Shown here: positions 1-64,000 of the stretch, piece by piece
Layout of the letters: each line of letters begins with the position of its first letter
Numbering within the stretch: position 1 is the stretch's first letter
DNA from: Thermoproteota archaeon
Lineage (GTDB): Archaea > Korarchaeota > Korarchaeia > Korarchaeales > Korarchaeaceae
Reading direction: 5' to 3'
Assembly: GCA_027492205.1 (NCBI GenBank)
Contig: JAOZFN010000009.1
Location: 97,316-161,315, forward strand
DNA length: 64,000 bases
Program-made: the position numbers and the translations under genes
The notes under the pieces: model-generated
Told to the model about the DNA's origin: nothing
Seen by the model: the letters and a program-made list of their open reading frames with translations, nothing else
Database searches by the model: none

Positions 1-121
1 TGTAACCCGACCTGATGGCCGCGTCTGCTATAACGTGAGATATCAGAACGGAACCCTGGCCGCCAACTCCGGCGACCAGCATCTGGAAGACGGCCCTTCC
101 CGCTCCCACTCTCTCTCCCAT
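1..121 (-). CDS. iorB: Indolepyruvate:ferredoxin oxidoreductase beta subunit, N-terminal part (runs off window)
   Basis: Manual translation from ATG at 121: MGERVGAGRAVFQMLVAGVGGQGSVLISHVIADAAIRSGY; GVGGQG motif; directly downstream of iorA with GGGGGTGG SD-like site. Confidence 0.85.
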   Translation of the reverse strand, partial: MGERVGAGRAVFQMLVAGVGGQGSVLISHVIADAAIRSGY

Positions 122-133
122 GTGACCACCCCC

Positions 134-2098
134 TCAAGAGCCCTCCTTCGGGACTATCGCGTCGGTCGGACACACCTGCGCGCACATGCCGCATCCCACG
201 CACAGGACTTGGTCGATGAAGGCCTTGTTCGTGTCCACGTCGAACGCGTTCGCCGGACAGCCGAACTGCACGCAGAGCCTGCAACCGATGCACTTGTCCG
301 GGATGACGACGTAGGTCCTCGTGGGCCTGTACTCCCTCAGCCTCATGGCCTGCAGGGTGCACACCTTGTCCGCGATCACCAGCGCGGGGCCGTCGGCCTC
401 GGGACTGGACAGGTAGTCGAGGGCCTCCTCTATAGCCTGCTGGATGGCCTTGAGATCCCACGGGTTCGCCCTCCTGATGAAGCGGACGCCCATGGACCTG
501 GCGACCTCACCTATGTCCAGCCTGTTCGTGGGCTGACGCCTGGCCGTGATGCCCGTGGTGGGGCTGGGCTGGTGGCCGGTCATGGCCGTCCACCTGTTGT
601 CCATCACCAGGAGGAGCACCTTGGCCTTGTTCACCACGGCCTCGACCACCGCCGGAAGGTCGGCGTGGAAGAACGTGGAGTCTCCCGCGAGGCCCACTAT
701 CTTTCCGTCCCTGTACCCGGCGTGGAACTCGCCTATCGAGGTACCGAACCCGCCGCCCATGATGTAGTTGGTGTCTATCATCTCGTACGGGGCCTCGGCG
801 ACGTACTTCCTGGACTCCTCGGAGAAGCTGGGCTCCACCTTCTTGGCCACTATGCCGTACCCTCCCTGCTCGTAGCACCCTATGTCGCCGTTCACGATGG
901 GAACCTTGCCTCCCTTCCTGGCCAGAGCCAGCTTGAGGCCCCAGTAGGTCCCGAGGTGCGGACATCCGGCGCACAGCATCGAGGATCTGGGGGCCACGAG
1001 GTCCTTCAGGGCCTCCCCCGCCGGCCTAAGGGGCTTGAACTCCACCCCCGCCAGCCTGGCCAGCGCCGCCGTGACCCTGTTGTGCGAGAGCTCGTCGTAT
1101 GGCTCTATCAGGGAGTTCTCGTGCCTCCCGTAGATCTCGACGTCCGCGTGCATCCTCTGCGCGAGGTCCCTCAGCTGTAGCTCGACCACGGGCTCGTTCT
1201 CCTCGACGACGAGGATCTTCTTGGAGCTCTCGATCAGCCTCCTGACCTTGGACTCCGGCAGCGGGAACGGGGTGGCGAGCTTCAGGAGGTTGACCTCGAT
1301 TCCCAGGCGCTCGACGGCCTCCCTGACGTAGCCGTAGGCAATGCCGCAGGCCACCACTCCCACGTCGGAGTCGTTGATCTCTAGGACGTTGAACGGCTCT
1401 CCAATCTCTTCGACGGCCCCCTTCACCTTGGGGAGCTGCTCGAATAGCCACTTGTGCTTGGCGACGGGCCCTGGGGGGCCGTAGACGTTCCACCGGTAGG
1501 GCATCTTCCAGTGCCTGTCGAAGGCCAGCCTGTTCCTCTCCCTCCTCATCTCGCCGAGCGTGACGTCCCCACTGGAGTGGCTGATCCTGGTCAGCGAGCG
1601 GACCATCACCGGGAGCTCGAGCCTCTCAGAGAGGTCGAAGGCCATCTTGGTGAGGTCCTTGGCCTCCTGCTGATTCGCCGGCTCCAGGCAGGGTATCTTG
1701 GCGTACATGGCGACCATCCTGGTGTCCTGCTCGTTGGACGAGTAGTGGGCGCCGGGGTCGTCGGCCACGTAGACGACGAGCCCTCCCCTCACTCCCCCGT
1801 ACACGACGGTCATCAGCATGTCCATTATCCAGTTCAGGCCCGCGTTCTTCATGGTGGCCATGGATCTCGCGCCTACTATAGCCCCGCCGACGGCGACGTC
1901 GAAGGCAACCTTCTCGTTCGTCGCCCACTCGACATGGGCGTCTATGTCGGCCTCGCTGAGCGCCTCTATGACCTCGGAAGAGGGAGTGCCGGGGTAGCCG
2001 GAGACCAGCTGAACGCCAGCCTCTATGGCCCCCCTGGCCACTGCGTGGTTTCCCATCAGGAGCACTCTCTTTCCAGGGGCATCCTCATCGATCCTCAA
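134..2098 (-). CDS. iorA: Indolepyruvate:ferredoxin oxidoreductase alpha subunit
   Basis: MGNHAVARGA, GYPGTPSSE, NEKVA, LCAGCPH, GDIGC, TPP motif GDSTFFH...DN, C-terminal 2x[4Fe-4S] ferredoxin domain. Confidence 0.93.
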   Translation of the reverse strand: MRIDEDAPGKRVLLMGNHAVARGAIEAGVQLVSGYPGTPSSEVIEALSEADIDAHVEWATNEKVAFDVAVGGAIVGARSMATMKNAGLNWIMDMLMTVVYGGVRGGLVVYVADDPGAHYSSNEQDTRMVAMYAKIPCLEPANQQEAKDLTKMAFDLSERLELPVMVRSLTRISHSSGDVTLGEMRRERNRLAFDRHWKMPYRWNVYGPPGPVAKHKWLFEQLPKVKGAVEEIGEPFNVLEINDSDVGVVACGIAYGYVREAVERLGIEVNLLKLATPFPLPESKVRRLIESSKKILVVEENEPVVELQLRDLAQRMHADVEIYGRHENSLIEPYDELSHNRVTAALARLAGVEFKPLRPAGEALKDLVAPRSSMLCAGCPHLGTYWGLKLALARKGGKVPIVNGDIGCYEQGGYGIVAKKVEPSFSEESRKYVAEAPYEMIDTNYIMGGGFGTSIGEFHAGYRDGKIVGLAGDSTFFHADLPAVVEAVVNKAKVLLLVMDNRWTAMTGHQPSPTTGITARRQPTNRLDIGEVARSMGVRFIRRANPWDLKAIQQAIEEALDYLSSPEADGPALVIADKVCTLQAMRLREYRPTRTYVVIPDKCIGCRLCVQFGCPANAFDVDTNKAFIDQVLCVGCGMCAQVCPTDAIVPKEGS

Positions 2099-2195
2099 AG
2101 TCGACCCCCCGACCGCCGAGTCCGGACTGTAAAAAACGGTGGCCCTACTTGAGGGGCACGGAGGCTATCGAAGAACTGCTCTGAGAGGTCGTTCT

Positions 2196-3539
2196 CTATC
2201 CCTTTCTGGACCTCCACAGGTTATAGAGCGCGACCACAGCCCTCTCCGGCGTGGGATAAACCGGTATCCCAGCTTCGTAGAACTTCCTCCTCTCCTCGAC
2301 CTCGATGTCTCCTCCGCCCAGGTAGGCGACGAGGATTGGCTTCTCGGTCTCCCTGAGGTGCTTCTCAATCACCTCAAAGGCTCCCGGGATGGGGTCACCG
2401 AATATTAGTATGTAAGAGTCTATTCCATCGTGATCCTTCGTGATCTCTAGTGCCTTGTCGTAGAGCTCTGCGTATGCGCTCCCAGTGAGGTCTAGAGGGT
2501 TCCTGATCACGCAGAAGTATGGGAGCTCTTCTCTGAGCCTGCTGAGCACATCTTCAGACAGCTTAGCTAGCTCCATCCCTCTCGACTCTATTGCGTCGGC
2601 GGCCAGTATGCCGGAGCCGCCGGAACTCGTAATCACCATGACCCTCGGGCCCTTAGGAGGCTTGAAGGCCGCGAGGGCCTTGGCCGCGTCGAAGAACTCC
2701 TCCAGAGTATCGACGGCTACGGCGCCTGTCTGCCTGAACACCGCCTCGTAGACCTCCGCCGAGCCGGCGAGCGTTCCCGTGTGCGACGCCACCGCCTCCG
2801 CCCCGGCCTCCGTCCTACCGGCCTTGATAACCACCACGGGCTTCCTGGAGGCGCACCTCCTGAGGGCCTCCATGAGCTCCCGGCCCCTCGACGTGCCCTC
2901 CAGGTAGAGAGCAACGACCTCAGTGTCGGGGTCGTCGGCGAGGTAGTTCAGCATGTCCACCTCGTCCACGTCGGCCTTGTTGCCGAGGGCGGCGAACTTG
3001 CTCATGCCTATGCCCTCCCCCTCCAGGCCGGTGGCCATGAACGCGGCGACCGTCCCGCTCTGGGACACGACGGCCACGGGTCCCCTCCTTGTGGAGAGCG
3101 GCCAGGTGGCGCAGAGGCCGACGTGCGGATTGTTGATGCCTTGGCAGTTCGGCCCGATGAGCCTGGCCCCGCCCTCCCTCACCGCCCGGACGAGCCTCCT
3201 CTCCAGCTCGACTCCCTCGCCGCCTACCTCCCTGAACCCGCCCGAGATCACGACGAATCCCTTGACTCCCTTTTGAACAGCCTCCTTCACCGTGTCGGGC
3301 ACGAACCGGGCGGGGATGACTATCACGGCCAGGTCAACGGGTTCGGGGATCTCGGAGATGGAGTGGTAGCACTTCAGCCCCATGATCTCGTCCGCCTTCG
3401 GGTTTACCGGGTATATCTTGCCCCGAAAGCCCGCGTCGATTATGTTCTTCAGGATCTCGTACCCGAGCTTTCCGGGCGTCCTGGAGGCACCTACCACCGC
3501 CACAGAGCCCGGATTGAATATCGAGTCCAGCTCCCCCAT
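2196..3539 (-). CDS. acdA: ADP-forming acetate/acyl-CoA ligase alpha subunit (CoA-binding)
   Basis: SVAVVGAS..PGKLG, YPVNPK, GPNCQG, SQSG, phospho-His motif ASHTG, NPLDLTG. Confidence 0.9.
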   Translation of the reverse strand: MGELDSIFNPGSVAVVGASRTPGKLGYEILKNIIDAGFRGKIYPVNPKADEIMGLKCYHSISEIPEPVDLAVIVIPARFVPDTVKEAVQKGVKGFVVISGGFREVGGEGVELERRLVRAVREGGARLIGPNCQGINNPHVGLCATWPLSTRRGPVAVVSQSGTVAAFMATGLEGEGIGMSKFAALGNKADVDEVDMLNYLADDPDTEVVALYLEGTSRGRELMEALRRCASRKPVVVIKAGRTEAGAEAVASHTGTLAGSAEVYEAVFRQTGAVAVDTLEEFFDAAKALAAFKPPKGPRVMVITSSGGSGILAADAIESRGMELAKLSEDVLSRLREELPYFCVIRNPLDLTGSAYAELYDKALEITKDHDGIDSYILIFGDPIPGAFEVIEKHLRETEKPILVAYLGGGDIEVEERRKFYEAGIPVYPTPERAVVALYNLWRSRKG

Positions 3540-3818
3540 CTCGGGCCTCCTCGCGGTTTGGCTGGTTAAAAGTGGATAACCCCTCCCCTCACCTCGGAGG
3601 GGCGGACCCCAGTCCCTCCCGGTAATCGGCGAGCGGACCTCGAGGGGGTCCCCCTGATCGGATCTTGGTGGTGGCCCCCGTCGGCGGGGAACCCTCCCCC
3701 TTCTCCCCTTTCCTTTCTCTCTCAGTTTGTGATGATTGCTTACATCGAGCGCCTCTTTGGTACAGAGGGACGTGTTGTGGGCGGCGATCAGAAGGGGGGC
3801 GGGCCTTAAAGGTCGTCG

Positions 3819-4550
3819 ATGTGGGGGGAGGGTGGGTTGTTCGACCCGGGGTCCTTCCGAATATTTGAGCGGCTGGCCGAGAGGTACGACTCTTGGTATG
3901 ACAGGCCGGAGAACGTGCCGCTCTTTGAGTCAGAACTCGCCTGCGTTCAGAGGATGTTGAGAGGGTTCCCCCGGCCCTGGATCGAGGTAGGGGTGGGCTC
4001 CGGGAGGTTCGCCGAGGGACTGGAGATCGACCTGGGGATCGACCCGGCCCTCGCCCCCCTTAGGCTGGCCAGGCGAAGGGGGGTAGAGGTGATCAGGGCG
4101 AGGGCCGAGAGCCTTCCGCTCGGGGGCTCGAGCGTCGGGGCTGTGGTGATGGTGGTCACCATGTGCTTCCTAGACGACCCCAAGAGAGCCCTCAGGGAGG
4201 CGAGCAGGGTTCTCAAGCCCGGAGGGGGACTCGTGCTGGGCCTGGTCCTCAGAGAGAGTCCCTGGGGCAGGTTCTACCTGAGAAAGAAGGAGGAAGGCCA
4301 TCCCTTCTACAGGGCCGCCAGATTCTTCTCGTCAGATGAGCTGATTCGCCTCGTTAGGGAATCAGGCCTGAAACCCTTTGGGTGGAGCTCCACGATCTCC
4401 AGGCCGCCTGGCGATGGTCCCTACGTGTTTGAGGAGCCAACACCCGGTTTGGACTTGGAGAAGGGCTTTCACTGCCTTGCGGCCGTTAAGCCGCCTGGGG
4501 AATCCTCCGAAGGGAGAGACGGTCCAGACAGCGGCCTCTCCCCGAGGTAA
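3819..4550 (+). CDS. Class I SAM-dependent methyltransferase
   Basis: F..AERYDSWY, EVGVGSGRF motif I, AESLP, EASRVLKPGG. Confidence 0.85.
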   Translation: MWGEGGLFDPGSFRIFERLAERYDSWYDRPENVPLFESELACVQRMLRGFPRPWIEVGVGSGRFAEGLEIDLGIDPALAPLRLARRRGVEVIRARAESLPLGGSSVGAVVMVVTMCFLDDPKRALREASRVLKPGGGLVLGLVLRESPWGRFYLRKKEEGHPFYRAARFFSSDELIRLVRESGLKPFGWSSTISRPPGDGPYVFEEPTPGLDLEKGFHCLAAVKPPGESSEGRDGPDSGLSPR

Positions 4551-4603
4551 AGTTATTGAGCACCCGGACCGGGCAACCTGGACCCCACATTAGGGGTGAT
4601 CGC

Positions 4604-5944
4604 ATGGTTCGCAGGCCGAAGATCGTGGTTGAGCCCCCGGGACCCAAGGCGAGGGAACTCATCGAGATGGATCGTCAGTACCTCTCGCCAGCCCTCACCA
4701 GGACCGCCCCCCTCGTGGGATACGAAGCCGAGGGGGTGTGGGTGAGAGACCCGGACGGGAACCAGTATTTGGACTTTGGATCCGGCATAGCCGTCACCAA
4801 CGTGGGGCACAGGCACCCCAAGGTCGTCGAGACCGTCAAGAGGGAGGTCGACAGGCTCATCTTCGTCAACAGCTGCGACTTCTACACGATCCCCCAGGTG
4901 CACCTGGCCAAGAAGCTGACGGAGATTACGCCCGGCAGCTTCAAGAAGAGGGTCTTCTTCGTGAACAGCGGGACGGAGGCGGTGGAGTGCGGGATCAAGG
5001 CCACGAGGTACTACACCCAGAGGTACTACTTCGTCGGGTTCATCAACGGGTTCCACGGCAGGACCATGGGCTCCCTGGCGTTCACGACCACCTCACCCGC
5101 CGCCAGGAGGCGGTTCCAGCCCATGATGCCCGGCGTGGTGCACGCCCCCTACCCGTACTGCTACAGGTGCCCGCTCGGACACAAGGAGGGCTACCCGGAG
5201 TGCGGACTCGCCTGCCTCGATTACCTGGAGAACGAGATCCTCGGGCACGTGGCCCCGCCGGACGAGGTCGCCGGAATACTGTTTGAGCCCGTCCAGGGGG
5301 CGGGGGGCTACATCGTGCCGCCCGCGGAGTGGGTCAGGGGTCTCCGGAAGATAGCGGATGAGCACGGCATAGTCCTCATGGACGACGAGGTCCAAGCCGG
5401 CATGGGCAGGACCGGGAGGTGGTGGGCCATTGAGCACTTCGGCGTCGAGCCCGACGTCGTGATGATCTCCAAGGCCATAGCCGCCGGCTTCCCCTTCGGC
5501 GCCTGCGTCGCCAGATCTGAGATACTGGAGTGGGGGCCAGGGGCCCACGAGAACACGCTCGGCGGGAACCCGGTGCTGGCCAGCGTCGCCCTGACCGTAA
5601 TCGACATCATCGAGAAGGAGGGGCTGCTCGAGAACGCCAAGAAGGTGGGAGAGCACATGGTCAAGAGGCTGAGGGAGATGCAGGAGAGGCACGAGATAAT
5701 AGGCGACGTCAGGGGCCTCGGGCTGATGGTGGGCGTCGAGTTCGTGAAGGACAAGCGCACCAAGGAGCCGGCGACTAAGGAGAGGAACAAGATAGTGCAG
5801 GAGGCCTTTAAGAAGGGCCTGCTGCTGCTGGGGGCTGGCAAGTCCAGCCTCAGGTTGGCCCCTCCGCTGATAATCACCGAGGAGGAGGCGGATGCGGGCC
5901 TCGACATCTTGGAGGAGACGATAAAGGAGGTCGCGGGGAGCTGA
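4604..5944 (+). CDS. Class III PLP aminotransferase (GABA/ornithine/omega-amino acid family)
   Basis: NSGTEAVE, FHGRT, EPVQGAGG, DEVQAGMGRTG, SKA Schiff-base Lys; ATG 4604 follows GGGGTGAT SD (ORF-track start 4556 probably too long). Confidence 0.92.
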   Translation: MVRRPKIVVEPPGPKARELIEMDRQYLSPALTRTAPLVGYEAEGVWVRDPDGNQYLDFGSGIAVTNVGHRHPKVVETVKREVDRLIFVNSCDFYTIPQVHLAKKLTEITPGSFKKRVFFVNSGTEAVECGIKATRYYTQRYYFVGFINGFHGRTMGSLAFTTTSPAARRRFQPMMPGVVHAPYPYCYRCPLGHKEGYPECGLACLDYLENEILGHVAPPDEVAGILFEPVQGAGGYIVPPAEWVRGLRKIADEHGIVLMDDEVQAGMGRTGRWWAIEHFGVEPDVVMISKAIAAGFPFGACVARSEILEWGPGAHENTLGGNPVLASVALTVIDIIEKEGLLENAKKVGEHMVKRLREMQERHEIIGDVRGLGLMVGVEFVKDKRTKEPATKERNKIVQEAFKKGLLLLGAGKSSLRLAPPLIITEEEADAGLDILEETIKEVAGS

Positions 5945-5988
5945 CGCGGGGCTCCCCGCACGTCGTTTTATGTCAAGAAGTGAAAGTC

Positions 5989-7050
5989 TCACTGGATGAT
6001 CTCCCAGCGCTCCCTGGCCTCTCTCAGCTCCCTCGCCCTCTGGGCGTCGCGCACCACCTCGTGAGCCCTTTCAGGTATCCTCAGCTCCTTCTCCACGCCG
6101 AAGAGGGGGGTCGAGAAGTACCTGCGCCCGTCGTCGTTGACCATCGTGGCTATCCTCCGCAGTTCTGGCCTCCTCCTGGACAGCTTGATCGCGGCAGCCA
6201 CGTTGGCTCCCGAGGATATTCCGCAGAGTATGCCCTCCTCCCGGGCCATCCTCCTAGACATCTCGATGGCCTCCTCCGAGGACGCCAAGATGACCCCGTC
6301 GACCACCCCGAGGTCCAGGTTGTCTGGGACGAAGCCGTCCCCTATGCCCTCTATTCTGTGAGATCCCCACCTCCCCTCCGCGAGCACCGGGGCCTCTGCG
6401 GGCTCCACCACGTAGATCCTGACCCGCGGATCCCTCTCCTTTAGGTACCTGCCGACCCCGGTCACGGTGCCAGCTGTTCCGGCCGCCGCCAGGAAGGCGT
6501 CCACCTCCCCGCCCATCTGCTCCCAGATCTCGGGCCCCGTAGTCTTGTAATGCGCCTCCGGATTGGCCGGGTTGGAGAACTGGCCAGGCTCCCAGTACTT
6601 GCCGGGGTTCTTTTCCTTCAGCTCCCTGACCTTCTCGAGCGCCAGGTCGACATCGCTCTCTGCGCCGGGCACGAAGACGAGCTTGGCGCCGTACGCCCGC
6701 ATCAGCATCTTCCTCTCCTCGCTCATCCCCTCGGGCATGACTATGGTCACCGGGTACCCAAGGAGCGAGCCCACCCACGCGCAGGCTATGCCCGCGTTAC
6801 CAGTCGAAGCCTCGATCACCTCCATACCCGGCCTCAGCTCGCCCCTCTCGATGGCCTGTCTGAACATCTCTAGGTATATGCGGTCCTTCAGGCTACCGGT
6901 TGGGCTGAAGTACTCCAGCTTCACGTAGATGTCGGCGGAAACTCCCTCTTCCTTTGGAATCCTCCTCAGTCTGACCATCGGTGTTAAGCCAACGGCCTGC
7001 GTGATTTCATCCAGCGCCTTTGAGTGTCTCAGCCAGTCTACTCCTCCCAA
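5989..7050 (-). CDS. Cysteine synthase-family PLP enzyme (fold type II)
   Basis: KLEYFSPTGSLKDR, EASTGNAG, QFSNPAN, GTAGT, IEGIG, GISSGA; start uncertain (7071 GTG, 7050 TTG or 7032 CTG). Confidence 0.85.
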   Translation of the reverse strand: MGGVDWLRHSKALDEITQAVGLTPMVRLRRIPKEEGVSADIYVKLEYFSPTGSLKDRIYLEMFRQAIERGELRPGMEVIEASTGNAGIACAWVGSLLGYPVTIVMPEGMSEERKMLMRAYGAKLVFVPGAESDVDLALEKVRELKEKNPGKYWEPGQFSNPANPEAHYKTTGPEIWEQMGGEVDAFLAAAGTAGTVTGVGRYLKERDPRVRIYVVEPAEAPVLAEGRWGSHRIEGIGDGFVPDNLDLGVVDGVILASSEEAIEMSRRMAREEGILCGISSGANVAAAIKLSRRRPELRRIATMVNDDGRRYFSTPLFGVEKELRIPERAHEVVRDAQRARELREARERWEIIQ

Positions 7051-7273
7051 CAAGACACCCACGACTCTCACGTCGACCAGGAGTTAAAAGATTATCCAAT
7101 ATTAATCGAACTCCCAGCCAAGTGGCTGTTCAGAAGAGGTACTGAATGTCAACCGGGTATAGGCCAAAATCAGGTAGCTGTAATTGGTAATCATGCGAAA
7201 ATGGTTCTTCGATCCCTCCTCGCATATGTCACCAAGTTAAATCGGCCCCTCTCTCCCGCCGCATGTGGTAACC

Positions 7274-8245
7274 ATGAGGGTTGGGCTGATCGGCTTGGGA
7301 AACATGGGGTACCGCATGGCCGAGCGCCTTCTGGATGAGGGCTTTCAGCTGATCGTGTACAACCGAACGAGGGAGAGGGCACTCCCACTGGCTGAAAGGG
7401 GAGCAGAGGTGGCCTCAAGTCCCAGAGAACTGGCCTATCGGGCGGACGTGATCATAGACATGGTCAGCGACGAGGCGGCGGTCAGGAATACGCTCTTGTC
7501 CGAGGATGGAGCCATCTACGGGGCCAGGCCCGGGGCGGTGGTGGTAGAGATGAGCACCCTCTACCCGCAGTTCGTCAGGGAGCTGGAGGAGGCGGCGAGG
7601 GAGAGGGATATAGGTCTGCTAGACGCCCCCGTGCTGGGCAGCACGACGCAGGCCAGAGAGGGTAGGCTGTCCATCATGGTAGGCGGCGATGAGGATGTCT
7701 ACGAGAGGGCTCGCCCCGTTCTGGACGCGCTCGGCTCACACAGGCTGGTCGGGCCAGTCGGGATGGGGACTGCCTACAAGCTCGTGATAAACGCCATCCT
7801 GATCTCCATGGTCGGTGTCATGGCGGAGGGGCTCGCCCTCGCCGAGGCGATGGGCGTGGACCCGGAGTCGGCGCTTGAGGTGATGGGGGAGCACCCCGTG
7901 GGCAAGGCGGCCGGGTACTACTGGAGGAGGATGTTGGACGACTCCGCCCCAGTGAGGTTCGCCCTCAGGCTGGCCGAGAAGGACATGAGGTACGTGCTCC
8001 GGACGGCGGCGGATCTCCTCAGGGAGCTTCCAATCATGGCGGAGGTCCAGCAGACCTTCCTTCGCGCGAAGAGGCTCGGCCTGGGAGATCTCGACTACTC
8101 GAAAGTGTTCAGATCGCTGGGGGACCGATCCCCGAGGCCCCCATCTAATAATCAACCATTCAGACCCGAAGGAGCACCTTCATCGACCTCTTCGCCTCCT
8201 CGAAGGCCTCCTCGACCCTCTCCAGAGGATAAATCGCTGAGATGA
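7274..8245 (+). CDS. NAD(P)-dependent 3-hydroxyisobutyrate/beta-hydroxyacid dehydrogenase family
   Basis: VGLIGLGNMG, YNRT, DAPVLG, MVGG, catalytic K in AYKLVIN, KDM; Pro-rich tail overlapping the convergent gene is doubtful. Confidence 0.88.
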   Translation: MRVGLIGLGNMGYRMAERLLDEGFQLIVYNRTRERALPLAERGAEVASSPRELAYRADVIIDMVSDEAAVRNTLLSEDGAIYGARPGAVVVEMSTLYPQFVRELEEAARERDIGLLDAPVLGSTTQAREGRLSIMVGGDEDVYERARPVLDALGSHRLVGPVGMGTAYKLVINAILISMVGVMAEGLALAEAMGVDPESALEVMGEHPVGKAAGYYWRRMLDDSAPVRFALRLAEKDMRYVLRTAADLLRELPIMAEVQQTFLRAKRLGLGDLDYSKVFRSLGDRSPRPPSNNQPFRPEGAPSSTSSPPRRPPRPSPEDKSLR

Positions 8246-9092
8246 GGTCGTCCACCCTCACCAGCCCGCGCCTGAGGAGCGAGATCGCCGCCTCAAATGG
8301 CCCGCACCTGCTCCCCACTACTCTCACCTCCTTCACCACCAGGGATGGATCGACCACGGCGCCCTCCGCGGTGGTGGACTTCAGAACGACCGTTCCCATC
8401 GGTTTGACCAGGCGCAGGGCCGTCTTCAGACCTTCTGGCCTGCCAGTGCACTCGACGACCACGTCTGCCGCGTTCTCTATCCCCTCCGCGCTGCCCCGTA
8501 GCTCCGCTCCCAGTCCGCGGAGGAGGCGGAGCTTCCAGTCGTTCCTGTCGATGACGGTGAGCCTGCACCCGGTGAGGGCCAGTACCCTCGCCACCAGCTG
8601 GCCCAGCCTGCCCGCCCCCAGGACAACCGCCCGATCTCTGGGCCTCACCCGTGCGGACTCCAGCACCCTCAGGGCCGCCGCAAGGGGCTCTGTGAACACA
8701 GCCACCTCGTCTGGAATCTCATCTGGGACCGGATGGAGGTTCTCCTCGGGTATTGCCACGAGATCGGCCATGGCGCCGTCTCTGGTGAGGCCTATTACCT
8801 CTCTGCGGAGGCAGTGCTCCCTCACGCCGGCCCTGCAGAACTCACACTCGCCGCAGCCGACGTTGATCTCTCCGACCACCCTCATCTCGGCGTACTTTCC
8901 GTACTGGGCCACGCCGACGAACTCGTGTCCCGGGACCCCGGAGAATCCCTTGTAGCCCCTGAGGAGTTCCAGGTCCGTCCCGCATATCCCCGCGAGCTTG
9001 ACCCTAACCAGGACCTCGCCTGGCCGGGGCCTAGGGTCCTTGTAATCCGGGACGAACCTGACGCGCCCTCCCCCGATCACCGCCGCCCTCAA
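8160..9092 (-). CDS. Zn-dependent medium-chain alcohol dehydrogenase
   Basis: GICGTD, GHEFVG, structural Zn CGECEFC...HC, EPLA, GAGRLG. Confidence 0.9.
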   Translation of the reverse strand: MRAAVIGGGRVRFVPDYKDPRPRPGEVLVRVKLAGICGTDLELLRGYKGFSGVPGHEFVGVAQYGKYAEMRVVGEINVGCGECEFCRAGVREHCLRREVIGLTRDGAMADLVAIPEENLHPVPDEIPDEVAVFTEPLAAALRVLESARVRPRDRAVVLGAGRLGQLVARVLALTGCRLTVIDRNDWKLRLLRGLGAELRGSAEGIENAADVVVECTGRPEGLKTALRLVKPMGTVVLKSTTAEGAVVDPSLVVKEVRVVGSRCGPFEAAISLLRRGLVRVDDLISAIYPLERVEEAFEEAKRSMKVLLRV

Positions 9093-9143
9093 ATCAACAC
9101 CGAGGGGGCCGGGCGGGTGACACAGAAATAGGTGCGGGAGGGT

Positions 9144-10118
9144 TCAGTCCGGGACTATCCAGGTCCCGGTCTTCCCCTCCAGAGCGTCGAGGGCCTTCTC
9201 CAAGTGGGTGATTATAGCGGCCTTCCCGCCGGCCTCCTCGATGAACCTGATGCAGGCCTTGACCTTCGGGCCCATGCTACCGGGCAGGAAGTGTCCCTCC
9301 TCGAAATACTTCTTGGCCTCGGAGACGGTCATCCTGTCTATTTCCCTCTCGTCGGGCTTCCCGTAGTTCAGCTTGACCTTCTCCACATCGGTGAGGATCA
9401 CGAAGATGTCCACCCCCAGAACCTCGGCCAGCCTCTCGCCGGCGAGATCCTTGTCGATGACCGCCTCGACGCCCTTTATCTTCCCGTCCTCCTCGATGAC
9501 CGGTATCCCACCGCCTCCGCTTGCGATCACTATGATGCCGCTGTCGTAGAGCTTCTTGATCGCGTCAGCCTCTAGCGGCCTGATGGGATCCGGGGAGGGG
9601 ACGACCCTCCTGTAGGGCTTGTCGGCGTTGGGCTTCACCTTCTTGATGACCCACCCTCTCTCCTCCGCCAGCCTCTTTGCGGTCTCCTCGTCGTAGAACG
9701 GGCCCACGGGCTTCGATGGGTCCTGGAAGTCCGGGTCATCCTTCCGAACGAGAACCCTAGTGACGACCGTGGCCGCCAGCTTGTCGAGGCCCACCTTCCT
9801 GAACTCGTTCATGAGGGCCTGCTGGAGCATGTACCCGATCTGGCCCTGGGTCATGGCCCCGCACACATCCATGGGCTGAGGTGGAATTCCAAGCCTCTGC
9901 CCCTCCTCCTGCTGAATGAGGAGCGCGCCCACCTGAGGCCCGTTCCCGTGGGTTATGGCCAGGTGGTACCCCCTCTGCACTAGCTTGGCCAGCTGGGCGG
10001 CGGTCTTCTCCACGTTTCGGAGCTGCTCCTCATAGGTGCCCTTCTCCTGAGCCTGCTTTATGGCGTTCCCTCCCAGGGCGACAAGTATCTTCTTCCCCAA
10101 GTCCGTCAAGCGCTTCAC
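9144..10118 (-). CDS. arcC: Carbamate kinase
   Basis: [50 protein letters not shown]. Confidence 0.95.
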
Positions 10119-10194
10119 CTCCGAGAGCGACGAGGTCCGCCCTCCGGAGGGTTAAAAACATGTATCCAATCAGCCCCCCGAGGGTGGAGGGGGC

Positions 10195-11343
10195 CTGGAC
10201 GGTGGAGATGAGGTTGTCAAGTTCTGCTATAGGCTTGTCCAGACTCCAAGCCTCTCGGGGGAGGAGGGCGAGGTAGCTGGCCTGATCAGAGATGAGATGA
10301 ACTCACTGGGATTCGACAGGACGTGGGTGGATCGGGCTGGAAACGTCGGAGGTTTGATCAGGGGGTCTGGGTCGGGGCCCGTGGTGGTCCTGGAGGGGCA
10401 CATGGACACGGTCCCCCCAGGGAGGGCGGAGGAGTGGGGGGTCGATCCCCTCTCCGGGGAGGTCAGGGACGGCTGGCTGTACGGCAGGGGGTCCGTCGAC
10501 ATGAAGGGGGCCATAGCGGCCATGGTTCACTCCGCCCTCCTACTGGACTCGGCGGACGCGGACGTGTACATGGCCTTCGTGGTGCACGAGGAGGACCAGG
10601 AGGGCTTCGGAATCAGGGTGTTCCTTGAGGAGGCAGGAATAAAGCCTGATCTCGTGGTCTTGGGGGAGGCCACGAGGCTCAACGTGGCCGTGGGGCACAG
10701 GGGCAGGGTCGAGATCAGGCTCTCCGCCGGGGGAAGGACGGCCCACTCCAGCATGCCCGATCTGGGGGACAGCGCGCTCTACAAGTTGGTGGAGGCGCTG
10801 GTCAGGCTCAGGGGGATCTCGGGAGAGCTGCCCGAGCACGAGGTCCTGGGGAGGTCCACCGCCTCTCCGGTTGCGATACGCTGCTCGCCCGGGGTCATTC
10901 CCGTCATCCCAGACTCTTGCGAGGTCCTGGTGGACTACAGATTGGTGCCTGAGGAGACGCTCGAGTCGATCCTGTCTAGGATGAGGTCGCTGAAGCCGGG
11001 AATCGAGGCCTCGGTCGTAACCAAGACCATAAGGTGCTACACCGGCCTCGAGGAACGCGTGAGGGCGTACTTCCCGGCCTGGTACATGCCCAGCGAGTTC
11101 GCGAGCCTGGTGGTGGGGGAGCTGAGCGGCGAGCTGGTGACTTGGAGGTTCGGAACGGACGGTTCCTACACAGCCGGGGAGGCGGGAATCCTCACGATTG
11201 GGTACGGGCCGGGCGACGAGACCCTGGCCCACAGGCCGAACGAGAGGGTCAGGGTGGCCGACCTGAGGGCGGCCGCGCGGGGGTACGCCAGCATAGTCAG
11301 GCTGGCCGAGGATCACCTGCCTAGGGGCTCGGGCAGGTCATGA
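10195..11343 (+). CDS. M20 family metallo-hydrolase, YgeY-like
   Basis: GHMDTV, GRGSVDMKG, VHEE, LGE, GHRGR, AHSS, W.FGTDG, GYGPG...AH; the conserved N-terminus (LVQTPSLSGEEGEVA) lies upstream of the ORF-track ATG 10297, implying a CTG start at 10195 after GGAGG. Confidence 0.85.
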   Translation: MDGGDEVVKFCYRLVQTPSLSGEEGEVAGLIRDEMNSLGFDRTWVDRAGNVGGLIRGSGSGPVVVLEGHMDTVPPGRAEEWGVDPLSGEVRDGWLYGRGSVDMKGAIAAMVHSALLLDSADADVYMAFVVHEEDQEGFGIRVFLEEAGIKPDLVVLGEATRLNVAVGHRGRVEIRLSAGGRTAHSSMPDLGDSALYKLVEALVRLRGISGELPEHEVLGRSTASPVAIRCSPGVIPVIPDSCEVLVDYRLVPEETLESILSRMRSLKPGIEASVVTKTIRCYTGLEERVRAYFPAWYMPSEFASLVVGELSGELVTWRFGTDGSYTAGEAGILTIGYGPGDETLAHRPNERVRVADLRAAARGYASIVRLAEDHLPRGSGRS

Positions 11344-11767
11344 GGTCCCTGCTCACGAGCACCACTGGAATCCTGACGCTGTCGGCCAGCTTCTCCGCAG
11401 GACATCCTCGGAGGGCCCTCAGCAGGCCTGAGCCCATGGATCGAGTGGGGATGACCAGCAGGTCGTGCCCCTCCACGGACTCCACCAGGGCGGTTTCGAC
11501 GTCCCTCGACAGGGCCACCTTGGCCCTGGCCGTCAGGCCGTGCTCCGCCAGACTGCTGACCAGCGCGTCGAGCCACTCGAGCGCCTCACGGGAGGGCTCC
11601 CTCAGGGCGGAGGCCTCGAGGGGGCTCGTCCTGGGCACCGTCACCACGTGGAGTAGGGTCACCTCCGCCGAGGTCAGTCCGAGGGTCCCGGCCAGAAGGC
11701 CCACGAGGCACTCGGCGCTGACCGGCTCGTCCAAGAGAACCAGAACTCTCTTACCGGCCTCGCTCAC
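11321..11767 (-). CDS. Universal stress protein (USP) domain protein
   Basis: RVLVLLD, VTLLHVV, DLLVI, PVVLV strand pattern; coupled to upstream gene. Confidence 0.7.
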   Translation of the reverse strand: MSEAGKRVLVLLDEPVSAECLVGLLAGTLGLTSAEVTLLHVVTVPRTSPLEASALREPSREALEWLDALVSSLAEHGLTARAKVALSRDVETALVESVEGHDLLVIPTRSMGSGLLRALRGCPAEKLADSVRIPVVLVSRDLMTCPSP

Positions 11768-12033
11768 TCCTCCAGCAGCCTCCCCATCCTCTTGTGCGTG
11801 TGGAGCACGACGAGGCTGTTGGAGCCGTTGATGCCCTGCTTCTTCAGAATCCTCTTCACGAGGACGCTCCTGAAGTGCTCTATGGACTCCGCCTCGACTA
11901 TCAGGACAAGGTCCTGGTCTCCCGTGACCTCGAACAGGTCGACCACCTCGGGCATCTGCTTGAGTTCGTCGACCAAGGACTCCAGATACTTCGCCTCGAC
12001 ATAGAGGTTGATTATCACAAGCATGGAACTCAC
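11764..12033 (-). CDS. Stand-alone Lrp/AsnC ligand-binding (RAM) domain protein
   Basis: 89 aa, PEVVDLFEVTGDQDLVLIVEA motif, no HTH. Confidence 0.8.
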   Translation of the reverse strand: MSSMLVIINLYVEAKYLESLVDELKQMPEVVDLFEVTGDQDLVLIVEAESIEHFRSVLVKRILKKQGINGSNSLVVLHTHKRMGRLLEE

Positions 12034-13886
12034 CTCCTGAGGACCAACACCTTCCCGGGAAGCCTCGCCGACACCACCCTGGCCAGGCCCCTCTCTTTAG
12101 ACTTCATGGCCCGCCTCGACGTGAGCACCACGACGAGGTCGTACCTGTCGCTCGCGCCCTCCATGACAGCCACTTCCACCGGCTCTCCGTACATAACGGA
12201 GGTCGTCGCGAGGATTCCCTTGGATCTCAGCATCTTAGCCGTCTCCGCAAGTAGGGCGAGCGTCCTATCGGTCTCCCTGGAGAGCTCGTCGGGTGACATG
12301 CCCGCGGGGTTGACGACGCTGAGCAGGTGAACCCTGAACCTCCCTCTGAGGCCCTCGGCAACGGCGCGGGCCACCTTCTCCGGATCGTCGTAGGGCCTGA
12401 AGAGCACTAGGGCGTCCATGAGGTAGTTGGCGGGCCTGGACATCTCCCCACTTATCCTCCCGGTGATCGGAAGGCCCGCCGCCGTCCGGTAGGCCGCGAA
12501 GGCCACGAGGCCAGCCACGAACCACGCCGTTCCCAGGGATCGCCCGACCGGGTGGAGGGCAGCCACCAGGGCGAGCATCACGCCGGTGGCCAGGGCGCCC
12601 AGGAGCCCAACCAGTGGGATCTCCCTCCCACCGACCTTGATGGAGCCCGGCGCCCTCCACGGCCGGTAGGCGTCCCTGTCCAACTCCCTCAGCCGTATCA
12701 TGGAGACGTTCACCAAGACGTAGGAGACGAGGGCCCCGAACGCGTACACATCCGCGATCTTCTCAAGACTGCCGAGCAGCGTCAAGAGCCCCCCGAGGAG
12801 GCCGAAGATCACTATGGTCCTCACCGGCGTCCTGAAGCGAGGGTGTATCGCCTTGAACCAAGAGGGCATCAGCCGGAACCTGCCCATGGAGTAGACCACC
12901 CTCGAGACTCCGATTATCCCCGTGTTGGCGGAGACCAGGTTTATCACGAATCCGGTGGCAGCAACCAGCGCCGGGGCGACTCCGCCGATCACGGGGAGGG
13001 ACTCCGCCAAGACGGTGAGGGGCCTCTCCGCGTTCTCGGCCAGGGGCCGCCAGCCGACGGTCCCCACCCCCACCAGGGAGAGCCCCAGCGCGAAGACCAG
13101 AACGGCGGCCACCGATAGCTTGGTGGCAAGCGGAATCCACTTGTAGGGCCTCTTTATCTCCTCGGCCGCCTGGGCGATGGACTCCACGCCTATGAAGGAG
13201 CTCATGGCCAGCGTGGTGCCGTAGATGAAGTTCTGCTCCCTAACGCCGATGCCCGGTAGGTAGGCGACCTCCTCCCTCACCCCAGGGAAGCCCACCTGTG
13301 AGAGGTTCGCCCTGAGCGTTTCCGCCCTGACGCAGGCCAAGCCTATCAGAAGAAGGATGCCCTGAACTGCCAGGCCGAGGGAGACCATTATCTCGTTCAA
13401 CCTGGAGGACTCCCTGATCCCGACCAAGTTCAGCAGTATCAGGGCGGCTATCATGACTATGGAACACAGGGCGAACCCGTTCAGCTTGACGCCCAGTAGG
13501 CTGTGGGAGAATGAGGCTATTTTAGGGAAGAAATACGATAGGTAGCCAGCCGACGCCATGGAGAACAGGGCGATGTCCACGGTGTAGCTCAGGAGCAGGG
13601 CCCACCCCGCAACAAAACCGGCGAGGTCCCCCAGCCCCCTCGCCGCGTAGACCTGGGCTCCGCCGGCGTATGGGTAGGTTGAGGACAGCTCAGCGTACAC
13701 CAGCCCTGTGAGGACGTAGGCCACGGATGCGAGGCAGAAGGCAAGCGGGAGCCCTCCAGCCGCGTAGGCCGCCACCAGACCGAGCGCTATGAATATGTCG
13801 GCGCCGACATCGGCGTATCCCATGGCGAAGGAGCCGAACCACCCTACGTCCCTTTTCAGAGAGACCTCCCGCCCTCCCTCGGCCAG
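12030..13886 (-). CDS. APC family amino acid permease with C-terminal USP-like domain
   Basis: ~12 hydrophobic segments, YAELSS..P.AGG.Y, IGVESI...AEE, SRVVYSMGR..P...HPRFRTP; N-terminal LKRDVGW lies upstream of ATG 13823 so start is a CTG (13886 or 13859). Confidence 0.88.
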   Translation of the reverse strand: MAEGGREVSLKRDVGWFGSFAMGYADVGADIFIALGLVAAYAAGGLPLAFCLASVAYVLTGLVYAELSSTYPYAGGAQVYAARGLGDLAGFVAGWALLLSYTVDIALFSMASAGYLSYFFPKIASFSHSLLGVKLNGFALCSIVMIAALILLNLVGIRESSRLNEIMVSLGLAVQGILLLIGLACVRAETLRANLSQVGFPGVREEVAYLPGIGVREQNFIYGTTLAMSSFIGVESIAQAAEEIKRPYKWIPLATKLSVAAVLVFALGLSLVGVGTVGWRPLAENAERPLTVLAESLPVIGGVAPALVAATGFVINLVSANTGIIGVSRVVYSMGRFRLMPSWFKAIHPRFRTPVRTIVIFGLLGGLLTLLGSLEKIADVYAFGALVSYVLVNVSMIRLRELDRDAYRPWRAPGSIKVGGREIPLVGLLGALATGVMLALVAALHPVGRSLGTAWFVAGLVAFAAYRTAAGLPITGRISGEMSRPANYLMDALVLFRPYDDPEKVARAVAEGLRGRFRVHLLSVVNPAGMSPDELSRETDRTLALLAETAKMLRSKGILATTSVMYGEPVEVAVMEGASDRYDLVVVLTSRRAMKSKERGLARVVSARLPGKVLVLRR

Positions 13887-14060
13887 CTGAGATCCCGGTC
13901 AGCCCGCTGATGCTCAGATCATAAAAGGTGATCGCCCGTGAAGCGGAGAGACCGATCGGCGAACCCCCTCTGCTAAACCGGGGGTTCAGACGCTATCCTA
14001 CACTACCGAGATTACCGGTTAACCCAAACGGACCCGGAGCATTCCGCGGGTTAGATTGTA

Positions 14061-14085
14061 AAGGAGTAGGGGGAGGAAAAAAGGT
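14061..14085 (-). terminator. Pyrimidine/T-tract terminator after the AOR operon
   Basis: Minus strand reads CCTTTTTTCCTCCCCCTACTCCTT shortly after stop at 14100. Confidence 0.5.
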
Positions 14086-14099
14086 AACATTGATGAGGA

Positions 14100-16037
14100 T
14101 CACGGCGGAATCCTGATTCCCCTCCTCTCAAGCTCTTCTGCCTCCCCCGTCAGCCCCAGCTCATCCAACCTCGCTCTCCTCGGGATCCCCGTCTCAACGT
14201 CCCAATTTCTGTACTGGTAGTACTCGTCGAGCATCTGGTCGAGCTCCACCACCTGCCCCTTGGCGGGCCCTCTCGGCATCGGCTCCTTGGTGAACCTCTC
14301 CGGCAGCGAGTCGTCCTTCCTGGTCAGCCCCTCCCTCACGTTAAACAGCCTCTGGAGGTTCACGATCCTGGCGCCGATTAGCCTTAGGTCGGCCTCCGTG
14401 TACTTCTTCCCGGTCACCAGCGTCAGGGCCTCCGCCAGGTCCGGGTAGAAGAAGACCGGCGGGATTATGGTGCCGTACTTGCACACGCCCACGGCCTCGA
14501 CCACGGCCCCGAAGTCCTCCAGCTCCGCCACCATGATGCCCTTGTACTTGGGGTTCAGCCTGTCCGTCATCTCGGGGAGGTACTGCTCTCCGAACCTCTC
14601 GACTATGTCCTTCTCGAAGCCCACCTCGTCCAGCACCGGGAACGCGTAGAGGTGGTCAGCGCCCCTGTTGGAGGTAGCGTGAGCCAGCCCCATGCTCTTC
14701 TGGGCCCTGCCGTCCTGCGCAGCTATCTCCATCTTCTTCACGTGCATCGCGTACTTCTCGGTTCCCCTCCCGATCTTCTTGGCGGCCCGGTAGACGCCTT
14801 CGGCCAGTAGGTCCCCGAAGCCCTTCCTAAGGGCGATCATCTCGATCAGCTGGACTATCAGCTCAGGGTCTCCCCACTCGAGCTCCAGACCTCCGGTGTC
14901 CTCCTTGGTCAAGAGGCCGTTCTCCCAGCACTCCATGGCCCAAGCTATGACCCCTCCGGCGGATATGACGTCCATCCCGTAAAGGTTGCACAGGTGGTTG
15001 GCGTAGATCAGGGCCTCTAGGTCGCTGTTCCCCACGTTGGCCCCCAGCGCGTCCAGACCCTCGTACTCGGGCCCCTTACCTATCATGGCGTACTTGCCGG
15101 AGGGCACTCGGACGAACCGGCCGCACCTCTGATAGCAGGCGAAGTCTGCCTTTGGCTTGAGCAGGTACTCCCTCGTCACCCTCTCCCCGGAGATCTTCTC
15201 CCACTCGTCGAACACGCCCTCCCTGTGGTTGTACGCCGGCAGCCTGCCTATGGCCTGCATGAGCTCAACCAGGCTGTTGGTGCCGTACTTCACCCTGTCC
15301 GGCGTGAATGGGTGGGCGAGCATCCTCTTGCCGTATTCGATCATGGTCTCGTAGAACTCGTCGGGCCTGGCCACCTTGATGGGTCTGTACCCCCTGGCCG
15401 CGATGGCCTTGAGCCTCTTGGAGCCCATGACGGCGCCGATGCCGGCCCTGGCCGCGGCCCTGCCGTGGTCGTTGAAGACGCCGGCAAACCTCACCAGGTT
15501 CTCCCCAGCCTGCCCTATCAGCGCCGCCTTGACCTGCCTGTCTCCGATCTCCTCCTTGATCATCTCCTCCGCTTCGTAGGTCGTCCTCCCCCACAGGTGG
15601 CTGGCGTCCTTTATCTCGGCCTTCCCGTCCTCGATGTATATGTAGACCGGCTTGTCAGACCTGCCGGTGACCACGACCGCGTCGAATCCGGCGAACTTGA
15701 GCTCGGCGCCGAAGTGCCCGGCGGCGTGGGCCTCGCCGTAGACGTCGGTGAGCGGGGACTTGGCGGCGACTATGTGCCTGCTGGCCTGAGGGAATATCGT
15801 CCCGGTGAGAACCCCCGTGGCCAGTATGAAGACGTTGTCCGGGCTGAACGGGTCCACCTCCGGTCCGACCAGGTCGAAGAGCCACCTGGCCGCGAACCCC
15901 GTTCCCCCGAGGTAGTTCAGCGCCAGCTCCTCGTCCAGCGGCTTTGGCACGACCTTCTGTCTGCTCAGGTCGACCCAAAGGATTTGACCGGCCCAGCCGC
16001 CGTACTTCCCGGCAACTCCGATCGACCCCGAATCCAT
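14100..16037 (-). CDS. Aldehyde:ferredoxin oxidoreductase (AOR/WOR) family tungstoenzyme, paralogue 3
   Basis: KSPLT, ELKFAGFD, IGQAGENLV, GAVMGSKRLKAIA, GPEYE, GMDVIS, RGADHL, FNVREG...DD.LP.RF. Confidence 0.93.
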   Translation of the reverse strand: MDSGSIGVAGKYGGWAGQILWVDLSRQKVVPKPLDEELALNYLGGTGFAARWLFDLVGPEVDPFSPDNVFILATGVLTGTIFPQASRHIVAAKSPLTDVYGEAHAAGHFGAELKFAGFDAVVVTGRSDKPVYIYIEDGKAEIKDASHLWGRTTYEAEEMIKEEIGDRQVKAALIGQAGENLVRFAGVFNDHGRAAARAGIGAVMGSKRLKAIAARGYRPIKVARPDEFYETMIEYGKRMLAHPFTPDRVKYGTNSLVELMQAIGRLPAYNHREGVFDEWEKISGERVTREYLLKPKADFACYQRCGRFVRVPSGKYAMIGKGPEYEGLDALGANVGNSDLEALIYANHLCNLYGMDVISAGGVIAWAMECWENGLLTKEDTGGLELEWGDPELIVQLIEMIALRKGFGDLLAEGVYRAAKKIGRGTEKYAMHVKKMEIAAQDGRAQKSMGLAHATSNRGADHLYAFPVLDEVGFEKDIVERFGEQYLPEMTDRLNPKYKGIMVAELEDFGAVVEAVGVCKYGTIIPPVFFYPDLAEALTLVTGKKYTEADLRLIGARIVNLQRLFNVREGLTRKDDSLPERFTKEPMPRGPAKGQVVELDQMLDEYYQYRNWDVETGIPRRARLDELGLTGEAEELERRGIRIPP

Positions 16038-16039
16038 AA

Positions 16040-17398
16040 TCACCTCCACCTCCCCATCCTGACGAACTCCCCGTGGCCGGGGCGCCCGACGGGCTCGCCG
16101 TCCTGGGCCACGACCTCACCCCGTACGGTGACCAAGACGGGCCAGCCCCTAACGACGATCCCCTCGAAGGGCGTCCAGCCCACCTTGTAGTGGAGCCTGT
16201 CGGCCCTGATCTCGACCTCCAAGTTCTGGTCGTAGATGACGAGATCCGCATCGGACCCGGGGGCCAGCTCGCCCTTCTTGGGGTACATCCCGAACGCCCT
16301 CGCCGGGTTGGCGCAGAGGGCCGCGCAGAGCACGGTGGGCGGTATCCCCCACCTGTGGAGCCCCTCGCTCATGGAGATCGGCAGCAGCGTCTCTACCCCG
16401 GGGATGCCGCCCCAGGCCTCCCATATGTCGTCCCAGCCGACCTCCTTCTCTTCCCTGGTGCCGGGGGCGTGGTCCGTGGCGATCATGTCCACGCCGCCGG
16501 TGAGCAGGGCCTCCCAGAGCCCCCTGACGTCCTCCTTCGTCCTGAGGGGCGGGGTCATCTTGAGGTAGGGCCCCCACCTCCCCACATCGTCCTTCGTGAA
16601 TACCAGGTAGTGGACGCACGTCTCCGAAGTCACCCTGAGCCCCCTGGCCTTGGCGTGGGCCACCAGCTCGGCCCCCCTGGCCGTGTTTATGTGGGCAACG
16701 TGGTAGTGCCCGCCCACCCTGGCCACTGACTCGATTATCCGGGCCACGGCGACGGCCTCGGCCTCGGGCGGCCTCGAGTCGTGGTGGGCCAGAGGGTCCT
16801 TCCTTCCCTCTACGTCTCTGACCCTGTGGACGCCCCTCTCCACAACTTGGTCGTCCTCCGAGTGGACGACAATCCTGCCACCAAGCTCGGACGCCCTGAT
16901 CAGGAGTTCCTCTATGTAGTCGTAGCTGGCCAGGAAGGGCTTGGTGGTGAACGCCTTGAAGGAGAGGACGCCCATCTCCGCAAGCTCGGGCATCCTCCTC
17001 AGGTGCTCCTCGCTCGTCATCATGCCCGCGTGCAGGCTGAAGTCTACGAGGGACTCCCTCCCGCCCACCTCTATCTTCTGCCTGGCCAGCTCCGGCATGA
17101 CTGTGAGCACCAGGGGCATGTCCATGAGCAGGGTAACGCCACCGGCAGCGGCGGCCTCGCTCCCGCTCTTCCAGTCCTCCCTGTGCGTGTAGTCCGGATC
17201 GTAGATGTGCGCGTGCGCGTCCATGGCCCCAGGCATCAGGATCTTCCCGTTGGCGTCTATAACCTGGGAGGCCTCTGGCAGGTGGGGATCCTTGGCCAGG
17301 GTCACGATCCTCCCGTCCTGGACGGCGACGCCGGCGCCCTCTATCATGAACTGGGAGGTCAGGACCCTGGCGCCCCGGATCACGAGGTCAACCGTCAT
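16040..17398 (-). CDS. Cyclic amidohydrolase (dihydropyrimidinase/hydantoinase/allantoinase family)
   Basis: MPGAMDAHAH, AAAGGVT...DMP, carboxy-Lys SFKAF, VHSED, ETCVHYL, PPLR, ATDHAP, GSDAD. Confidence 0.92.
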   Translation of the reverse strand: MTVDLVIRGARVLTSQFMIEGAGVAVQDGRIVTLAKDPHLPEASQVIDANGKILMPGAMDAHAHIYDPDYTHREDWKSGSEAAAAGGVTLLMDMPLVLTVMPELARQKIEVGGRESLVDFSLHAGMMTSEEHLRRMPELAEMGVLSFKAFTTKPFLASYDYIEELLIRASELGGRIVVHSEDDQVVERGVHRVRDVEGRKDPLAHHDSRPPEAEAVAVARIIESVARVGGHYHVAHINTARGAELVAHAKARGLRVTSETCVHYLVFTKDDVGRWGPYLKMTPPLRTKEDVRGLWEALLTGGVDMIATDHAPGTREEKEVGWDDIWEAWGGIPGVETLLPISMSEGLHRWGIPPTVLCAALCANPARAFGMYPKKGELAPGSDADLVIYDQNLEVEIRADRLHYKVGWTPFEGIVVRGWPVLVTVRGEVVAQDGEPVGRPGHGEFVRMGRWR

Positions 17399-19362
17399 CC
17401 GGCCTCTCCTACCCCTCCCTCGCCCTCAGGGGGCCGCTCACTCCTGGGCAGCTTACCGAGGCGCTCCAGCTCGGCGGCGACGTCCTCCAAGCCGAGTTCC
17501 ACGAGCTTCTCCCTCGTGGGCAGCCCGGTCTTGAGATCCCACCCCCTCAGGGTGTAGTACTCGTCGAGCATCACGTCCAGGTTAACGACCTGTCCCTTCG
17601 CTGGCCCGGCCGGCATCGGCTCCTTGGTGAACCTCTCCGGGAGGGTGTCGTCCCTTCTCGTTATCCCGAGCCTGACGTTGAAAGCCCTCTTGAGGTTGTT
17701 TATCCTCTCTCCGATCACCCACATCTCCCTGACGTCCTTAAAGGCCTCCTCTCCCGTGACCAGGTAGGCCAACCTGGCGAAGTCGTCCATCCAGAATATC
17801 GGCGGCCAGCCTACCGTGTACCAGCACACTATGAGCGAGTCCCTCACCGCGTAGGCGTCCTCGTGCATCTTCACGGCCAGACCCTTGTACGCCTCGGAGT
17901 ACCCGTTGACCACGCCCTCGACCTTGTCCTCGCCAAACCTCTCCCTGGCAGTGTCCCAGTAGGCGAGCTGGTCCACGGTCACGAGGGACCTCATGTGGTC
18001 CGCGCCCCTGGCCGACACCGCGTGCGTCAGGCCGGCGGACCTGTGGGCCCTGCCGTCCTGGCCGGAGATCTCCAAGCCCTTGACGTGCATCGCGTACTTC
18101 TCGGCGCCCCTGCCGATCCTCTGGGCCATGGCCCTGACGCCCTCGGCCATCAGGTCCCCGAAGCCCTTCCTGAACACGATCATGTCGAGGGCCTCGAGCA
18201 TGGCGTGGTAGTCCCCCCACCTGAGCTCGAAGCCCCCGGTGTCGTCCTTCGTTAAGATACCCTTCTCGAAGAGCTCCATCACGAAGGACATAGTCTTTCC
18301 AGCGGATATGACGTCGACTCCGTACTTGTTGCACAGCAGGTTTAGCCTGAGGATGGCGGGGAGGTTGTCGCACATGGCGCTGGAGCCGAAGGCGAAGACG
18401 GCCTCGTACTCGGGCCCCCCGGTGAAGGTGCCAGCGAACTCGCCCGCCCTCACGAGGTGCTTCTTCTTGCAGGCCGTGCTGCAGCCGAAGCAGGACTTAG
18501 TAGCCACCCAATACTTCTCTCTGAGCGTCTCGGCGTCTATGGAGTGGTAGCGGTCGAACACGCCCACCCAGTGGTTCTTCGTCGGGAGTTCGCCGATGGC
18601 CTGCTTAACCGCCACGAGCATGGGGGTGCCGAACCTCCTGAGCTCCATGGCCTGGTCCGACTCCAGGACCCTCCTGTGCCCCTCTAGGGCGAACTCGTAG
18701 AACTCGTCCGGGTGGGCCACCTCGACTGCCCCGAATCCCCTCACAGCAATGGCCTTGAGCCTCTTGGAGCCCATGACGGCGCCCATGCCGGTCCTGCCGA
18801 ACGCGTCGTGGTAGTTGGTGATTATGGCGGCGTACTTCACCAGGTTCTCGCCGGCCTGGCCGATGCTGGCCACCTGCACCGCCGGGTCCCCGAGCTCCTC
18901 CCTGATCATCTCGGTGGTCTCGTAGGTGTCCTTCCCCCACAGGTGGCTGGCGTCCCTGATCTCCACCTTTCCGTCATAGATGGAGAGGTAGACGGGCTTG
19001 CTCGACGCCCCCTCTACCACGATCATGTCGTAGCCAGCGTACTTGATCTCGGGCCCGAAGTGCCCGCCGGAGTGGGCCTCTCCCCATATCCCGGTGAGCG
19101 GGGACTTGGACACCGCGACGACCCTGCCCGAGGTGTGCCATATGGTGCCCGTCACCGGACCCGTGGCTACGATCAGCTTGTTGTCCGGGCCCAGCGGGTT
19201 GACCCCCGGACCGACCTCCTCCCAGAGGAGCCTAGCCGCCATGCCGTCGCCGCCGAGGTACTTGCGGGCCCACTCCTTGGGAGTGTTCACCTCCCTGATC
19301 TTGCCTGAGGTGAGGTCGACCCGCAGTATCTTGCCCGCGTACCCCTTGTACGGGAACCGCAA
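17395..19362 (-). CDS. AOR/WOR family tungstoenzyme, paralogue 2
   Basis: KSPLTG, GAVMGSKRLKAIAVRG, CFGCSTAC cluster motif, GPEYE, RGADH. Confidence 0.94.
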   Translation of the reverse strand: MRFPYKGYAGKILRVDLTSGKIREVNTPKEWARKYLGGDGMAARLLWEEVGPGVNPLGPDNKLIVATGPVTGTIWHTSGRVVAVSKSPLTGIWGEAHSGGHFGPEIKYAGYDMIVVEGASSKPVYLSIYDGKVEIRDASHLWGKDTYETTEMIREELGDPAVQVASIGQAGENLVKYAAIITNYHDAFGRTGMGAVMGSKRLKAIAVRGFGAVEVAHPDEFYEFALEGHRRVLESDQAMELRRFGTPMLVAVKQAIGELPTKNHWVGVFDRYHSIDAETLREKYWVATKSCFGCSTACKKKHLVRAGEFAGTFTGGPEYEAVFAFGSSAMCDNLPAILRLNLLCNKYGVDVISAGKTMSFVMELFEKGILTKDDTGGFELRWGDYHAMLEALDMIVFRKGFGDLMAEGVRAMAQRIGRGAEKYAMHVKGLEISGQDGRAHRSAGLTHAVSARGADHMRSLVTVDQLAYWDTARERFGEDKVEGVVNGYSEAYKGLAVKMHEDAYAVRDSLIVCWYTVGWPPIFWMDDFARLAYLVTGEEAFKDVREMWVIGERINNLKRAFNVRLGITRRDDTLPERFTKEPMPAGPAKGQVVNLDVMLDEYYTLRGWDLKTGLPTREKLVELGLEDVAAELERLGKLPRSERPPEGEGGVGEAG

Positions 19363-19365
19363 CCC

Positions 19366-19869
19366 TCACACCCCTGCCCTCTTCGGGGCCATCAGGTTCT
19401 GGGCCACCTCCTGCATCCTGAGGGCGACCATCCTCCTCTTGGTGTCGTCGGCCTGGTCGGCCCTGACCCACTTGATGGCGCCCGTGGGGCAGATCCTGGC
19501 GCACTGCGGGTCTCCGCCGCACCAGTCGCACTTCAGTATGCTGTTGGTCTCGGCGTCCCACCCCACGCCGCCGAACGGGCAGGCGGTGATGCAGGACTTG
19601 CATCCAATGCACCTCTCGGCCTCGTATACCACGAGCCCGGACTCCTCGTCCTTCCACAGCGCGCTGGTCGGGCACGCCGCGACGCACGGCGCGTCGTCGC
19701 ACTGGAGGCACGTGACGGGAACGTCGAGTCCGCGGTCCTCGAACTTCACCACCGTGATCCTAGACCTGGAGGGCTGGATCACACGGTAGTGATGGAAGGA
19801 GCAGGCCCCCTCGCAGAGCCTGCACCCGGTGCACAGCTCGGGCGTTATCAGCAACATCATCTGGGCCAC
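19366..19869 (-). CDS. 4x[4Fe-4S] electron-transfer (WOR small) subunit
   Basis: CTGCRLCEGAC, CLQCDDAPCVAACP, CIGCKSCITACP, KCDWC...CP; GTG start after GGAGGTG. Confidence 0.92.
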   Translation of the reverse strand: MAQMMLLITPELCTGCRLCEGACSFHHYRVIQPSRSRITVVKFEDRGLDVPVTCLQCDDAPCVAACPTSALWKDEESGLVVYEAERCIGCKSCITACPFGGVGWDAETNSILKCDWCGGDPQCARICPTGAIKWVRADQADDTKRRMVALRMQEVAQNLMAPKRAGV

Positions 19870-19920
19870 AAAAACCACCTCCCAACCCATTTCGCCTACC
19901 TCGCGGGACAAGGAAAAAAT

Positions 19921-21108
19921 TCAGGAGGGCGGGAAGGTAACCGCCCTGACGGGGCAGATGCTCACGCAGACGCCGCAGCCGTAGCAGGCGTACTGATCCA
20001 CGACTGCCGTCTTCTTGCCGCCCCCTCCCTCTACCCTGATGGCGTTGTACCTGCAGGCCTGCTCGCAGATGCCGCAGGCGGTGCACTTCTCCGGGTCCAC
20101 CACCGGGTTCCGGACCTCGTAGTTGGGCTCCTCCCTCATGTGCTTCAGGGCGATGCCCCTGATGTCCTCCACCGAGTCGTAGCCGTGCTCCTCTAGCCAC
20201 TTCGCTATCTCCCTGGCCACCCTGCCGTAGATCCCCGGGCCCTCGATTATGGCGCCGGTGCAGATCTGCACGGCCGAGGCGCCGGCCATGAAGTACTCTA
20301 TGGCGTCCTCTCCCTTCGTGACGCCGCCCACCCCTATCACCGGCAGGTTCGTGTTCCTCGCGACCTCTGCAACCACTCTCACTCCCAGCGGCTTGATCGC
20401 CGGGCCGGAGAGCCAGCCGTAGCCGTACTTCCCGCCGAGCATAGGCTTGCCCTCCTCTATGTCGATGTGCAGCGTCGGTCCCAGCGAGTTTACCGCCACG
20501 ATCCCGTCTACGCCTATCTTCTCCAGCTCCTTGGCGAACTCGGGCAGGTTGAGGATGTGCGGGCTCAGCTTCGCGAATATCGGGATGTCAACCGCCTCCC
20601 TCAGGGCCTTGGCGATCTCCAAGATGGGCTTGTAGTCTACCCCCACGTAGTGGAGGGAGAACTCTATGCCGTCCACGCCCGCCTCCTGCACCTTCTTACC
20701 GAGGAAGCTGACCTCCTCGGCCGTGTACCCTATGCTGGCTATCAGGGGTAGGCCGGAGCTCTTGGCCAGCCTGTACTCAACGTCGAGCCAGCGCTGGTAG
20801 GGCAGGTCCGACCAGAGCTCGGTGTTCAGGAGGCCCCTCGGCATGAAGAGCTTGGTCCTGGTCCTCCTGACGATCCTCCCCCCCGCGGCGTAGAACACGT
20901 CGAAGTCGGTGAACCCCCTGTCCAGGACCACCATGGTGGGCCTTGGAACCTTGGCGGGCTCAACGCTGATGGTCTTGGCCACGAGCCCGCCAACCCCTGC
21001 CCTGGCCGCCGCGAGCAGGGCGGCCGCGTTCTGGCTGGGCGGTCCGGCGGCCGTGAGCACGGGGTTCCTGAACCTGATTCCGGCGACCTCAACCGTCAGG
21101 TCCACCAT
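19921..21108 (-). CDS. Dihydroorotate/dihydropyrimidine dehydrogenase (PreA-like) FMN protein with C-terminal 2x[4Fe-4S]
   Basis: NPVLTAAGP, AKT, KLSP, VNS, GWLSGPAIKP, IGVGGV, AGASAVQIC, two CxxCxxCxxxC motifs. Confidence 0.88.
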   Translation of the reverse strand: MVDLTVEVAGIRFRNPVLTAAGPPSQNAAALLAAARAGVGGLVAKTISVEPAKVPRPTMVVLDRGFTDFDVFYAAGGRIVRRTRTKLFMPRGLLNTELWSDLPYQRWLDVEYRLAKSSGLPLIASIGYTAEEVSFLGKKVQEAGVDGIEFSLHYVGVDYKPILEIAKALREAVDIPIFAKLSPHILNLPEFAKELEKIGVDGIVAVNSLGPTLHIDIEEGKPMLGGKYGYGWLSGPAIKPLGVRVVAEVARNTNLPVIGVGGVTKGEDAIEYFMAGASAVQICTGAIIEGPGIYGRVAREIAKWLEEHGYDSVEDIRGIALKHMREEPNYEVRNPVVDPEKCTACGICEQACRYNAIRVEGGGGKKTAVVDQYACYGCGVCVSICPVRAVTFPPS

Positions 21109-21113
21109 CGTGC

Positions 21114-23048
21114 TCACCTCCACCTACCGGCCAGCTCGCCTAGGCCGAGTTCCCTCAGGGTCTCGTCCTTGGGCACGCCTGTCTCCTTGTCTATGCCGGC
21201 GGCCTCGTAGTAGTCGTCCAGCATCTCGTGGAGCCTGCAGACGTGGCCCTTCGCCGGTCCGGTGGGCATGGGCTCTTTCAGGAACCTATCTGGGAGCGTG
21301 TCGTCCTTCCTCCTGAGTCCCTCCCTCACGTTGAACATCCTCCTATGGATGGCTATCCTCTTGGCTATCCTCTTGACCTCGTTGGGGTCGCCGAACTCCG
21401 CTATGCCCGTGGCCGCGGCGGCGGCCCTGGCCATGTCGGGGTAGTAGAAGACGGGCGGCCAGCCGACCTCGTACCAGCATATTATCAGGGAGTTGCCAAG
21501 CGCGTAGAGCATCTCAAGGTCCCAGACGAGCCAGCCCTTGTACCTGGTAGATTGGGGATCCACTAGATCCTTCACCTTGTCTGCACCGTACCTCTCCGCG
21601 GCCACCTGCTCGTACCCCCTCTCCTCGAGGCAGGAGAGCGAGGTGAGGTGGTCGGCCCCCCTGGCGGCCGTCGCGTGCGTCAGCCCGGAGGACTGGTGGG
21701 CCCTGCCGTCTTGGGCGGAGATCTCGTTGCCCTTAACGTGCATCGCGAACCTCTCGGTCCCCCTGCCTATGATCTCGGAGGCCCTCTTGCTCCCCTCCGC
21801 TATCATGTTCCCGAACCCCTCTCTGAAGGCCGTCTTCTTCACCAGCTCGACCATGGCCTCCGCGTTGCCCCAGCTCAGGTCAAGTCCTCCCGTTTCCTCC
21901 TTCGTCAACAGGCCGTGCTCCCAGCTCTCCATGGCCCACGCAATCGTCATTCCCAGAGAGATCGAGTCCATCCCGTAGAGGTCGGCCAGGTGGTTGGCGT
22001 AGAAGACCGCCTCGACATCCTCGACGAGCAGGCTGGACCCAAACGACACCAGGGCCTCGTACTCAGGTCCCTTGTAGATCCCGGCGTAGGGCTCCTTCCT
22101 CGACCTCACGAAGTACTTGCACTGCACCAGGCAGCCGAAGCAGCTGGCCTGCTTGACCCTGAACTCCTCCCTGATCCTCTCCCCCCCAATGAGGTGCGCC
22201 TTCTCCCAGTAGCCGGTCCAGTGGTTCTTGACCGGCATCCTCCCCATGGCGTTTATGGCCTCTACCAGGTTTGGCGTCCCGTACTTGGTGAGCGTCTCCT
22301 TCAGCGCGTCGCCCCAGTCCACCAGGAGCTTCCTGTATGCGTCATCGACGACCTCCATGAAGAGCTCGGGCTTCGCGACCCGAACCCCCCTGCTCCCCCT
22401 TACGGCTATGGCCTTGAGCCTCTTGGAGCCCATGACCGCGCCCATGCCCGTCCGGCCGGCCGCGTTGCCGAGGTCGTTGATGATGGAGGCGAACCTCACC
22501 GTGTTCTCTCCGGCCGGGCCGATGGCCGCGACCTTGAACGTCTCGTCCCCGAGCTCCTCCCTGATCATCTGTATGGTCTCGAAGGTCGTCTTCCCGCCGT
22601 AGAACCTACCGTTCCTCTCCTCGCCCCAGAGGTGGCTGGCGTCCCTCAGCTCGACGAGGTCGTCGTCGATGACCAGGTAGACCGGCCTCTCCGCCCTGCC
22701 CTGTATCACGATGAAGTCGTATCCTGCGAACTTGAGCTCGGGGCCGAAGAATCCGCCGGCGTTGGCGTGACCCCAGATCCCTGTGAGGGGCGACTTGGCG
22801 TTCACCTGGTACCTCCCCGCCGCCGGGAACATGGTGCCGGTCAGGGGGCCCGTGGAGATGACGAGCCTGTTGTCCGGCCCGAGCGGGTCCGTGTGCTCGT
22901 CCACCTCGTCCCAGAGTATCTTGACCGCGAACCCCAGACCGCCCAGGTAGTTTCTGATGAGCTCCTTCGGGGTCTCCTTTACCCAGACCTTCCCGGACGA
23001 GAGATCCACCCTCAGGTACCGCCCCGCGTATCCGCCCAACTCCACCAC
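21114..23048 (-). CDS. AOR/WOR family tungstoenzyme, paralogue 1
   Basis: KSPLTG, IGPAGEN, GAVMGSKRLKAIAVRG, CFGCLVQC, GPEYE, GMDSIS, RGADHL. Confidence 0.94.
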   Translation of the reverse strand: MVELGGYAGRYLRVDLSSGKVWVKETPKELIRNYLGGLGFAVKILWDEVDEHTDPLGPDNRLVISTGPLTGTMFPAAGRYQVNAKSPLTGIWGHANAGGFFGPELKFAGYDFIVIQGRAERPVYLVIDDDLVELRDASHLWGEERNGRFYGGKTTFETIQMIREELGDETFKVAAIGPAGENTVRFASIINDLGNAAGRTGMGAVMGSKRLKAIAVRGSRGVRVAKPELFMEVVDDAYRKLLVDWGDALKETLTKYGTPNLVEAINAMGRMPVKNHWTGYWEKAHLIGGERIREEFRVKQASCFGCLVQCKYFVRSRKEPYAGIYKGPEYEALVSFGSSLLVEDVEAVFYANHLADLYGMDSISLGMTIAWAMESWEHGLLTKEETGGLDLSWGNAEAMVELVKKTAFREGFGNMIAEGSKRASEIIGRGTERFAMHVKGNEISAQDGRAHQSSGLTHATAARGADHLTSLSCLEERGYEQVAAERYGADKVKDLVDPQSTRYKGWLVWDLEMLYALGNSLIICWYEVGWPPVFYYPDMARAAAAATGIAEFGDPNEVKRIAKRIAIHRRMFNVREGLRRKDDTLPDRFLKEPMPTGPAKGHVCRLHEMLDDYYEAAGIDKETGVPKDETLRELGLGELAGRWR

Positions 23049-23051
23049 GCA

Positions 23052-23546
23052 TCACCCCTGGGGGACTATCAGTGAGATCAGCCTGGCGGACCTCTGGGCC
23101 CCGTCCACCTTCTTCTGGTAGCCAACCTGGTCGGCCCTGACCCACTTGATGGCGCCCGTGGGGCACCTCCTGGCGCACTGCGGGTCTCCGCCGCAGAGGT
23201 CGCACTTCACCACCTGGAAGGTCACCGGGTCCACCTGAATGCCGCCGAACGGGCAGGCGTTGAGGCACTGCTTGCACTCTATGCACTTGGACTTGTCGAG
23301 GAAGACGGCGTTGCCGAACTGGTATAGGGCGCCGGTCGGGCAGGCCTCGACGCAGAGGGGCTTGCCGCAGTGCTGGCAGGTCATGGGGATGAAGACGCCC
23401 TCGAAGTCATTCCTCAGGACCTGTATGTAAGATCGCCTGGGGTTGAACTCGCCGTAGTGATGGAAGGAGCAGGCCTCTTCACAAATCCTGCACCCGGTGC
23501 ACTTGTCGGGGTCTATTACCAAGAGGTTCTGAACCCCCTCAACCAT
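23052..23546 (-). CDS. 4x[4Fe-4S] electron-transfer (WOR small) subunit
   Basis: CTGCRICEEAC, CQHCGKPLCVEACP, CIECKQCLNACP, KCDLC; ATG after GGTGAT SD. Confidence 0.92.
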   Translation of the reverse strand: MVEGVQNLLVIDPDKCTGCRICEEACSFHHYGEFNPRRSYIQVLRNDFEGVFIPMTCQHCGKPLCVEACPTGALYQFGNAVFLDKSKCIECKQCLNACPFGGIQVDPVTFQVVKCDLCGGDPQCARRCPTGAIKWVRADQVGYQKKVDGAQRSARLISLIVPQG

Positions 23547-23719
23547 GTGATCACCGCCAGCCCTGAATGGGCCGAACAAGGGGCTCCCACAGAGACCAAA
23601 TAAATCATGGGATGGGAATTCGAATTCAGAACGTTATCCTCTCTGGGTATATCGAGTCAGGGGCAATGGAAAGGGCGCCATCTGATAGAGCGGAGCTTGA
23701 GGAGAGGGCGGTTATCGCG

Positions 23720-23742
23720 AGAAAAAAGGGGGAGAGATTTTT
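23720..23742 (-). terminator. T-tract terminator after BMP gene
   Basis: Minus strand ATCTCTCCCCCTTTTTTCT immediately after stop at 23746. Confidence 0.5.
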
Positions 23743-23745
23743 GGT

Positions 23746-25050
23746 TCAGCCGCCCAGGGCCGGCCCGACTACGTTGTCGACCCACCACTGCATGGACCAG
23801 AGCTCGTCGTGGCCTAGCCTCTGGCCGGCCATGACCCTCAGCGTCCCCTGGTCGTCGTAGATGGGACCGGTGAAGGGATCGAAGACCTCGTCGTTCACGA
23901 ACACCCACCCGCTGCCTGTCCAGACCGCGCCCATCTGGATGAGCCTGGCCATCACGAGGGTGTAGACATCCGGGTTCTCGATTACGGTGCCGTTGGGCAG
24001 CTGGATGGTCTCCTGGACCCTGACGGACTTGAGCTCGTTGATGAACTTGGGGTTGATCGGCTGGTTGAAGGCGCAGCCCAGCTCGACGGAGCCCTCCTTC
24101 AGCTTCCACCAGTAGTCTACGTTCTGCAGGTTCTGGGTGTTGTAGGAACCGGAGTATATCTTGCTCAGGATGTCGTCGTAGATCACCTCCCAGTGCACCA
24201 GCTGACCGCTGACGCAGACGTCGGGACCGTATTCAAGCATCGGGCTGTAGTGGCCGAAGGCGAGGACCCTCTCGCCCCTCTCGAAGTGCTCCTGGGCGAC
24301 CTGGACGACGGTCGGCGAGTCCTCCGTGAATGCCAGCACGTCGACGCCCTCGGAGATCAGGGCCTCGGCGGCCTGCCTGGCCTTGGTCGGATCGTACCAG
24401 GCGCCTATCTCCCTGACGTAGACCTTGCAGTCGGGGCAGACCTCCTTGACGCCCAGCGCGAAGGCGTTGATGTGCCTCACCACCTCGGGGATCAGGTGCG
24501 CGGCGACGTAGCCGATCTTCTTGGTCTGTGTCAGGGCGCCGGCCATCAGGCCGTTCAGGTAGTAGACCTGGTAGAAGTCGGCGAAGTAGGTGCCCATGTT
24601 GGGAGCCCTCTTGTAGCCGGAGCAGTGCCAGAAGATCTTGTCGGGGTGCTTCTGGGCCTCCTCGAGGGTCGGATCCATGAAGTCGAAGCTTGTGGTGAAG
24701 ATCACGTCGTAGCCCTTGCCGATCAGCTGCTCTATCACTCCGGCGCACTCGGCCGGGGCGACCGACTCCACGTGGGTGGTCTCCAGCCAGTCGTACTTCT
24801 GGTCGACCATCTCCTTAGCGGCGTGGTGAGCGTAAGTCCAACCGATGTCCCCGATCGGTCCAACGTAGATCCATGCCGCCTTGATCTTCTTGGCTGGGGG
24901 TGCCTCGCACGGAGGGCAGGTTGCCGGGGCCGGGGTTTCGGTCGGACACGGGGGGCACTCCGCCGCGCCCTTCGGCGCCGCAAGGTACCCGATCGCCGCC
25001 CCGACTATGATGCCGACTATAACTAAGGCAGCCCACTGGGAGGAGGTCAT
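23746..25050 (-). CDS. BMP family (purine/nucleoside) ABC transporter substrate-binding protein
   Basis: N-terminal TM anchor, WIYVGPIGDIGWTYAH, TTSFDF, HCSG, PEVVRHINAFALG, WYDP; ATG 25050 after GGAGG. Confidence 0.92.
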   Translation of the reverse strand: MTSSQWAALVIVGIIVGAAIGYLAAPKGAAECPPCPTETPAPATCPPCEAPPAKKIKAAWIYVGPIGDIGWTYAHHAAKEMVDQKYDWLETTHVESVAPAECAGVIEQLIGKGYDVIFTTSFDFMDPTLEEAQKHPDKIFWHCSGYKRAPNMGTYFADFYQVYYLNGLMAGALTQTKKIGYVAAHLIPEVVRHINAFALGVKEVCPDCKVYVREIGAWYDPTKARQAAEALISEGVDVLAFTEDSPTVVQVAQEHFERGERVLAFGHYSPMLEYGPDVCVSGQLVHWEVIYDDILSKIYSGSYNTQNLQNVDYWWKLKEGSVELGCAFNQPINPKFINELKSVRVQETIQLPNGTVIENPDVYTLVMARLIQMGAVWTGSGWVFVNDEVFDPFTGPIYDDQGTLRVMAGQRLGHDELWSMQWWVDNVVGPALGG

Positions 25051-25118
25051 GTCTATCCCTCCCACGGAGAGCGTGGGTGAGTTGATTGCCGATTTGATGC
25101 CCATAAATTTTTCCCGGG

Positions 25119-25232
25119 AGTCGAAAAGCTAACCCCGCCGCCCGGGCGTTCGGCCGGGGGCGGCCAGCGACCCGTTATCGCGAGATGGATAACGCAGTCG
25201 AAAAGCTAACCCCGCCGCCCGGGCGTTCGGCC
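25119..25232. repeat. Two exact 37-bp direct repeats separated by 40 bp
   Basis: AGTCGAAAAGCTAACCCCGCCGCCCGGGCGTTCGGCC at 25119-25155 and 25196-25232; spacer contains CGTTATC-N8-GATAACG inverted repeat. Confidence 0.92.
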
Positions 25233-25420
25233 CGGTAAAACGGACGTCTTACCCGAGAAAAGCGGGCATCGCCCCCAAATTGTTAAAATATTGTATCCAT
25301 AATCGTTCGTTGTCAACATTTTCAAGAAGACTGCGGCAGGCGCTGATCGATCATAGGGCGAGTTCCCGACCCACCGGGGGCCCGCCGGCCCGGCCTCAAA
25401 TGAGGGGTGAGGGGGAGGGG

Positions 25421-26365
25421 CTACTTCTCTCCCCTCACGTAGGGCACTCCGAGTGCTGCCGGAGCCCCCATTCTCCTCCTCATGGTCTCCGTGGCGCCGG
25501 CGGTGAGAACTATCACCGTTAATAGGTACGGCACTCCGTTCAGGAGCCACTGGCTGTACCCGTAGGCCTGCAGGGTGTACCCCCCGGCCTCGACGACTCC
25601 AAACAGGTAGGCCCCGAATATTGCCCTCAGCGGGTTCCAGAGGGCGAATATCGTGAGCGCCAGCGCTATCCATCCCCTGCCAGCTGTCATGTTCTCTATC
25701 CAGGCCGGGCTGTAGGCCACCGACAGGTAGGCCCCGGCCATGCCGGCCAGGGCCCCTCCAAGGGCTGTGCAGGCGTACCTCACGAGGTAGACGTTAATTC
25801 CGAGGGCGTCGGCGGCGGCGGGGTTTTCGCCCGTTGACCTGATAACTATCCCCACCTTGGTCCTGTAGAGGACGAACCAGAGGACGACGGCGATAACTAT
25901 GCTGAGGTAGAATAGCGGCTCCTGGTCGAACAGGGCCTTACCCACCAACGGGAGCTTGACTAGGCCCTCCGAGAGGGGCTTTGGGAGGAACCTCGCCTTG
26001 ACGGGTAGCTGATAGCCGACGTACTTTCTCCCGATCACGCTGCTCAGCCCGAGCCCGAACATCGTGAGGGCCAGGCCGGAGACGACCTGATTGCCCCGGA
26101 GGTGGATGCTGATTACCCCGTGTATGAGGGACATTAGTAGGCCGACCGCCGTCGCCACGGCCACGCCCAGCCAGGGGTTGCCCGTGGTCAGTGCGGTGAT
26201 GAAGGCGGATACCGCCCCCATTATCATCATGCCCTCGACGCCCAGGTTGAGTATTCCCGACCTCTCGGCGTAGATCTCGCCGAGAGAGGCCAGGAGGAGG
26301 GGGGTCGCCGATCTGAAACCGACCCACAGGATGTTCTCAACCACCGACAGGTCCATCCGCATCAC
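25421..26365 (-). CDS. Nucleoside ABC transporter permease
   Basis: GE..ERSGILNLGVEGMM, GENP.AA...GI.V, GRGWIALAL. Confidence 0.93.
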   Translation of the reverse strand: MMRMDLSVVENILWVGFRSATPLLLASLGEIYAERSGILNLGVEGMMIMGAVSAFITALTTGNPWLGVAVATAVGLLMSLIHGVISIHLRGNQVVSGLALTMFGLGLSSVIGRKYVGYQLPVKARFLPKPLSEGLVKLPLVGKALFDQEPLFYLSIVIAVVLWFVLYRTKVGIVIRSTGENPAAADALGINVYLVRYACTALGGALAGMAGAYLSVAYSPAWIENMTAGRGWIALALTIFALWNPLRAIFGAYLFGVVEAGGYTLQAYGYSQWLLNGVPYLLTVIVLTAGATETMRRRMGAPAALGVPYVRGEK

Positions 26366-27438
26366 CTCCTGAGCTGGATCCTGTATCGTAGGAGGAAGTC
26401 ACCGGCGAGGACGAAGAAGAGGACGGCTCCGTTGAACATGTCCACGACGCCGATCGGGAGCTTGTAGTCGATCATGATGTACTGGCCACCCACCAGGAGC
26501 CCTCCGAAGAGGAAGTTGGCGATCAGCAGGCCGATCGGGTTGACGCCGCCGAGCCAGGCCGTGATTATGCCCGTGAAGCCGTACCCCGAGAGGAACTCGG
26601 GCGTGAACCGATGCTGGATGCCCGCGAACTCCCCGACGCCCGCCAGCCCGGCTAGGCCGCCGCTTATGATCATGGCCAGGGTAACGGTCCTCAGGTAGCT
26701 GATCCCGGCCGCCCTAGCGGCCTCGGGGTTGTCGCCCACAACCTTCATCTCGTAGCCAGCTGTCGTGTAGTTCAGAAACACGTACACCCCAACGGCGGCG
26801 AGTATGGAGAGGATTAGCGTGGGCCAGTGGATCCTGGTCTCCCCGATCACAGGCAGCCAGGCGTTCTTGGATATGATCTCTGTGTGCGCGAACCCCCCGT
26901 ACGTGAGCTGACCGACCCTCTCCCTGGCCTTCCAAGGCCCGTGAATGAGGTGCTGGAAGACCCAGTAGATGACGTAATAGAGCATCAGGGTTGATATGAC
27001 GTCGTTCACGTTCAGCTTCGCCTTCAGGACCGCGGGCGGGATTCCCCAGGCCGCGCCGGCCGCGAACCCGACCAAGAACATGGATGGTATGAGCGCGATG
27101 GACGACGCGTCCGGGAACGTCCTGGCCACCACGTAGGCCGCCATCGCCCCCACCAGGAGCTGACCCTCGGCCCCTATGTTCCAGAAGCCAGTCTTGAAAA
27201 CCAGCGCGAGTCCGGCGCTGACGAGCAGGAGGGGCATCATTCTCACTATGGTCTCGGTGAGGCCGACCTTTGTGCCAAACGCGTTGAAGAAGATGGACCT
27301 GTAGACGTCAAGCGGGTTCACCCCATACGCGTAGAATATGACGGCCACCGCTAGCAGGGCCAACACGACGGATCCTATCCTGACGGCGAGGGCGAACCTT
27401 CTGGGCACAACCACGCGCTTCCGAACTATCACCCTCAT
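26362..27438 (-). CDS. Nucleoside ABC transporter permease
   Basis: WNIGAEGQ, GDNPEAARAAGI, SGGLAGLAG, GYGFTGI. Confidence 0.93.
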   Translation of the reverse strand: MRVIVRKRVVVPRRFALAVRIGSVVLALLAVAVIFYAYGVNPLDVYRSIFFNAFGTKVGLTETIVRMMPLLLVSAGLALVFKTGFWNIGAEGQLLVGAMAAYVVARTFPDASSIALIPSMFLVGFAAGAAWGIPPAVLKAKLNVNDVISTLMLYYVIYWVFQHLIHGPWKARERVGQLTYGGFAHTEIISKNAWLPVIGETRIHWPTLILSILAAVGVYVFLNYTTAGYEMKVVGDNPEAARAAGISYLRTVTLAMIISGGLAGLAGVGEFAGIQHRFTPEFLSGYGFTGIITAWLGGVNPIGLLIANFLFGGLLVGGQYIMIDYKLPIGVVDMFNGAVLFFVLAGDFLLRYRIQLRR

Positions 27439-29003
27439 GAGGCCATCTCCTCCCTGGCCAGCCTCCTGGCTCCGGCCATCATCAGCCCTATCTCCTCAAT
27501 CGAGGCCTCTTCTGGCCTGACTATGCCGACGATTTCACCGTTGAACATCACCCCAACCCTGTCGCTGAGCTGGAGCACCTCCTCGAGGTCCTCGGAGATT
27601 AGGAGCACGGCGGCCCCTCTCTTCCTCTGTTCGAGCAGGATCCGGCGGATGTACTCGGTCGCACCGACGTCCAGCCCGTAGGTGGGGTGGGCGGCCACGA
27701 TGAGCCTGGGCTCTTTGTGGAGTTCCCTGGCGCATATCAGCCTCTGGATGTTCCCCCCGGACAGGAGCTTCGCCGGGGTCAGGGGGCTTGGGGTCACTAT
27801 GTCGAACTTGTTGATGAGCCTCTCAGCATCCTCGATCACCTTAGAGTGGTCCAGGAGCAGCCCCCTCCTGTAGGGCTCCTTGTAGTAGTCCTTGAGGATG
27901 AGGTTCTCGGCGACGCTCAGGTTGGGTACGATGCCGTGCCTCAGCCTCTCCTCCGGAATGTGGGCCACCCCCCTGGAGGCGATGAACCTGGGCGACTTGT
28001 TTGTGACATCTACCCCGTCTATGAGTACTCGGCCCGCGGTGGCCTTCCTGAGTCCTACTACGACCTCCGCAAGCTCTCTCTGACCGTTCCCCGCGACCCC
28101 GGCTATGCCGAAGATCTCGCCCTCGTGGACCCTGAAGCTTACCCCCCTGACCGCGGGGAGCCCCCTGTCGTTCAGGGCGTGTAGGTTCTCCACCTCCAGG
28201 ACGGGCTTACCCCTCGAGACGCGTTCCTTCTCCAACCTGAACAGGACTTCCCTGCCCACCATCATCCTCGCGAGCTCCTCCTTAGTCGTCTCGCTGGCCT
28301 TCAGGGTGCCTACGACCTTCCCCCTCCTCATGACAGTGACCCGGTCGGCGACCTCGAACACCTCGTCCAGCTTGTGCGTGATGAAGATTATGCCCTTGCC
28401 CTCGTCCCTCATCCTCTTGATGATCTTGAACAGCTCCCTCGTCTCCTGCGGGGTCAGCACCGACGTCGGCTCGTCGAGTATAAGTATGTCGGCGCCGTGG
28501 TAGAGGGCCTTGATTATCTCGACCCTCTGCTGCTCGCCCGCGGAGAGCTGCCAGATGTAGGCGTCCGGATCGACCTTGAGCCCGTACTTCTCGGCGAACT
28601 CCCTGAGCCTCTCCTTTATCTCCTTCAACGGGTTCAGCAGGCTCTCGGCGTACCCCAGGGCTATGTTCTCCGCCACCGTGTGCCGATCCACGAGCATGAA
28701 GTGCTGGTGGACCATCCCTATCCCGAGGCTCATCGCGTCCCTGGGGCTCCTGATCTCGACCCTCCTGCCCCTGACGTAGATCTCGCCGCCGTCCGGGTAG
28801 TATATCCCATAGAGTATGTTCATCAGGGTGGTCTTCCCGGCGCCGTTCTCGCCGAGGAGGGCGTGTACCTCTCCGGGCCTCAGCTCGAAGTTGACGTGGT
28901 CGTTGGCCAGCACTCCGGGGAATCTCTTCACGATACTGACCATCTTAACGAGGAGGTCGGTTTCTCGGGGCTCGCTCGCCACGGCGGTAGCCTCAGAGGC
29001 CAA
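27435..29003 (-). CDS. Nucleoside/sugar ABC transporter ATP-binding protein (tandem NBD)
   Basis: GENGAGKTT, VHQHF, LSAGEQQR, ILDEPT, LSGGNIQR, PTYGLDV. Confidence 0.95.
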   Translation of the reverse strand: MASEATAVASEPRETDLLVKMVSIVKRFPGVLANDHVNFELRPGEVHALLGENGAGKTTLMNILYGIYYPDGGEIYVRGRRVEIRSPRDAMSLGIGMVHQHFMLVDRHTVAENIALGYAESLLNPLKEIKERLREFAEKYGLKVDPDAYIWQLSAGEQQRVEIIKALYHGADILILDEPTSVLTPQETRELFKIIKRMRDEGKGIIFITHKLDEVFEVADRVTVMRRGKVVGTLKASETTKEELARMMVGREVLFRLEKERVSRGKPVLEVENLHALNDRGLPAVRGVSFRVHEGEIFGIAGVAGNGQRELAEVVVGLRKATAGRVLIDGVDVTNKSPRFIASRGVAHIPEERLRHGIVPNLSVAENLILKDYYKEPYRRGLLLDHSKVIEDAERLINKFDIVTPSPLTPAKLLSGGNIQRLICARELHKEPRLIVAAHPTYGLDVGATEYIRRILLEQRKRGAAVLLISEDLEEVLQLSDRVGVMFNGEIVGIVRPEEASIEEIGLMMAGARRLAREEMAS

Positions 29004-29177
29004 GTTTCCCCCCGACCGCCTTTTTCGGGAACCATATTAATCTAACACTGGGGGGCGACCCGGCCAGCCCTAGAACGAGGTTAATTCTCAAAACCAATTG
29101 CCCCACGAGTCGCTCCCCGTAGCCACCTTCGGACAGGGGCCAAACGTTCGGGTGCCTGTTATTAGAAAGGTCCTCCG

Positions 29178-30527
29178 ATGTCCCACCAGCCGGAGGGGTG
29201 CGCGGTGATACTGTCGGGAAAGTGGGTTGTGACCTTTCAGGGGGGAGTCGACCTCGTAGAGGACGGGGCCGTCCTCGTCGAGGGCAGCGTGATCAAAGAC
29301 GTGGGGCCCAAGGGGCGGATAGTCAAGGAGAACCCCGGTGAAGATGTGATCGAGTTCCCCAAATCGGTAATCATGCCAGGGCTGATATGTGCCCACTGCC
29401 ACGCATACGGCGCCTTCGCCAGGGGGATGCCGCTGAAGGTTGAACCCCCGACGAGGTTCGTGGAGATCCTGGAGAGGATATGGTGGCACCTTGACAAGAG
29501 GCTCACTCTGGACGACGTCTACTACAGCGGGCTGGTCACGGCGATAGAGGCCGTCAGGCACGGGACCACCACGGTGTTCGACCATCACGCCAGCCCCTTC
29601 GCCATCACCGGCAGCTTGGAGAGGCTCGCCGAGGCGTTCAGGAAGGTCGGCGTCAGGGCCAACATAGCCTACGAGGTCTCGGACAGGGACGGTCTCGACA
29701 GAGCTGAGGAGGGGATCAGGGAGAACGTCGAGTTCATCAAGAGGCACCAGGGAGAAGAGTTCATCACTGGGAGCTTCGGCCTACACGCCCAGCTCACCCT
29801 CTCGGACGAGACGCTCGAGAAGGTCGTCGAGGCGGCCAGGGGCCTTGACACTGGATTTCACATCCACGTGGCCGAGGGGATCGAGGATGTCTTCGACAGC
29901 CTCCAGAAGTCTGGGAGGAGGGTAGTCGAGAGGCTGTGGGCGGCGGGCATACTCGGCGAGAAGACCATAGCAGCACACTGCGTCCACGTGAACGACAGGG
30001 AGATCAGGATTCTGAGGGACACTGGGACGAACGTGGTCCACAACCCCGAGTCCAACATGAACAACGCCGTGGGCGTGGCCCCAATAGTCAGGATGATAGA
30101 GCTCGGCATCAGGCCCGCGCTGGGCACGGACGGCTTCACGATGGATGTGTTCAGGGAGTCAAAGGTCGCCTACATACTCCACAAGCTCCACATGGCGGAC
30201 CCCAGGGTCATGGGGGCCGACAAGGTGGTGGAGATGCTGTTCCACAACAACTCCGAGCTGGCGGCCAAGTACTTCCCCAAGCCCCTCGGCAAGATCGTCC
30301 CGGGAGCGTTCGCCGACCTTGTGGTGCTGAGCTACAGGCCGTACACGCCCATGCACGAGGGGAACTTCCCGTGGCACTTCATATTCGGCATGGACGCCTC
30401 CCACGTTACGGACGTGTTGGTGGACGGGAAGTTCGTGGTGAGGAACGGAGAGCTCCTCACGGTAGACGAGGAGCAGATCTTTGAGGAGGCGCAGGAGCTG
30501 GCCCAGGCGCTTTGGGACCGGCTCTGA
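29178..30527 (+). CDS. ssnA: SsnA-like aminohydrolase (amidohydrolase superfamily)
   Basis: MPGLICAHCHAY.A.ARG, ILERIWW.LD, GTTTVFDHHASP, YEVSDRDG, GLHA..TLSD, HIHVAEG, HNPESNMNNAVG, GTDG. Confidence 0.9.
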   Translation: MSHQPEGCAVILSGKWVVTFQGGVDLVEDGAVLVEGSVIKDVGPKGRIVKENPGEDVIEFPKSVIMPGLICAHCHAYGAFARGMPLKVEPPTRFVEILERIWWHLDKRLTLDDVYYSGLVTAIEAVRHGTTTVFDHHASPFAITGSLERLAEAFRKVGVRANIAYEVSDRDGLDRAEEGIRENVEFIKRHQGEEFITGSFGLHAQLTLSDETLEKVVEAARGLDTGFHIHVAEGIEDVFDSLQKSGRRVVERLWAAGILGEKTIAAHCVHVNDREIRILRDTGTNVVHNPESNMNNAVGVAPIVRMIELGIRPALGTDGFTMDVFRESKVAYILHKLHMADPRVMGADKVVEMLFHNNSELAAKYFPKPLGKIVPGAFADLVVLSYRPYTPMHEGNFPWHFIFGMDASHVTDVLVDGKFVVRNGELLTVDEEQIFEEAQELAQALWDRL

Positions 30528-30713
30528 GTGCCTTTTTCTCTCAAAATCCCCCATTTCATCACCAATTTTTCTTGCCCGATGATGAGGATCGGTGGGCCGA
30601 CTGCGACGAAACACGGTCTTCCAAGCTGGATTACAGCATTCTCGAACCCATCGACTTGCTCGGCGGCCACGACACCCAGCGGGCGGCCCGAGACGCACTG
30701 GGTTCCTTTCGGT

Positions 30714-30905
30714 CTACTCGGTAACTATGGTCACCTTATGCCCCACCAGATCAACCGAGACCTCCTTGAAGCCCGATACTTCCAATTCCTCGCCATCCTC
30801 GTTGACTATGGTGACTCCCCCCTCCTTTATGACAACCAAAACAACCTCTTCCATGACCGACTTCCGAGACCCTCCAGAGACCACCACGGCGACCCCTTCA
30901 CACAT
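30714..30905 (-). CDS. cooT: CooT-family nickel-binding protein
   Basis: 63 aa all-beta pattern starting MCE (Cys2), VDL..H near C-terminus; last gene of CODH operon; GGAGGTG SD. Confidence 0.75.
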   Translation of the reverse strand: MCEGVAVVVSGGSRKSVMEEVVLVVIKEGGVTIVNEDGEELEVSGFKEVSVDLVGHKVTIVTE

Positions 30906-30963
30906 GCCGACCACCTCCCAATGGGCGGCTCAAAAGGGGGGGAGTGGGGGTGAGAGTCCAGGT

Positions 30964-31722
30964 TCACGGGCGGAACAGCCCCCTGGGTACGGGAGTAAAG
31001 TGCTCCTCGAGCCCCAGATCATCGATGGGCTCCCCGAGAGCGTAGGCGATCGGCTGGGTTGCGTGGAGCACCGGGAGGATCCCTCCCCCGTAAAAGTCCA
31101 GCATGAAGTGGCAGAGGTTGCATATGGTTACAACGCACTCCGCCCCTGCGTCCCTGGCCGATTCCAGAACGGATCTGGCCATTTGCTTGGCATACTCGGG
31201 CCGGCGGAGGAGAATCGGTCCGCCGCAGCACTTGACCCTCATCCTGAAGTCCACGGGCTCGGCTCCGACGGCCGACATGAGTTCCTCCAGGATTTGAGGA
31301 TCCTCGGGGTCATCTATAGCCTGCTCCCTCGGCCTCAGTGCCTGGCAGCCATAGTAGGGGGCGACCTTGACGGGCCAGCTCCTGACCACCCTTCTCGCGA
31401 TCTCCTCTGCCCCGACCCTCCTGCCGAGGAACTCGATCAGGTGCGTGACCTCTGCGCCGCCTCTCCTGAGGGTCCCATAGCACCCGGAGCACCCTGTGAC
31501 GAGGGTCGCGCCGCCCGCCACCTCTGCGACGATCTCCGCTACCCTCCGAGAGGCCTGCCTGTCCACCATCTCCAGCTCGACGGTCCCGCAGCAGGGCGCG
31601 TCGTCTATTAGGCGGTGGGGCACGCCCAGCCTCTCGAGCACTACCTCGGCGGTCCTCAGGTAGGGCCTCTCCGTGGTCAGCGCGGAGCATCCCGGATAGT
31701 AGGCCACCTCATCCCCTGACAA
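30964..31722 (-). CDS. hdrB: Heterodisulfide reductase subunit B-like (two CCG domains)
   Basis: YYPGC, PCCG, GCSGC, PYYGC..LRP, KCCGG, CNLCH. Confidence 0.9.
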   Translation of the reverse strand: MSGDEVAYYPGCSALTTERPYLRTAEVVLERLGVPHRLIDDAPCCGTVELEMVDRQASRRVAEIVAEVAGGATLVTGCSGCYGTLRRGGAEVTHLIEFLGRRVGAEEIARRVVRSWPVKVAPYYGCQALRPREQAIDDPEDPQILEELMSAVGAEPVDFRMRVKCCGGPILLRRPEYAKQMARSVLESARDAGAECVVTICNLCHFMLDFYGGGILPVLHATQPIAYALGEPIDDLGLEEHFTPVPRGLFRP

Positions 31723-32191
31723 CCCTTGCCACCTCCCGCCTGTACTCCTCCCTCACCGACCCGGACTCGGCGAGCATACCTGCCAGCTTCAGGCCGCGTA
31801 GGCCGGCCAGTGCGAGCACTCGAACTCCCAGAGCTGACAGCGCCACTCTCGCAGGGTTAACAAAAGCTCTCTTGCTCAGTTCCGAGATAAAAGCCCGCTC
31901 CACATTGTCCGGGCCTCTCTCCTTGGTTTCTACGTTGGACAGCGCGATGGCAACCTCCGGAAAGTTCAGCCCCACGGGACAGCGAACTGAGCAGAGGTGG
32001 CAGTGCATGCACAGCTTGTAATCCCCGCGAAACACCTCGTCCCTCAGGTCCAAGAGAATCGCCCTGATCAGCCTGTGGGGGTAGAAACCGTCAAGCCCGG
32101 CGCTGGGGCACGAGGACGTGCACTCCGCGCACTGGAAGCACTTCGTCACGTCCTGGCCGGAGATCTCGAGCACGCGCTTCGCTAGGCTCAC
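31709..32191 (-). CDS. hdrC: Heterodisulfide reductase subunit C-like
   Basis: CFQCAECTSSCP and CMHCHLCSVRCP; between mvhD and hdrB. Confidence 0.88.
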   Translation of the reverse strand: MSLAKRVLEISGQDVTKCFQCAECTSSCPSAGLDGFYPHRLIRAILLDLRDEVFRGDYKLCMHCHLCSVRCPVGLNFPEVAIALSNVETKERGPDNVERAFISELSKRAFVNPARVALSALGVRVLALAGLRGLKLAGMLAESGSVREEYRREVARVVRG

Positions 32192-33099
32192 GATCTCACC
32201 CTCCCGAGGGATATCGCCTTGGCGGAGGCCTTGGCCTTGCAGTCGGGGCAGATGGGCGGTGAGTCGGCCCTCTCAAGTTCGCGACCGGTGGCGAACGGCC
32301 TCCCGCAGATCGAGCACCTCGTCAGCTCAAGCCTGGCCACCTCGCTCCAATCGCTCAGGAGCTGTGGAACGCTCACCCCGCCGAGCGAGAGAGCCTCGAC
32401 CTCGTTCTCCCGGCAGGCGTCTACGCAGTCCCCGCAGCCCGTGCACTTGAGGGCGGACAGGAGGAACACCCTGAAGTCGCCGCGGTCCTCATAGAGGAGA
32501 GCACCCTCGGGGCAGGCCTCGGCGCACGCCCCGCAGCCAATGCACCTATCCAGGTCGAACACGGGCACCTCGAACCCGGGTATCGCCGGCAGCCGGACGT
32601 CCCTGACCTCCACGGCGATGGACTGGAGGGCGCGGATTAGCGCCTCTCTCTTGGGGCCTACGGGCACGCTCTCCCTCCGGTGGAGGGGGGGTAGCGCCTC
32701 CGCCCTGGCGGCCATCTCCCTGGCGGCCTCAACGAACCTGTGAGGCTCGGAGGCGGCCATGAAGAACATCTCCACCCTCTCCGGCTCCACCCCGAGGGCA
32801 TCCAGCAGCGACTTCAGGAAGCTCACCCTGCTCTCGGCCTTCAGGTTACCGTCAACGTAGTGGCACTCCCCCTTCCTGCACCCGGCCACGAAGGCCGCGT
32901 CCGCACCGTTGGCCAGCGCGTAGAGGAGCCAGCTCGGGTCGACCGCGCCCGAGCAGGGGACCCTCACCACGAGCACGTTGGGCGGGTGAGTGCGGTGCGT
33001 GCTCCCCGCGAGGTCGGCGGCCGCGTAGGCGCACTCGTTGCAGCAGAAGCCGACGACGAGCTTCTTCGGTCCTCCAGGCGACTCTGATCCCGAGGCCAT
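32188..33099 (-). CDS. mvhD: MvhD/FlpD [2Fe-2S] protein fused to 2x[4Fe-4S] ferredoxin and a C-terminal CxxC..CxxC domain
   Basis: GFCCNECAYAAADLAG, RVPCSG, GADA...GC..GECHY..GN; then CIGCGACAEACP, CTGCGDCVDAC, CSICG..CPDC. Confidence 0.88.
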   Translation of the reverse strand: MASGSESPGGPKKLVVGFCCNECAYAAADLAGSTHRTHPPNVLVVRVPCSGAVDPSWLLYALANGADAAFVAGCRKGECHYVDGNLKAESRVSFLKSLLDALGVEPERVEMFFMAASEPHRFVEAAREMAARAEALPPLHRRESVPVGPKREALIRALQSIAVEVRDVRLPAIPGFEVPVFDLDRCIGCGACAEACPEGALLYEDRGDFRVFLLSALKCTGCGDCVDACRENEVEALSLGGVSVPQLLSDWSEVARLELTRCSICGRPFATGRELERADSPPICPDCKAKASAKAISLGRVRS

Positions 33100-33102
33100 C
33101 CG

Positions 33103-35082
33103 CTACACCTCCCCGCCTGGCGAGGCCGGCGCGGCCTCCAAGAGGCCGGCCACCTGCCTCATCACCTGCTCGACCCCGTAGACCCTCCTGGTTATCGCGC
33201 CGGTCGGGCAGACGGGCTGGCAGATTCCGCAGCCGGCGCAAGCGGCCGGGACAACCTCCGCCCTGCCTTCCCTCTCAACGATGGCCCCGAACGGACACTC
33301 GTCGGCGCAGGCCATGCAGCCGACGCACAGCTCCGGGTCCACGTAGGCCCTCTCACCGGTGACCTCCACCCTCCCCCTCACCAGTACTGTAGCCGCAGCG
33401 CTGGCGGCCGCCTTCGCCTGAGCGACCGAATCTGGGATATCCTTGGGGCCTTGGGCTCCACCGCAGATGAAAATTCCCGGCCTAGAGGTCTCCACAGGCT
33501 TCAGCTTGGGGTGAAGCTCCTGGAGGAACCCGTGTAGATCCGCCCCCACGTTGAGCACCTCCCTAACCTTCAGGGTGCCCTCCGACGGGGACAATCCCGC
33601 GGCCAGCACCACGAGGTCCGCCCTGAGCTCCAGCTTCCTGCCGAGGGTCTTGTCGAACACCTCCACCACGAGTTCATCGCCGTCCCTCCAGACCTCCCCG
33701 GGCTTACCCTGGACGAAGACTACCCCCTCTCGTCTGACCCGCTCGTACATCTCCTCGAATCCTTTCTTCGCAGTCCTCATGTCGATGTAGCAGATGTAGA
33801 CCTTGGAGTCCGGATACTCGGACCTCAAGATCTCGGCCTGCTTCAGCGAGACCATGCAGCACACTCCCGAGCAGTAGGGGTTGTGGTTCACGTCCCTGCT
33901 TCCGGCGCACTGTATGAACACTACCCTCTTGGGCACCTTGCCGTCCGAGGGTCTCCTCAGGTGCCCCCCGGTGGGCCCCGTCACGTTGATCAGCCTCTCG
34001 AATCCGAGCTGGGTTATCACGTCCGGTATCCTCCCGAAGCCGTAGTTCTTGAGGTTGGATGCGTCGTACTCCCTGACGCCCGTTGCTACCACGATGGCGC
34101 CCACCCTGAGTTCGAACTCCCGCGGCTCCTCGCGGAGGTCTATGGCCTTCGTGGGGCAGGCCTCGGCGCACGCCCCGCAGGACCCCTCCCTGATGAAGAG
34201 ACACGCGTTCGGGTCTATCACGTAGGCCCTCGGCGTGGCCTGAGGATACGGGATGTAGGCGGCCTTCCTCTTGCCGAGGAAGGCGTCCCACTCGTTCGGG
34301 ACCTCGACAGGACACTTGGAGGCGCATACCCCGCACGCCACGCACTTCTCTGGATCCACGTACCTGGGGCTCTTTCTCACCCTCACCCGGAAGTCTCCGA
34401 TCGATCCGGATACCTCAACGACCTCCGAGGTGGTGTGGATGTCGATCAGTGGGTGGGCCTCGGCCTCGGCCATCATGGGGGTCAGGATGCACAGGGAGCA
34501 GTCGCCGGTCGGGAACACCCTGTCTAAGAGGGCCATGAGCCCACCCACCGTGGGCGAGCGCTCCACCAGGTGAACCCTGATTCCCTTCTCCGCCAGGTCC
34601 AGGGCCGCGGCGAGGCCAGCGACCCCGCCTCCGATGACCAGGGCCTCCCGAACGACCTCCGCCTCCCCGACCTCAATGGGCTCCGCGGCCAGGACCTTCT
34701 CCACTCCCCCCAAGACGTACCTGATGGCCTTCCGGGTCGCCTCCTCTGGGTCCTCGGTTGACCAGGAGACGAGCTCTCTTATGTTCACCTGCTCCATGTA
34801 GCCGGGGTTGAGGCCCGCCTCGGCCACGACCCTCCTGAAGAGGGGCTCGTGGAGCTTGGGGCTGCACGCCGCCACGACCACCCTGTCCACCTTACCCGCC
34901 TCCACATCCCTCTTGATGAGTTCCTGCCCCGCCCGGCTGCACATGAAGAAGTAGTCCCTGGAGACGGCTACTCTCGGGTGCCTTCCAGCCTCCTTGGCCA
35001 CCCTCCTCACGTCCACCTTGCCCGCGATGTTCTTGCCGCAGTGACAGACGTAGACTCCGACCCTAGGCTCCGACGACTCCAT
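33103..35082 (-). CDS. hdrA: Heterodisulfide reductase subunit A (flavin-based electron bifurcation)
   Basis: VGVYVCHCG.NIAG, MCS, AACSP, GGGVAG, FPT.DC..C, inserted and C-terminal ferredoxin domains, QCAGSR, YCS.VCC, GPKDIP; ATG after GGTGAT. Confidence 0.95.
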   Translation of the reverse strand: MESSEPRVGVYVCHCGKNIAGKVDVRRVAKEAGRHPRVAVSRDYFFMCSRAGQELIKRDVEAGKVDRVVVAACSPKLHEPLFRRVVAEAGLNPGYMEQVNIRELVSWSTEDPEEATRKAIRYVLGGVEKVLAAEPIEVGEAEVVREALVIGGGVAGLAAALDLAEKGIRVHLVERSPTVGGLMALLDRVFPTGDCSLCILTPMMAEAEAHPLIDIHTTSEVVEVSGSIGDFRVRVRKSPRYVDPEKCVACGVCASKCPVEVPNEWDAFLGKRKAAYIPYPQATPRAYVIDPNACLFIREGSCGACAEACPTKAIDLREEPREFELRVGAIVVATGVREYDASNLKNYGFGRIPDVITQLGFERLINVTGPTGGHLRRPSDGKVPKRVVFIQCAGSRDVNHNPYCSGVCCMVSLKQAEILRSEYPDSKVYICYIDMRTAKKGFEEMYERVRREGVVFVQGKPGEVWRDGDELVVEVFDKTLGRKLELRADLVVLAAGLSPSEGTLKVREVLNVGADLHGFLQELHPKLKPVETSRPGIFICGGAQGPKDIPDSVAQAKAAASAAATVLVRGRVEVTGERAYVDPELCVGCMACADECPFGAIVEREGRAEVVPAACAGCGICQPVCPTGAITRRVYGVEQVMRQVAGLLEAAPASPGGEV

Positions 35083-35086
35083 TTGA

Positions 35087-35890
35087 TCACCCGAAGATCT
35101 CAGAGAACGCACTACTCAACGCTAAGATGGCAGGAGAGCTGTTGGGGATCGCCTTCACCCCTCTCCCCTCGATACTAGCCCTCAGCACCTCCGGGTCGCT
35201 CGGAACGAAGAACACCCTCGCGTCGGCGGAGAACCTCACCTCTATCTCTCCTTTGAGTGCCTCTCCTCCTTCTGGCACCTTGTTGACGATCAGCGAGAAC
35301 TCGCGGATCCCCAGCTGTCTCCCCATCTTGATGAGGCGCTTCGATATGTCTAGGGAGGCCACGGTGGGCTCTGAGACGCAGATCATGTGGTCGAAGTTCT
35401 CCGCGAGGCCCCTGCCGAAGACCTCGGCTCCCGCCTCCGAATCAACCACCACGGCGGATCTCTCGTCTGCTGACGACACGAGGTGCTTCAGTAGTCTCTT
35501 GGCCAGCGCGATGGCCGGGCAAAGGCACCCCTGCTTTGCTGCGTCTATGCTGCCCACGACCAGCAGGCTCAGCCCGTCCTCGATCCTCACCCCGTACCTC
35601 TCGGAGAGGTCGTCCACCCTCGGGTTGACGCGAAACAGCACCCCCCAGGCCTGGCCGGGTCTCGCCCCGGTTCTCTGCTCTACCAGCTCCTCGTTCCTCA
35701 CGAGCGGGACGATGCCGCGGCTGACATCGGCGGGCAGCCCCAGAGCCATGCCGAGGTTGGGGACCGAGTCCGCGTCAACGGCTAGGACCCTCATGCCGCG
35801 GTCACGCAAAAAGTGGGAGAGGAGGGCGGCCACAGTCGTCTTGCCCACCCCTCCCTTCCCGGCCACGAGAACCCTGAGGGGCAATCCCAT
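35087..35890 (-). CDS. cooC: CO dehydrogenase nickel-insertion ATPase
   Basis: GKGGVGKTT, VDAD..PNL..ALG, GCLCP, DSEAG.E.FGRG; ATG 35890 overlaps cooS stop. Confidence 0.92.
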   Translation of the reverse strand: MGLPLRVLVAGKGGVGKTTVAALLSHFLRDRGMRVLAVDADSVPNLGMALGLPADVSRGIVPLVRNEELVEQRTGARPGQAWGVLFRVNPRVDDLSERYGVRIEDGLSLLVVGSIDAAKQGCLCPAIALAKRLLKHLVSSADERSAVVVDSEAGAEVFGRGLAENFDHMICVSEPTVASLDISKRLIKMGRQLGIREFSLIVNKVPEGGEALKGEIEVRFSADARVFFVPSDPEVLRASIEGRGVKAIPNSSPAILALSSAFSEIFG

Positions 35891-37845
35891 CACTCCGGCC
35901 AGCCAAGGGCCCTTCTCTTCTCCGCTATGTGGGCCATGATCACCTCGGCAGCCTTCGCCGGGTCGGGCTCCACGAAGAACTTCCCGCCGACGAGGTCCTC
36001 CGCCTTGTCGGTGAGTATCTCGACAACCTTCTTGCTGCCAAGGACCGGAGGGACGGTTCCCAAGTGGACCAGTAGGCCGGATGCGACGAAGTAGGACCCT
36101 ATAGAGACTGCCTTCTCGCTCATCCACTCCGGGGCGGAGCCGGCCGCGGGCAGGTCGGATATGTCGACCCCCAGGTGGTCGGCCAGCGCCGCGAGTGCGA
36201 TCAGCATCCTGGAGCAGTCGACGCAGCTCCCCATGTGGAGCGCGGGCGGGATCCCGAGCGCTTTGCATATCTCCCTGAGCCCCGGCCCAGCGAGATCAGC
36301 TGCCTCAGGAAGGAGGAGGCCGTGCTTGCCCATGGCTATGCCCCAGCAGCCCGTGCCCACTATCAGAACGTCTCTCTTGATCAGCTCCTTGGTGAGGGTG
36401 ACGTGGCTGTGATCGTGCTTCACCTTGGGGTTGACGCACCCCACGATGCCCACGATCCCCTTGATCTTGCCTGCCTTAAGGGCGTCGGCCAAGGGCTCCA
36501 GAGAGCCGCCTAACGCCTCAAGGATCGCCTCAACGCTGAATCCAGCCACCAGCTCGGACTTCTCCTTGGGTATCAACACCCTCTCCGGGTTCCTGTTCTT
36601 GAAGTTCTCCACGGCGATCCGGACTATCTTCTTCGCCGTCTCGGTCGCGTTGGCCTTGTCGAACTCTACGTGAATGGCGCCCGGTATGTGGGCCTTCGGC
36701 TCCGTTGTGATAACCTTTGTGTGGTAACAGGACGCCACGTCGACGATCGCGGGCATGATGCACTGGTAGTCGACTATGACCGCCTCTAGGGCTCCGGTAG
36801 CTATGGCCAGCTCCTGCTGTAGGAGGTTCCCTGCTACGGGTACCCCCAGTCTGACGAGTATCTCGTTCCCTGTGCAGCACATCCCGACGACGTTGATTCC
36901 CCCCTCAGCACCGAGCTCCCTGGCCATCTGAACCAGCTCCGGATCTCCGGCTACCTCTGCGATCTTCATGGAGAGAACCGGGTTGTGACCGTGCACCAGT
37001 ATGTTGACGGCATCCTCTCTGAGAACCCCCAGGTTGGCCACTGACCTGATCGGCTTCGGGGTGCCGAACATCACGTCGCTCAGTAGGGTCGCCATCATGG
37101 AGCCGCTCCAGCCGTCGGCCAAGGCGCACCTCAGCCCCTGAGCGATGAGGGTGAGCGGGTCCGCGTCGACGCCCATGTGAGTCCTGTGCATTATCTCGGT
37201 GACTTCCCTGTCAATCGCCCTCGGCATTATCCCGACCTTCCTCCAGATGTCCTTCCTCTTCTTCGGAGCGTAGGCCTCGACCAGTTTGAGGGGCTCCTCT
37301 CCGGGCTTGCCGAACTCCCACTCCATTACCTCGGCCACTTCCTTCGCAATGTCGTTCAGCTCCCTGCCCTCGACCTCCAGCCCAAGGGCCTGAGCGACTC
37401 CCCTCAGCTTGTCGGGGTCCTTGATGCCGTAGTCCTTAGCCCAGCCCTCGGGTATGCCCTTGAAGACCTCGACTATGTCTCTGGCGTGGTCGCTGTGGGC
37501 GGCCGCCCCGGCGGCGAGCATCCTCATCAGGTTCCTGGCTACTATCGTGTCCGCGGTGGCCCCGCAGACGCCCTTCTGTGGTCCGTATCCGAACGGATCG
37601 ATCCTGCAGGGACCCATATTGCAGTTCCTGCAGCAGACCCCCAGGAGCCCGAATCCGCACTGCGGCTGCTGGGCCAGGTACCTGTGCCAAGCCGTCTCGG
37701 CCCCGTCCATCTCGGCCTTCTCCAGGAGCTGGGGCACGGTGGGATCGATGGATACGGACTCGTAGAACTCCCTCCTGGCGGCCCTCATGAGTCTCTCGTA
37801 GACCCTCTCCGAACCGGGCTTCTCTTTCTCCACCGAGGCCGTCAT
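35890..37845 (-). CDS. cooS: Anaerobic Ni,Fe carbon monoxide dehydrogenase catalytic subunit
   Basis: QPQCGFG..GVCCRNCNMGPCRI, CGA, AHSDH, HGHNP, MCCTG, DYQC, VGC.NP, TGC, GSCVD, SEKA - full B/C/D cluster ligand set. Confidence 0.96.
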   Translation of the reverse strand: MTASVEKEKPGSERVYERLMRAARREFYESVSIDPTVPQLLEKAEMDGAETAWHRYLAQQPQCGFGLLGVCCRNCNMGPCRIDPFGYGPQKGVCGATADTIVARNLMRMLAAGAAAHSDHARDIVEVFKGIPEGWAKDYGIKDPDKLRGVAQALGLEVEGRELNDIAKEVAEVMEWEFGKPGEEPLKLVEAYAPKKRKDIWRKVGIMPRAIDREVTEIMHRTHMGVDADPLTLIAQGLRCALADGWSGSMMATLLSDVMFGTPKPIRSVANLGVLREDAVNILVHGHNPVLSMKIAEVAGDPELVQMARELGAEGGINVVGMCCTGNEILVRLGVPVAGNLLQQELAIATGALEAVIVDYQCIMPAIVDVASCYHTKVITTEPKAHIPGAIHVEFDKANATETAKKIVRIAVENFKNRNPERVLIPKEKSELVAGFSVEAILEALGGSLEPLADALKAGKIKGIVGIVGCVNPKVKHDHSHVTLTKELIKRDVLIVGTGCWGIAMGKHGLLLPEAADLAGPGLREICKALGIPPALHMGSCVDCSRMLIALAALADHLGVDISDLPAAGSAPEWMSEKAVSIGSYFVASGLLVHLGTVPPVLGSKKVVEILTDKAEDLVGGKFFVEPDPAKAAEVIMAHIAEKRRALGWPE

Positions 37846-38465
37846 TCAGACCACCTCACGGTCCCATACATCTCCCTGAGAGATGCCAGGGGGGATCTGG
37901 GGGCCCTCTCCGTTGGCCTGGCGTACACCACCGCGGCCTCGGCCAGACCCAGCACCATCTCAGCGGCCCTCCTGACCTTCTCCCTGTCCAGGATCTCTTC
38001 GGCCCTGCCATACCTCAGGGCGCCCGTCGGGCAGGCCTCGACGCACGCTGGCGGGAGTCCAACCCGGAACCTGTCAACGCAGTGGTCGCACTTCACAACC
38101 TTCCTCCTGAAGTCGTAGGTCGGGTGGCCAAAGGGGCAGGCGAGGAGGCAGGTCCTGCACCCTATGCACCTATCGAGGTCCGATACCACGAACCCCTCCT
38201 CGGTCCTGTGCATGGCCCCCGTGGGGCAGGCCTCGACGCAGGGGGCCGGGTCACAGTGCATGCACCTCATCGGCACGTAGACGCCGGCTGCCGGGACCAC
38301 CTTCGTCCTCGGCCTGGGCGTGGGATCCTCGAAGACGGCCTGAAACAGCTCCTTTGAGGAGGAGTGCTCGACCGCGCAGGCTATCTCGCAGCTCCTGCAC
38401 CCCACGCATCTCTCGGGGTCGACGTAGATGAGGTATTCCAGGTAGCTCGGAGGGACGGTTGCCAT
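37842..38465 (-). CDS. cooF: CO dehydrogenase Fe-S electron-transfer subunit
   Basis: Four Cys clusters (CVGCRSCEIAC.VEH, CMHC..APC, CIGCRTC, KCDHC); immediately upstream of cooS. Confidence 0.9.
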   Translation of the reverse strand: MATVPPSYLEYLIYVDPERCVGCRSCEIACAVEHSSSKELFQAVFEDPTPRPRTKVVPAAGVYVPMRCMHCDPAPCVEACPTGAMHRTEEGFVVSDLDRCIGCRTCLLACPFGHPTYDFRRKVVKCDHCVDRFRVGLPPACVEACPTGALRYGRAEEILDREKVRRAAEMVLGLAEAAVVYARPTERAPRSPLASLREMYGTVRWSE

Positions 38466-38476
38466 TCATCCCCCCG

Positions 38477-38530
38477 GGAGAATTCTGAACCCGCTCAAGA
38501 AAAATTCTCCGATTTAGGTAAAAAATTTAA
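38477..38530 (-). promoter_or_regulatory. Putative coo-hdr promoter with operator-like inverted repeat
   Basis: AT-rich TTAAATTTTTTACC on minus strand (38530-38517) followed by GGAGAATT-N18-AATTCTCC (38477-38510). Confidence 0.5.
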
Positions 38531-39687
38531 CTAAGCCCCTTCGTTTAACGTGAGGTTAAAACGGACGATCCCCAGGCCGGCCTTGTAGCCCCGGTAGGAC
38601 CGCACCAGCTCGAGGGCCTCCGGCGTGAGGACCACGCCTCCCCGTCCGGCGCCGCCCTTCCACGACTCGAAGAGCTTGAACCCCAGGGCGGACTCCATTC
38701 TCTTGAGCCTCCTGTACACCGCCGGGGGGGACAGCCCGAGGCTCCTCGCGACGGCGCTGAGGCTCCCCGTCGACTCCAGCATAGAGAGCAGGTCCAGATC
38801 GTCTTCATCCAGGATTTGACCGTCCTTCGTGACCAGCCTGAGGGAAGGGATGAACGAGTAGGCCGCGGAGCGCTCTATCAGCTCGCACCCCGAGCCGAGT
38901 ATGCTCCGGAGTTCCTCCGGCCCGTAGGCCGGGTTGAGCTGGCCCAGCATGGGGCACTTGCCAACCAGGCCGGACGGGTCCATGTAGATAATCCTGCATT
39001 CCCTGCGACATCTAGGGCCCGAGAGGAGGTATACCGGAAAGTCCCGGTGGAACGTCACTCTCATCTCGTAGATCCCCATGAACTCTCCGAAGGGGTCTGA
39101 GACGTCGTACCCCCTGCCTTGCATAGCCTTTACCACGTCCGCTGGACACCTGGTGACCGGGCAGAAGACCGGGGGAGAGACCCACACCTGGAGACCCCAC
39201 GACCTGCCGATGTTCACCATCTCTGTGATCTCTTCGTCGTTCAACCCGGGGACGTAGATGGACATCAACCTCATGGATTTCTCAGCCACGAGGAGCCTCC
39301 TGACGAACCTCTTGGCGCGCTTAAGCTCGGAGGTCGAGTAGCAGAACAGGAATATCTCGCCTGCTTTCATGAGACGTTCTGGAGATCTCTCACGGGAGCC
39401 AGCCGCCGCGGGGACGAACACGTGAGATTCCAGGCCCCTGTCGGTCGCCGCCGCGATCAGCTCCTCCACCCTAGGGTGAGCCAGCGGTTAGGACACGTGA
39501 AGTACACGTCGGGCCTCAGGCCAGAGCCTATCAGCGAGTCCAAGAAGACCTCAACCCTGTGGGGGTCAAGAAAGCCACGGGGAGGGACCCTCTCCTCGGC
39601 GCGCGGGCAGTAGGAGCACGCGGAGTCGCAGCCGTCGATGGACCTCACGACTGCTATCGCCTCGGCGCGGCCCGCAGGTGGACTCAA
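38531..39687 (-). CDS. Radical-SAM-like Fe-S protein with C-terminal ModE-type winged HTH, split by a one-base frameshift near 39486
   Basis: ORF 39457-39687 has CDSACSYC; adding one C at AAC|CGC gives TCPNPLAHPRVEELI continuing into ORF 38531-39469, which ends in TGSLSAVARSLGLS...GGAGRGGVVLT. Confidence 0.72.
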
Positions 39688-40235
39688 CTGCGGGTTCCTC
39701 CCTCGAGGACCTCCGCTTCAAATGCGCACGCGTCCGCCCCAGCGGCCTGGCACTCCCTCTCAATCATCGGGCCTATTCGAATGCCGGTCGTGTCCTCCAC
39801 CAGGGCGGCGAGGAGGCCGGCCGTGAAGTGACACACGGGCGAATCCGACCTCCTCCCCCTGGCCTCGAACGAGTCCCTTACCCTGACAACCACCTTCTCC
39901 TCTCCTAACGTGATCGACAGGATGTCGCCGAACCCCAGGGACCTGTAAACCCTCCTGGCCACGTCCAGCATCTCGCTGAGAGACAGCTTCTCCTTGGTTG
40001 AGACTATGCCCTTGGAGTCGTGGACCTTCATCATCCTGTAGGCGGAGTAGTACAGGACCGGCCTCAGACCCTTCTCGCCCACGAAGACGGTCAGCCCGGC
40101 CATGAAGTCCGCCCACCATCGGGTAGACATCAGGAACATGTCCTTGAGCACGACCCTGCCGAAGTGGGGGATGTCCACCTCGGCCCGGAGCACCCCCCTC
40201 CTGTGGGGGTCCTCCTCGATTGCCCTAAGGCTCAT
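39684..40235 (-). CDS. V4R (4-vinyl reductase) domain protein
   Basis: LGFG, VRDSFE, PVCHFTAGLLA, ERECQAAG.DACAFE; ATG 40235 after GGTG; stop overlaps next TTG start. Confidence 0.85.
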   Translation of the reverse strand: MSLRAIEEDPHRRGVLRAEVDIPHFGRVVLKDMFLMSTRWWADFMAGLTVFVGEKGLRPVLYYSAYRMMKVHDSKGIVSTKEKLSLSEMLDVARRVYRSLGFGDILSITLGEEKVVVRVRDSFEARGRRSDSPVCHFTAGLLAALVEDTTGIRIGPMIERECQAAGADACAFEAEVLEGGTRS

Positions 40236-40404
40236 CTCCGCACCTAGAGAACATTTCCGGGACCAAAATAACGATTTATCCGGCGGTAAAAACGGCGCGA
40301 GGTCCAGCAACTGACCGTGCTGGGCAGGTCGTGGACTTGACTGTCCGGGTGTATGGATGCGGAGATAGGGACAGGGTTATGAGGCGGGCTGCGCCCGCTG
40401 ACCT

Positions 40405-41292
40405 GTGAAGGTAAGTCCGCTGTGCGCGATATGCCTCTCGTCGAGTGTTGTCAGGCTGAGTTCCCTCACACACCTGGAGAGGGACGAGGCCTTCAGGCTT
40501 GCCCTGCAGCTCCTCAGAGAGTTCAGGGGGATGTGGTCTGACGACGCGATCCCCGCCGATCTCGGTACGGCGCTGGCCCTGAGGGCGTCGGAGCTCTCTG
40601 GGATAGAGGACATCAAGGGCCCGCTGAAGAGGGCGGCCATGGAGAGCGTAAGGGGCGGCATCAGGACGGTGGCCTTGAGGCACCTGTCCGGGATTCCGGA
40701 AGGCTACGAGCGGTTTCGGGAGGTCGCCCTCCTCTCGGCCGCAGCGAACGCCGTGGAGGTGGGGGTGCAGGACCACCCTATCGACCCATCTGAGGCGTTC
40801 AAGGCGGTCTTGAGGGCAGCGTCGAGGGGATTCGCGGTGGATCGCACGAGAGGGGCCTATTCCATCCTCAAGGGGGCCAGATCCGTGGTCCTGATGAGCG
40901 ACAACCTGGGGGAGTTCTTGGTAGACGCGCTGCTCATCGACCTTCTCGTCGGCATGGGAAAGGAGGTGACGGTGTTGGCCAAACCGGGCCCAATACTCGA
41001 CGACGTCACCGTGGAGGAGGCTCGACAAGTCGTGCCGAGCGGCGTGCGCGTGATTCCGGCAACCATCCGTCCCCGACTGGGGTTCCGCAGGGGTGAGGCC
41101 ACTCGCGAGGCTCTGAAGGCGATAGAGGAGTCCGATATGGTCATAGCGAAGGGCATGGGCCACTACGAGACCTTGACCGAGCCTGCCGAGGGGTTGGGGA
41201 GACCAACGCTCCTGCTCCTCACGGCCAAGTGTCGACCCGTGGCCAAGTCCTTGGGCGTGAGGCTCGGGTCTCCAGTGGCGCTGATGCTGTGA
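40405..41292 (+). CDS. DUF89/ARMT1-like damage-control phosphatase
   Basis: N-terminal CxxC, AAN, SDNLGE...D, PILDDVT, AKGMGHYETL, AKC.PVA. Confidence 0.87.
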   Translation: MKVSPLCAICLSSSVVRLSSLTHLERDEAFRLALQLLREFRGMWSDDAIPADLGTALALRASELSGIEDIKGPLKRAAMESVRGGIRTVALRHLSGIPEGYERFREVALLSAAANAVEVGVQDHPIDPSEAFKAVLRAASRGFAVDRTRGAYSILKGARSVVLMSDNLGEFLVDALLIDLLVGMGKEVTVLAKPGPILDDVTVEEARQVVPSGVRVIPATIRPRLGFRRGEATREALKAIEESDMVIAKGMGHYETLTEPAEGLGRPTLLLLTAKCRPVAKSLGVRLGSPVALML

Positions 41293-41350
41293 TCTTTCCC
41301 GCGTCCCTTGAGCTCCCGCGGTGAAAAGGGGGGTGGCGGGGTGAGGTGGA

Positions 41351-43153
41351 CTACCTCCTCCTCATCAGGAGCGCGGCGACGACGGCTATCGCCGCCAGCG
41401 CCGCAACCCCGACCGCGATCAGGTTAAGCCGACCTCTCTCCGCTGGCGGGGGAGTCGTCTGAGTGGGTCCGAGGTCCGGGAACTCTATCTGGCCGTAGTA
41501 GGTTCCGACGTTCCCGGCCGCGTCCCGCACGACGGCCTTGTAGTACATCACCGGCCTGGTGGCTTCAATGTAGTACAGGGGGTGCTCTTCCACCACCTTG
41601 ACGGGGCAGGGGGCCCAGCTCGAGTTGTCCTCGCTGAAGTAGAACTCCACGGACTCGGCCCCCAGTCCCACGTCGCTCAACTCGTAGTAGAGGGTGGCCT
41701 TCCTCACCACCACATCCGGGTAGACCCTTATCATGGGCGCGGTCGCGTCCTCCCCCTGGAGGACCCTGACCGTGAGGTCTCCGCCGGGTGACACCTCGGC
41801 CCTCAGGAGCAGGGCCACCTTCCCGCCGCGCCTGGACTGCCAGGTCACTTCCGCCCCCTCGACGCTGATCCCCCTGCCCACGTCCCTCAGTAGCACGGGG
41901 AGCTTGAGGACCAGCCTCCCACCCTCTTCAAACATGGACAGGCCGTAATCCCCATCTGGGATCCCGTACTCGACCCTCACCGCCATCGACTCCGAGGACC
42001 CGTCGTTCGGCTGGAGATACGAGACGTTGAGGAGCCCGTTGGGCACGCTCTCATCCCAGTACCTGACCCGTCCCGACTCGGAGATCTCGAGGAGCCTGAA
42101 CCCGCCGCTGACCGCCCTGTGCGTGGTCTTCGGCGCGACGTGGAGCACGGCCCTATCCGGCGGCTCCAACACCTCGTCGGTGCCGTCCTGACCGAACAGG
42201 ACCAGGGTAACGTTGGTACTCTTGAGGATGTCGGGGAGCCGCTCCTGAGCGTTCGGAGAGTTCTGCCAGTAGGGGTACTGAACTATGAGCACCTTCACGG
42301 GGGTCTCGGCCCCCGCGAGGTCGGCCTCCACCCGGTCGAGCAGGTCGTCAGAGACCCTCCCGGTGTCGGTGTTCATCGCCTCGACGGTGATCCAGAGGTA
42401 CTCGGCCCTGTACCGCATGATCGGGCCGAGGTACTTGTCCCAGTAGTACTTGTCGTGCTCCACGGTGTCCCAGTCGGCGTTCCCCTGCACCAGGAAGACC
42501 GGCACCCTCGATTGAACCAGGAGGCGGTAGAAGGCGGCGAAGGTCTTCTCGTCGTACACGTTGCCCAGCAGATCCCCCAGGTGGATGAAGGCGTCCACGC
42601 CCAGGGCCTGAGCCGTGTTCAGGACGTCGATGAAGGACTCTCGGAAGGCCACGTCTCCCGGGGCCCTCCTCAGGCTGAAGTGGCTCTCGGTGGCCACCGC
42701 GACCCTCAGCGAGGATTGCCCGGGCTCCAGCACGTACACCGAGTTCGGCTCAACGTACCTGACCCCACCACCCGCGGAGAGCGAGAGGTTGTAGAGGCCC
42801 GGCTGGACGTCACTCGGCAGGGCGAGGATCAGACGCCACGAGTCGCCGGTGAACTCCTGGGACTCAACCGTGAGAGCGTACGAGCCGGCGTCGGAGTAGA
42901 GAGACTCCAGTGAGGCGCCCCAGGACGCGGCCTCGGGGTCCGGCACCTCATCCGCGACCCACGCGACGAAGGCCTCGAAGCGGGACCCAGGCTCCGCCAG
43001 AGCCGGCGCCCCGATCCGGGGGAACAGGACCCTGTTCAGGGGGGTCTCTCGATAGTCTGAGAACGGGGCAGGCCGACCCTCGGAAGAGACGAGAGGTGTG
43101 GAGGGGACCGAAGCCAGGAGTAAGACCAAGATGACCAGGGACGCTCTACTCAA
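41351..43153 (-). CDS. Secreted, C-terminally anchored metallophosphoesterase-fold protein
   Basis: Signal peptide, degenerate motifs TESH, HLGDL, QGNAD, Thr/Pro linker, C-terminal TM + RRR. Confidence 0.7.
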   Translation of the reverse strand: MSRASLVILVLLLASVPSTPLVSSEGRPAPFSDYRETPLNRVLFPRIGAPALAEPGSRFEAFVAWVADEVPDPEAASWGASLESLYSDAGSYALTVESQEFTGDSWRLILALPSDVQPGLYNLSLSAGGGVRYVEPNSVYVLEPGQSSLRVAVATESHFSLRRAPGDVAFRESFIDVLNTAQALGVDAFIHLGDLLGNVYDEKTFAAFYRLLVQSRVPVFLVQGNADWDTVEHDKYYWDKYLGPIMRYRAEYLWITVEAMNTDTGRVSDDLLDRVEADLAGAETPVKVLIVQYPYWQNSPNAQERLPDILKSTNVTLVLFGQDGTDEVLEPPDRAVLHVAPKTTHRAVSGGFRLLEISESGRVRYWDESVPNGLLNVSYLQPNDGSSESMAVRVEYGIPDGDYGLSMFEEGGRLVLKLPVLLRDVGRGISVEGAEVTWQSRRGGKVALLLRAEVSPGGDLTVRVLQGEDATAPMIRVYPDVVVRKATLYYELSDVGLGAESVEFYFSEDNSSWAPCPVKVVEEHPLYYIEATRPVMYYKAVVRDAAGNVGTYYGQIEFPDLGPTQTTPPPAERGRLNLIAVGVAALAAIAVVAALLMRRR

Positions 43154-43262
43154 AGCGACTCAGCACCTGAGCAGGGTGCCGGCGCTCCATAAAAAAATAG
43201 ATCTGAGGTCCCCCCTGAGCCGAAGCAATTAAATCCATTTCACCCAAATCCGGGGCGCGAAG

Positions 43263-44083
43263 ATGGACGAGCTTGAGCTGTCCTACGTGGCCTCCACCTC
43301 GCTTCTCGCCGCCCTGACCATCCTACCACCTGCCGTTTCTCGCCTCCCCGAGGGGGCGGCGCTGGCGGCGGCCTTCGCAGCCTTGGCGGCGGCGGTCTTA
43401 GTCCCGGCCAGGGCGCTGAAGAGGGCTGGGATCCCGTTCAAGGGACTTAAAGCGTCGGATTTGTGGTACCTGGCGAGCGCAGACCTCTTCAGATCGCTCG
43501 AGGTCGTTGGGTTCGGTGCGGGGTGGGTCCCTCCATCACTCCGCACTTTGGGCGCGGCGCGGGCATCGGCGCTGTCTTCCTCCTCCTGTCCATCACCTGG
43601 GCGGTCGGCCTCGCCGCCGCCGAGACGCGGCGCGTTGAGGGTCTGAGGCCCCGGATCGTCCCGTGGGCGGTCACCGTCGGATATCCGCTTCTCTGGCTCG
43701 CGGGGACGCTGGAACTCGGTGGGACCTCGTGGATGGAGGCGACCCTCTTCCTAACAGTCGCGATCGGCCTGGGGGCCGCGCTGCTCACGGCGTGTCTCGG
43801 GGCGGCGCTGTCCCCTCGGAGGTTCGGGGGCGAGTTCGCCTGGCGGGGGCCGCTCCTCCGCATCGCGCCGGCGGTCGCCGGATCCGCCCTCATGACCGCT
43901 GGGCTGGAAGGGCCCATCCTCGCTGCCGTCTTCATCTACTGCACGACGGTCCTGATGGGATCGATAAAGATCTGCCAGCGAGTCGGTCCGCTTGCGACCT
44001 GGGCTTACGTGGTCATCTTTCCGCTGAACCCGCTGGTCCTGCGGGGACTCATCCTCAAGCTCTCCATAGTACTCGCCCCGTAG
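43263..44083 (+). CDS. Hypothetical membrane protein, apparently frameshifted near 43555
   Basis: Hydrophobic N-terminal ORF 43263-43646 switches to hydrophobic ORF 43463-44083 around ...LGA|GAGIGAVFLLL. Confidence 0.5.
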
Positions 44084-44088
44084 GCCGC

Positions 44089-45150
44089 CTAGATCGAGGG
44101 CCGGAACTGTTCCGCCGACCTTATTGAGCCGAGCAGTTGGATCACGTATCTGACAGTCTCCTCGACGTCGGGGATCAGGGCGAGGCTGGACGGGGTGTGG
44201 ATGTACCTCACCGGCACCGAGACCACTCCCGTGGGTATGCCCTCCCTCGTGAGGTGTATCCTCCCAGCGTCGGTCCCGCTCCTCGGCGATAGCTGGAGCT
44301 GGTACATGACCCCTGCCTCCTCCGCGACTCGGATCATGTGCTCCAAGACGAGCCTCTGGGTGAGCATGCTCCTGTCCATCACCCTTATCGCGGGCCCGCC
44401 CCCCAGGATCGTGACCCTCTTCCCCTCCGGCACGCCGGGGGTGTCATCGGCTATGGTGCCCTCGAGGGCGAAGGCCGCGTCCGGGTTGATCCTGTAGGCC
44501 GCGACCCCGGCGCCGCGGAGGCCCTGCTCCTCCTGGACGGTGAAGGCCGCCACAACGGTCGGCGAGTCCTCCGGCAGCTCCTTCAGGACCTCTACGGCGA
44601 CCAGGCACCCCATCCTGTCGTCGAAGGCCTTTCCGATCGCCGCGTCACCAAACCTCCTGAACGGGACGTCGAAGGTGACGAAGTCGCCCGGCCTCACGCC
44701 AAGCGCCTCCAGCTCCTCCCTCGACCTGGCCCCCACGTCGACGTAGAGCTCCTCAAACTTTGGCCGCCTCTTCAGCTCCTCCTCGGTCATCACGTGTCTT
44801 GGCTTCGCTCCCAGAACCCCAGGGATGTCCCCGCTCCTCGCGTGGACCACCACGCGCTGGGCGAGCAGGACGGCCGGGTCCAGCCCTCCTAGGGGAACGA
44901 TCTCCAGGAAGCCGTCCGCCCTCAGGGAGCGTACCATCAGCGCGACCTCGTCCATGTGAGCGTCGAGCATGATCCTGACCGACCTTGAGCCCTTCTTCAC
45001 GGCTATCAGGTTGCCCAGGGCGTCCACCTCGAGGCCGTCGACGTGACCCCGGAGCTCTTGGGCTATCAGCCTCCTCACCCGGTCCTCCATGCCCGGCGGT
45101 CCTGGAGCCGTGGAGAGTCTCTCGAGAAGCGAGACTAGCTCTTCCCTCAT
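44089..45150 (-). CDS. M42 family (TET) aminopeptidase
   Basis: DALGNLIA, DAHMDE, GG.DP, KAFDDR.G, QEE.GLRGA, GTDAG, RYIHT. Confidence 0.93.
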   Translation of the reverse strand: MREELVSLLERLSTAPGPPGMEDRVRRLIAQELRGHVDGLEVDALGNLIAVKKGSRSVRIMLDAHMDEVALMVRSLRADGFLEIVPLGGLDPAVLLAQRVVVHARSGDIPGVLGAKPRHVMTEEELKRRPKFEELYVDVGARSREELEALGVRPGDFVTFDVPFRRFGDAAIGKAFDDRMGCLVAVEVLKELPEDSPTVVAAFTVQEEQGLRGAGVAAYRINPDAAFALEGTIADDTPGVPEGKRVTILGGGPAIRVMDRSMLTQRLVLEHMIRVAEEAGVMYQLQLSPRSGTDAGRIHLTREGIPTGVVSVPVRYIHTPSSLALIPDVEETVRYVIQLLGSIRSAEQFRPSI

Positions 45151-45280
45151 CTCGGGAGTTGGGCCCGGCGAGCTAATAGAGATTCGCCTCCTACAACGGA
45201 TTGTTTGTCAAACGGACTGTGACAGCCCCAACTAGGTGAGGGGCGTCTGCGCAATCGAAATAACTTAGGAAGGCTACCCA

Positions 45281-48200
45281 ATGCCCGCTGATATGGAAAT
45301 TAAGAGCGGCATGGTGGTGGAGTCTCCACTCTTCCCTGAACCAGTCAAGGTTGAGAAGGTCGAGCGTTTGGGCCAGTACATCAGGATAGTCGGCGCTACC
45401 ATCCGGAGCAATGCGTACATCAACAGGGTGCTGACGAGAGATGAGCTAGAGACGCTGAAGGTTTTCTCCTATGTAACAGACTTCTCAGCCAGCCCTGAAA
45501 ACGTCTTCCTCGCCCTGGAGGCTTACAGATTCAGACTCGCATCGCTCTTCGACCCGATCCTAGCGATGAACGTGTCTAGGGTAGACCCCCTGCCCCACCA
45601 AATCGAGGCGGTCTATGGGTACATCCTCAGGCTCCCCCGGATCAGATTCATGATAGCCGACGACCCGGGAGCGGGAAAGACCATCATGGCGGGTCTTGTC
45701 ATCAAAGAGCTGAAGCTCAGAGGGCTCGCCAGAAGGATACTAATCGTGGTCCCCGGGCACCTGAAGGATCAATGGCTTAGAGAGATGAAGGAGAGATTCT
45801 CTGAGAACTTCATCGTCGTCGACAGGCACGCGATGTCCGCGCGGTTCGGGGAGAACGTGTGGGAGCGGGAGAGTCAAGTCATCACATCCATCGACTTCGC
45901 TAAGCGTGACGAGATACTCAGCACGCTAAGCAACGTGAGCTGGGACCTCGTGATAGTGGACGAGGCCCACAAGATGGCCGCCTACAGGTACGGGGACAAG
46001 ATCAGCAAGACCGCCAGGTACAGGCTCGGGGAAGTCCTTTCCAGGAACACGGAGCACCTCCTCTTTCTCACCGCGACACCCCACAAGGGGGACCCGGAGA
46101 ACTTCAGACTGCTCTTGGACCTCCTAGAGCCAGGGTTTTTCGCCGACCAGAAGATGCTCATGGAGTCGATAATGAGAAAGGAGAACCCCCTCTTCATAAG
46201 GAGGCTTAAGGAGGACCTCAGGGACTTCGAGGGTCGCCCCCTCTTCTTGCCCCGACACGTATCAACCGTCAAGTTCAAGCTCACCGACGAGGAGAAGGCT
46301 CTCTACAACGAGCTCTCGAGGTACGTGATCACGCAGTACGACAAGGCCAGGAGGAGCGACAAGAAGAGGAACGTAGCCTTCGCCCTCATTATCCTGCAGA
46401 GGAGAATGGCCTCCAGCGTTTATGCCCTGAAGCGCTCCCTCGAGAGGAGGAAGAAGAGGCTCGAGGACCTGCTGATGGGAGGGAAAGAGGCGGAGGTGAG
46501 GGAGATTGACTTCGAGGAGCTGGAGGATTACGAGGAGAAGGAGAGGTGGAGGATCGAACAGGAGTGGGAGGCTCTAAGCGTAGCGGAGACCAGGGATGAG
46601 CTGGAGAGGGAGATAAAGACCATAGAGGGGCTCATAGAGATGGCCGACAAGATCATCAGAGAGGAGAGGGAGGTGAAGCTCAGCGAGCTGAAGAGGCTCA
46701 TGAACTCGGAGGAGTTCAGGGGGCAGAAAGTCATCATCTTCACCGAGTCCAGGGACACGCTCGAGTACCTCGTCAGGAAGATAAGGGGTTGGGGGTACAC
46801 CGTCAGCTACATTCACGGCGGGATGCGCCTAGAGAACAGGATAAGGGCCGAGAAGGAGTTCAAGCACGAGACGCAGGTGATGGTCGCGACAGAGGCGGCG
46901 GGTGAGGGCATAAACTTGCAGTTCTGCAACCTCATGATCAACTACGACATACCCTGGAACCCGAACCGCCTCGAGCAGAGGATGGGGAGGATCCACAGGT
47001 ACGGGCAGACCAGAGAGGTCTACGTGTTCAACCTAGTCAACGACGAGACCAGGGAGGGCCGGGTCCTGACGAGGCTCTTGGAGAAGCTCGAGGAGATCAG
47101 GGGGGCCCTGGGGGACAAGGTCTTCGACGTCATCGGGGAGATATTCCCGGGGAGGGACTTTTACCAGCTTGTGGTAGAGGCAGCGGCCAACGCCAGAAGC
47201 GTGGACGAGATCCTGGCCAGCATAGAGGCGAAGCTGGACGAGGAGTACATAGCCAGGGTGAAGGACGCCCTCGGAGAGAGCCTGGCCACTAGGGTCATCG
47301 ACTACACGAGGATAAGGGAGATGGCCCAGGAGGCGAGAGAGTACAGGCTCATTCCAGAGTACACGGAAGCGTTCTTCGTCAAGGCCTTCCAGAGGGCCGG
47401 TGGGAGGGTGCACAAGGTGGGTAACTACTACAGGATCGACTCAATTCCCTACGAGATAAGGAGGATCGCCAGCGAGGACAGCTTCAAGAACACGTGGGGG
47501 ATCCTGGCGAGCAGATACAAGAAGGTGACGTTCGACAAGGACATGGCGATGAGGGACTCCGACGCCGAGTTCGTCTCGTTCGGTCACCCCCTGTTTGAAG
47601 CGGTCCTGGAGTGGACGCTGAGGAACTACCTCGGGGACAGCAGAAGGGGGGCGGTCTTCCGAGACCCCTCAGGCGGGTACAGCGGAGCCGTCTTCTTCTA
47701 CGAGGGGGAGGTCAGGGACGGAAAGGGGTCTGTGGCCGGAAAGAGGCTGTTCGCCATCTACAGAGACGACAGGACCGGGCAGATCAGAGAGGTGAACCCC
47801 TCGATAATCTGGGACCTCGCGCCGCACGAGGGAGAGTCGTCCCTAGATGAGGAGTGGCTCAGGGAGGCGGAAGAATACGCCGTAGAGGCATTAATGAGGT
47901 TCAAGGAGGAGTTACTCCGGGAGAGGCTGAGGCAGGCCGAGATAAAGGAGAGGTACGGCGTCAAGTCTCTCGAGAAGCTGATCAGGAGATACGACGCGAA
48001 GCTGATAGAGTACGAGGAGCGGAGAAGGAGAGGGGAAAAAATGGACCTAGCCATTCAGATGGCCGAGAGGAGGAAGAGAGATTACGAGAGGGCTTTGGAG
48101 GAGCTGAGAGAGGAGATAGAGAAGGAGAAGATGCTGAGCGTCGGGATGCCCAACCTGGTCGGGTTGATCAGGGTCATCCCAGGGGAGGAGATGGTCAGCG

Positions 48201-48601
48201 ACGAGGAGATCGAGAGAATAGGGATGGAGGTGGCCATGGAGTACGAGAGGAAGATGGGGAGAGAGCCCGAGGACGTCTCTGCAATGAACCTGGGGTACGA
48301 CATCCGATCCAAGGGGGAGGGGGAGGTCAGGTACATCGAGGTGAAGGCGAGGGCCGGTAGCGGCGACGTTGCCCTCACGCCGAACGAGTGGTTCAAGGCC
48401 AAGAGATTCGGGAGGGACTACTGGCTCTACGTCGTCGAGGATGCCGCGACGAACCCGAGGCTCTACATCATAAGGGACCCGGCTGGCAACCTGAAAGTAG
48501 TGGAGGTAGTGGAGTCCGTCAGGTTCGTTGTTCCCCAAGAGGAGTGGAGGTCCAAGGGCTCCCCCGTTAGGGCGGCTGGTTTTGACAGAGGGGGGCGTTA
48601 G
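45281..48601 (+). CDS. SNF2-family helicase with C-terminal DUF3883-like PD-(D/E)xK nuclease domain
   Basis: PLPHQ, ADDPGAGKT, VDEAH, LTATPH, EGINLQ, NYDIPWNPNRLEQRMGRIHRYGQ; C-terminal GYDIRS...YIEVK...LTPNE...YWLYVV. Confidence 0.92.
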   Translation: MPADMEIKSGMVVESPLFPEPVKVEKVERLGQYIRIVGATIRSNAYINRVLTRDELETLKVFSYVTDFSASPENVFLALEAYRFRLASLFDPILAMNVSRVDPLPHQIEAVYGYILRLPRIRFMIADDPGAGKTIMAGLVIKELKLRGLARRILIVVPGHLKDQWLREMKERFSENFIVVDRHAMSARFGENVWERESQVITSIDFAKRDEILSTLSNVSWDLVIVDEAHKMAAYRYGDKISKTARYRLGEVLSRNTEHLLFLTATPHKGDPENFRLLLDLLEPGFFADQKMLMESIMRKENPLFIRRLKEDLRDFEGRPLFLPRHVSTVKFKLTDEEKALYNELSRYVITQYDKARRSDKKRNVAFALIILQRRMASSVYALKRSLERRKKRLEDLLMGGKEAEVREIDFEELEDYEEKERWRIEQEWEALSVAETRDELEREIKTIEGLIEMADKIIREEREVKLSELKRLMNSEEFRGQKVIIFTESRDTLEYLVRKIRGWGYTVSYIHGGMRLENRIRAEKEFKHETQVMVATEAAGEGINLQFCNLMINYDIPWNPNRLEQRMGRIHRYGQTREVYVFNLVNDETREGRVLTRLLEKLEEIRGALGDKVFDVIGEIFPGRDFYQLVVEAAANARSVDEILASIEAKLDEEYIARVKDALGESLATRVIDYTRIREMAQEAREYRLIPEYTEAFFVKAFQRAGGRVHKVGNYYRIDSIPYEIRRIASEDSFKNTWGILASRYKKVTFDKDMAMRDSDAEFVSFGHPLFEAVLEWTLRNYLGDSRRGAVFRDPSGGYSGAVFFYEGEVRDGKGSVAGKRLFAIYRDDRTGQIREVNPSIIWDLAPHEGESSLDEEWLREAEEYAVEALMRFKEELLRERLRQAEIKERYGVKSLEKLIRRYDAKLIEYEERRRRGEKMDLAIQMAERRKRDYERALEELREEIEKEKMLSVGMPNLVGLIRVIPGEEMVSDEEIERIGMEVAMEYERKMGREPEDVSAMNLGYDIRSKGEGEVRYIEVKARAGSGDVALTPNEWFKAKRFGRDYWLYVVEDAATNPRLYIIRDPAGNLKVVEVVESVRFVVPQEEWRSKGSPVRAAGFDRGGR

Positions 48602-48603
48602 GA

Positions 48604-51320
48604 GTGGCCAACTCGACGAGGGAGGAGTTCCCGATAAAGAGAACCTTCATAGAGGAAACCTTCCCCGTGAAAGAGGTCAGCGCGGAGTCGGTCAGGGAGA
48701 AGAACATAAGGCACGGGCACATATCGACGGTGCACATATGGTGGGCAAGGCGCCCGCTGGCGGCCTCTCGAGCCACCGCGTACGCGGCCCTGATCCCGGC
48801 GCCGGAGTCTGACCAGGAGGCTGAGGAGATAAAGAGGTTCATAGCAGAATTCTCCAAATGGGAGAACTCTCTCAATGAGAAATACGTTGAGAGGGCTAGG
48901 GCAGACATAAGGCGGGCGCTGGGATACACGCCCCGGATCCTCGACCCATTCGCGGGCGGAGGGAGCATCCCGCTGGAGGCGCTGAGGCTTGGATGTGAAA
49001 CGTACGCATCCGACTATAATCCCGTGGCTGTCCTGATCTTGAAAGCCGTACTGGAGTACCCCCAAAAGTATGGGAAGAAGCTCATTGAAGATGTCAGGAA
49101 GTGGGGCAAGTGGGTGCTAGAGGAAGCCAAGAAGGAGATTGGGCAATTCTATCCGAGCGATATAGTGGAGCGGGAGATTGGCCTTGAGAAAAGCAAGGAA
49201 GAGTTCATACCGGTAGGATATATATGGGCGAGAACGATTCCCTGCCAGAATCCCGCGTGCGGAGCCGAGATCCCCCTAATGAGACAGTACTGGCTTGCAA
49301 AGAAAGATAACAAGAAGGTAGCTCTATACCCATACGTTGAGGGCGGTGAAGTAAAGTTCAAAATCGTCGGAGATGGTTACGAGCCCTTTCCAGATGGATT
49401 TGATCCTTCTAAGGGAACTGTTAGAAGAGCAAGGGTCACCTGTCCAGTATGTGGGGCTATGATTGATGATGAGAGGGTGAGGTGGCTGTTTAGGAGCGGG
49501 AGGGCAGGGCAGAAGATTGTTGCAGTAATTTTGTACAATCCTAATAAAAAGGGTAAGTTTTTTATCGAATATCCAGAGAAGAGGATTTAAAGATTTTCAA
49601 AGAAGCCGAGAAAGAGTTAGAGAAGAAGATTGCTGAGTATCGTGAAAAGTGGGGGATCGAACCCGTCCCTAATGAGCCTACACCGAGTGGGAAAGGAAGA
49701 GGAGCTGAGAGGGCATTCTCTATTAGAAAGTATGGAATTGAAACTTGGGGGGACCTATTTAACTCGAGACAGAAATTAGCTTTAATCACGCTCATTGACA
49801 AGATCAAAGAGGCTTATCATATGATGCTTGAGAAAGATTATGAGAGAGAGTTTGCGGTTGCCATTACGACATATTTAGGTCTTATTGTTGATAGATTATC
49901 TTCATTTTGTACAATATTTTGTCGGTGGAAGAGTGGAACTGAACAGAACATACCCATCTTTAGTGGTAGGCAGGCATTACCCATAGTCTACGACTATTTC
50001 GAAGTAAATGTAACTGGACAGGTCAGCACCAGTTGGAAAAATTCTCTAGAGGTGATTCTTGGAGCCCTTACCAATATAATAAAGAATGCTACGCCGGCCG
50101 CGTGCACGTTCCAAGCGTCAGCTACAGACCTGCCCTTCCCGGACAGTTATTTCGACGCTATATTTACGGATCCACCATACTACGACAACGTCCCATATTC
50201 TTATCTCTCTGACTTTTTCTACGTTTGGCTTAAGAGGGCTCTAGGCGACGTACACCCTAAACTTTTCTCCACTCCGCTAACCCCAAAGTCAAAGGAGATA
50301 GTGGCATATACTACTATCGAAAAGAGTTGGAATGAAGCTAAGCAGCGCTTTGAAGGCATGCTTAGGCAGTCATTTAAGGAGATCAACCGCATCCTAAAAC
50401 CGAACGGAATCGCAGTAATAGTCTATGCCCACAAAACCACGATGGGCTGGGAGGCCGTAATCAACGCTCTCCTCGATTCTGGATTGGTCATAACAGCCTC
50501 GTGGCCGATAAACACGGAGATGAAGGCCCGCTTAAGGGCCAAAGAATCCGCTTCTCTCGCATCTTCCATTTACATCGTCGCGAGAAAGACGCAAAGGCAG
50601 CCCACCGGGTGGTTCAGCGAGGTCAAGGAGGAACTCAAGAAGCACCTCAACGAGAAGCTAGACAAGCTCTGGGGTGAGGGAATAGGCGGAGCCGACTTCT
50701 TCATAGCCGCGATAGGCTCGGCCATAGAGGTCTTCGGAAAATATGAGAAGGTCATGGACTACGAGGGAAACGTGATAAGGGCCGAGAGGCTGCTGGATTA
50801 CGTCAGGCAGCTGGTTACCGACTACGCCGTTAGAAAGATTCTTCGGGACGGGATAGCCGGCCAGCTGTCCCCTCTATCCAGGTTCTACCTGCTCTACAGG
50901 TGGAGCTACGGAACCGCGAGAGTTCACTTCGACGAGGCCCGCAAGCTGGCCCAGAGCGTCGGCGTAGACCTGGAGAGGGTCTGGAACAGGACCTTCGTTA
51001 GGAAGGAGAAGGAGTACATCTACGTCCTGGGGCCTCACGAGAGGGATTTAAGCGAGTTAGAAGGCTCCAGCGAGCTCGTCGACGTGCTCCACAGGGTCCT
51101 CCTGCTGTGGCAGAGAGGGCAGAGAGAGGAGATCAAAGAGGTTCTGAAGGGCACCGGGTGGTTCAGCGACACCTTCTTCAGGTACGCGCAGGCGATCAGC
51201 GAGTGTCTTCCGGAGAGCAGCAGGGAGAAGAGGCTCCTAGACGGGTTCCTGACGGGAAGGGAGAGGATCATCAGCGAGGGAAGGGGGGAGGGATCCGGGC
51301 TCTCTGAGTTTCTCCACTGA
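48604..51320 (+). CDS. DUF1156 amino (adenine-type) DNA methyltransferase, split by frameshift at T6 run 49558-49563
   Basis: HIWWARRPL and DPFAGGGSIP in ORF 48604-49590; TDPPYYD in ORF 49821-51320; the gap reads in the second frame as YRISREEDL...YGIETWGDLFNSRQKLAL without stops. Confidence 0.88.
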
Positions 51321-51426
51321 CCCTTCGCTTTTGACGCCGCTAGCCAATGGATGGTACTCCAAGCGAATCCTCTTGTCGTAAAACTTTTTCAGGGATCATA
51401 AAGGATAGGGAGCGAGTGGAGTTGGG

Positions 51427-54054
51427 ATGAAGCCCTTCCGCTCGGTCGCGATACCCCACAGGGACATCCTCGAGGGCAGGCTCACGATGGACGTGTTCGC
51501 GGCCGACCTCTGGGAGGTCTACCGTGGGAGGGCCCCGGAGGACTACAGAGATCCTGAGATCTTCTTCAGGAAGACCTACCTGACCGCCGGACTGAAGAAT
51601 CTGCTCAGCGTGGCTTCGAAGAGGCTGAGGGGAGAGGGTGGAGACCCCGTCATACAGATTCAGACCCCGTTCGGCGGGGGGAAGACCCACTCCCTGATAG
51701 CCCTGTATCACGCCTTCACTAGCCCCGACTCCGTCAGACCCTACTTCAAGGGAGCAATGAAAGCCAACGTGGTGGTGATAGTCGGGACGGCCATCAGCCC
51801 CAAAGAGGAGGGCGGGAGGATAGAGGGAACCCTATGGGAGGAGATTGAGAGACAGCTCGAGGGAAGGGTAGAGGAGATGACTCATCCCATCTCGCCGGGA
51901 AAAGAAGCACTCAGGGAGCTGCTAGAGAAGCACCAGCCCCTCCTGATATTGATGGATGAGGTGCTGGAGTACGTCGCCAAGGCGGCCGGCATAAAGAGGG
52001 GATACAGCGAGCTGAGGATAGGGGACACGAACCTGGCGGCCCAAACCATAGCCTTCATGCAGGAACTCACCGAGACGGTGAAGTCGCTCGACAGGACCCT
52101 CTTGGTCGTCACTCTGCCCTCAAGCGTGGTCGAGTATCCCGACGAGGAGAGGGCCCAGGAGCTCCTTCTCAAGCTCCAGAAGGTGGCCGGGAGGATAGAG
52201 AGAGTCTACTCTCCCGTTAGCGGGGACGAGATATACGATGTCATCAGGAGAAGGCTGTTCTCAGAAGTAGACGATGAGGGTGCCAGGGAGGTCGTGAACG
52301 AGTTCGTGGATTACTATGAGAAGGAGGGCCTGCTCGTTAGCAAGGCGGAGTACAGAGAGAAGATGCTTAGGACCTATCCCTTTCACCCAGAGACCATCGA
52401 CGTTCTGCACAAGAGGTGGGGGAGTCTCCCTACCTTCCAGAGGACTAGAGGGGTGCTCAGGATACTCTCGCTCGTGGTGCACAGGCTGAAGGACTCTTCA
52501 GCCCCGCTGATAAGGCCCTGCGACTTCGATCTAGCTTTCGACGAACTCGCCGAGGAACTCTTGAAGCATATAGGAAGGGAGTATGAGAGCGTACTGCGCG
52601 CCGACGTGACTGCTTGGGATTCGAACTCTAGGAAGGTCGATGAGACCTTGGGCAGCGCCTACAAGGGGCTCGGCCTAGCCACCAAAGTGGCAACCGCGAT
52701 CTTCCTCTACTCTTTCTCGGGAGGAGAGAGAGGAGCAACCCTTGGAGAGCTAAAGCTGGCCTGTGCCGACGTGAACATACCCACTAGCGTCATAACTGAG
52801 GTTGTCGAGAAACTCTCTGGCTCCCTCTACTATCTCTGGAAGGAGGAGGGAAGGTACGTCTTCAAGAGTCAGCCGAACCTCAACAAGCTGCTCGTCTCTA
52901 AGATGGCCGAGATCGAAGAGCCCGAGCTTATGGAGGAGGCTAGATCTCTCGTCACTAAGTATGCGGGTTCAGCCCTCGCCACGTACGTGTGGCCCGGCGC
53001 CCCTAGAGATGTGCCAGATGGTGAGGAGCTTAAGCTCGTCATCATGCAGAGGTATGACTTGGATCTGCTGAAGAGAATCCTCGAGGAGTATGGGGATAAC
53101 CCTAGGGTGAACAAGAACACTCTCTTCTTTCTAGCCCCACTGGAGTCGGAGAGATATGGGTTCGAGAGTTGGCTCAGGAGGAAGATAGCATGGAGGAGGA
53201 TCTCTGAGGACAGATCCCTCAACCTTACGGACGCTCAGAGGGAGGAAATCGATAGCAACATCAAAGCGATGAGTGGCGAGGAGAGGGACGAGCTGAGGAA
53301 GCTCTACAGGGTCGTCATAGTGCCCGCCAAGGAACTGAAGGAGGTGAGCCTCGGAATCCCAACGTTCGGTGACAGGAGACCGCTGTCCCTAGAAGTCTTT
53401 GAGAAGTTGAAGGAGGAGGGAGAGATAGTTGAGAGGCTGTCTCCAGTCCTCATAACAGAGAGGTACATGCGGGACAGGGACTACCTGGAACTCGTCCAGC
53501 TGTACAGAGCTCTGCTCTCCACTCCCGGAGAGCCACGAATCAGGAGGGACAAATTCATCGCATCCATCAGGGAAGCGGTGAGAAGGGGGAACTTTGGGTT
53601 CGGGTACTTAGAAGACTCCCGAGTTCGCTGCACGGTGATTGAGAGCACCCCAGAAATCTCTCTACGGGAAGGAGAGGTCATCGTTCGTAAAGAGCTGTGC
53701 GAAGAGAAGAAGAGAACGGGTGAAGGGAAAGCTGAGGGAGAACTTGGTCCAGCTGGACCAGTGGGTGGACCAATCGGAGCGAGGCCGCCCGTGGGAGGTA
53801 CGAGGGAGGGCCCAACGCCCGAGGGACCGTTCATCACGTCTGTAAGCCTCAGCCTCAGAATTCCTCGGGGAAGGTTCTCCGACTTCTACAGAGGGGTCCT
53901 AGGAGTGTTAGAGGATAGCTTCGAAGAGACCGAGGTCGTCATAAGCCTGAAGGCGAAGGGAGGTAGGATTAGCAGGTCTAGGTATGAGGATACCGTCAGG
54001 GAGACGCTGACGCAGATTGGCGCCGAGATACTGGAAGAGGAGACTGAAGAATAG
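51427..54054 (+). CDS. DUF499 AAA+ ATPase
   Basis: PHRDI..G...FAADL, FF..TYLT, Walker A TPFGGGKTH, Walker B LILMDE, RRRLF, YPFHP, FQRTRGVLR. Confidence 0.9.
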   Translation: MKPFRSVAIPHRDILEGRLTMDVFAADLWEVYRGRAPEDYRDPEIFFRKTYLTAGLKNLLSVASKRLRGEGGDPVIQIQTPFGGGKTHSLIALYHAFTSPDSVRPYFKGAMKANVVVIVGTAISPKEEGGRIEGTLWEEIERQLEGRVEEMTHPISPGKEALRELLEKHQPLLILMDEVLEYVAKAAGIKRGYSELRIGDTNLAAQTIAFMQELTETVKSLDRTLLVVTLPSSVVEYPDEERAQELLLKLQKVAGRIERVYSPVSGDEIYDVIRRRLFSEVDDEGAREVVNEFVDYYEKEGLLVSKAEYREKMLRTYPFHPETIDVLHKRWGSLPTFQRTRGVLRILSLVVHRLKDSSAPLIRPCDFDLAFDELAEELLKHIGREYESVLRADVTAWDSNSRKVDETLGSAYKGLGLATKVATAIFLYSFSGGERGATLGELKLACADVNIPTSVITEVVEKLSGSLYYLWKEEGRYVFKSQPNLNKLLVSKMAEIEEPELMEEARSLVTKYAGSALATYVWPGAPRDVPDGEELKLVIMQRYDLDLLKRILEEYGDNPRVNKNTLFFLAPLESERYGFESWLRRKIAWRRISEDRSLNLTDAQREEIDSNIKAMSGEERDELRKLYRVVIVPAKELKEVSLGIPTFGDRRPLSLEVFEKLKEEGEIVERLSPVLITERYMRDRDYLELVQLYRALLSTPGEPRIRRDKFIASIREAVRRGNFGFGYLEDSRVRCTVIESTPEISLREGEVIVRKELCEEKKRTGEGKAEGELGPAGPVGGPIGARPPVGGTREGPTPEGPFITSVSLSLRIPRGRFSDFYRGVLGVLEDSFEETEVVISLKAKGGRISRSRYEDTVRETLTQIGAEILEEETEE

Positions 54055-54139
54055 TGTGGACACCCGCCCGACCAGTTCTTTTGCGCTCGACAGGTTTATG
54101 AGAATTCCCTCGCGAGCCATGGGCCGGGGTGTGACCCCT

Positions 54140-55183
54140 ATGGTCGTGAACCTGCGAGGTAGGGACTTCATCTCGACGCAGGAGTGGACGAGAGAGGAGC
54201 TCGAGGCCGTCCTCAAGCTGGCCATGGAGCTCAAGGACAAGAAGAGGAAGGAGATCCCCCACAGGCTCCTGGAGGGGAAGACCCTCTTCATGCTGTTCTA
54301 CAACGCCAGCCTGCGAACGAGGAACAGCTTCGAGACCGGCATATTCGAGCTGGGCGGCCAGGGCATCTACCTCCAGCCCGGCGCCGTTTACACCCCAGCC
54401 CTGAAGGGTGAGGAGATCGCCTACACCACCGAGAGGATCTCCGACGTGGCGAGGGTGCTGAGCAGGTACGGCCACGCCATCGCGATAAGGATCTACGGCA
54501 AGCCCGTCCAGTGGGTGTACGGGAAGGGCGACCGCATAGTGAGGGAGTTCGCCCACTGGGCCGACATCCCCGTAATCAACATGGAGGACGACATCTACCA
54601 CCCGTGCCAGGCCATGGCCGACGTGATGACCGCCATAGAGCACAAGGGCCGGCTGGAGGGCAAGAAGGTCGTCGTAAGCTGGGCCTACTCGGCCGGCGTG
54701 AAGCCCGTCGCCGTGCCCCAGAGCGCCATACTGGCGTTCACCCGGTTCGGGGCCGACGTCGTCCTGGCCCACCCCAAGGGGCTCGAGCTCGACCCCAAGA
54801 TAGTGGACATGGCTAGGCAGAACGCCGACGAGTTCGGCGGCAGCTTCGAGATCAGCTACGACATGAACGAGGCCTTCGAGGGGGCCGACATCGTCTACCC
54901 CAAGAGCTGGGGGTCCCTCAAGTTCATGCCGCCCAACGTCCCCGAGGTGGACAAGGAGGGCATGATCAACCTGATGAACCAGTACAAGGACTGGATATGC
55001 GATCAGGAGAAGATAGACAGGGCCAAGAGCGACGTCATCTACATGCACTGCCTGCCGGCCGACAGGGGCATGGAGGTCACCGACGACGTGATAGACGGGC
55101 CTCACAGCGTGGTCTTCGACGAGGCGGAGAACAGGCTCCACGTTCAGAAGGCCATCATGGCCTACGTGATGGGGGGCGTCTGA
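54140..55183 (+). CDS. Knotted carbamoyltransferase (YgeW / N-acetylornithine carbamoyltransferase-like)
   Basis: SLRT, HPCQ, SWAYS..KP.AVPQ, TRFG.DV.LAHP, YPKSW, HCLPAD, EAENR; ATG 54140 after GGGGTG. Confidence 0.88.
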   Translation: MVVNLRGRDFISTQEWTREELEAVLKLAMELKDKKRKEIPHRLLEGKTLFMLFYNASLRTRNSFETGIFELGGQGIYLQPGAVYTPALKGEEIAYTTERISDVARVLSRYGHAIAIRIYGKPVQWVYGKGDRIVREFAHWADIPVINMEDDIYHPCQAMADVMTAIEHKGRLEGKKVVVSWAYSAGVKPVAVPQSAILAFTRFGADVVLAHPKGLELDPKIVDMARQNADEFGGSFEISYDMNEAFEGADIVYPKSWGSLKFMPPNVPEVDKEGMINLMNQYKDWICDQEKIDRAKSDVIYMHCLPADRGMEVTDDVIDGPHSVVFDEAENRLHVQKAIMAYVMGGV

Positions 55184-55412
55184 GCTAGCCCCATCCCAAC
55201 TTTTTCCCAGGAACTGGAACTCGCGAGAGTCCCCTCCTTTGGCAAGCGACTCTGCGGGGGGACGCCCCAATGACAGGTACTCCCCTTCAACGTGAGGGGG
55301 AGAGATCTTCAAGAATGGCTTGGGAGGGGGTCAAGCAAGTCCCCTAGTCAACTTGCCTCGGTCATCCTGTTAAACTAATTAATTTGAGAATCCGAACGCC
55401 CCCCGGGGGCCC

Positions 55413-56159
55413 TTGAGCGCGGGTGAGAACGATAGCAGGTTTGAGATCTCCCGCTGGCTCGAGTTCTATTCCAGACACCCGATGTTCTACGATCCCGAGT
55501 CCGAGGAGGCCAAGGAGAGGGCGGAGTTCCTTCGCCCATTCCTGAGGGACCTATTGACTCCTCCCGGCAGGACCTTGGACCTAGCCTGTGGATCGGGGGT
55601 ATTCTCCTTCCTTCTCGAGGAGCTCGGACACGAGGTGGTGGGCGTGGACGCCCTCCTCCTGATGGTCGACAGGGCGAGGGAGGTGGCTAGGAGCAGGGGG
55701 TCCAAGGTGAGGTTCCTTAGGGGCGACGCCAGGCAGATCCCTCTGCCGGACGACAGCTTCGACTACGTCGTCTTCCTCGGTAACAGCCTCCCTCACTTCT
55801 CGATCGATGACATGTGGACCGTCTTAGGAGAGATTGCCCGGGTGCTCGCCCCAGGTGGCAGGCTCCTGGTGGAGTACTCGGACTTCATCCAGCTCTTGGC
55901 TACGGGGGGATACAGGGATGTCAGGACCGAGCCCTTCAGAACGGGGGCGGTGGTCTCTTACCACTCCGGGTACAGCGGCACGGATGGGGTAGTAAAGAGG
56001 CTGTTCCACTACCTCGACACGGGCAGGTTCGAGGAGCTGGAGTTCCACCTCTGGGCGCCGTGGATCTTCAGGTTCGTGGCGGCGAGGAGGGGCTTTACCC
56101 TTGAGAAGAGCACCTCACACAAGTCGAGGTGGTACCTGGAACTCTACCGCCTTAAGTAA
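55413..56159 (+). CDS. Class I SAM-dependent methyltransferase
   Basis: LDLACGSG, VGVD, GDAR, FDYV, RVLAPGG. Confidence 0.87.
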   Translation: MSAGENDSRFEISRWLEFYSRHPMFYDPESEEAKERAEFLRPFLRDLLTPPGRTLDLACGSGVFSFLLEELGHEVVGVDALLLMVDRAREVARSRGSKVRFLRGDARQIPLPDDSFDYVVFLGNSLPHFSIDDMWTVLGEIARVLAPGGRLLVEYSDFIQLLATGGYRDVRTEPFRTGAVVSYHSGYSGTDGVVKRLFHYLDTGRFEELEFHLWAPWIFRFVAARRGFTLEKSTSHKSRWYLELYRLK

Positions 56160-56176
56160 CCGTCAGACAGACCGGC

Positions 56177-56887
56177 GTGGGGTGTGGTACCCTGATTGAG
56201 GCCGTCGAACTCATCGGCGCGGAGTGGAGTGTACCAGAGGCCTCCGCCTGGTGCGGAGCCGGGACGAGGAGTTCTTCAATGGAGGCAATAGTCCTCGGGT
56301 GCGACGAGGGGCTGTGCGCGGCCCTGGTGAGGGTCTGGACCCTCCTCCCCCCGGGAGCGAAGGGAGTTGGGGGGCCCCTCCCCATCGAGCTTATCGTCAG
56401 GTCCAGGGGGCATGAGATCCGGCTGCTGGCGGGACGGAGGATCAGGGGCCCCTACCTGGAGACCCACCCAATCCTCCTGGTCGGCGAGGGCCCCATCAGA
56501 GTTGAGGTCGCTGGCGAGGCCGGGAAGGCCCTGAGCATGCCGACCTGCTTGGCGGGAGCCACGCCGGGACCGGTCATCCTACCGTTGGGGGACGACCTTC
56601 AGGACCTCTCGGGCGACTGGAGGGTAGAGGAGGGCCTCGGCGGCGCGATGGAGGTCCTCCAGAGGGTAACCCCCGGCGGACGTGTCCTCCTATTGAGGTG
56701 CAGGCTCGACCCCGGCGCGCGTCCAGACGGCGTCCACGTCAGGCTGGCGGTCGCTGGTGGGGGAGAGGAGGCTGAGGCCTGGCTCAGGGCGCTGGGTGGG
56801 GGGACCGAGGCCGCCGTCGTCCTCGCTCCGAGGGAGGAGTGGACCGTCGTGGTGCCCGAGCTCGTGATTGCCTTCGGACCGACCTGA
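56177..56887 (+). CDS. Hypothetical protein
   Basis: 236-aa ORF filling the gap in a co-oriented run with host-like codon usage; no motif recognised. Confidence 0.5.
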   Translation: MGCGTLIEAVELIGAEWSVPEASAWCGAGTRSSSMEAIVLGCDEGLCAALVRVWTLLPPGAKGVGGPLPIELIVRSRGHEIRLLAGRRIRGPYLETHPILLVGEGPIRVEVAGEAGKALSMPTCLAGATPGPVILPLGDDLQDLSGDWRVEEGLGGAMEVLQRVTPGGRVLLLRCRLDPGARPDGVHVRLAVAGGGEEAEAWLRALGGGTEAAVVLAPREEWTVVVPELVIAFGPT

Positions 56888-56952
56888 ACTCGGAGATGCA
56901 AAGAGGGTCGTCCCCAGCGTTTTATTGGTGCCGGCTGCGGGGGGACGCCGTC

Positions 56953-57936
56953 ATGCCCAGCACCAGAGGGGCCGACGTGGAGCTGATCAGGCCCGTCCTC
57001 CCCCGGCACGTGAACGCCAGGGGAACGCTCTACGGCGGCTGGATGATGCACTGGCTGGTCGACGCCGGCTCGGTGGCGGCGACCAGGGTGGCGCGTGGCC
57101 CGGCCGTTCTGGGATACCTTGACGACCTCTTCTTCATCAGACCCGTCCCTCCCGGCTCCATACTCTCCTACCGGGCGACGGTGGAGTACGTGGGGAGGTC
57201 CTCGATGGCCGTCAGAGTCGACTGCTGGATAGAGGACGCCGAGACGGGGGAGAGGAGCCTGGCGACCGTCGCCCGCATGGCCTTCGTCTCGGTGGACGCC
57301 CGCGGTCGGCCCAGGCCCGTCCCAGACCCCGAGGTAGTTCCGAGGGGCGGCGAGGCGTGGGAGGCTGCTCGAGAGTGGTTAGAGGACGTCCGGGGGAGGG
57401 TGAGCGACAGGGCCGAGAGGGCCCTCGACGTGGACCTCGGGGGCTTCGGGCTGAGATCGGTTCGGGTGGTGAGGCCCGACGCGGCCGTGTACGGGGACAT
57501 GATGTATGCAGGCTCCCTCCTGCTGGAGATGGACGGTTTCGCCGCGGCCGCAGCGGCCCTTCACGCCGGGGGGAGGGTAGTGACCGCCTCCCTCGACCAC
57601 ATGGCGTTCTACTGGCCGATCAGGGTGGGGGACGTGCTGACCATGGCCGCCAGGCTCAACCACACCAGGAGGACCAGCATGGAGGTGGAGGTCAAGGTGA
57701 TAACGGAGAGGCCCGGTGAGTCGCCTGCGAGGCACTGCACGACGGCCTACTTCACGCTTGTTCACGTCGACGAGAGCGGGAAACCGGCGCCAGTCCCGCC
57801 CCTGATCCCAAGAGATGAGAGTGCTCGATTAAGGTGGGAGGAGGCCGCCCGGAGAAAGGAGAGGAGGTTAAAGGTGCTCGCCGAAATGAAGAGGCTGGCG
57901 GGAGGCCCTGGGGTGGTGGGTCGCGATGGCGGCTGA
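56953..57936 (+). CDS. Double hotdog acyl-CoA thioesterase
   Basis: P.HVN..GTLYGG....D, F.RPV, VGRSSM; second repeat MYAG..L.EMD, TRRTSMEV, FTLVHVD..GKP.PVP. Confidence 0.88.
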   Translation: MPSTRGADVELIRPVLPRHVNARGTLYGGWMMHWLVDAGSVAATRVARGPAVLGYLDDLFFIRPVPPGSILSYRATVEYVGRSSMAVRVDCWIEDAETGERSLATVARMAFVSVDARGRPRPVPDPEVVPRGGEAWEAAREWLEDVRGRVSDRAERALDVDLGGFGLRSVRVVRPDAAVYGDMMYAGSLLLEMDGFAAAAAALHAGGRVVTASLDHMAFYWPIRVGDVLTMAARLNHTRRTSMEVEVKVITERPGESPARHCTTAYFTLVHVDESGKPAPVPPLIPRDESARLRWEEAARRKERRLKVLAEMKRLAGGPGVVGRDGG

Positions 57937-59749
57937 CGACGCAGCGCGAGGGTGGGCCGGCCGCTACCTGAGGGTCGACCTGACGCGAGGCGAGCACGAG
58001 GTCGTCCCGATACCCCAAGAGGTGCTCACCAGCCTCCTGGGCGGGAAGGGGCTCGGCGCCTACCTCCTCTACAGGGAGGCGCCGAGGGGCGTGGACCCCT
58101 TCGCGCCGGAGAACCCAGTCGTCGTGGCGGCGGGTCCCCTCTCCGGCATATTCCCCGGCTGTGGAAGGTTCGTTGTGGTCACCAAGTCTCCCCTGACGGG
58201 TTACTTCATAGACAGCCACGCCTCCGGCTTCCTCGGTGCGGAACTGAAGTTCGCAGGCTTCGACGCCATAATGGTCGTGGGCAGGGCAGAGAGACCCGTC
58301 TACCTCCTCGTGGAGAGCGGCGAAGTGGAGCTTAGGGACGCGGACTGGATCTGGGGGCTCGACGTCTATCAGGCGCACGACGCGGTCTTCGAGGCCCACT
58401 ACGGCGGCCCCTCTGTGGCGGTGGTGGGGCCGGCGGCCGAAAACCTGGTCAGGTACTCTGTGGTACATGCGGAGAGGCTCCACGCCGCCGGGAGGGGAGG
58501 CACCGGCGCGGTGATGGGATCGAAGAGGCTCAAGGCCATAGCCGTGATGGGGTCCTGGTCGGCGCGCCCGGCCGACCGGGAGAGGGTGCTCGAGATCTAC
58601 CGAGAGATCTGGAGGAGGACCGAGGGCCGGAGAGGACCTCAGAACGACGGAACCACCAGCGCCCTCGTGGCGGCCAACGAGCTGGGCATGCTGCCGACGA
58701 GGAACTTCCAGACGACGAGCTTCGAGCACGCCGAGAACTACGATCCCGCCGCGCTCAGGAGGTACAGGGTCAGGGATCTGGCCTGCTTCGCCTGCCCCAG
58801 GGCCTGCGTGAAGTACCACAGGGTCGACGGCTCCTACTCGGTGATCCAGTACGAGGGCATGGCCATGCTCGGGTCCAACCTCGGGCTGGAGAGGCCGGAA
58901 GACATGATGAGGCTCTACGAGAGGTGCAACAGGCTCGGGCTCGACGTGATAAGCGCGGGGAGCGCGATGGCCCTCGCCGCAGAGTGTGCCGAGAGGGGGG
59001 TACTTAGGGACGAGGAGTTCCGAGACCTGAGGTTCGGAGATGTGGAGGGCTTCCTGAGGCTGGCCGACGCGATAGCTCACAGGAGGGGGGTCGGAGATCT
59101 GCTGGCCGAGGGCGCCGCGAGGGCGGCGAGGAAGCTCGGGGTTCCCGAGCTGGCTGTTCACGTGAAGGGGCTCGACATGCCGGCGTGGGACCCGAGGGGG
59201 AGGATTGGCCTTGGCCTCAGCTACGCCACGGCCGACGTTGGGGCCTCGCACCTTAGGGGGTGGCCCGACGCGAGGGAGAAGCCGGACAGGAGCGCCCTCG
59301 ACACCGTTGGGTCCATGATCAGGAACAGGGATAGGAAGGCCGCGGCGGACAGCCTCGTAATCTGCTCGTTCCTCGACTTGGACGAGCGGGACTACGCCAA
59401 GATGCTCGCGGCGGCGACCGGCATAGGGTACACCCCCGAAGAGGTTCTGAAGGTTGGATGGCGGATCGAGACCCTCGCGAGGCTCTACAACCTGAGGGAG
59501 GGGCTCGACCCCGGGACAGAGGACGTCCTGCCGCCGAGGATGTGGGAGCCCGTCCCCAGCGGTCCATCGCGGGGAAGGAGGGCCTTTATAAGTGAGGATG
59601 ACTTCAGGGCCTCGCTGCTTAGGTTCTACAGACTGAGGGGGTGGGATCCGTCCGGTAGGCCGACCGCGAGGGTTCTGAGGGACCTCGGGCTTCTCGAGAT
59701 CCTGAACGCCGGCGGATCCCCCGGGGCTCAACTGGGCCCGCCACGTTGA
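57926..59749 (+). CDS. AOR family tungstoenzyme
   Basis: KSPLTG, GPAAENLV, GAVMGSKRLKAIA, CFACPRAC, YEG, GLDVIS, HVKGLDMPAWDPR. Confidence 0.93.
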   Translation: MAADDAARGWAGRYLRVDLTRGEHEVVPIPQEVLTSLLGGKGLGAYLLYREAPRGVDPFAPENPVVVAAGPLSGIFPGCGRFVVVTKSPLTGYFIDSHASGFLGAELKFAGFDAIMVVGRAERPVYLLVESGEVELRDADWIWGLDVYQAHDAVFEAHYGGPSVAVVGPAAENLVRYSVVHAERLHAAGRGGTGAVMGSKRLKAIAVMGSWSARPADRERVLEIYREIWRRTEGRRGPQNDGTTSALVAANELGMLPTRNFQTTSFEHAENYDPAALRRYRVRDLACFACPRACVKYHRVDGSYSVIQYEGMAMLGSNLGLERPEDMMRLYERCNRLGLDVISAGSAMALAAECAERGVLRDEEFRDLRFGDVEGFLRLADAIAHRRGVGDLLAEGAARAARKLGVPELAVHVKGLDMPAWDPRGRIGLGLSYATADVGASHLRGWPDAREKPDRSALDTVGSMIRNRDRKAAADSLVICSFLDLDERDYAKMLAAATGIGYTPEEVLKVGWRIETLARLYNLREGLDPGTEDVLPPRMWEPVPSGPSRGRRAFISEDDFRASLLRFYRLRGWDPSGRPTARVLRDLGLLEILNAGGSPGAQLGPPR

Positions 59750-59856
59750 GGCCCGCGTCAGCGCCCGGACATAGAACAAAGATCTAAACTAAGAGTTCCT
59801 AAGCTCCAATATAACCCCACCCCCAGGCCGCCTTGGGGGACCCGAGGGTGGGTAGC

Positions 59857-60615
59857 ATGAGCGACAAGGGGATAGCCCTCTTGGTGATTGGGGCCCTAGT
59901 GATCGGGGCCGTCGGATTCTACTACTTCTACGTGAGGCCAGGGGGGACCCCAAGCCCGACTACCCAGGCCCCCGCCACCACGCAGCCTCCCACGGGCGGG
60001 CCTACTGAGAGCCCAAGTCCGCCAAGGAGCAGGCCGCCGAGGAGCAGGTCCCCCAGGAGCCCTAGGCCCACCCCGCCGTCGACCACAGGAGCCCCGCCCG
60101 GCACGACTCAGCCCCCCGAAACGGGGAGGCCTGACTACGCCTCCCTCTGGAGCGCGATCGCGCCTGGAAGCTGGGCAAGGTACGAGATCACGCTCCCGCA
60201 GGGAGAGGTGTACATGACCGTGACGGTCGAGGGTAGGGAGGTGAGGGGAGGCGCCGAGTGCCTCAGGGTGACCTACGAGTACGAGGGCGCGGGTGGGCAG
60301 CAGGCCGCATCTCCCTCCGTGACGGCCTGGATCAACGTGGCGACGGGCGAGACGGTTGAGGTTCAGATCTGCATCCCGGGAGTCGGGTGTCGGGCCGCCT
60401 CGCCTCAGCAGTACAGTCAGTACGAGTACGTGCCGCCGCAGACGAGTTCCGTCGTGGGGGTGGAGACCGTGACCGTCCCGGCCGGCACCTTCTCGTGCTA
60501 CAAGATCGTATACCAGGGGGCGACCGTCTGGTGGAGCCCCGACGCTCCGCCCCTGGGTGTGGTCAAGGCCGTGTATCCGCAGGGTGAGATGATCCTGGTG
60601 GCCCTGGGGCCCTGA
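59857..60615 (+). CDS. Membrane-anchored hypothetical protein with Pro/Thr/Ser-rich linker
   Basis: N-terminal TM, PTTQ/PPRS linker, ETVTVPAGTF.CYKI beta motif. Confidence 0.7.
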   Translation: MSDKGIALLVIGALVIGAVGFYYFYVRPGGTPSPTTQAPATTQPPTGGPTESPSPPRSRPPRSRSPRSPRPTPPSTTGAPPGTTQPPETGRPDYASLWSAIAPGSWARYEITLPQGEVYMTVTVEGREVRGGAECLRVTYEYEGAGGQQAASPSVTAWINVATGETVEVQICIPGVGCRAASPQQYSQYEYVPPQTSSVVGVETVTVPAGTFSCYKIVYQGATVWWSPDAPPLGVVKAVYPQGEMILVALGP

Positions 60616-60656
60616 CCCTCCCAACATTTTTTCCCTCCGAGGCCGCGACCGGTCCG

Positions 60657-61241
60657 ATGGGAGTCTTAGAGCTGGCAGCTCGTAGGAGATCAGTCAGGAA
60701 GTTCAGAGCCGGTGGGGTGACCCTGAAGGACGTGCTGAGGATCTTGGAGGCGGCGAGACAGGCCCCATCAGGGGCCAACTGGCAGCCCTGGAGGTTCCTC
60801 GTGGTGTCGGATTCGGGCCTGAAGGCCCGGATAAGGGCCGCCGCAGAGGAGGGCGAGAGGAGGTTCTACGAGAGGGTCTCGGGGGAGCTGAGAGAGTGGC
60901 TCCAGGCCAAGGGGTTCTCGCCGGAGAAGCCCTTCCTCGAGGAGGCCCCCTTCCTCGTGCTGGTGTTCTCGCAGGCCAGGGCGCCCTACTCGGTGCAGTC
61001 GACGTGGATCGCTGTTGGGTACGCCCTCCTGGCCGCTGAGGAGCTGGGCCTCGGCACGCTCACCTACACCCCCTCTGATCCGGCCAGGGTGGCCGAGGCG
61101 GTGGGCGCTCCAGAGGGGCTGAGGCTGGAGGTCATTCTCCCGATCGGAATTCCCGCGGACGACAAGCCAAAGGAACCCAGACTCCCGCTCAGCGAATTAT
61201 GTAGGATGAACGGATGGGACAACCCGTGCTGGAGTGGTTGA
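60657..61241 (+). CDS. Nitroreductase-family flavoprotein (iodotyrosine deiodinase-like)
   Basis: RRSVRKF, APSGAN.QPWRF, KPFLEEAP, GLGTLTYTP. Confidence 0.88.
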   Translation: MGVLELAARRRSVRKFRAGGVTLKDVLRILEAARQAPSGANWQPWRFLVVSDSGLKARIRAAAEEGERRFYERVSGELREWLQAKGFSPEKPFLEEAPFLVLVFSQARAPYSVQSTWIAVGYALLAAEELGLGTLTYTPSDPARVAEAVGAPEGLRLEVILPIGIPADDKPKEPRLPLSELCRMNGWDNPCWSG

Positions 61242-61263
61242 CATCCCGCACAGGTCGGCCGAG

Positions 61264-62553
61264 TCAGCTCGGCGAGTAGCCCAGTAGTTCAAGCTCTGAG
61301 ACGCTAGCCCTCGTGGCTATCAGCCTGACGATGGCGTAGGACTTCCTCCTAGACAGCGGAAGCCCGAGGGCCTGGAAGCCGATGAGCCTGTCGGTTCCCT
61401 TCTCGACCAGGGCCAGGGCCCTTCCAGCCGACCTGCGAAGCCACCACGGGAGGGACGGCGGTCCTCTAGAAGGCTTCAGCTCCACGGGCTCGTGGGGAAC
61501 CCCCAGAGCCGACGCCTCAGCCCCAGTCAGTCCCAAGGACGCCAGGTGAATCCCCTTCACGTCTTCCGCCTGCCTCCTGATGAACCCAGCGTACCTAGCC
61601 CTCCCCCCCACGGAGTTTACTCCAGCTATCCTCCCGCCGAGGTAGGCTAGGCTGCCTATGGGCCTGTACGTCCTCTTTCCCGTGACCAAGTCGATGGTCT
61701 CGGCGCAGTCCCCGGCCGCCCAGACCCCCTCCCTCGACGTGGCCATGCGCTCGTCCGTCCGGACGGCACCCCTCACCCCCAGTTCTAGGCCCATCTCCTC
61801 GGCCAGGCGGGAGTTTGGCCTCACTCCCGTGGCGAATATGACTAGATCCGCCTCTACCCTCGCGCCGCCGGCCTCAACTCCCGAGACCCTGCCGTTCTCG
61901 CCGAGTATCCTCTCCACGGCCCTACCCTCGATGACCTTAACCCCGGCGCCCCTGACGATCTGCCCGGCCAAGTCGGAGAGCGGCGGGTCCAAGACGGTCC
62001 ACAGGACGTTCTTCATCTCGACGATCGTCACGTCCGCCCCCCGAGAGTGGGATGCCAGGGCGAGCTTGACGCCAGCGAGGCCGGCGCCGACCACGACCAG
62101 CCTGATCCCGGGGGAGATCTTTGAGGCCAGTCTCCTGGCCTCTCTTATCGTGCGAACCGACATGACTCCGTCAAGCCCTGCTCCCTCCACGGGTGGGACG
62201 AAGGGCTTCCCGCCCGTCGCCAAGACAAGCGAGGAGAACTCGAAGGCAACCTCTCCCCAAGGCCCCCTCGCCCTCGCCCTCGCTCCTTCAGAGTCGACCT
62301 CAAGGACCTTGGCGCGGGTAAACGGCTCTACCCCGAATTCGAGGAGCTTCACGGGGTCGAAGGAGGTTATACTATCTTCACCCAGACTCGGATCTTCGAT
62401 CAGGGCGGTGACCGCGGGCCTCATGTAGTGGGTCGGCTCAGAGGAGACCATGGCGACCCTGGCGTCGGGCGACCTCTCCTTGGCCGAGACGGCCGCGGCA
62501 ACCCCCGCGGGCCCCCCTCCCACGACCAACACGTCGACAGACTCTAGCCTCAA
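61264..62553 (-). CDS. FAD-dependent pyridine nucleotide-disulfide oxidoreductase family
   Basis: GGGPAG, ATG, GAGLAG, ATGVRPN, TS.EGVWAAGDC. Confidence 0.88.
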   Translation of the reverse strand: MRLESVDVLVVGGGPAGVAAAVSAKERSPDARVAMVSSEPTHYMRPAVTALIEDPSLGEDSITSFDPVKLLEFGVEPFTRAKVLEVDSEGARARARGPWGEVAFEFSSLVLATGGKPFVPPVEGAGLDGVMSVRTIREARRLASKISPGIRLVVVGAGLAGVKLALASHSRGADVTIVEMKNVLWTVLDPPLSDLAGQIVRGAGVKVIEGRAVERILGENGRVSGVEAGGARVEADLVIFATGVRPNSRLAEEMGLELGVRGAVRTDERMATSREGVWAAGDCAETIDLVTGKRTYRPIGSLAYLGGRIAGVNSVGGRARYAGFIRRQAEDVKGIHLASLGLTGAEASALGVPHEPVELKPSRGPPSLPWWLRRSAGRALALVEKGTDRLIGFQALGLPLSRRKSYAIVRLIATRASVSELELLGYSPS

Positions 62554-62584
62554 TCCCGCGCGCCTCCTGAGCCGCGAGTTCCTC

Positions 62585-62881
62585 TCAGCCGCCGCCGACC
62601 GGGGGGATCACGTCTATTACCATGCCCCTCCGGAGCTTGACCGCCCGCCACTGGTGGGGCCGGACCAGGTTGCCTTCTATTAGAATCGAGTAGTGGCTCT
62701 TCAGGTTGCCGTCGCCGTCGAATAGGACGGACGCCTTGGCCCCCAGCCTCCCTCTGAGCTCCCTGATGGCATCCGCCAGGGTGTCGCCGGGGACCTCAAC
62801 GTCCAGCTCCCTCGACCCTATCACCTCCCTGGCGGTCAGGTAGAACCTGAACCTGACCCTCGTTCCCTCGCCCGCGGCCAC
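62585..62881 (-). CDS. MoaD/ThiS/SAMP ubiquitin-like sulfur carrier
   Basis: 98 aa beta-grasp pattern ending IPPVGGG. Confidence 0.87.
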   Translation of the reverse strand: MAAGEGTRVRFRFYLTAREVIGSRELDVEVPGDTLADAIRELRGRLGAKASVLFDGDGNLKSHYSILIEGNLVRPHQWRAVKLRRGMVIDVIPPVGGG

Positions 62882-63060
62882 CCGATCACCTCTTCACGCG
62901 CGATATAGGTGGGCCAAATAAGAGTTTCGCGCTCCCGAGGGTTCGATTCTCGACCCCAGGTTCTGGGTGACCGTCCCGGCGGCAGGGAGGTCCCCAAGTC
63001 AATCCGCTCAATGCCCCAGCTGGGTTAGGGTTGCTAAGCCAACGATTTTTACGTTCGCCT

Positions 63061-63585
63061 ATGGGCGGCGGCGGGCGATCCGAATTGGCTGCCCCCAGGA
63101 TGATGCTGGTTGCCGACTTCGAGAGGTGCACCGGGTGCAGGACCTGTGAGCTGGCCTGCGCCCTCTGGCACGAGAGGGAGTTCAACCCTAAGAGGTCGAG
63201 GATAGCGGTCCTCAGGGACCCGGAGAGGGGGGTCAACGTCCCGGTGTTCTGCGTGCAGTGTGAGGACGCGCCGTGCGTCGCCTCCTGTCCAACGGGGGCC
63301 CTGCAGAAGGACAGGGACTCCGGCCTTGTTACGCTGAACTACGACCTGTGCATCGGGTGCAAGACCTGCGTGTCCGTGTGCCCGTTCGGCGGCATAGTGG
63401 TCGACCCCGTGTCGAACAAGGTCATCAAGTGCGACCTCTGCGGAGGAGATCCGCAGTGCGTCAAGTTCTGCCCCGAGGAGGTTCTACACTACGTCCCGGT
63501 CACGGTGGCCAACCTCATGAGGCGCAAGAAGAGCTTGGAGAGGATCCCGAAGCTGCTGGAGCTCGCCCTCCCCAGGGTGGTGTGA
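63061..63585 (+). CDS. 4x[4Fe-4S] electron-transfer (WOR small) subunit
   Basis: CTGCRTCELAC, CVQCEDAPC, CIGCKTCVSVCP, KCDLC; start uncertain. Confidence 0.9.
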   Translation: MGGGGRSELAAPRMMLVADFERCTGCRTCELACALWHEREFNPKRSRIAVLRDPERGVNVPVFCVQCEDAPCVASCPTGALQKDRDSGLVTLNYDLCIGCKTCVSVCPFGGIVVDPVSNKVIKCDLCGGDPQCVKFCPEEVLHYVPVTVANLMRRKKSLERIPKLLELALPRVV

Positions 63586-63586
63586 G

Positions 63587-64000
63587 ATGGAGGAGGTCGG
63601 AGGCTACGCGGGCAGGTACCTGGAGGTCGACCTCACCACGGGGAAGCACAGGGTGAGGGATACTCCCAGGGCGTGGATGAGGGACTACGTCGGGGGCACG
63701 GGGTTCGCCGCCAGGTACCTCTGGGATCACCTCACTCCCGGGATAGATCCACTCGGCCCGGAGAACGTGATATTCTTCGGCACCGGCCCGGTGACCGGCA
63801 CGCTTGGGCACGCGACCGGTCGGCTGGTGGTAGCGTCCAAGGCGCCCCTCACCGGCATATGGGGCGAGTCCCACGTCGGCGGACAGCTGGCCCCCGAGAT
63901 CAAGTACGCCGGCTACGACTTCATCGCCATCACCGGCAGGGCGGAGAAGCCGGTGTATCTGTGGATAGACGACGATCACGTGGAGATCAGGGACGCCAGC
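63587..64000 (+). CDS. AOR/WOR family tungstoenzyme, N-terminal part (runs off window)
   Basis: Manual translation MEEVGGYAGRYLEVDLTTG...YVGGTGF...DPLGPEN...KAPLTGIWGESH.GG...EIKYAGYD. Confidence 0.9.
   Translation, partial: MEEVGGYAGRYLEVDLTTGKHRVRDTPRAWMRDYVGGTGFAARYLWDHLTPGIDPLGPENVIFFGTGPVTGTLGHATGRLVVASKAPLTGIWGESHVGGQLAPEIKYAGYDFIAITGRAEKPVYLWIDDDHVEIRDAS

Follow-up and report, generated by a model that had tools for sequence, protein, structure and literature searches.

An eight-gene operon in a korarchaeal genome places the hdr genes inside a CO dehydrogenase (CODH) gene cluster, and we consider it rather likely that its products form one multi-subunit enzyme in which an HdrABC-MvhD module receives its electrons from CO. 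CO would then probably take the place that is held by H2 or formate in the known bifurcating versions of Hdr. The operon is located in a stretch of 64,000 nucleotides from contig JAOZFN010000009.1 of assembly GCA_027492205.1, here called the window. Searches of the full-text literature found no description of a CODH-Hdr operon of this kind, and we rate a CO-dependent Hdr complex as a known type of enzyme with a new electron donor.

Organization of the operon and its upstream region

The open reading frames and profile matches give the order cooF-cooS-cooC-hdrA-mvhD-hdrC-hdrB-cooT on the minus strand at positions 30714-38465, where mvhD is a fusion gene (Table 1). All junctions overlap or are spaced by at most 58 nt. 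The stop codon of cooF overlaps the start of cooS by 4 nt, and overlaps are also seen between cooS and cooC (4 nt), mvhD and hdrC (4 nt), and hdrC and hdrB (14 nt), while spacers separate cooC from hdrA (4 nt), hdrA from mvhD (3 nt), and hdrB from cooT (49-58 nt). The spacing before hdrA refers to its probable start, an ATG at 35082 located 4 nt past the cooC stop, as it is in the relatives. The start of cooT is probably the ATG at 30905, which gives a protein beginning with Met-Cys. The tightly coupled operon described in the initial annotation is thus confirmed, with all eight genes present on the minus strand. The statement that CODH is fused to Hdr holds for the shared operon but not for the proteins, since no CODH gene is fused to an Hdr gene and the only fusion is that of MvhD with a ferredoxin-like domain. 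An amidohydrolase gene at 29178-30527 on the plus strand is convergent with the operon and abuts its end.

The spacer upstream of cooF contains a TTAAATTTTTTACCTAAAT stretch, in a genome with 63% G+C, and GGGGGGATGA is placed immediately before the cooF ATG, both identified by eye. Further upstream are genes for a LysR-type HTH protein and a V4R-domain protein. In 10 of 20 loci fetched from relatives in the phylum, a homolog of the V4R protein occupies the same position. The relatives also retain a homolog of the LysR-type protein upstream of cooF, and locus L012 has one with 27% identity. CorQR is described as a V4R protein and a LysR-HTH protein that flank a CODH cluster (PMC6557876). The pair in the window fits CorQR by domain make-up and position, the likeness to the pair in Thermococcus onnurineus resting on its description, and by analogy it would probably turn on the operon in response to CO.

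Table 1. Features of the coo-hdr operon and its upstream region in the window.
Feature	Position	Strand	Description
cooT	30714-30905	-	Ni chaperone; PF10133 29.6 bits (cut-off 27); GTG start of the ORF caller at 30914
hdrB	30964-31722	-	two CCG domains; PF02754 87 bits in two stretches
hdrC	31709-32191	-	two [4Fe-4S] motifs; Fer4_17 and Fer4_8
mvhD fusion	32188-33099	-	303 aa; FlpD 152 bits at residues 15-136, Fer4 at 178-235, C-terminal Cys4
hdrA	33103-35082	-	659 aa; bifurcating type, full length; GTG at 35112 as alternative start
cooC-like maturation ATPase	35087-35893	-	268 aa; CbiA/MinD-type P-loop
cooS	35890-37845	-	651 aa; Ni-CODH catalytic subunit; TIGR01702 758.7 bits (cut-off 478)
cooF	37842-38465	-	207 aa; polyferredoxin, four [4Fe-4S] clusters; Fer4_11 78.1 bits
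AT-rich spacer upstream of cooF	38466-38530	-	candidate promoter and ribosome-binding site, by eye only
LysR-type HTH protein	38531-39469	-	half of CorQR-like CO-regulator pair; PF00126 HTH_1 47 bits at residues 224-285
V4R-domain protein	39684-40310	-	half of CorQR-like CO-regulator pair; PF02830 V4R 49.5 bits

Sequence and structure of the encoded proteins

The CooS equivalog score, the CooT family score, and the four cluster motifs of CooF identify a Ni-CODH set. CooS scores 1017 bits against PDB 6t7j_B and is the sole CODH in the genome, where a profile search gives a single Prismane-family match. CooF contains 16 cysteines in four CxxCxxCxxxC-type motifs, all of which are invariant in alignment A2. 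It has no Hdr-specific feature, and CooF from the hdr-less clusters L125, L115, L012, and L013 aligns alike. CooC, assigned at the level of the P-loop family only, has homologs with 25-85% identity in the vicinity of cooS, both in relatives and in many of the outside loci. A tblastn match to CooT lies just past hdrB in seven relatives, and in G037, which lacks hdr genes, it directly follows cooC. CooC and CooT would serve in the maturation of CODH.

HdrA aligns from end to end with a bifurcating HdrA of known structure, PDB 5odc_A (649.7 bits; residues 14-658 against 2-650, 645 residues), and the aligned FAD and Fe-S motifs are kept, including the Cys motifs and the DCSxCIL motif. Judging from its sequence, HdrA keeps the whole bifurcating architecture, consisting of the FAD site, the N-terminal cluster, and the inserted and C-terminal ferredoxin domains. 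HdrC contains the CxxCxxCxxxCP motif twice, corresponding to two [4Fe-4S] clusters. HdrB contains two CCG domains, which are the sites of the non-cubane clusters. Both sets of CCG cysteines align with those in 8rvu_b (104.8 bits). The scores are below the NCBIfam cut-offs in all three cases (HdrA against NF040770, HdrA2, 804 bits, cut-off 1100; HdrB against TIGR03288, 117.8 bits, cut-off 345; HdrC against TIGR03290, 53.5 bits, cut-off 160), and none of the subunits thus reaches the curated equivalog level of CoB-CoM heterodisulfide reductase. The NF040770 model is covered by HdrA at positions 1-647 and by the product of the next gene, mvhD, at positions 648-773.

The FlpD match and the five core cysteines, which are invariant in 23 sequences, identify MvhD as the [2Fe-2S] subunit. 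In addition to the core, the protein has an extension that consists of a HycF-like ferredoxin domain with two [4Fe-4S] clusters and a C-terminal Cys4 motif, and the 12 cysteines of the HycF-like domain are likewise invariant across 23 sequences. HycF in formate hydrogenlyase accepts electrons from HycB, which is CooF-like. In the predicted structure of the fusion protein (pLDDT 89), the N-terminal half resembles 5odh_D (TM 0.87, 42% identity) and the C-terminal half resembles HycF in 7z0s_F (E 8.4e-8).

The docking prediction proposed in the initial annotation places CooF on the HycF-like extension of MvhD, with a score of 0.63 as compared to 0.00 for the best of three controls; among solved complexes, 58 of 80 reach the mark set for such models, as do 2 of 110 mismatched pairs. 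At least 81% of the contacts are shared between the model runs, and the partner pLDDT values are at least 82. The predicted contact involves MvhD residues 189-195, 228-233, and 270-298, all in the extension rather than in the MvhD core. The model was built on alignments made within this analysis, and since the HycB-HycF complex has already been solved (PDB 7z0s), its score may reflect likeness to that complex rather than binding of these copies.

Conservation of the arrangement

The question of whether the arrangement is conserved, which had been set beforehand as a possible refutation, was addressed with 43 genomes of the phylum, from which 20 CooS loci were obtained, and the answer is positive. 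The full order cooS-cooC-hdrA-mvhD-hdrC-hdrB is present in nine of these loci (G008, G010, G013, G014, G023, G031, G033, G035, and G036), eight of which also contain cooF, while the contig of G014 begins inside cooS. Two loci are cut inside hdrA (G011 and G015), five end too early for a decision, and four have no hdr genes. The arrangement is more than chance, since the gene order is kept in these nine further species genomes from three genera at 50-98% protein identity. Between genera, the Hdr proteins are only 50-75% identical, with the spacings kept. The Hdr-linked CooS proteins belong to one clade of 13 rows (support 97/99), which also includes the sister genome G005, where a Fer4_11 protein and a CCG protein are encoded next to cooF-cooS.

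Outside the phylum, the coo-hdr arrangement is absent from all of the 80 closest CooS loci, only 35 of which extend at least 6 kb on both sides, suggesting that it is restricted to this lineage. The closest cooF-cooS-cooC cassettes among the outside loci are followed by other acceptor modules, namely ECH in L012 and NuoE/NuoF-like proteins in L013, which suggests that the module following cooC is usually the electron sink. MvhD reading frames with the size of the fusion (292-380 aa) are found in 13 of the 43 genomes of the phylum, all 13 with CooS, and in none of the 22 genomes in the set that lack CooS. A CooF-like gene directly follows the same MvhD fusion in another context in L137 and L142, and in the metagenome locus L137 the same Hdr module lies beside a 2-oxoacid:ferredoxin oxidoreductase, with no CODH.

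Other donors and acceptors in the genome

The genome is 96.4% complete and contains TBP and no mcrA, in agreement with the earlier view of a non-methanogenic archaeon. DsrC is also absent. A lone ComA-like gene, of the CoM synthesis type, reaches a score of 243.8, below the cut-off of 280, and is missing from the operon-bearing genome G010. Whole-genome profile searches recover single copies of cooS, hdrA, mvhD, hdrB, and hdrC. Other partners for this single Hdr/MvhD set, the second refuting condition named beforehand, were not found, as the genome contains no Mvh-type hydrogenase and no match to FrhB/FdhB, and none of the known Hdr donor modules (MvhAG, FdhAB, and Elp) was identified.

The absence of mvhA/mvhG, fdh, ACS, and Ech genes reported earlier holds for the window; genome-wide, all matches to NiFe hydrogenase, Complex1_49kDa, and molybdopterin enzymes are on contig C9 and none on contig C11. 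The description of the module as being without hydrogenase is correct for the window, but elsewhere the genome encodes an Fdn-like formate dehydrogenase and a single NiFe hydrogenase, which is group-1-like and has a HybA-like subunit. No energy-converting hydrogenase genes accompany the coo genes in the window, the single Complex1_49kDa match (C9) is not matched by PF00374, and no NiFe-hydrogenase signature was found beside Complex1_49kDa in the genome. The operon was therefore not assigned to the hydrogenogenic CODH-ECH type. A CODH/ACS (Wood-Ljungdahl) identity was also rejected, as no PF03598 match to the ACS subunit CdhC/AcsB was obtained in this 96.4%-complete genome.

Proposed electron path and alternative explanations

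We infer a physical complex in which CooS would oxidize CO and pass the electrons through the four clusters of CooF to the HycF-like two-cluster domain that is fused to MvhD, from where they would reach the [2Fe-2S] site of MvhD and the FAD of HdrA. In the solved complexes, this MvhD/HdrA entry is used by MvhAG (H2), FdhAB (formate), or Elp. From HdrA, electrons may continue through HdrC and the two non-cubane clusters of HdrB to a disulfide-type acceptor, while a second branch may lead to free ferredoxin, according to 2 CO + Fd(ox) + RSSR -> 2 CO2 + Fd(red) + 2 RSH. Bifurcation to ferredoxin is plausible because HdrA appears to keep the whole bifurcating architecture. The data allow a plain CO:disulfide oxidoreductase equally well. 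However, CO, with a potential of about -520 mV, can donate electrons directly to ferredoxin, and bifurcation is thus not obviously required. The conserved operon, the lack of another partner, the HycF-like domain of MvhD, and the docking model all support the CO:disulfide/ferredoxin oxidoreductase suggested in the initial annotation, and the reported reduction of CoMS-SCoB by CO with CODH/ACS, ferredoxin, and HdrA2B2C2 (PMC5296606) offers a precedent in vitro.

On balance unlikely is a route with no physical complex, in which CODH/CooF reduces free ferredoxin that is then oxidized by HdrABC and the MvhD fusion, the operon serving co-regulation only. Such a route has been reconstituted, as CO, CODH/ACS, ferredoxin, and HdrA2B2C2 are reported to reduce CoMS-SCoB in vitro (PMC5296606), and it is consistent with the best match of HdrA to the HdrA2 model and with a CooF that has no Hdr-specific feature. 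Against it speak a dedicated HycF-like domain with invariant cysteines, on which CooF is predicted to dock in a model from our own alignments with an already solved counterpart, and the CooF-like genes directly after the fusion in L137 and L142.

Distinctly improbable is that the Hdr donor is encoded elsewhere, be it the group-1-like hydrogenase, the Fdn-like enzyme, F420H2, or NAD(P)H, and that the position among the coo genes is regulatory or a historical accident. The genome does contain the first two enzymes and four F420_ligase-family genes, HdrA2-type enzymes are reported to take F420H2 directly (PMC5296606), and in G037 cooC-cooT stands without hdr. However, the hydrogenase small subunit has, at its C-terminus, a domain that is typical of uptake enzymes, its partner is HybA-like, not MvhG/MvhD, FrhB/FdhB is unmatched in the genome, the hdr insertion is kept in three genera with translational coupling, and the fusion-type MvhD is found only in genomes with CooS.

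A reversed flow, with Hdr bifurcation driving electrons through CooF into CooS and CO2 being reduced to CO, would follow the analogy of Hdr feeding formylmethanofuran dehydrogenase; Ni-CODH is reversible, and the solved Fdh-Hdr-Fmd (7bkb) and Hdr-Vhu-Fwd assemblies are described as passing low-potential electrons to a CO2 reductase. We consider this direction, which the initial annotation had offered as an option, highly improbable, as the genome has no CdhC/ACS to use the CO, the Hdr genes are not accompanied by a mid-potential donor module, the predicted site of CooF is on MvhD, where electrons enter in the solved complexes, and not at the ferredoxin exit, and a CO-regulator-like pair precedes the operon. 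Equally remote is a service of the Hdr-like proteins to CODH itself, in reductive activation or in repair of oxidized clusters or cysteines, for which we know of no precedent: the hdr genes do lie between cooC and cooT, which are maturation genes, but a bifurcating-type HdrA of 659 aa that has all cluster motifs far exceeds such needs, and the same module occurs without CODH in L137.

Returning to the CO-dependent complex, a broader but quite doubtful reading is that the MvhD-HycF-like fusion and a CooF-type polyferredoxin form a general adaptor from very low-potential oxidoreductases to HdrABC. The partners would then be CODH here and 2-oxoacid:ferredoxin oxidoreductase in L137. Bifurcation from a donor near -500 mV to a disulfide at about -150 to -250 mV could yield an electron well below ferredoxin, perhaps at or below -700 mV, which could power otherwise ATP-requiring reductions such as that of acids to aldehydes by the four AOR-family enzymes encoded within the window.

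Comparison with known systems

The MvhAGD-HdrABC complex of hydrogenotrophic methanogens (PDB 5odc/5odh) is similar in the motifs of HdrA, HdrB, and HdrC and in the MvhD core. It differs in that MvhA and MvhG are here replaced by CooS and CooF, MvhD has the additional HycF-like domain, and HdrB is roughly 40 residues shorter. CoM-S-S-CoB is an unlikely substrate in this organism, since it lacks mcrA. The Fdh-Hdr-Fmd (7bkb) and Elp-Hdr (8rvu) complexes are described as following the same principle, with another donor entering HdrA via an MvhD-type subunit. However, the donor here would be CO, whose potential of about -520 mV is far below those of H2, formate, and F420H2, so bifurcation would follow a different energetic logic.

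In NCBIfam, HdrA (804 bits) and the MvhD part (157.5 bits) are both matched best by HdrA2B2C2 of Methanosarcina acetivorans, which is reported to have HdrA and MvhD in one polypeptide and to use free ferredoxin (PMC5296606). The operon does not belong to this subclass, which is defined by the HdrA-MvhD fusion, as HdrA and MvhD are encoded by separate genes and the score is below 1100; moreover, the operon also encodes CODH/CooF, and its MvhD carries the fused HycF-like domain. A survey has recorded Hdr-like COGs near Ni-CODH genes (PMC6344411), and hdrC-hdrB-hdrA is located 5.6-8.3 kb from cooS in L043. Where hdrCBA-mvhD lies beside CODH/ACS in Wood-Ljungdahl clusters, ACS and the methyl branch are present, whereas here there is no ACS and the hdr genes are placed between cooC and cooT. 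The cooF-cooS-cooC cassette is shared with the CODH-ECH clusters, as in L012, and the step from a CooF/HycB-type polyferredoxin to a HycF/NuoI-type two-cluster subunit resembles that in formate hydrogenlyase from E. coli (HycB-HycF, PDB 7z0s). In contrast to both of these systems, the HycF-like unit is here part of the MvhD fusion protein and connects to Hdr rather than to a membrane hydrogenase.

Gene content of the operon

The CODH genes of the window and an HdrABC-MvhD module lie in one operon of eight genes on the minus strand, as determined from open reading frame calls and Pfam and NCBIfam profiles (table below). Neighboring genes overlap by 4-14 nt or are separated by spacers of 3-4 nt, except hdrB and cooT, which are 49-58 nt apart, and a convergent amidohydrolase gene borders the downstream end. 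Direct reading of the junctions suggests that hdrA likely starts at the ATG at position 35082, 4 nt past the cooC stop, and cooT likely at the ATG at 30905. An AT-rich spacer of 65 nt precedes cooF, and genes for a LysR-HTH protein and a V4R-domain protein are located further upstream. According to a study on the archaeal CO regulator CorQR (PMC6557876), this regulator is a pair with the same two domains; the likeness is one of domain make-up.

Residues 14-658 of HdrA align with the solved HdrA of Methanothermococcus (649.7 bits), and in this alignment the N-terminal CxC, DCSxCIL at the flavin site and the cluster motifs of both ferredoxin domains, the inserted and the C-terminal one, are matched. 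HdrB retains both C...CC...CxxC sets of the solved HdrB (104.8 bits), although the latter is about 40 residues longer. Judged by these sequence features, the module belongs to the bifurcating Hdr type. The scores of HdrA, HdrB and HdrC each fall under the NCBIfam equivalog cut-off, and the module is therefore not called a CoB-CoM heterodisulfide reductase.

The window also encodes AOR-family tungsten enzymes with CooF-like polyferredoxins nearby. The gene set of the segment that includes three of these enzymes, a PreA-like protein, two amidohydrolases and a transporter would fit the reductive nucleobase pathway of the initial annotation. Another segment, with a G+C content of 0.52-0.58 vs about 0.63, encodes a SNF2-helicase/NOV_C protein (1106 aa), a methyltransferase-like protein and a DUF499 protein (875 aa), and resembles a mobile or defence island.

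Features of the window and of other loci discussed in the text (window positions unless a locus or contig is named)
Feature	Position	Strand	Length	Profile or content
Operon	30714-38465	minus		eight genes
cooF		minus	207 aa	Fer4_11
cooS		minus	651 aa	TIGR01702, 758.7 bits (cut-off 478)
cooC		minus	268 aa	MinD/CbiA-type P-loop
hdrA		minus		best model HdrA2, 804 bits, model positions 1-647 of 777
mvhD fusion		minus	303 aa	MvhD/FlpD 15-136; two 4Fe-4S motifs 178-235; Cys4 tail
hdrC		minus	160 aa	
hdrB		minus	252 aa	two CCG domains
cooT		minus		PF10133, 29.6 bits (cut-off 27)
LysR-HTH protein	38531-39469			upstream of cooF
V4R-domain protein	39684-40310			upstream of cooF
AOR-family tungsten enzymes	14100-16049, 17395-19362, 21114-23048; fourth 57926-59749			
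CooF-like polyferredoxin genes	~19414-19863, 23076-23534, 63100-63492			near AOR enzymes; tblastn matches
PreA-like protein	19921-21123			DHO_dh+Fer4
Transporter	23746-29003			Bmp/ABC nucleoside-type
Segment with two amidohydrolases	14100-30527			
Segment of lower G+C	45281-55312			
Oxidoreductase-hdr cluster	L137:4830-13897			metagenome contig
ACS subunit	L041:10057-13896		1279 aa	Clostridia-labelled
cooF-cooS pair	L115:1662-3328			genome G005
Psr/Phs-like molybdoenzyme cluster	G000:C9:85543-91249			locus L010, own genome
ComA-family gene	G000:C7:10963-11679			own genome

Conservation among relatives

The initial annotation had placed the hdr genes inside the CODH operon, and a synteny search showed that this arrangement is conserved in the phylum. 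CooS was matched in 21 of the 43 species genomes sampled. The flanks of all 20 loci outside the own genome were fetched and compared with ten proteins of the window, and nine of them hold cooS-cooC-hdrA-mvhD-hdrC-hdrB in this order: G008 and G010 from the same genus, G035 and G036, and G013, G014, G023, G031 and G033. The contig ends within hdrA in another two (G011 and G015) and is too short to judge the hdr genes in five (G004, G009, G027, G030 and G032). The remaining four are without hdr genes, namely G037, which has cooF-cooS-cooC-cooT, G005, and G025 and G002, whose CooS proteins belong to a different clade with 61-63% identity. The cooF gene and the regulator pair are present in eight of the nine complete loci, while the contig of G014 starts inside cooS. 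A cooT match directly behind hdrB is present in seven of these nine loci; in G036 it is found about 1.4 kb past hdrB on the opposite strand, and the G035 locus has no cooT match.

Sequence identity between genera is 72-75% for HdrA, 63-69% for the MvhD fusion, 50-58% for HdrC and 55-64% for HdrB, and the operon spacings are preserved. In a maximum-likelihood tree of 24 CooS sequences, the Hdr-linked copies and G005 form one clade (support 97/99), with G037 outside. MvhD frames of fusion size (292-380 aa, which leaves out a 403-aa frame in G005) occur in 13 of the 43 genomes, all 13 of which contain CooS, and in none of the 22 CooS-negative genomes of the phylum. The same operon was also found on metagenome contigs, in full on L134 and L135 and in part on L133 and L136. 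Among the 80 best CooS loci outside the phylum, only 35 of which have at least 6 kb on both sides, none has hdrA-mvhD adjoining cooS or cooC; in one (L043), hdrC-hdrB-hdrA is located 5.6-8.3 kb from cooS.

In G005, which belongs to a sister family, the cooF-cooS pair (CooS identity 83%) has no cooC or hdrA downstream, and is flanked divergently by genes for two proteins, one of 278 aa with Fer4_11 and one of 277 aa with a pair of CCG domains. This is possibly a simpler link from CODH to a CCG reductase.

The MvhD fusion and the predicted docking of CooF

Homologs of the 303-aa fusion at 34-46% identity come from sources labelled Thermoplasmata or Methanomassiliicoccales. Over 23 aligned fusion sequences, the invariant cysteines comprise five of the MvhD core, eight of the ferredoxin motifs and a C-terminal group of four (C262, C265, C284 and C287). 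An AlphaFold2 model (mean pLDDT 89.1) shows a two-part structure, of which the N-terminal half resembles MvhD in the solved Hdr complexes 5odh, 8rvu and 7bkb (TM 0.86-0.92 normalised to the target). The best structural match to the C-terminal half is HycF of the E. coli formate hydrogenlyase (7z0s_F, E 8.4e-8, 24% identity), and sequence searches agree. In formate hydrogenlyase and CODH-ECH, a polyferredoxin of the HycB/CooF type passes electrons to a subunit of the HycF/NuoI type. CooF of the window matches HycB of 7z0s (E 9.4e-14).

A complex of CooF and the fusion, modelled from alignments of 13 and 23 rows, respectively, scored 0.63, and the best of three controls 0.00. Of 80 solved complexes, 58 attained this mark, as did 2 of 110 mismatched pairs; these counts are only roughly valid here because our own alignments were used. 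The runs agreed in at least 81% of the contacts, and the pLDDT of the partner was at least 82. Confident contacts are predicted between CooF 101-115, at the third cluster motif, and fusion residues 189-195, 228-233 and 270-298, which would place CooF on the added domain, outside the MvhD core. The passing score may, however, come from likeness to HycB-HycF, a similar complex that is already solved. We consider it unlikely, given this model and the invariant cysteines of the added domain, that CODH and Hdr are coupled only by free ferredoxin with no complex; on the side of such coupling is the CooF alignment, in which no Hdr-specific feature was found.

The cooF-cooS-cooC cassettes that are nearest in sequence have different sinks downstream, such as an ECH in L012 (Mrp-like and Complex1 30k/49k proteins with a NiFe signature) and NuoE-like, NuoF-like and Fer2_4/Fer4 proteins in L013. 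On the metagenome contig L137, genes for the alpha, beta and gamma subunits of a 2-oxoacid:ferredoxin oxidoreductase lie directly before hdrA and an MvhD fusion of 32% identity. Next in line are a CooF-like Fer4_11 protein and two unknown genes, and then hdrC, hdrB and a further Fe-S protein; L142 has the same core. The unit of Hdr, MvhD fusion and CooF-like protein thus recurs with another enzyme operating at ferredoxin potential.

Clusters from different bacterial groups (L013, L021, L041 and L084) contain cooS and cooF followed by NuoE-like and NuoF-like proteins and a Fer2_4/Fer4 protein of about 250 aa, with ACS next in L041 and L084. The C-termini of these small proteins were compared with the MvhD extension (about residues 212-303), but the match of 27-36% over 81-95 residues is too weak to base a NuoG-N-like kinship on. 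The ACS subunit in L041 has Intein_splicing and LAGLIDADG domains between the CdhC and C-terminal parts, indicating an intein inside ACS.

Other possible partners of the Hdr module

The own genome (1.94 Mb, 17 contigs, 96.4% complete), of which the window is on contig C11, encodes TBP, and the host is therefore an archaeon. Neither mcrA nor CdhC was matched in this 96.4% complete genome, and mcrA is present in one of the 43 genomes of the phylum. The Prismane/CODH family has a single match, and tblastn searches with the proteins of the window found no second hdrA, mvhD, hdrC or cooS. The one other hdrB-like match in the genome, on contig C5, is weak (24% over 137 residues) and represents the other CCG protein. 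Besides the operon copy, FlpD is represented only by a 25-bit fragment in a divergent 538-aa polyferredoxin adjoining a Psr/Phs-like molybdoenzyme; its MvhD-like piece is weak and matches the C-terminal portion of the HdrA2 model with 77.8 bits. The molybdoenzyme carries TtrB/DsrO-like and NrfD-like subunits.

The small subunit of the single NiFe hydrogenase has an uptake-type C-terminal domain, with a HybA-like subunit and hyp genes alongside, and the adjoining formate dehydrogenase is Fdn-like. DsrC and FrhB/FdhB had no match in the genome. The single Complex1_49kDa match is not matched by the NiFe-hydrogenase family, whereas the ECH large subunit of L012 is matched by both. Because this survey gave an uptake-type hydrogenase, an Fdn-like enzyme and no FrhB/FdhB, CODH is the sole cytoplasmic donor that is encoded together with the Hdr of the operon or could plausibly serve it. 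A donor encoded elsewhere, for which the hydrogenase and the formate dehydrogenase would be among the candidates, is accordingly quite improbable.

A ComA-family (phosphosulfolactate synthase) gene is found within the genus only in the own genome and G008. It is a lone gene below cut-off with no com genes alongside, and was rejected as an indication of coenzyme M. Three or four F420_ligase-family paralogs occur per genome in the genus, although the own genome has no FrhB/FdhB match.

Proposed electron flow

It is reasonably probable that the operon encodes a CO-dependent Hdr complex. Electrons from CO would pass from CooS via CooF to the HycF-like domain, the MvhD [2Fe-2S] cluster and the FAD of HdrA. 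From there, electrons would reach a disulfide acceptor by way of HdrC and HdrB and probably, along a second branch, free ferredoxin by way of the HdrA ferredoxin domains. The Psr/Phs-like reductase and a complex-I-like enzyme of the genome might re-oxidise the products. As reported in PMC5296606, CO, H2O and CoMS-SCoB were converted in vitro to thiols and CO2 via CODH/ACS, ferredoxin and HdrA2B2C2, a reaction that sets a biochemical precedent for the chemistry as a whole. Bifurcation is energetically unnecessary for the reduction of ferredoxin by CO, and the enzyme would be either a plain CO:disulfide oxidoreductase or a maker of an unusually low-potential electron. The reverse flow toward CO2 reduction, which the initial annotation had also raised, is highly improbable, and a role of Hdr in CODH repair is hardly to be expected.

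Comparison with known systems

A full-text literature search, limited to main texts, found no description of a cooS-cooC-hdrA-mvhD operon; such a context might be included in PMC6344411 (Supplementary Figures 2-3) or PMC5296606 (Fig. S1). In a large CODH context survey (PMC6344411), Hdr-like COGs appear only within the Wood-Ljungdahl group, and the relevant terms are absent from a 2026 context study (PMC13056359) and a 2025 HdrA survey (PMC12054007). For one candidate lineage, CO oxidation is spoken of as coupled to H2 or nitrite in PMC10811742. The operon suggests a way in which CO oxidation may be coupled in an archaeal lineage with a genome that lacks ECH and ACS, and the HycF-like extension of MvhD is a candidate docking domain. 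If the CO-dependent complex is real, it poses the energetic puzzle of why electrons already at ferredoxin potential should be split. The Hdr substrate outside methanogens, a long-open problem, would also become testable, because CO can serve as a clean, inducible handle.

Among flavin-based electron-bifurcating machines, HdrABC-MvhD is the one understood best, with H2, formate and F420H2 as known donors. A complex hard-wired to CODH in an organism that is not a methanogen would bring in a fourth class of donor, and we rate the operon as a new donor variant within a known kind of enzyme.

Follow-up and report, generated by a model that had tools for sequence, protein, structure and literature searches.

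A window of 64,000 nucleotides from a korarchaeal contig, the whole stretch of DNA analysed here, carries directly upstream of its Ni-CODH operon a pair of genes that we take, with a probability of about 0.8, to be korarchaeal orthologues of CorQ/CorR, the archaeal regulator of such operons. CorQR consists of a V4R protein and a protein with a LysR-type DNA-binding domain; the two flank the CODH cluster of Thermococcus onnurineus and activate it, and the CODH promoter is placed upstream of TON_1017 (PMC6557876, PMC4791640). In the excerpts of this literature available to us the system is described in those terms only, and CO-dependent activation of the CODH operon is reported for T. onnurineus only. 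What is added here is that CorR is built as a MoaA-like radical-SAM barrel that has lost its SAM motif, has kept two sets of cysteines and is fused to a ModE-type domain; in the literature that could be searched, no paper links CorR to a radical-SAM fold. The original description of CorQR is reportedly that of Kim et al. 2015 (Appl Environ Microbiol 81:1708), and the system is said to have been defined genetically in one Thermococcus.

The features of the locus are collected in Table 1. The longest open reading frame of corQ opens at TTG 40310, and the start shared with its relatives is the ATG at 40235. Its TGA stop overlaps the TTG start of corR (TTGA), in line with the translational coupling proposed from sequence, and the TAG stop of corR (38533-38531) does lie 65 nt ahead of the cooF ATG at 38465, as had been read.

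Table 1. Features of the corQ-corR locus and its target operon (positions in the window).
Feature	Position	Strand	Basis or remark
corQ, stand-alone V4R sensor gene, 183 aa	39684..40235	-	PF02830; start by alignment with 12 relatives
corR residues 1-67, first frame	39488..39687	-	TTG start; CDSACSYC (C20, C24, C27), then YFTC65-P-N67; P0002 and P0003 collinear
corR residues 68-385, second frame	38534..39487	-	rest of radical-SAM-fold domain (to ~281), then ModE/LysR-type winged HTH
Frameshift site, one C absent from CCC run	39485..39487	-	CCTAA-CCG in window, CCTAACCCG in two relatives (DNA alignment)
corR auxiliary Cys motif, C227-x3-C231-x13-C245-P ... C268	38885..39010	-	family alignment and MoaA alignment
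corR winged HTH, about residues 289-385	38534-38824	-	HTH_1, TIGR00637, PDB profile and fold matches
Candidate operator 1, CGTTTTAACCTCACGTTAAACGA	38541..38563	-	last corR codons, few nt upstream of TATA-like box
TATA-like box for cooF, TTAAATTTTTTA	38517..38528	-	read from sequence; putative promoter element
Inverted repeat, GGAGAATT/AATTCTCC	38477-38510	-	between TATA-like box and cooF
Candidate operator 2, CGTTTTTACCGCCGGATAAATCG	40272..40294	-	37-59 nt upstream of corQ ATG
Target operon, cooF-cooS-cooC-hdrA-mvhD-hdrCB	30964..38465	-	Pfam matches
cooF	38465..37842	-	Pfam
cooS	37845..35890	-	Pfam
cooC	ends 35087	-	Pfam
hdrA-like	35112..33103	-	Pfam
FlpD/MvhD-ferredoxin	33099..32188	-	Pfam
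hdrC-like	32191..31709	-	Pfam
hdrB-like, CCG	31722..30964	-	Pfam

The corR reading frame is interrupted in this assembly, running in one frame from 39687 to about 39486 and in another from 39487 to 38531. The first piece is an ORF of 76 aa (39687..39457) containing CDSACSYC, and the second, open from 39487 to 38531, contains the HTH_1 domain. The sequence-only reading had joined ORFs 39457-39687 and 38531-39469 into a protein of ~385 aa, and this repair is right because intact relatives (P0002, P0003 and P0005; 385-389 aa, 76-88% identical over the second piece) read YFTCPNPLAHPR across the junction, identically to the join. The indel falls at 39485 in the alignment with locus L021, and the extra base is carried by relatives' contigs in 3/3 of the public runs that cover the site. 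When public runs were searched for the strain of the window itself, at most a tenth of the sampled words was found in any one run, and the contigs are those of relatives only.

Compared with the related genome G008, all five single-base indels are deletions in the window and lie at short runs, and at one of them a gene is split whose G008 counterpart is an uninterrupted ORF of 273 aa. Since other homopolymer deletions thus occur nearby in the window, the one-base loss behind the frameshift most likely arose in assembly, and the organism probably has an intact corR. We consider it unlikely that the gene is truly frameshifted here, as a recent pseudogene or as two expressed pieces (a Cys peptide of 76 aa and a protein of 312 aa that begins at GTG 39469 and is without the first cluster), with the coo-hdr operon then unregulated or differently regulated. 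The deletion is present in the sequence as given, a GTG start is available for the second piece and some relatives function without the N-terminal Cys triad; against this, the frame is intact in all close relatives and in every covering run, both pieces otherwise match the G008 protein at 98% identity and show no additional damage, and the four other deletions, two of which disturb frames, conform to a pattern of homopolymer error. Programmed frameshifting was ruled out, as all relatives encode the protein in one frame.

The assignment to CorQR is carried by comparison with T. onnurineus NA1, in which an exact look-up identifies the gene between the V4R gene and cooF as ACJ16504.1 (P0228); the cluster of that V4R gene includes an entry named 'TON_1015-1'. 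P0002, which is 88% identical to the second piece of the window's corR, aligns with ACJ16504.1 over residues 10-384 and 2-366, respectively (27% identity, E 5e-32), and ACJ16504.1 has the same CxxxCxxC, CPNP and C-x13-CP motifs and a C-terminal HTH_1. The gene order is also the same, with a V4R gene, an overlapping regulator gene and cooF-cooS-cooC, and the two CorQ proteins share an invariant set of Cys, Glu, Cys and Cys although they are only ~23% identical. It had been proposed that the DNA-binding partner is here "instead" a new architecture unlike Thermococcus CorR. This is not supported, because ACJ16504.1 is homologous over its full length and carries these motifs as well: the combination of radical-SAM fold and HTH is CorR, not an alternative to it, and the pair is a further member of a known system rather than a variant with a swapped partner. 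The name corR for the gene upstream of cooF is applied on the basis of its position, its domain content and the secondary papers, as far as these were available. Besides the frameshift in the window, the two loci differ downstream, where T. onnurineus has an Mch hydrogenase/antiporter module and the window has HdrA-MvhD-HdrCB, so that the physiological signal could differ.

The homologues are tightly linked to coo genes, and the view of a two-gene module of V4R and DNA-binding proteins tied to the CODH operon is supported. A CorR homologue stands directly upstream of cooF-cooS in 11/12 korarchaeal loci, with a V4R gene upstream of it in 10 of those 11 and a contig end in the eleventh, and the same position is found in 8/8 Thermococci-type loci. 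In 16 metagenome loci, V4R is directly upstream in 12 and cooF directly downstream in 11. Genome contigs were searched with the single protein P0156 and metagenome contigs with a four-sequence alignment (A6), and the linkage counts cover members that have the N-terminal Cys triad, not those without it (the Pyrodictium-type group, P0026 and others). The V4R genes of the Thermococci loci were found by Pfam and with a Thermococcus query; tblastn of these loci with the window's V4R protein gave no match at E <= 1e-4. Among genomes of the phylum, all 14 with a CorR-type match also have CooS, and such a match occurs in 0/23 of those lacking CooS. The CorQR module therefore accompanies Ni-CODH in Korarchaeota and Thermococci as well as in other, uncultured lineages, and in the window it precedes a CODH-Hdr/Mvh operon, not a CODH-hydrogenase one.

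A model of intact CorR (pLDDT 87.7) shows, in structure comparison, a partial TIM-barrel radical-SAM fold in the N-terminal part, as had been suspected. Residues 6-281 are closest to MoaA (Z 19.1, rmsd 3.6, 265 residues aligned; Foldseek E 1.4e-9), followed by BlsE (Z 16.4), PqqE (16.2) and SuiB (16.1), and among the listed ones of the 80 Foldseek matches at E <= 0.001 nearly all are radical-SAM enzymes. Residues 279-382 superpose on ModE (1b9m) with Z 13.0 and rmsd 2.3 over 98 residues. The profiles agree that the C-terminal winged HTH is of ModE type: the second piece matches HTH_1 (E 2.6e-12, residues 230-291 of the piece), ModE TIGR00637 (E 1.9e-12, 47.1 bits, below the cut-off of 98.5) and the PDB profiles of 2ijl (E 8.2e-13) and 1b9m (E 4.8e-10). 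ModE and the LysR-type regulators likewise have a winged HTH with a GG..G wing, but theirs is N-terminal, whereas that of CorR is C-terminal, and Pfam finds neither a Mop/TOBE molybdate-binding domain nor a LysR_substrate domain in the window pieces or P0002. The HTH is thus the sole LysR-family feature of CorR, which falls outside the canonical LysR type. The genome has a further CorR-like gene, on contig 4, which was rejected because its product is an ordinary one that has its ModE-type HTH at the N-terminus and lacks a radical-SAM part.

The cysteine motifs read from the sequence can be placed on those of MoaA. In an hhalign comparison with the genome's own MoaA (probability 95.8, E 7.4e-9), CDSACSYC falls on the cluster motif CNFSCFYC, the degenerate GGEP-like segment, CPNP, falls on GGEP, and C231 and C245 align to the second and third Cys of the auxiliary CxxCx13C motif. 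CorR has the CxxxCxxC in common with MoaA (GTP 3',8-cyclase, 1tv7/2fb2), its best structural match, and shares the auxiliary-cluster hairpin in part, as a C-terminal C-x13-C. The differences are that MoaA has GGE where CorR has CP(N/D), that the auxiliary CxxC of MoaA is CxxxC or a single Cys in CorR, which has C268 as an extra conserved residue, and that CorR is fused to a DNA-binding domain. Across the family of 37, C20 is present in 28, C24 in 26 and C27 in 30 members; at the three positions of the SAM-binding GGE the alignment has C in 30/37, P in 26/37 and N or D in 17/37, with E in 2/37. The auxiliary set is more uniform (C231 35/37, C245 35/37, C268 34/37, with C227 in 13/37), and the earlier claim of further C-terminal cysteines stands for the near-invariant C231, C245 and C268 but not for CPVTRCP, which is kept only in the window's genus and nearest relatives. 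Because GGE is replaced by CP(N/D) and two Cys sets are conserved, the alignments suggest that CorR is an Fe-S sensor and not an enzyme. The N-terminal triad is missing in 7/37 members, so its cluster is not essential family-wide. C65 is present in 29/30 members with C27 and in 1/7 members without the triad region, a co-occurrence that represents few independent events because six of the seven triad-less members look like one clade.

CorQ is assigned to the V4R family by Pfam (PF02830, E 4.7e-13, 49.5 bits against a cut-off of 31), and C135, E159, C162 and C170 are invariant in 13/13 CorQ sequences, Thermococcus included. Its model (pLDDT 70.1) is closest to the phenol sensor PoxR (5fru_A, Z 11.8), with matches to MJ1460 (2oso_A, Z 11.6; sequence profile E 1.6e-8) and DmpR (6iy8_A, Z 10.9) and distant ones to H-NOX (Z 6.4). 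CorQ is thus similar to MJ1460 and to sensors of the PoxR/DmpR/MopR type, and differs from the latter in being a stand-alone protein that carries neither an AAA+ nor an HTH output domain. A complex prediction for CorR (alignment A4) with CorQ (alignment A3) scored 0.00 against a mark of 0.32, which speaks neither way.

A palindrome, CGTTTTAAC-N5-GTTAAAACG, occurs twice in the window with up to 3 mismatches and in none of 100 shuffles, and its two copies are the candidate operators of Table 1. The copy before cooF is perfect at the equivalent place in L025 and conserved in L020, L021 and L022, although this conservation may partly reflect coding constraint, since the site lies inside coding sequence; the copy upstream of corQ is also found in L020 and L021. 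The inverted repeat GGAGAATT/AATTCTCC is the weaker operator candidate, as L021 and L022, which are close relatives, have not kept its right arm. The conserved motif of the Thermococci differs from the window's candidate operator.

Of the model proposed here, the sequence homology, the fold and its motifs, the synteny and the recurrence of the palindrome come from the present data and the activator role from the Thermococcus literature; that CorR binds Fe-S, which signal it receives and which sequence is the operator are what we infer. The winged helix of CorR would probably bind, as a dimer, the palindrome CGTTTTWAC-N5-GWTAAAWCG, one copy of which lies a short way ahead of the cooF promoter and the other upstream of corQ. 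For the MoaA-like barrel, which lacks GGE and retains C20/C24/C27 with C65 and C231/C245/C268, one or two bound [4Fe-4S] clusters are most likely, and the barrel would act as the signal-receiving module rather than as an enzyme, with CorQ as its probable partner, a stand-alone ligand-binding protein of the PoxR/DmpR type. In response to CO, or to the reduced state that results from CO oxidation, the pair may switch on the operon from cooF to hdrCB, and probably its own genes too. A more specific, speculative proposal, to which we give a low probability, is that CorR is a gas or redox sensor made from a retired radical-SAM enzyme: C65, which replaces the first Gly of GGE, would take the position from which SAM chelates the unique iron in a [4Fe-4S] cluster, and CO, or reduction by a CO-charged ferredoxin pool, would displace or change this ligand and so act on the ModE-like domain. 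If true, a radical-SAM fold would here serve for the first time as the sensor of a transcription factor, and the case would be one of haem-free CO sensing in archaea. In the biochemical literature, so far as it was accessible, no evidence was found for binding of Fe-S, SAM or CO by CorR.

The signal could also be received by CorQ, its Cys/Glu/Cys/Cys site or hydrophobic pocket binding it, which would leave to the Fe-S domain of CorR a purely structural role or that of a redox/oxygen safety switch. The secondary literature, in the part available, gives CO sensing to the V4R domain (PMC6557876), the V4R fold is a ligand-binding one, with matches to PoxR, phenol-bound DmpR and, more distantly, H-NOX, the four residues are invariant as far as Thermococcus, and some CorR relatives lack the first Cys triad. 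However, the retention of the auxiliary cysteines in 34-35/37 CorR members argues for a function of their own, and we hold this division of labour to be possible but on balance doubtful. The C...E-x2-C-x7-C pattern of CorQ, moreover, resembles what we take to be the structural zinc site of MopR/PoxR-type sensors, so that the site need not bind a gas.

That CorR instead still functions as a radical-SAM enzyme, joined to a DNA-binding domain, and through SAM cleavage alters CorQ or a small molecule so as to produce or report the signal, appears improbable. The barrel is genuine, the window's CxxxCxYC has an aromatic residue before its last Cys, the MoaA-type auxiliary motif is kept in part, and Radical_SAM (PF04055) is matched by P0002 at 32.4 bits, over the cut-off of 29.5, and at E <= 0.01 by 8/34 relatives. 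Yet the P0002 match spans residues 16-84 only (the first window piece reaches 14.5 bits, E 0.042, under the cut-off), the GGE motif is replaced by CP(N/D)P, and the triad is absent from seven members and has its middle Cys missing or shifted in several others (CDLTHPRC, CSGCGAPC). The genome also has its own, separate MoaA (TIGR02668, 322.8 bits), and corR is absent from the 13 matches to that profile. A regulator of molybdate or tungstate, tied by its MoaA-like domain to molybdenum-cofactor metabolism, is a very improbable reading: it would fit a DNA-binding domain nearest ModE, a sensor domain nearest MoaA and the database names 'ModE-like' and 'periplasmic molybdate-binding protein', but the TOBE/Mop domain was not detected, the gene is linked in every lineage examined to Ni-CODH cooF-cooS-cooC and not to mod or moa genes, and CorQR is reported, in the excerpts at hand, as the CODH-cluster activator of T. 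onnurineus (PMC6557876, PMC4791640).

The orthology with CorQR bears on how archaea sense CO without haem. The other regulators encoded next to coo genes, CooA and RcoM, are described in the excerpts available as haem-based CO-sensing transcription factors that switch on anaerobic CO oxidation (PMC6557876, PMC13077300), whereas in the window pair a V4R protein and a radical-SAM fold of Fe-S type make up the sensor parts, and Pfam detected no CRP/FNR, PAS or LytTR domain and no haem-binding motif in the pair. The fold makes the question of the CorR signal experimentally concrete, in terms of Fe-S and CO binding, Cys variants and the candidate operator. It also makes the annotation names 'periplasmic molybdate-binding protein', 'ModE-like' and 'LysR family' misleading for CorR.

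The V4R gene corQ and the two-frame gene corR, which precede the Ni-CO-dehydrogenase (CODH) genes, add a korarchaeal member to the CorQR system, which is already known. Passages in published work describe the CorQR pair of Thermococcus onnurineus NA1, which flanks the CODH-ECH cluster, as a V4R protein and a partner bearing a LysR-type DNA-binding domain (PMC6557876), place the CODH promoter upstream of TON_1017 and have the cluster activated by CorQR (PMC4791640), and name CorQR among the CO-responsive regulators adjoining Ni-CODH loci (PMC13077300, whose Table S1 may list genomes carrying the pair). Exact protein look-up identified one of our loci (L056) as T. onnurineus NA1, and its genes are in turn a V4R gene (WP_048055067.1, in a cluster including an entry named 'TON_1015-1'), ACJ16504.1, a 'hypothetical transcriptional regulator', and ACJ16505.1, a cooF-type ferredoxin. 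Residues 2–366 of ACJ16504.1 align with residues 10–384 of P0002, the intact CorR relative used as query and for modelling, at 27% identity (E 5e-32), and the two proteins have the CDATCANC, CPNPFLHP and C-x13-CP motifs and the HTH in common. What the sequence-only reading observed is borne out, and it had drawn the CorQR analogy and described the architecture correctly, but its view of the protein as a departure from CorR has to be abandoned: the T. onnurineus protein has the same architecture, which is thus that of CorR itself.

Genes of the corQR–coo region and candidate operators in the window
Feature	Coordinates	Strand	Remarks
corQ (V4R)	40235..39684	-	PF02830, E 4.7e-13
corR piece 1	39687..39457	-	76 aa, with CDSACSYC; weak Radical_SAM match, E 0.042
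corR piece 2	39487..38531	-	HTH_1, 2.6e-12; ModE repressor domain, 1.9e-12
cooF	38465..37842	-	operon downstream of corR
cooS	37845..35890	-	after cooF
cooC	ends 35087	-	after cooS
HdrA-like flavoprotein gene	35112..33103	-	after cooC
FlpD/MvhD-ferredoxin fusion gene	33099..32188	-	after HdrA-like gene
HdrC-like ferredoxin gene	32191..31709	-	after FlpD/MvhD-ferredoxin gene
HdrB-like CCG protein gene	31722..30964	-	last of listed operon
Candidate operator	38541-38563		last codons of corR, few nt upstream of TATA-like TTAAATTTTTTA
Candidate operator	40272-40294		37–59 nt upstream of corQ start

In the window the stop of corQ overlaps the TTG start of corR (TTGA), and 65 nt separate corR from cooF. 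The homologues are linked to coo genes in korarchaeal, Thermococci-type and metagenome loci alike, which clearly goes against the refuting condition named in the sequence-only reading, homologues lying apart from coo genes. A CorR homologue stands directly upstream of cooF-cooS at 11 of 12 korarchaeal loci, the twelfth (in related genome G037, 26–31% identity) having only a cooF-like gene nearby; V4R directly precedes the homologue in 10 of the 11, and the contig of the other one stops before that point. One cluster of relatives, named 'LysR family transcriptional regulator', bears a Thermococcus barophilus name, and its close relatives lie directly upstream of cooF-cooS in 8/8 Thermococci-type loci, one of them labelled a Thermotogota MAG; at L032 the start of the homologue is overlapped by a V4R gene (PF02830, 4.6e-13). 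The family holding these loci has a CorR homologue in 19/97 genomes. The contig of L038 (JAADCS010000069.1; 4.3 kb), assigned by binning to a Thermotogota bacterium, has corR-cooF-cooS 59% identical to the Thermococcus set; either the binning is wrong or the genes were transferred into a bacterium. V4R immediately precedes the homologue in 12 of 16 metagenome loci, with a short V4R piece in 2 more, and cooF immediately follows it in 11; a further two loci stop at the match, and in three the matches are partial only.

Across 43 genomes of the phylum, P0002 found matches at E ≤1e-10 in 15 (one HTH-only) and CooS was present in 20. CooS accompanies the CorR-type match in 14/14 genomes, and none of the 23 genomes without CooS has such a match; six with CooS gave no match to P0002, several of these having divergent CooS or cut contigs. 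No membrane hydrogenase follows the CODH genes of the window; HdrA-like, MvhD/FlpD-ferredoxin, HdrC-like and HdrB-like genes are found instead (30964-35112, minus strand), which suggests that CO oxidation in these Korarchaeota feeds a heterodisulfide-reductase-type module, possibly an electron-bifurcating one. hdrA also follows at every one of the 11 korarchaeal cooF-cooS loci that extends far enough.

Candidatus Korarchaeum cryptofilum belongs to the same phylum, and its homologues are reportedly mentioned in the abstract of the original CorQR paper of Kim et al. from 2015. In strain OPF8 the CorR homologue is ACB07508.1, variously named 'periplasmic molybdate-binding protein', 'ModE-like' and 'LysR family' by its sources, and its V4R neighbour is ACB07507.1. 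In the paper texts searched, CorQR does not occur together with Korarchaeum and CorR is not linked to the radical-SAM fold; a preprint on CODH genomic context refers neither to radical SAM nor to V4R or LysR.

The break in corR is unlikely to be a real frameshift, and the organism itself probably has an intact gene. Piece 2 as query in a word-based protein search returned five proteins, including the window's own piece and three intact relatives (385–389 aa, 76–88% identical) with precomputed Pfam Radical_SAM and HTH_1 matches; these run YFTCPNPLAHPR over the break, identical to the join that had been proposed from the DNA alone. In the DNA alignment CCTAA-CCG of the window stands against CCTAACCCG in two relatives. 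The window's strain was not found in public sequencing runs (best word share 0.10), and the extra base in the relatives' contigs was present in 3/3 runs covering the site. Against related genome G008 (93.5% DNA identity over 14.5 kb) there are five single-base indels, all of them window deletions at short homopolymer runs, which points to homopolymer errors in the window assembly. The deletion at 43554, where one 273-aa ORF of G008 corresponds to two overlapping window ORFs of 127 and 206 aa (43263-44083, plus strand), is likely a second such error. Another, at 54123, alters the C-terminus of the gene at 53996-55312 (minus strand; 438 aa in the window, 391 aa in related locus L021), and a further one-base deletion lies at 55299, just upstream of that gene's start.

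Exhaustive phmmer searching with P0002 gave 337 proteins at E ≤0.001, 32 at ≤1e-10 and 7 at ≤1e-30; about 35 are full-length relatives (340–381 aa, 20–45% identity), the remaining matches covering the HTH only. The structure model of P0002, built with 34 relatives as input, is confident (pLDDT 87.7, pTM 0.72). Its residues 6–281 best match MoaA (Z 19.1, rmsd 3.6, 265 residues aligned; Foldseek with the model, E 1.4e-9), followed among radical-SAM proteins by BlsE (Z 16.4), PqqE (16.2), SuiB (16.1), SkfB (15.0) and anSME (13.7). Residues 279–382 resemble ModE (Z 13.0, rmsd 2.3) as well as LysR-type DNA-binding domains, and the sequence profile matches 2ijl (8.2e-13) and 1b9m (4.8e-10). The genome has just one other sizeable match to this DNA-binding domain, an ordinary protein of 358 aa whose ModE-type HTH is N-terminal (contig 4, L003 727-1803, minus strand). 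Profile-profile alignment of CorR with the genome's own MoaA (probability 95.8, E 7.4e-9, 252 columns) pairs CDSACSYC with CNFSCFYC of MoaA, CPNP with its GGEP, and C231 and C245 with the last two Cys of its auxiliary CxxCx13C motif. The model matches and this alignment together uphold the earlier structural reading of a radical-SAM fold in which GGE is degenerate and the auxiliary cysteines lie in a twitch/MoaA-like hairpin.

Over 37 CorR family members, the N-terminal cysteines are conserved in 28 (C20), 26 (C24) and 30 (C27), and C65, at the first G of GGE, in 30; the E of GGE is retained in 2 and replaced by N or D in 17. C231 and C245 each occur in 35 members and C268 in 34, and the two that lack C231 have neither C245 nor C268. 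C227 occurs in 13; the CPVTRCP listed in the sequence-only reading is present but does not extend beyond the genus of the window and the relatives nearest to it. C65 is found in 29/30 members with C27 vs 1/7 without the N-terminal region, an association that looks like few independent events because six of the seven appear to form one clade. Pfam Radical_SAM is reached at E 0.01 by 8/34 members, over residues 16–84 only. With the fold retained, the SAM motif lost and two sets of cysteines conserved, the model and alignments favour an N-terminal domain that would hold Fe-S as a sensor rather than act as an enzyme. The fold of CorR offers a lead on CO sensing without haem that can be put to the test.

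In CorQ, C135, E159, C162 and C170 are invariant in 13/13 sequences, a C...E-x2-C-x7-C pattern like that of the zinc site in MopR/PoxR-type sensors. The CorQ model, which is of middling confidence (pLDDT 70.1), is most like the phenol sensor PoxR (Z 11.8 over 148 aligned residues), with MJ1460 at Z 11.6 and DmpR-phenol at 10.9. The window's genome has eight V4R matches, five over the cut-off. Divergent from corQ lies a gene (40405-41292, plus strand) for a protein with a damage-control phosphatase domain of the ARMT1-like kind (PF01937, E 3.4e-37).

Between corR and cooF, related locus L025 carries CGTTTTAAC-N5-GTTAAAACG, a perfect palindrome, and at ≤3 mismatches it has exactly two matches in the window vs none in 100 shuffles; the loci of related genomes G010 and G008 carry it at the same two sites and nowhere else. 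This arrangement fits a putative target of a dimeric ModE-type domain at the coo promoter and at its own promoter. Thermococci and other korarchaeal genera differ from the window in having other conserved upstream elements. In 8/8 Thermococci-type loci (L032-L039) a CCGAACACG box lies some 60 nt before cooF and about 10 nt before a TTATTAA-like element, and most of these loci also have the inverse, CGTGTTC, some 45 nt farther upstream. For Thermococci this makes a candidate CorR site, which differs from the korarchaeal palindrome. Genus g4 (L023, L024) has the inverted repeat TTTCGTT-N4-AACGAAA before cooF, and the Korarchaeum-type loci L026-L028 have GGTATC-N11-GATACC within the end of corR; the putative operator seems to drift in sequence between korarchaeal genera.
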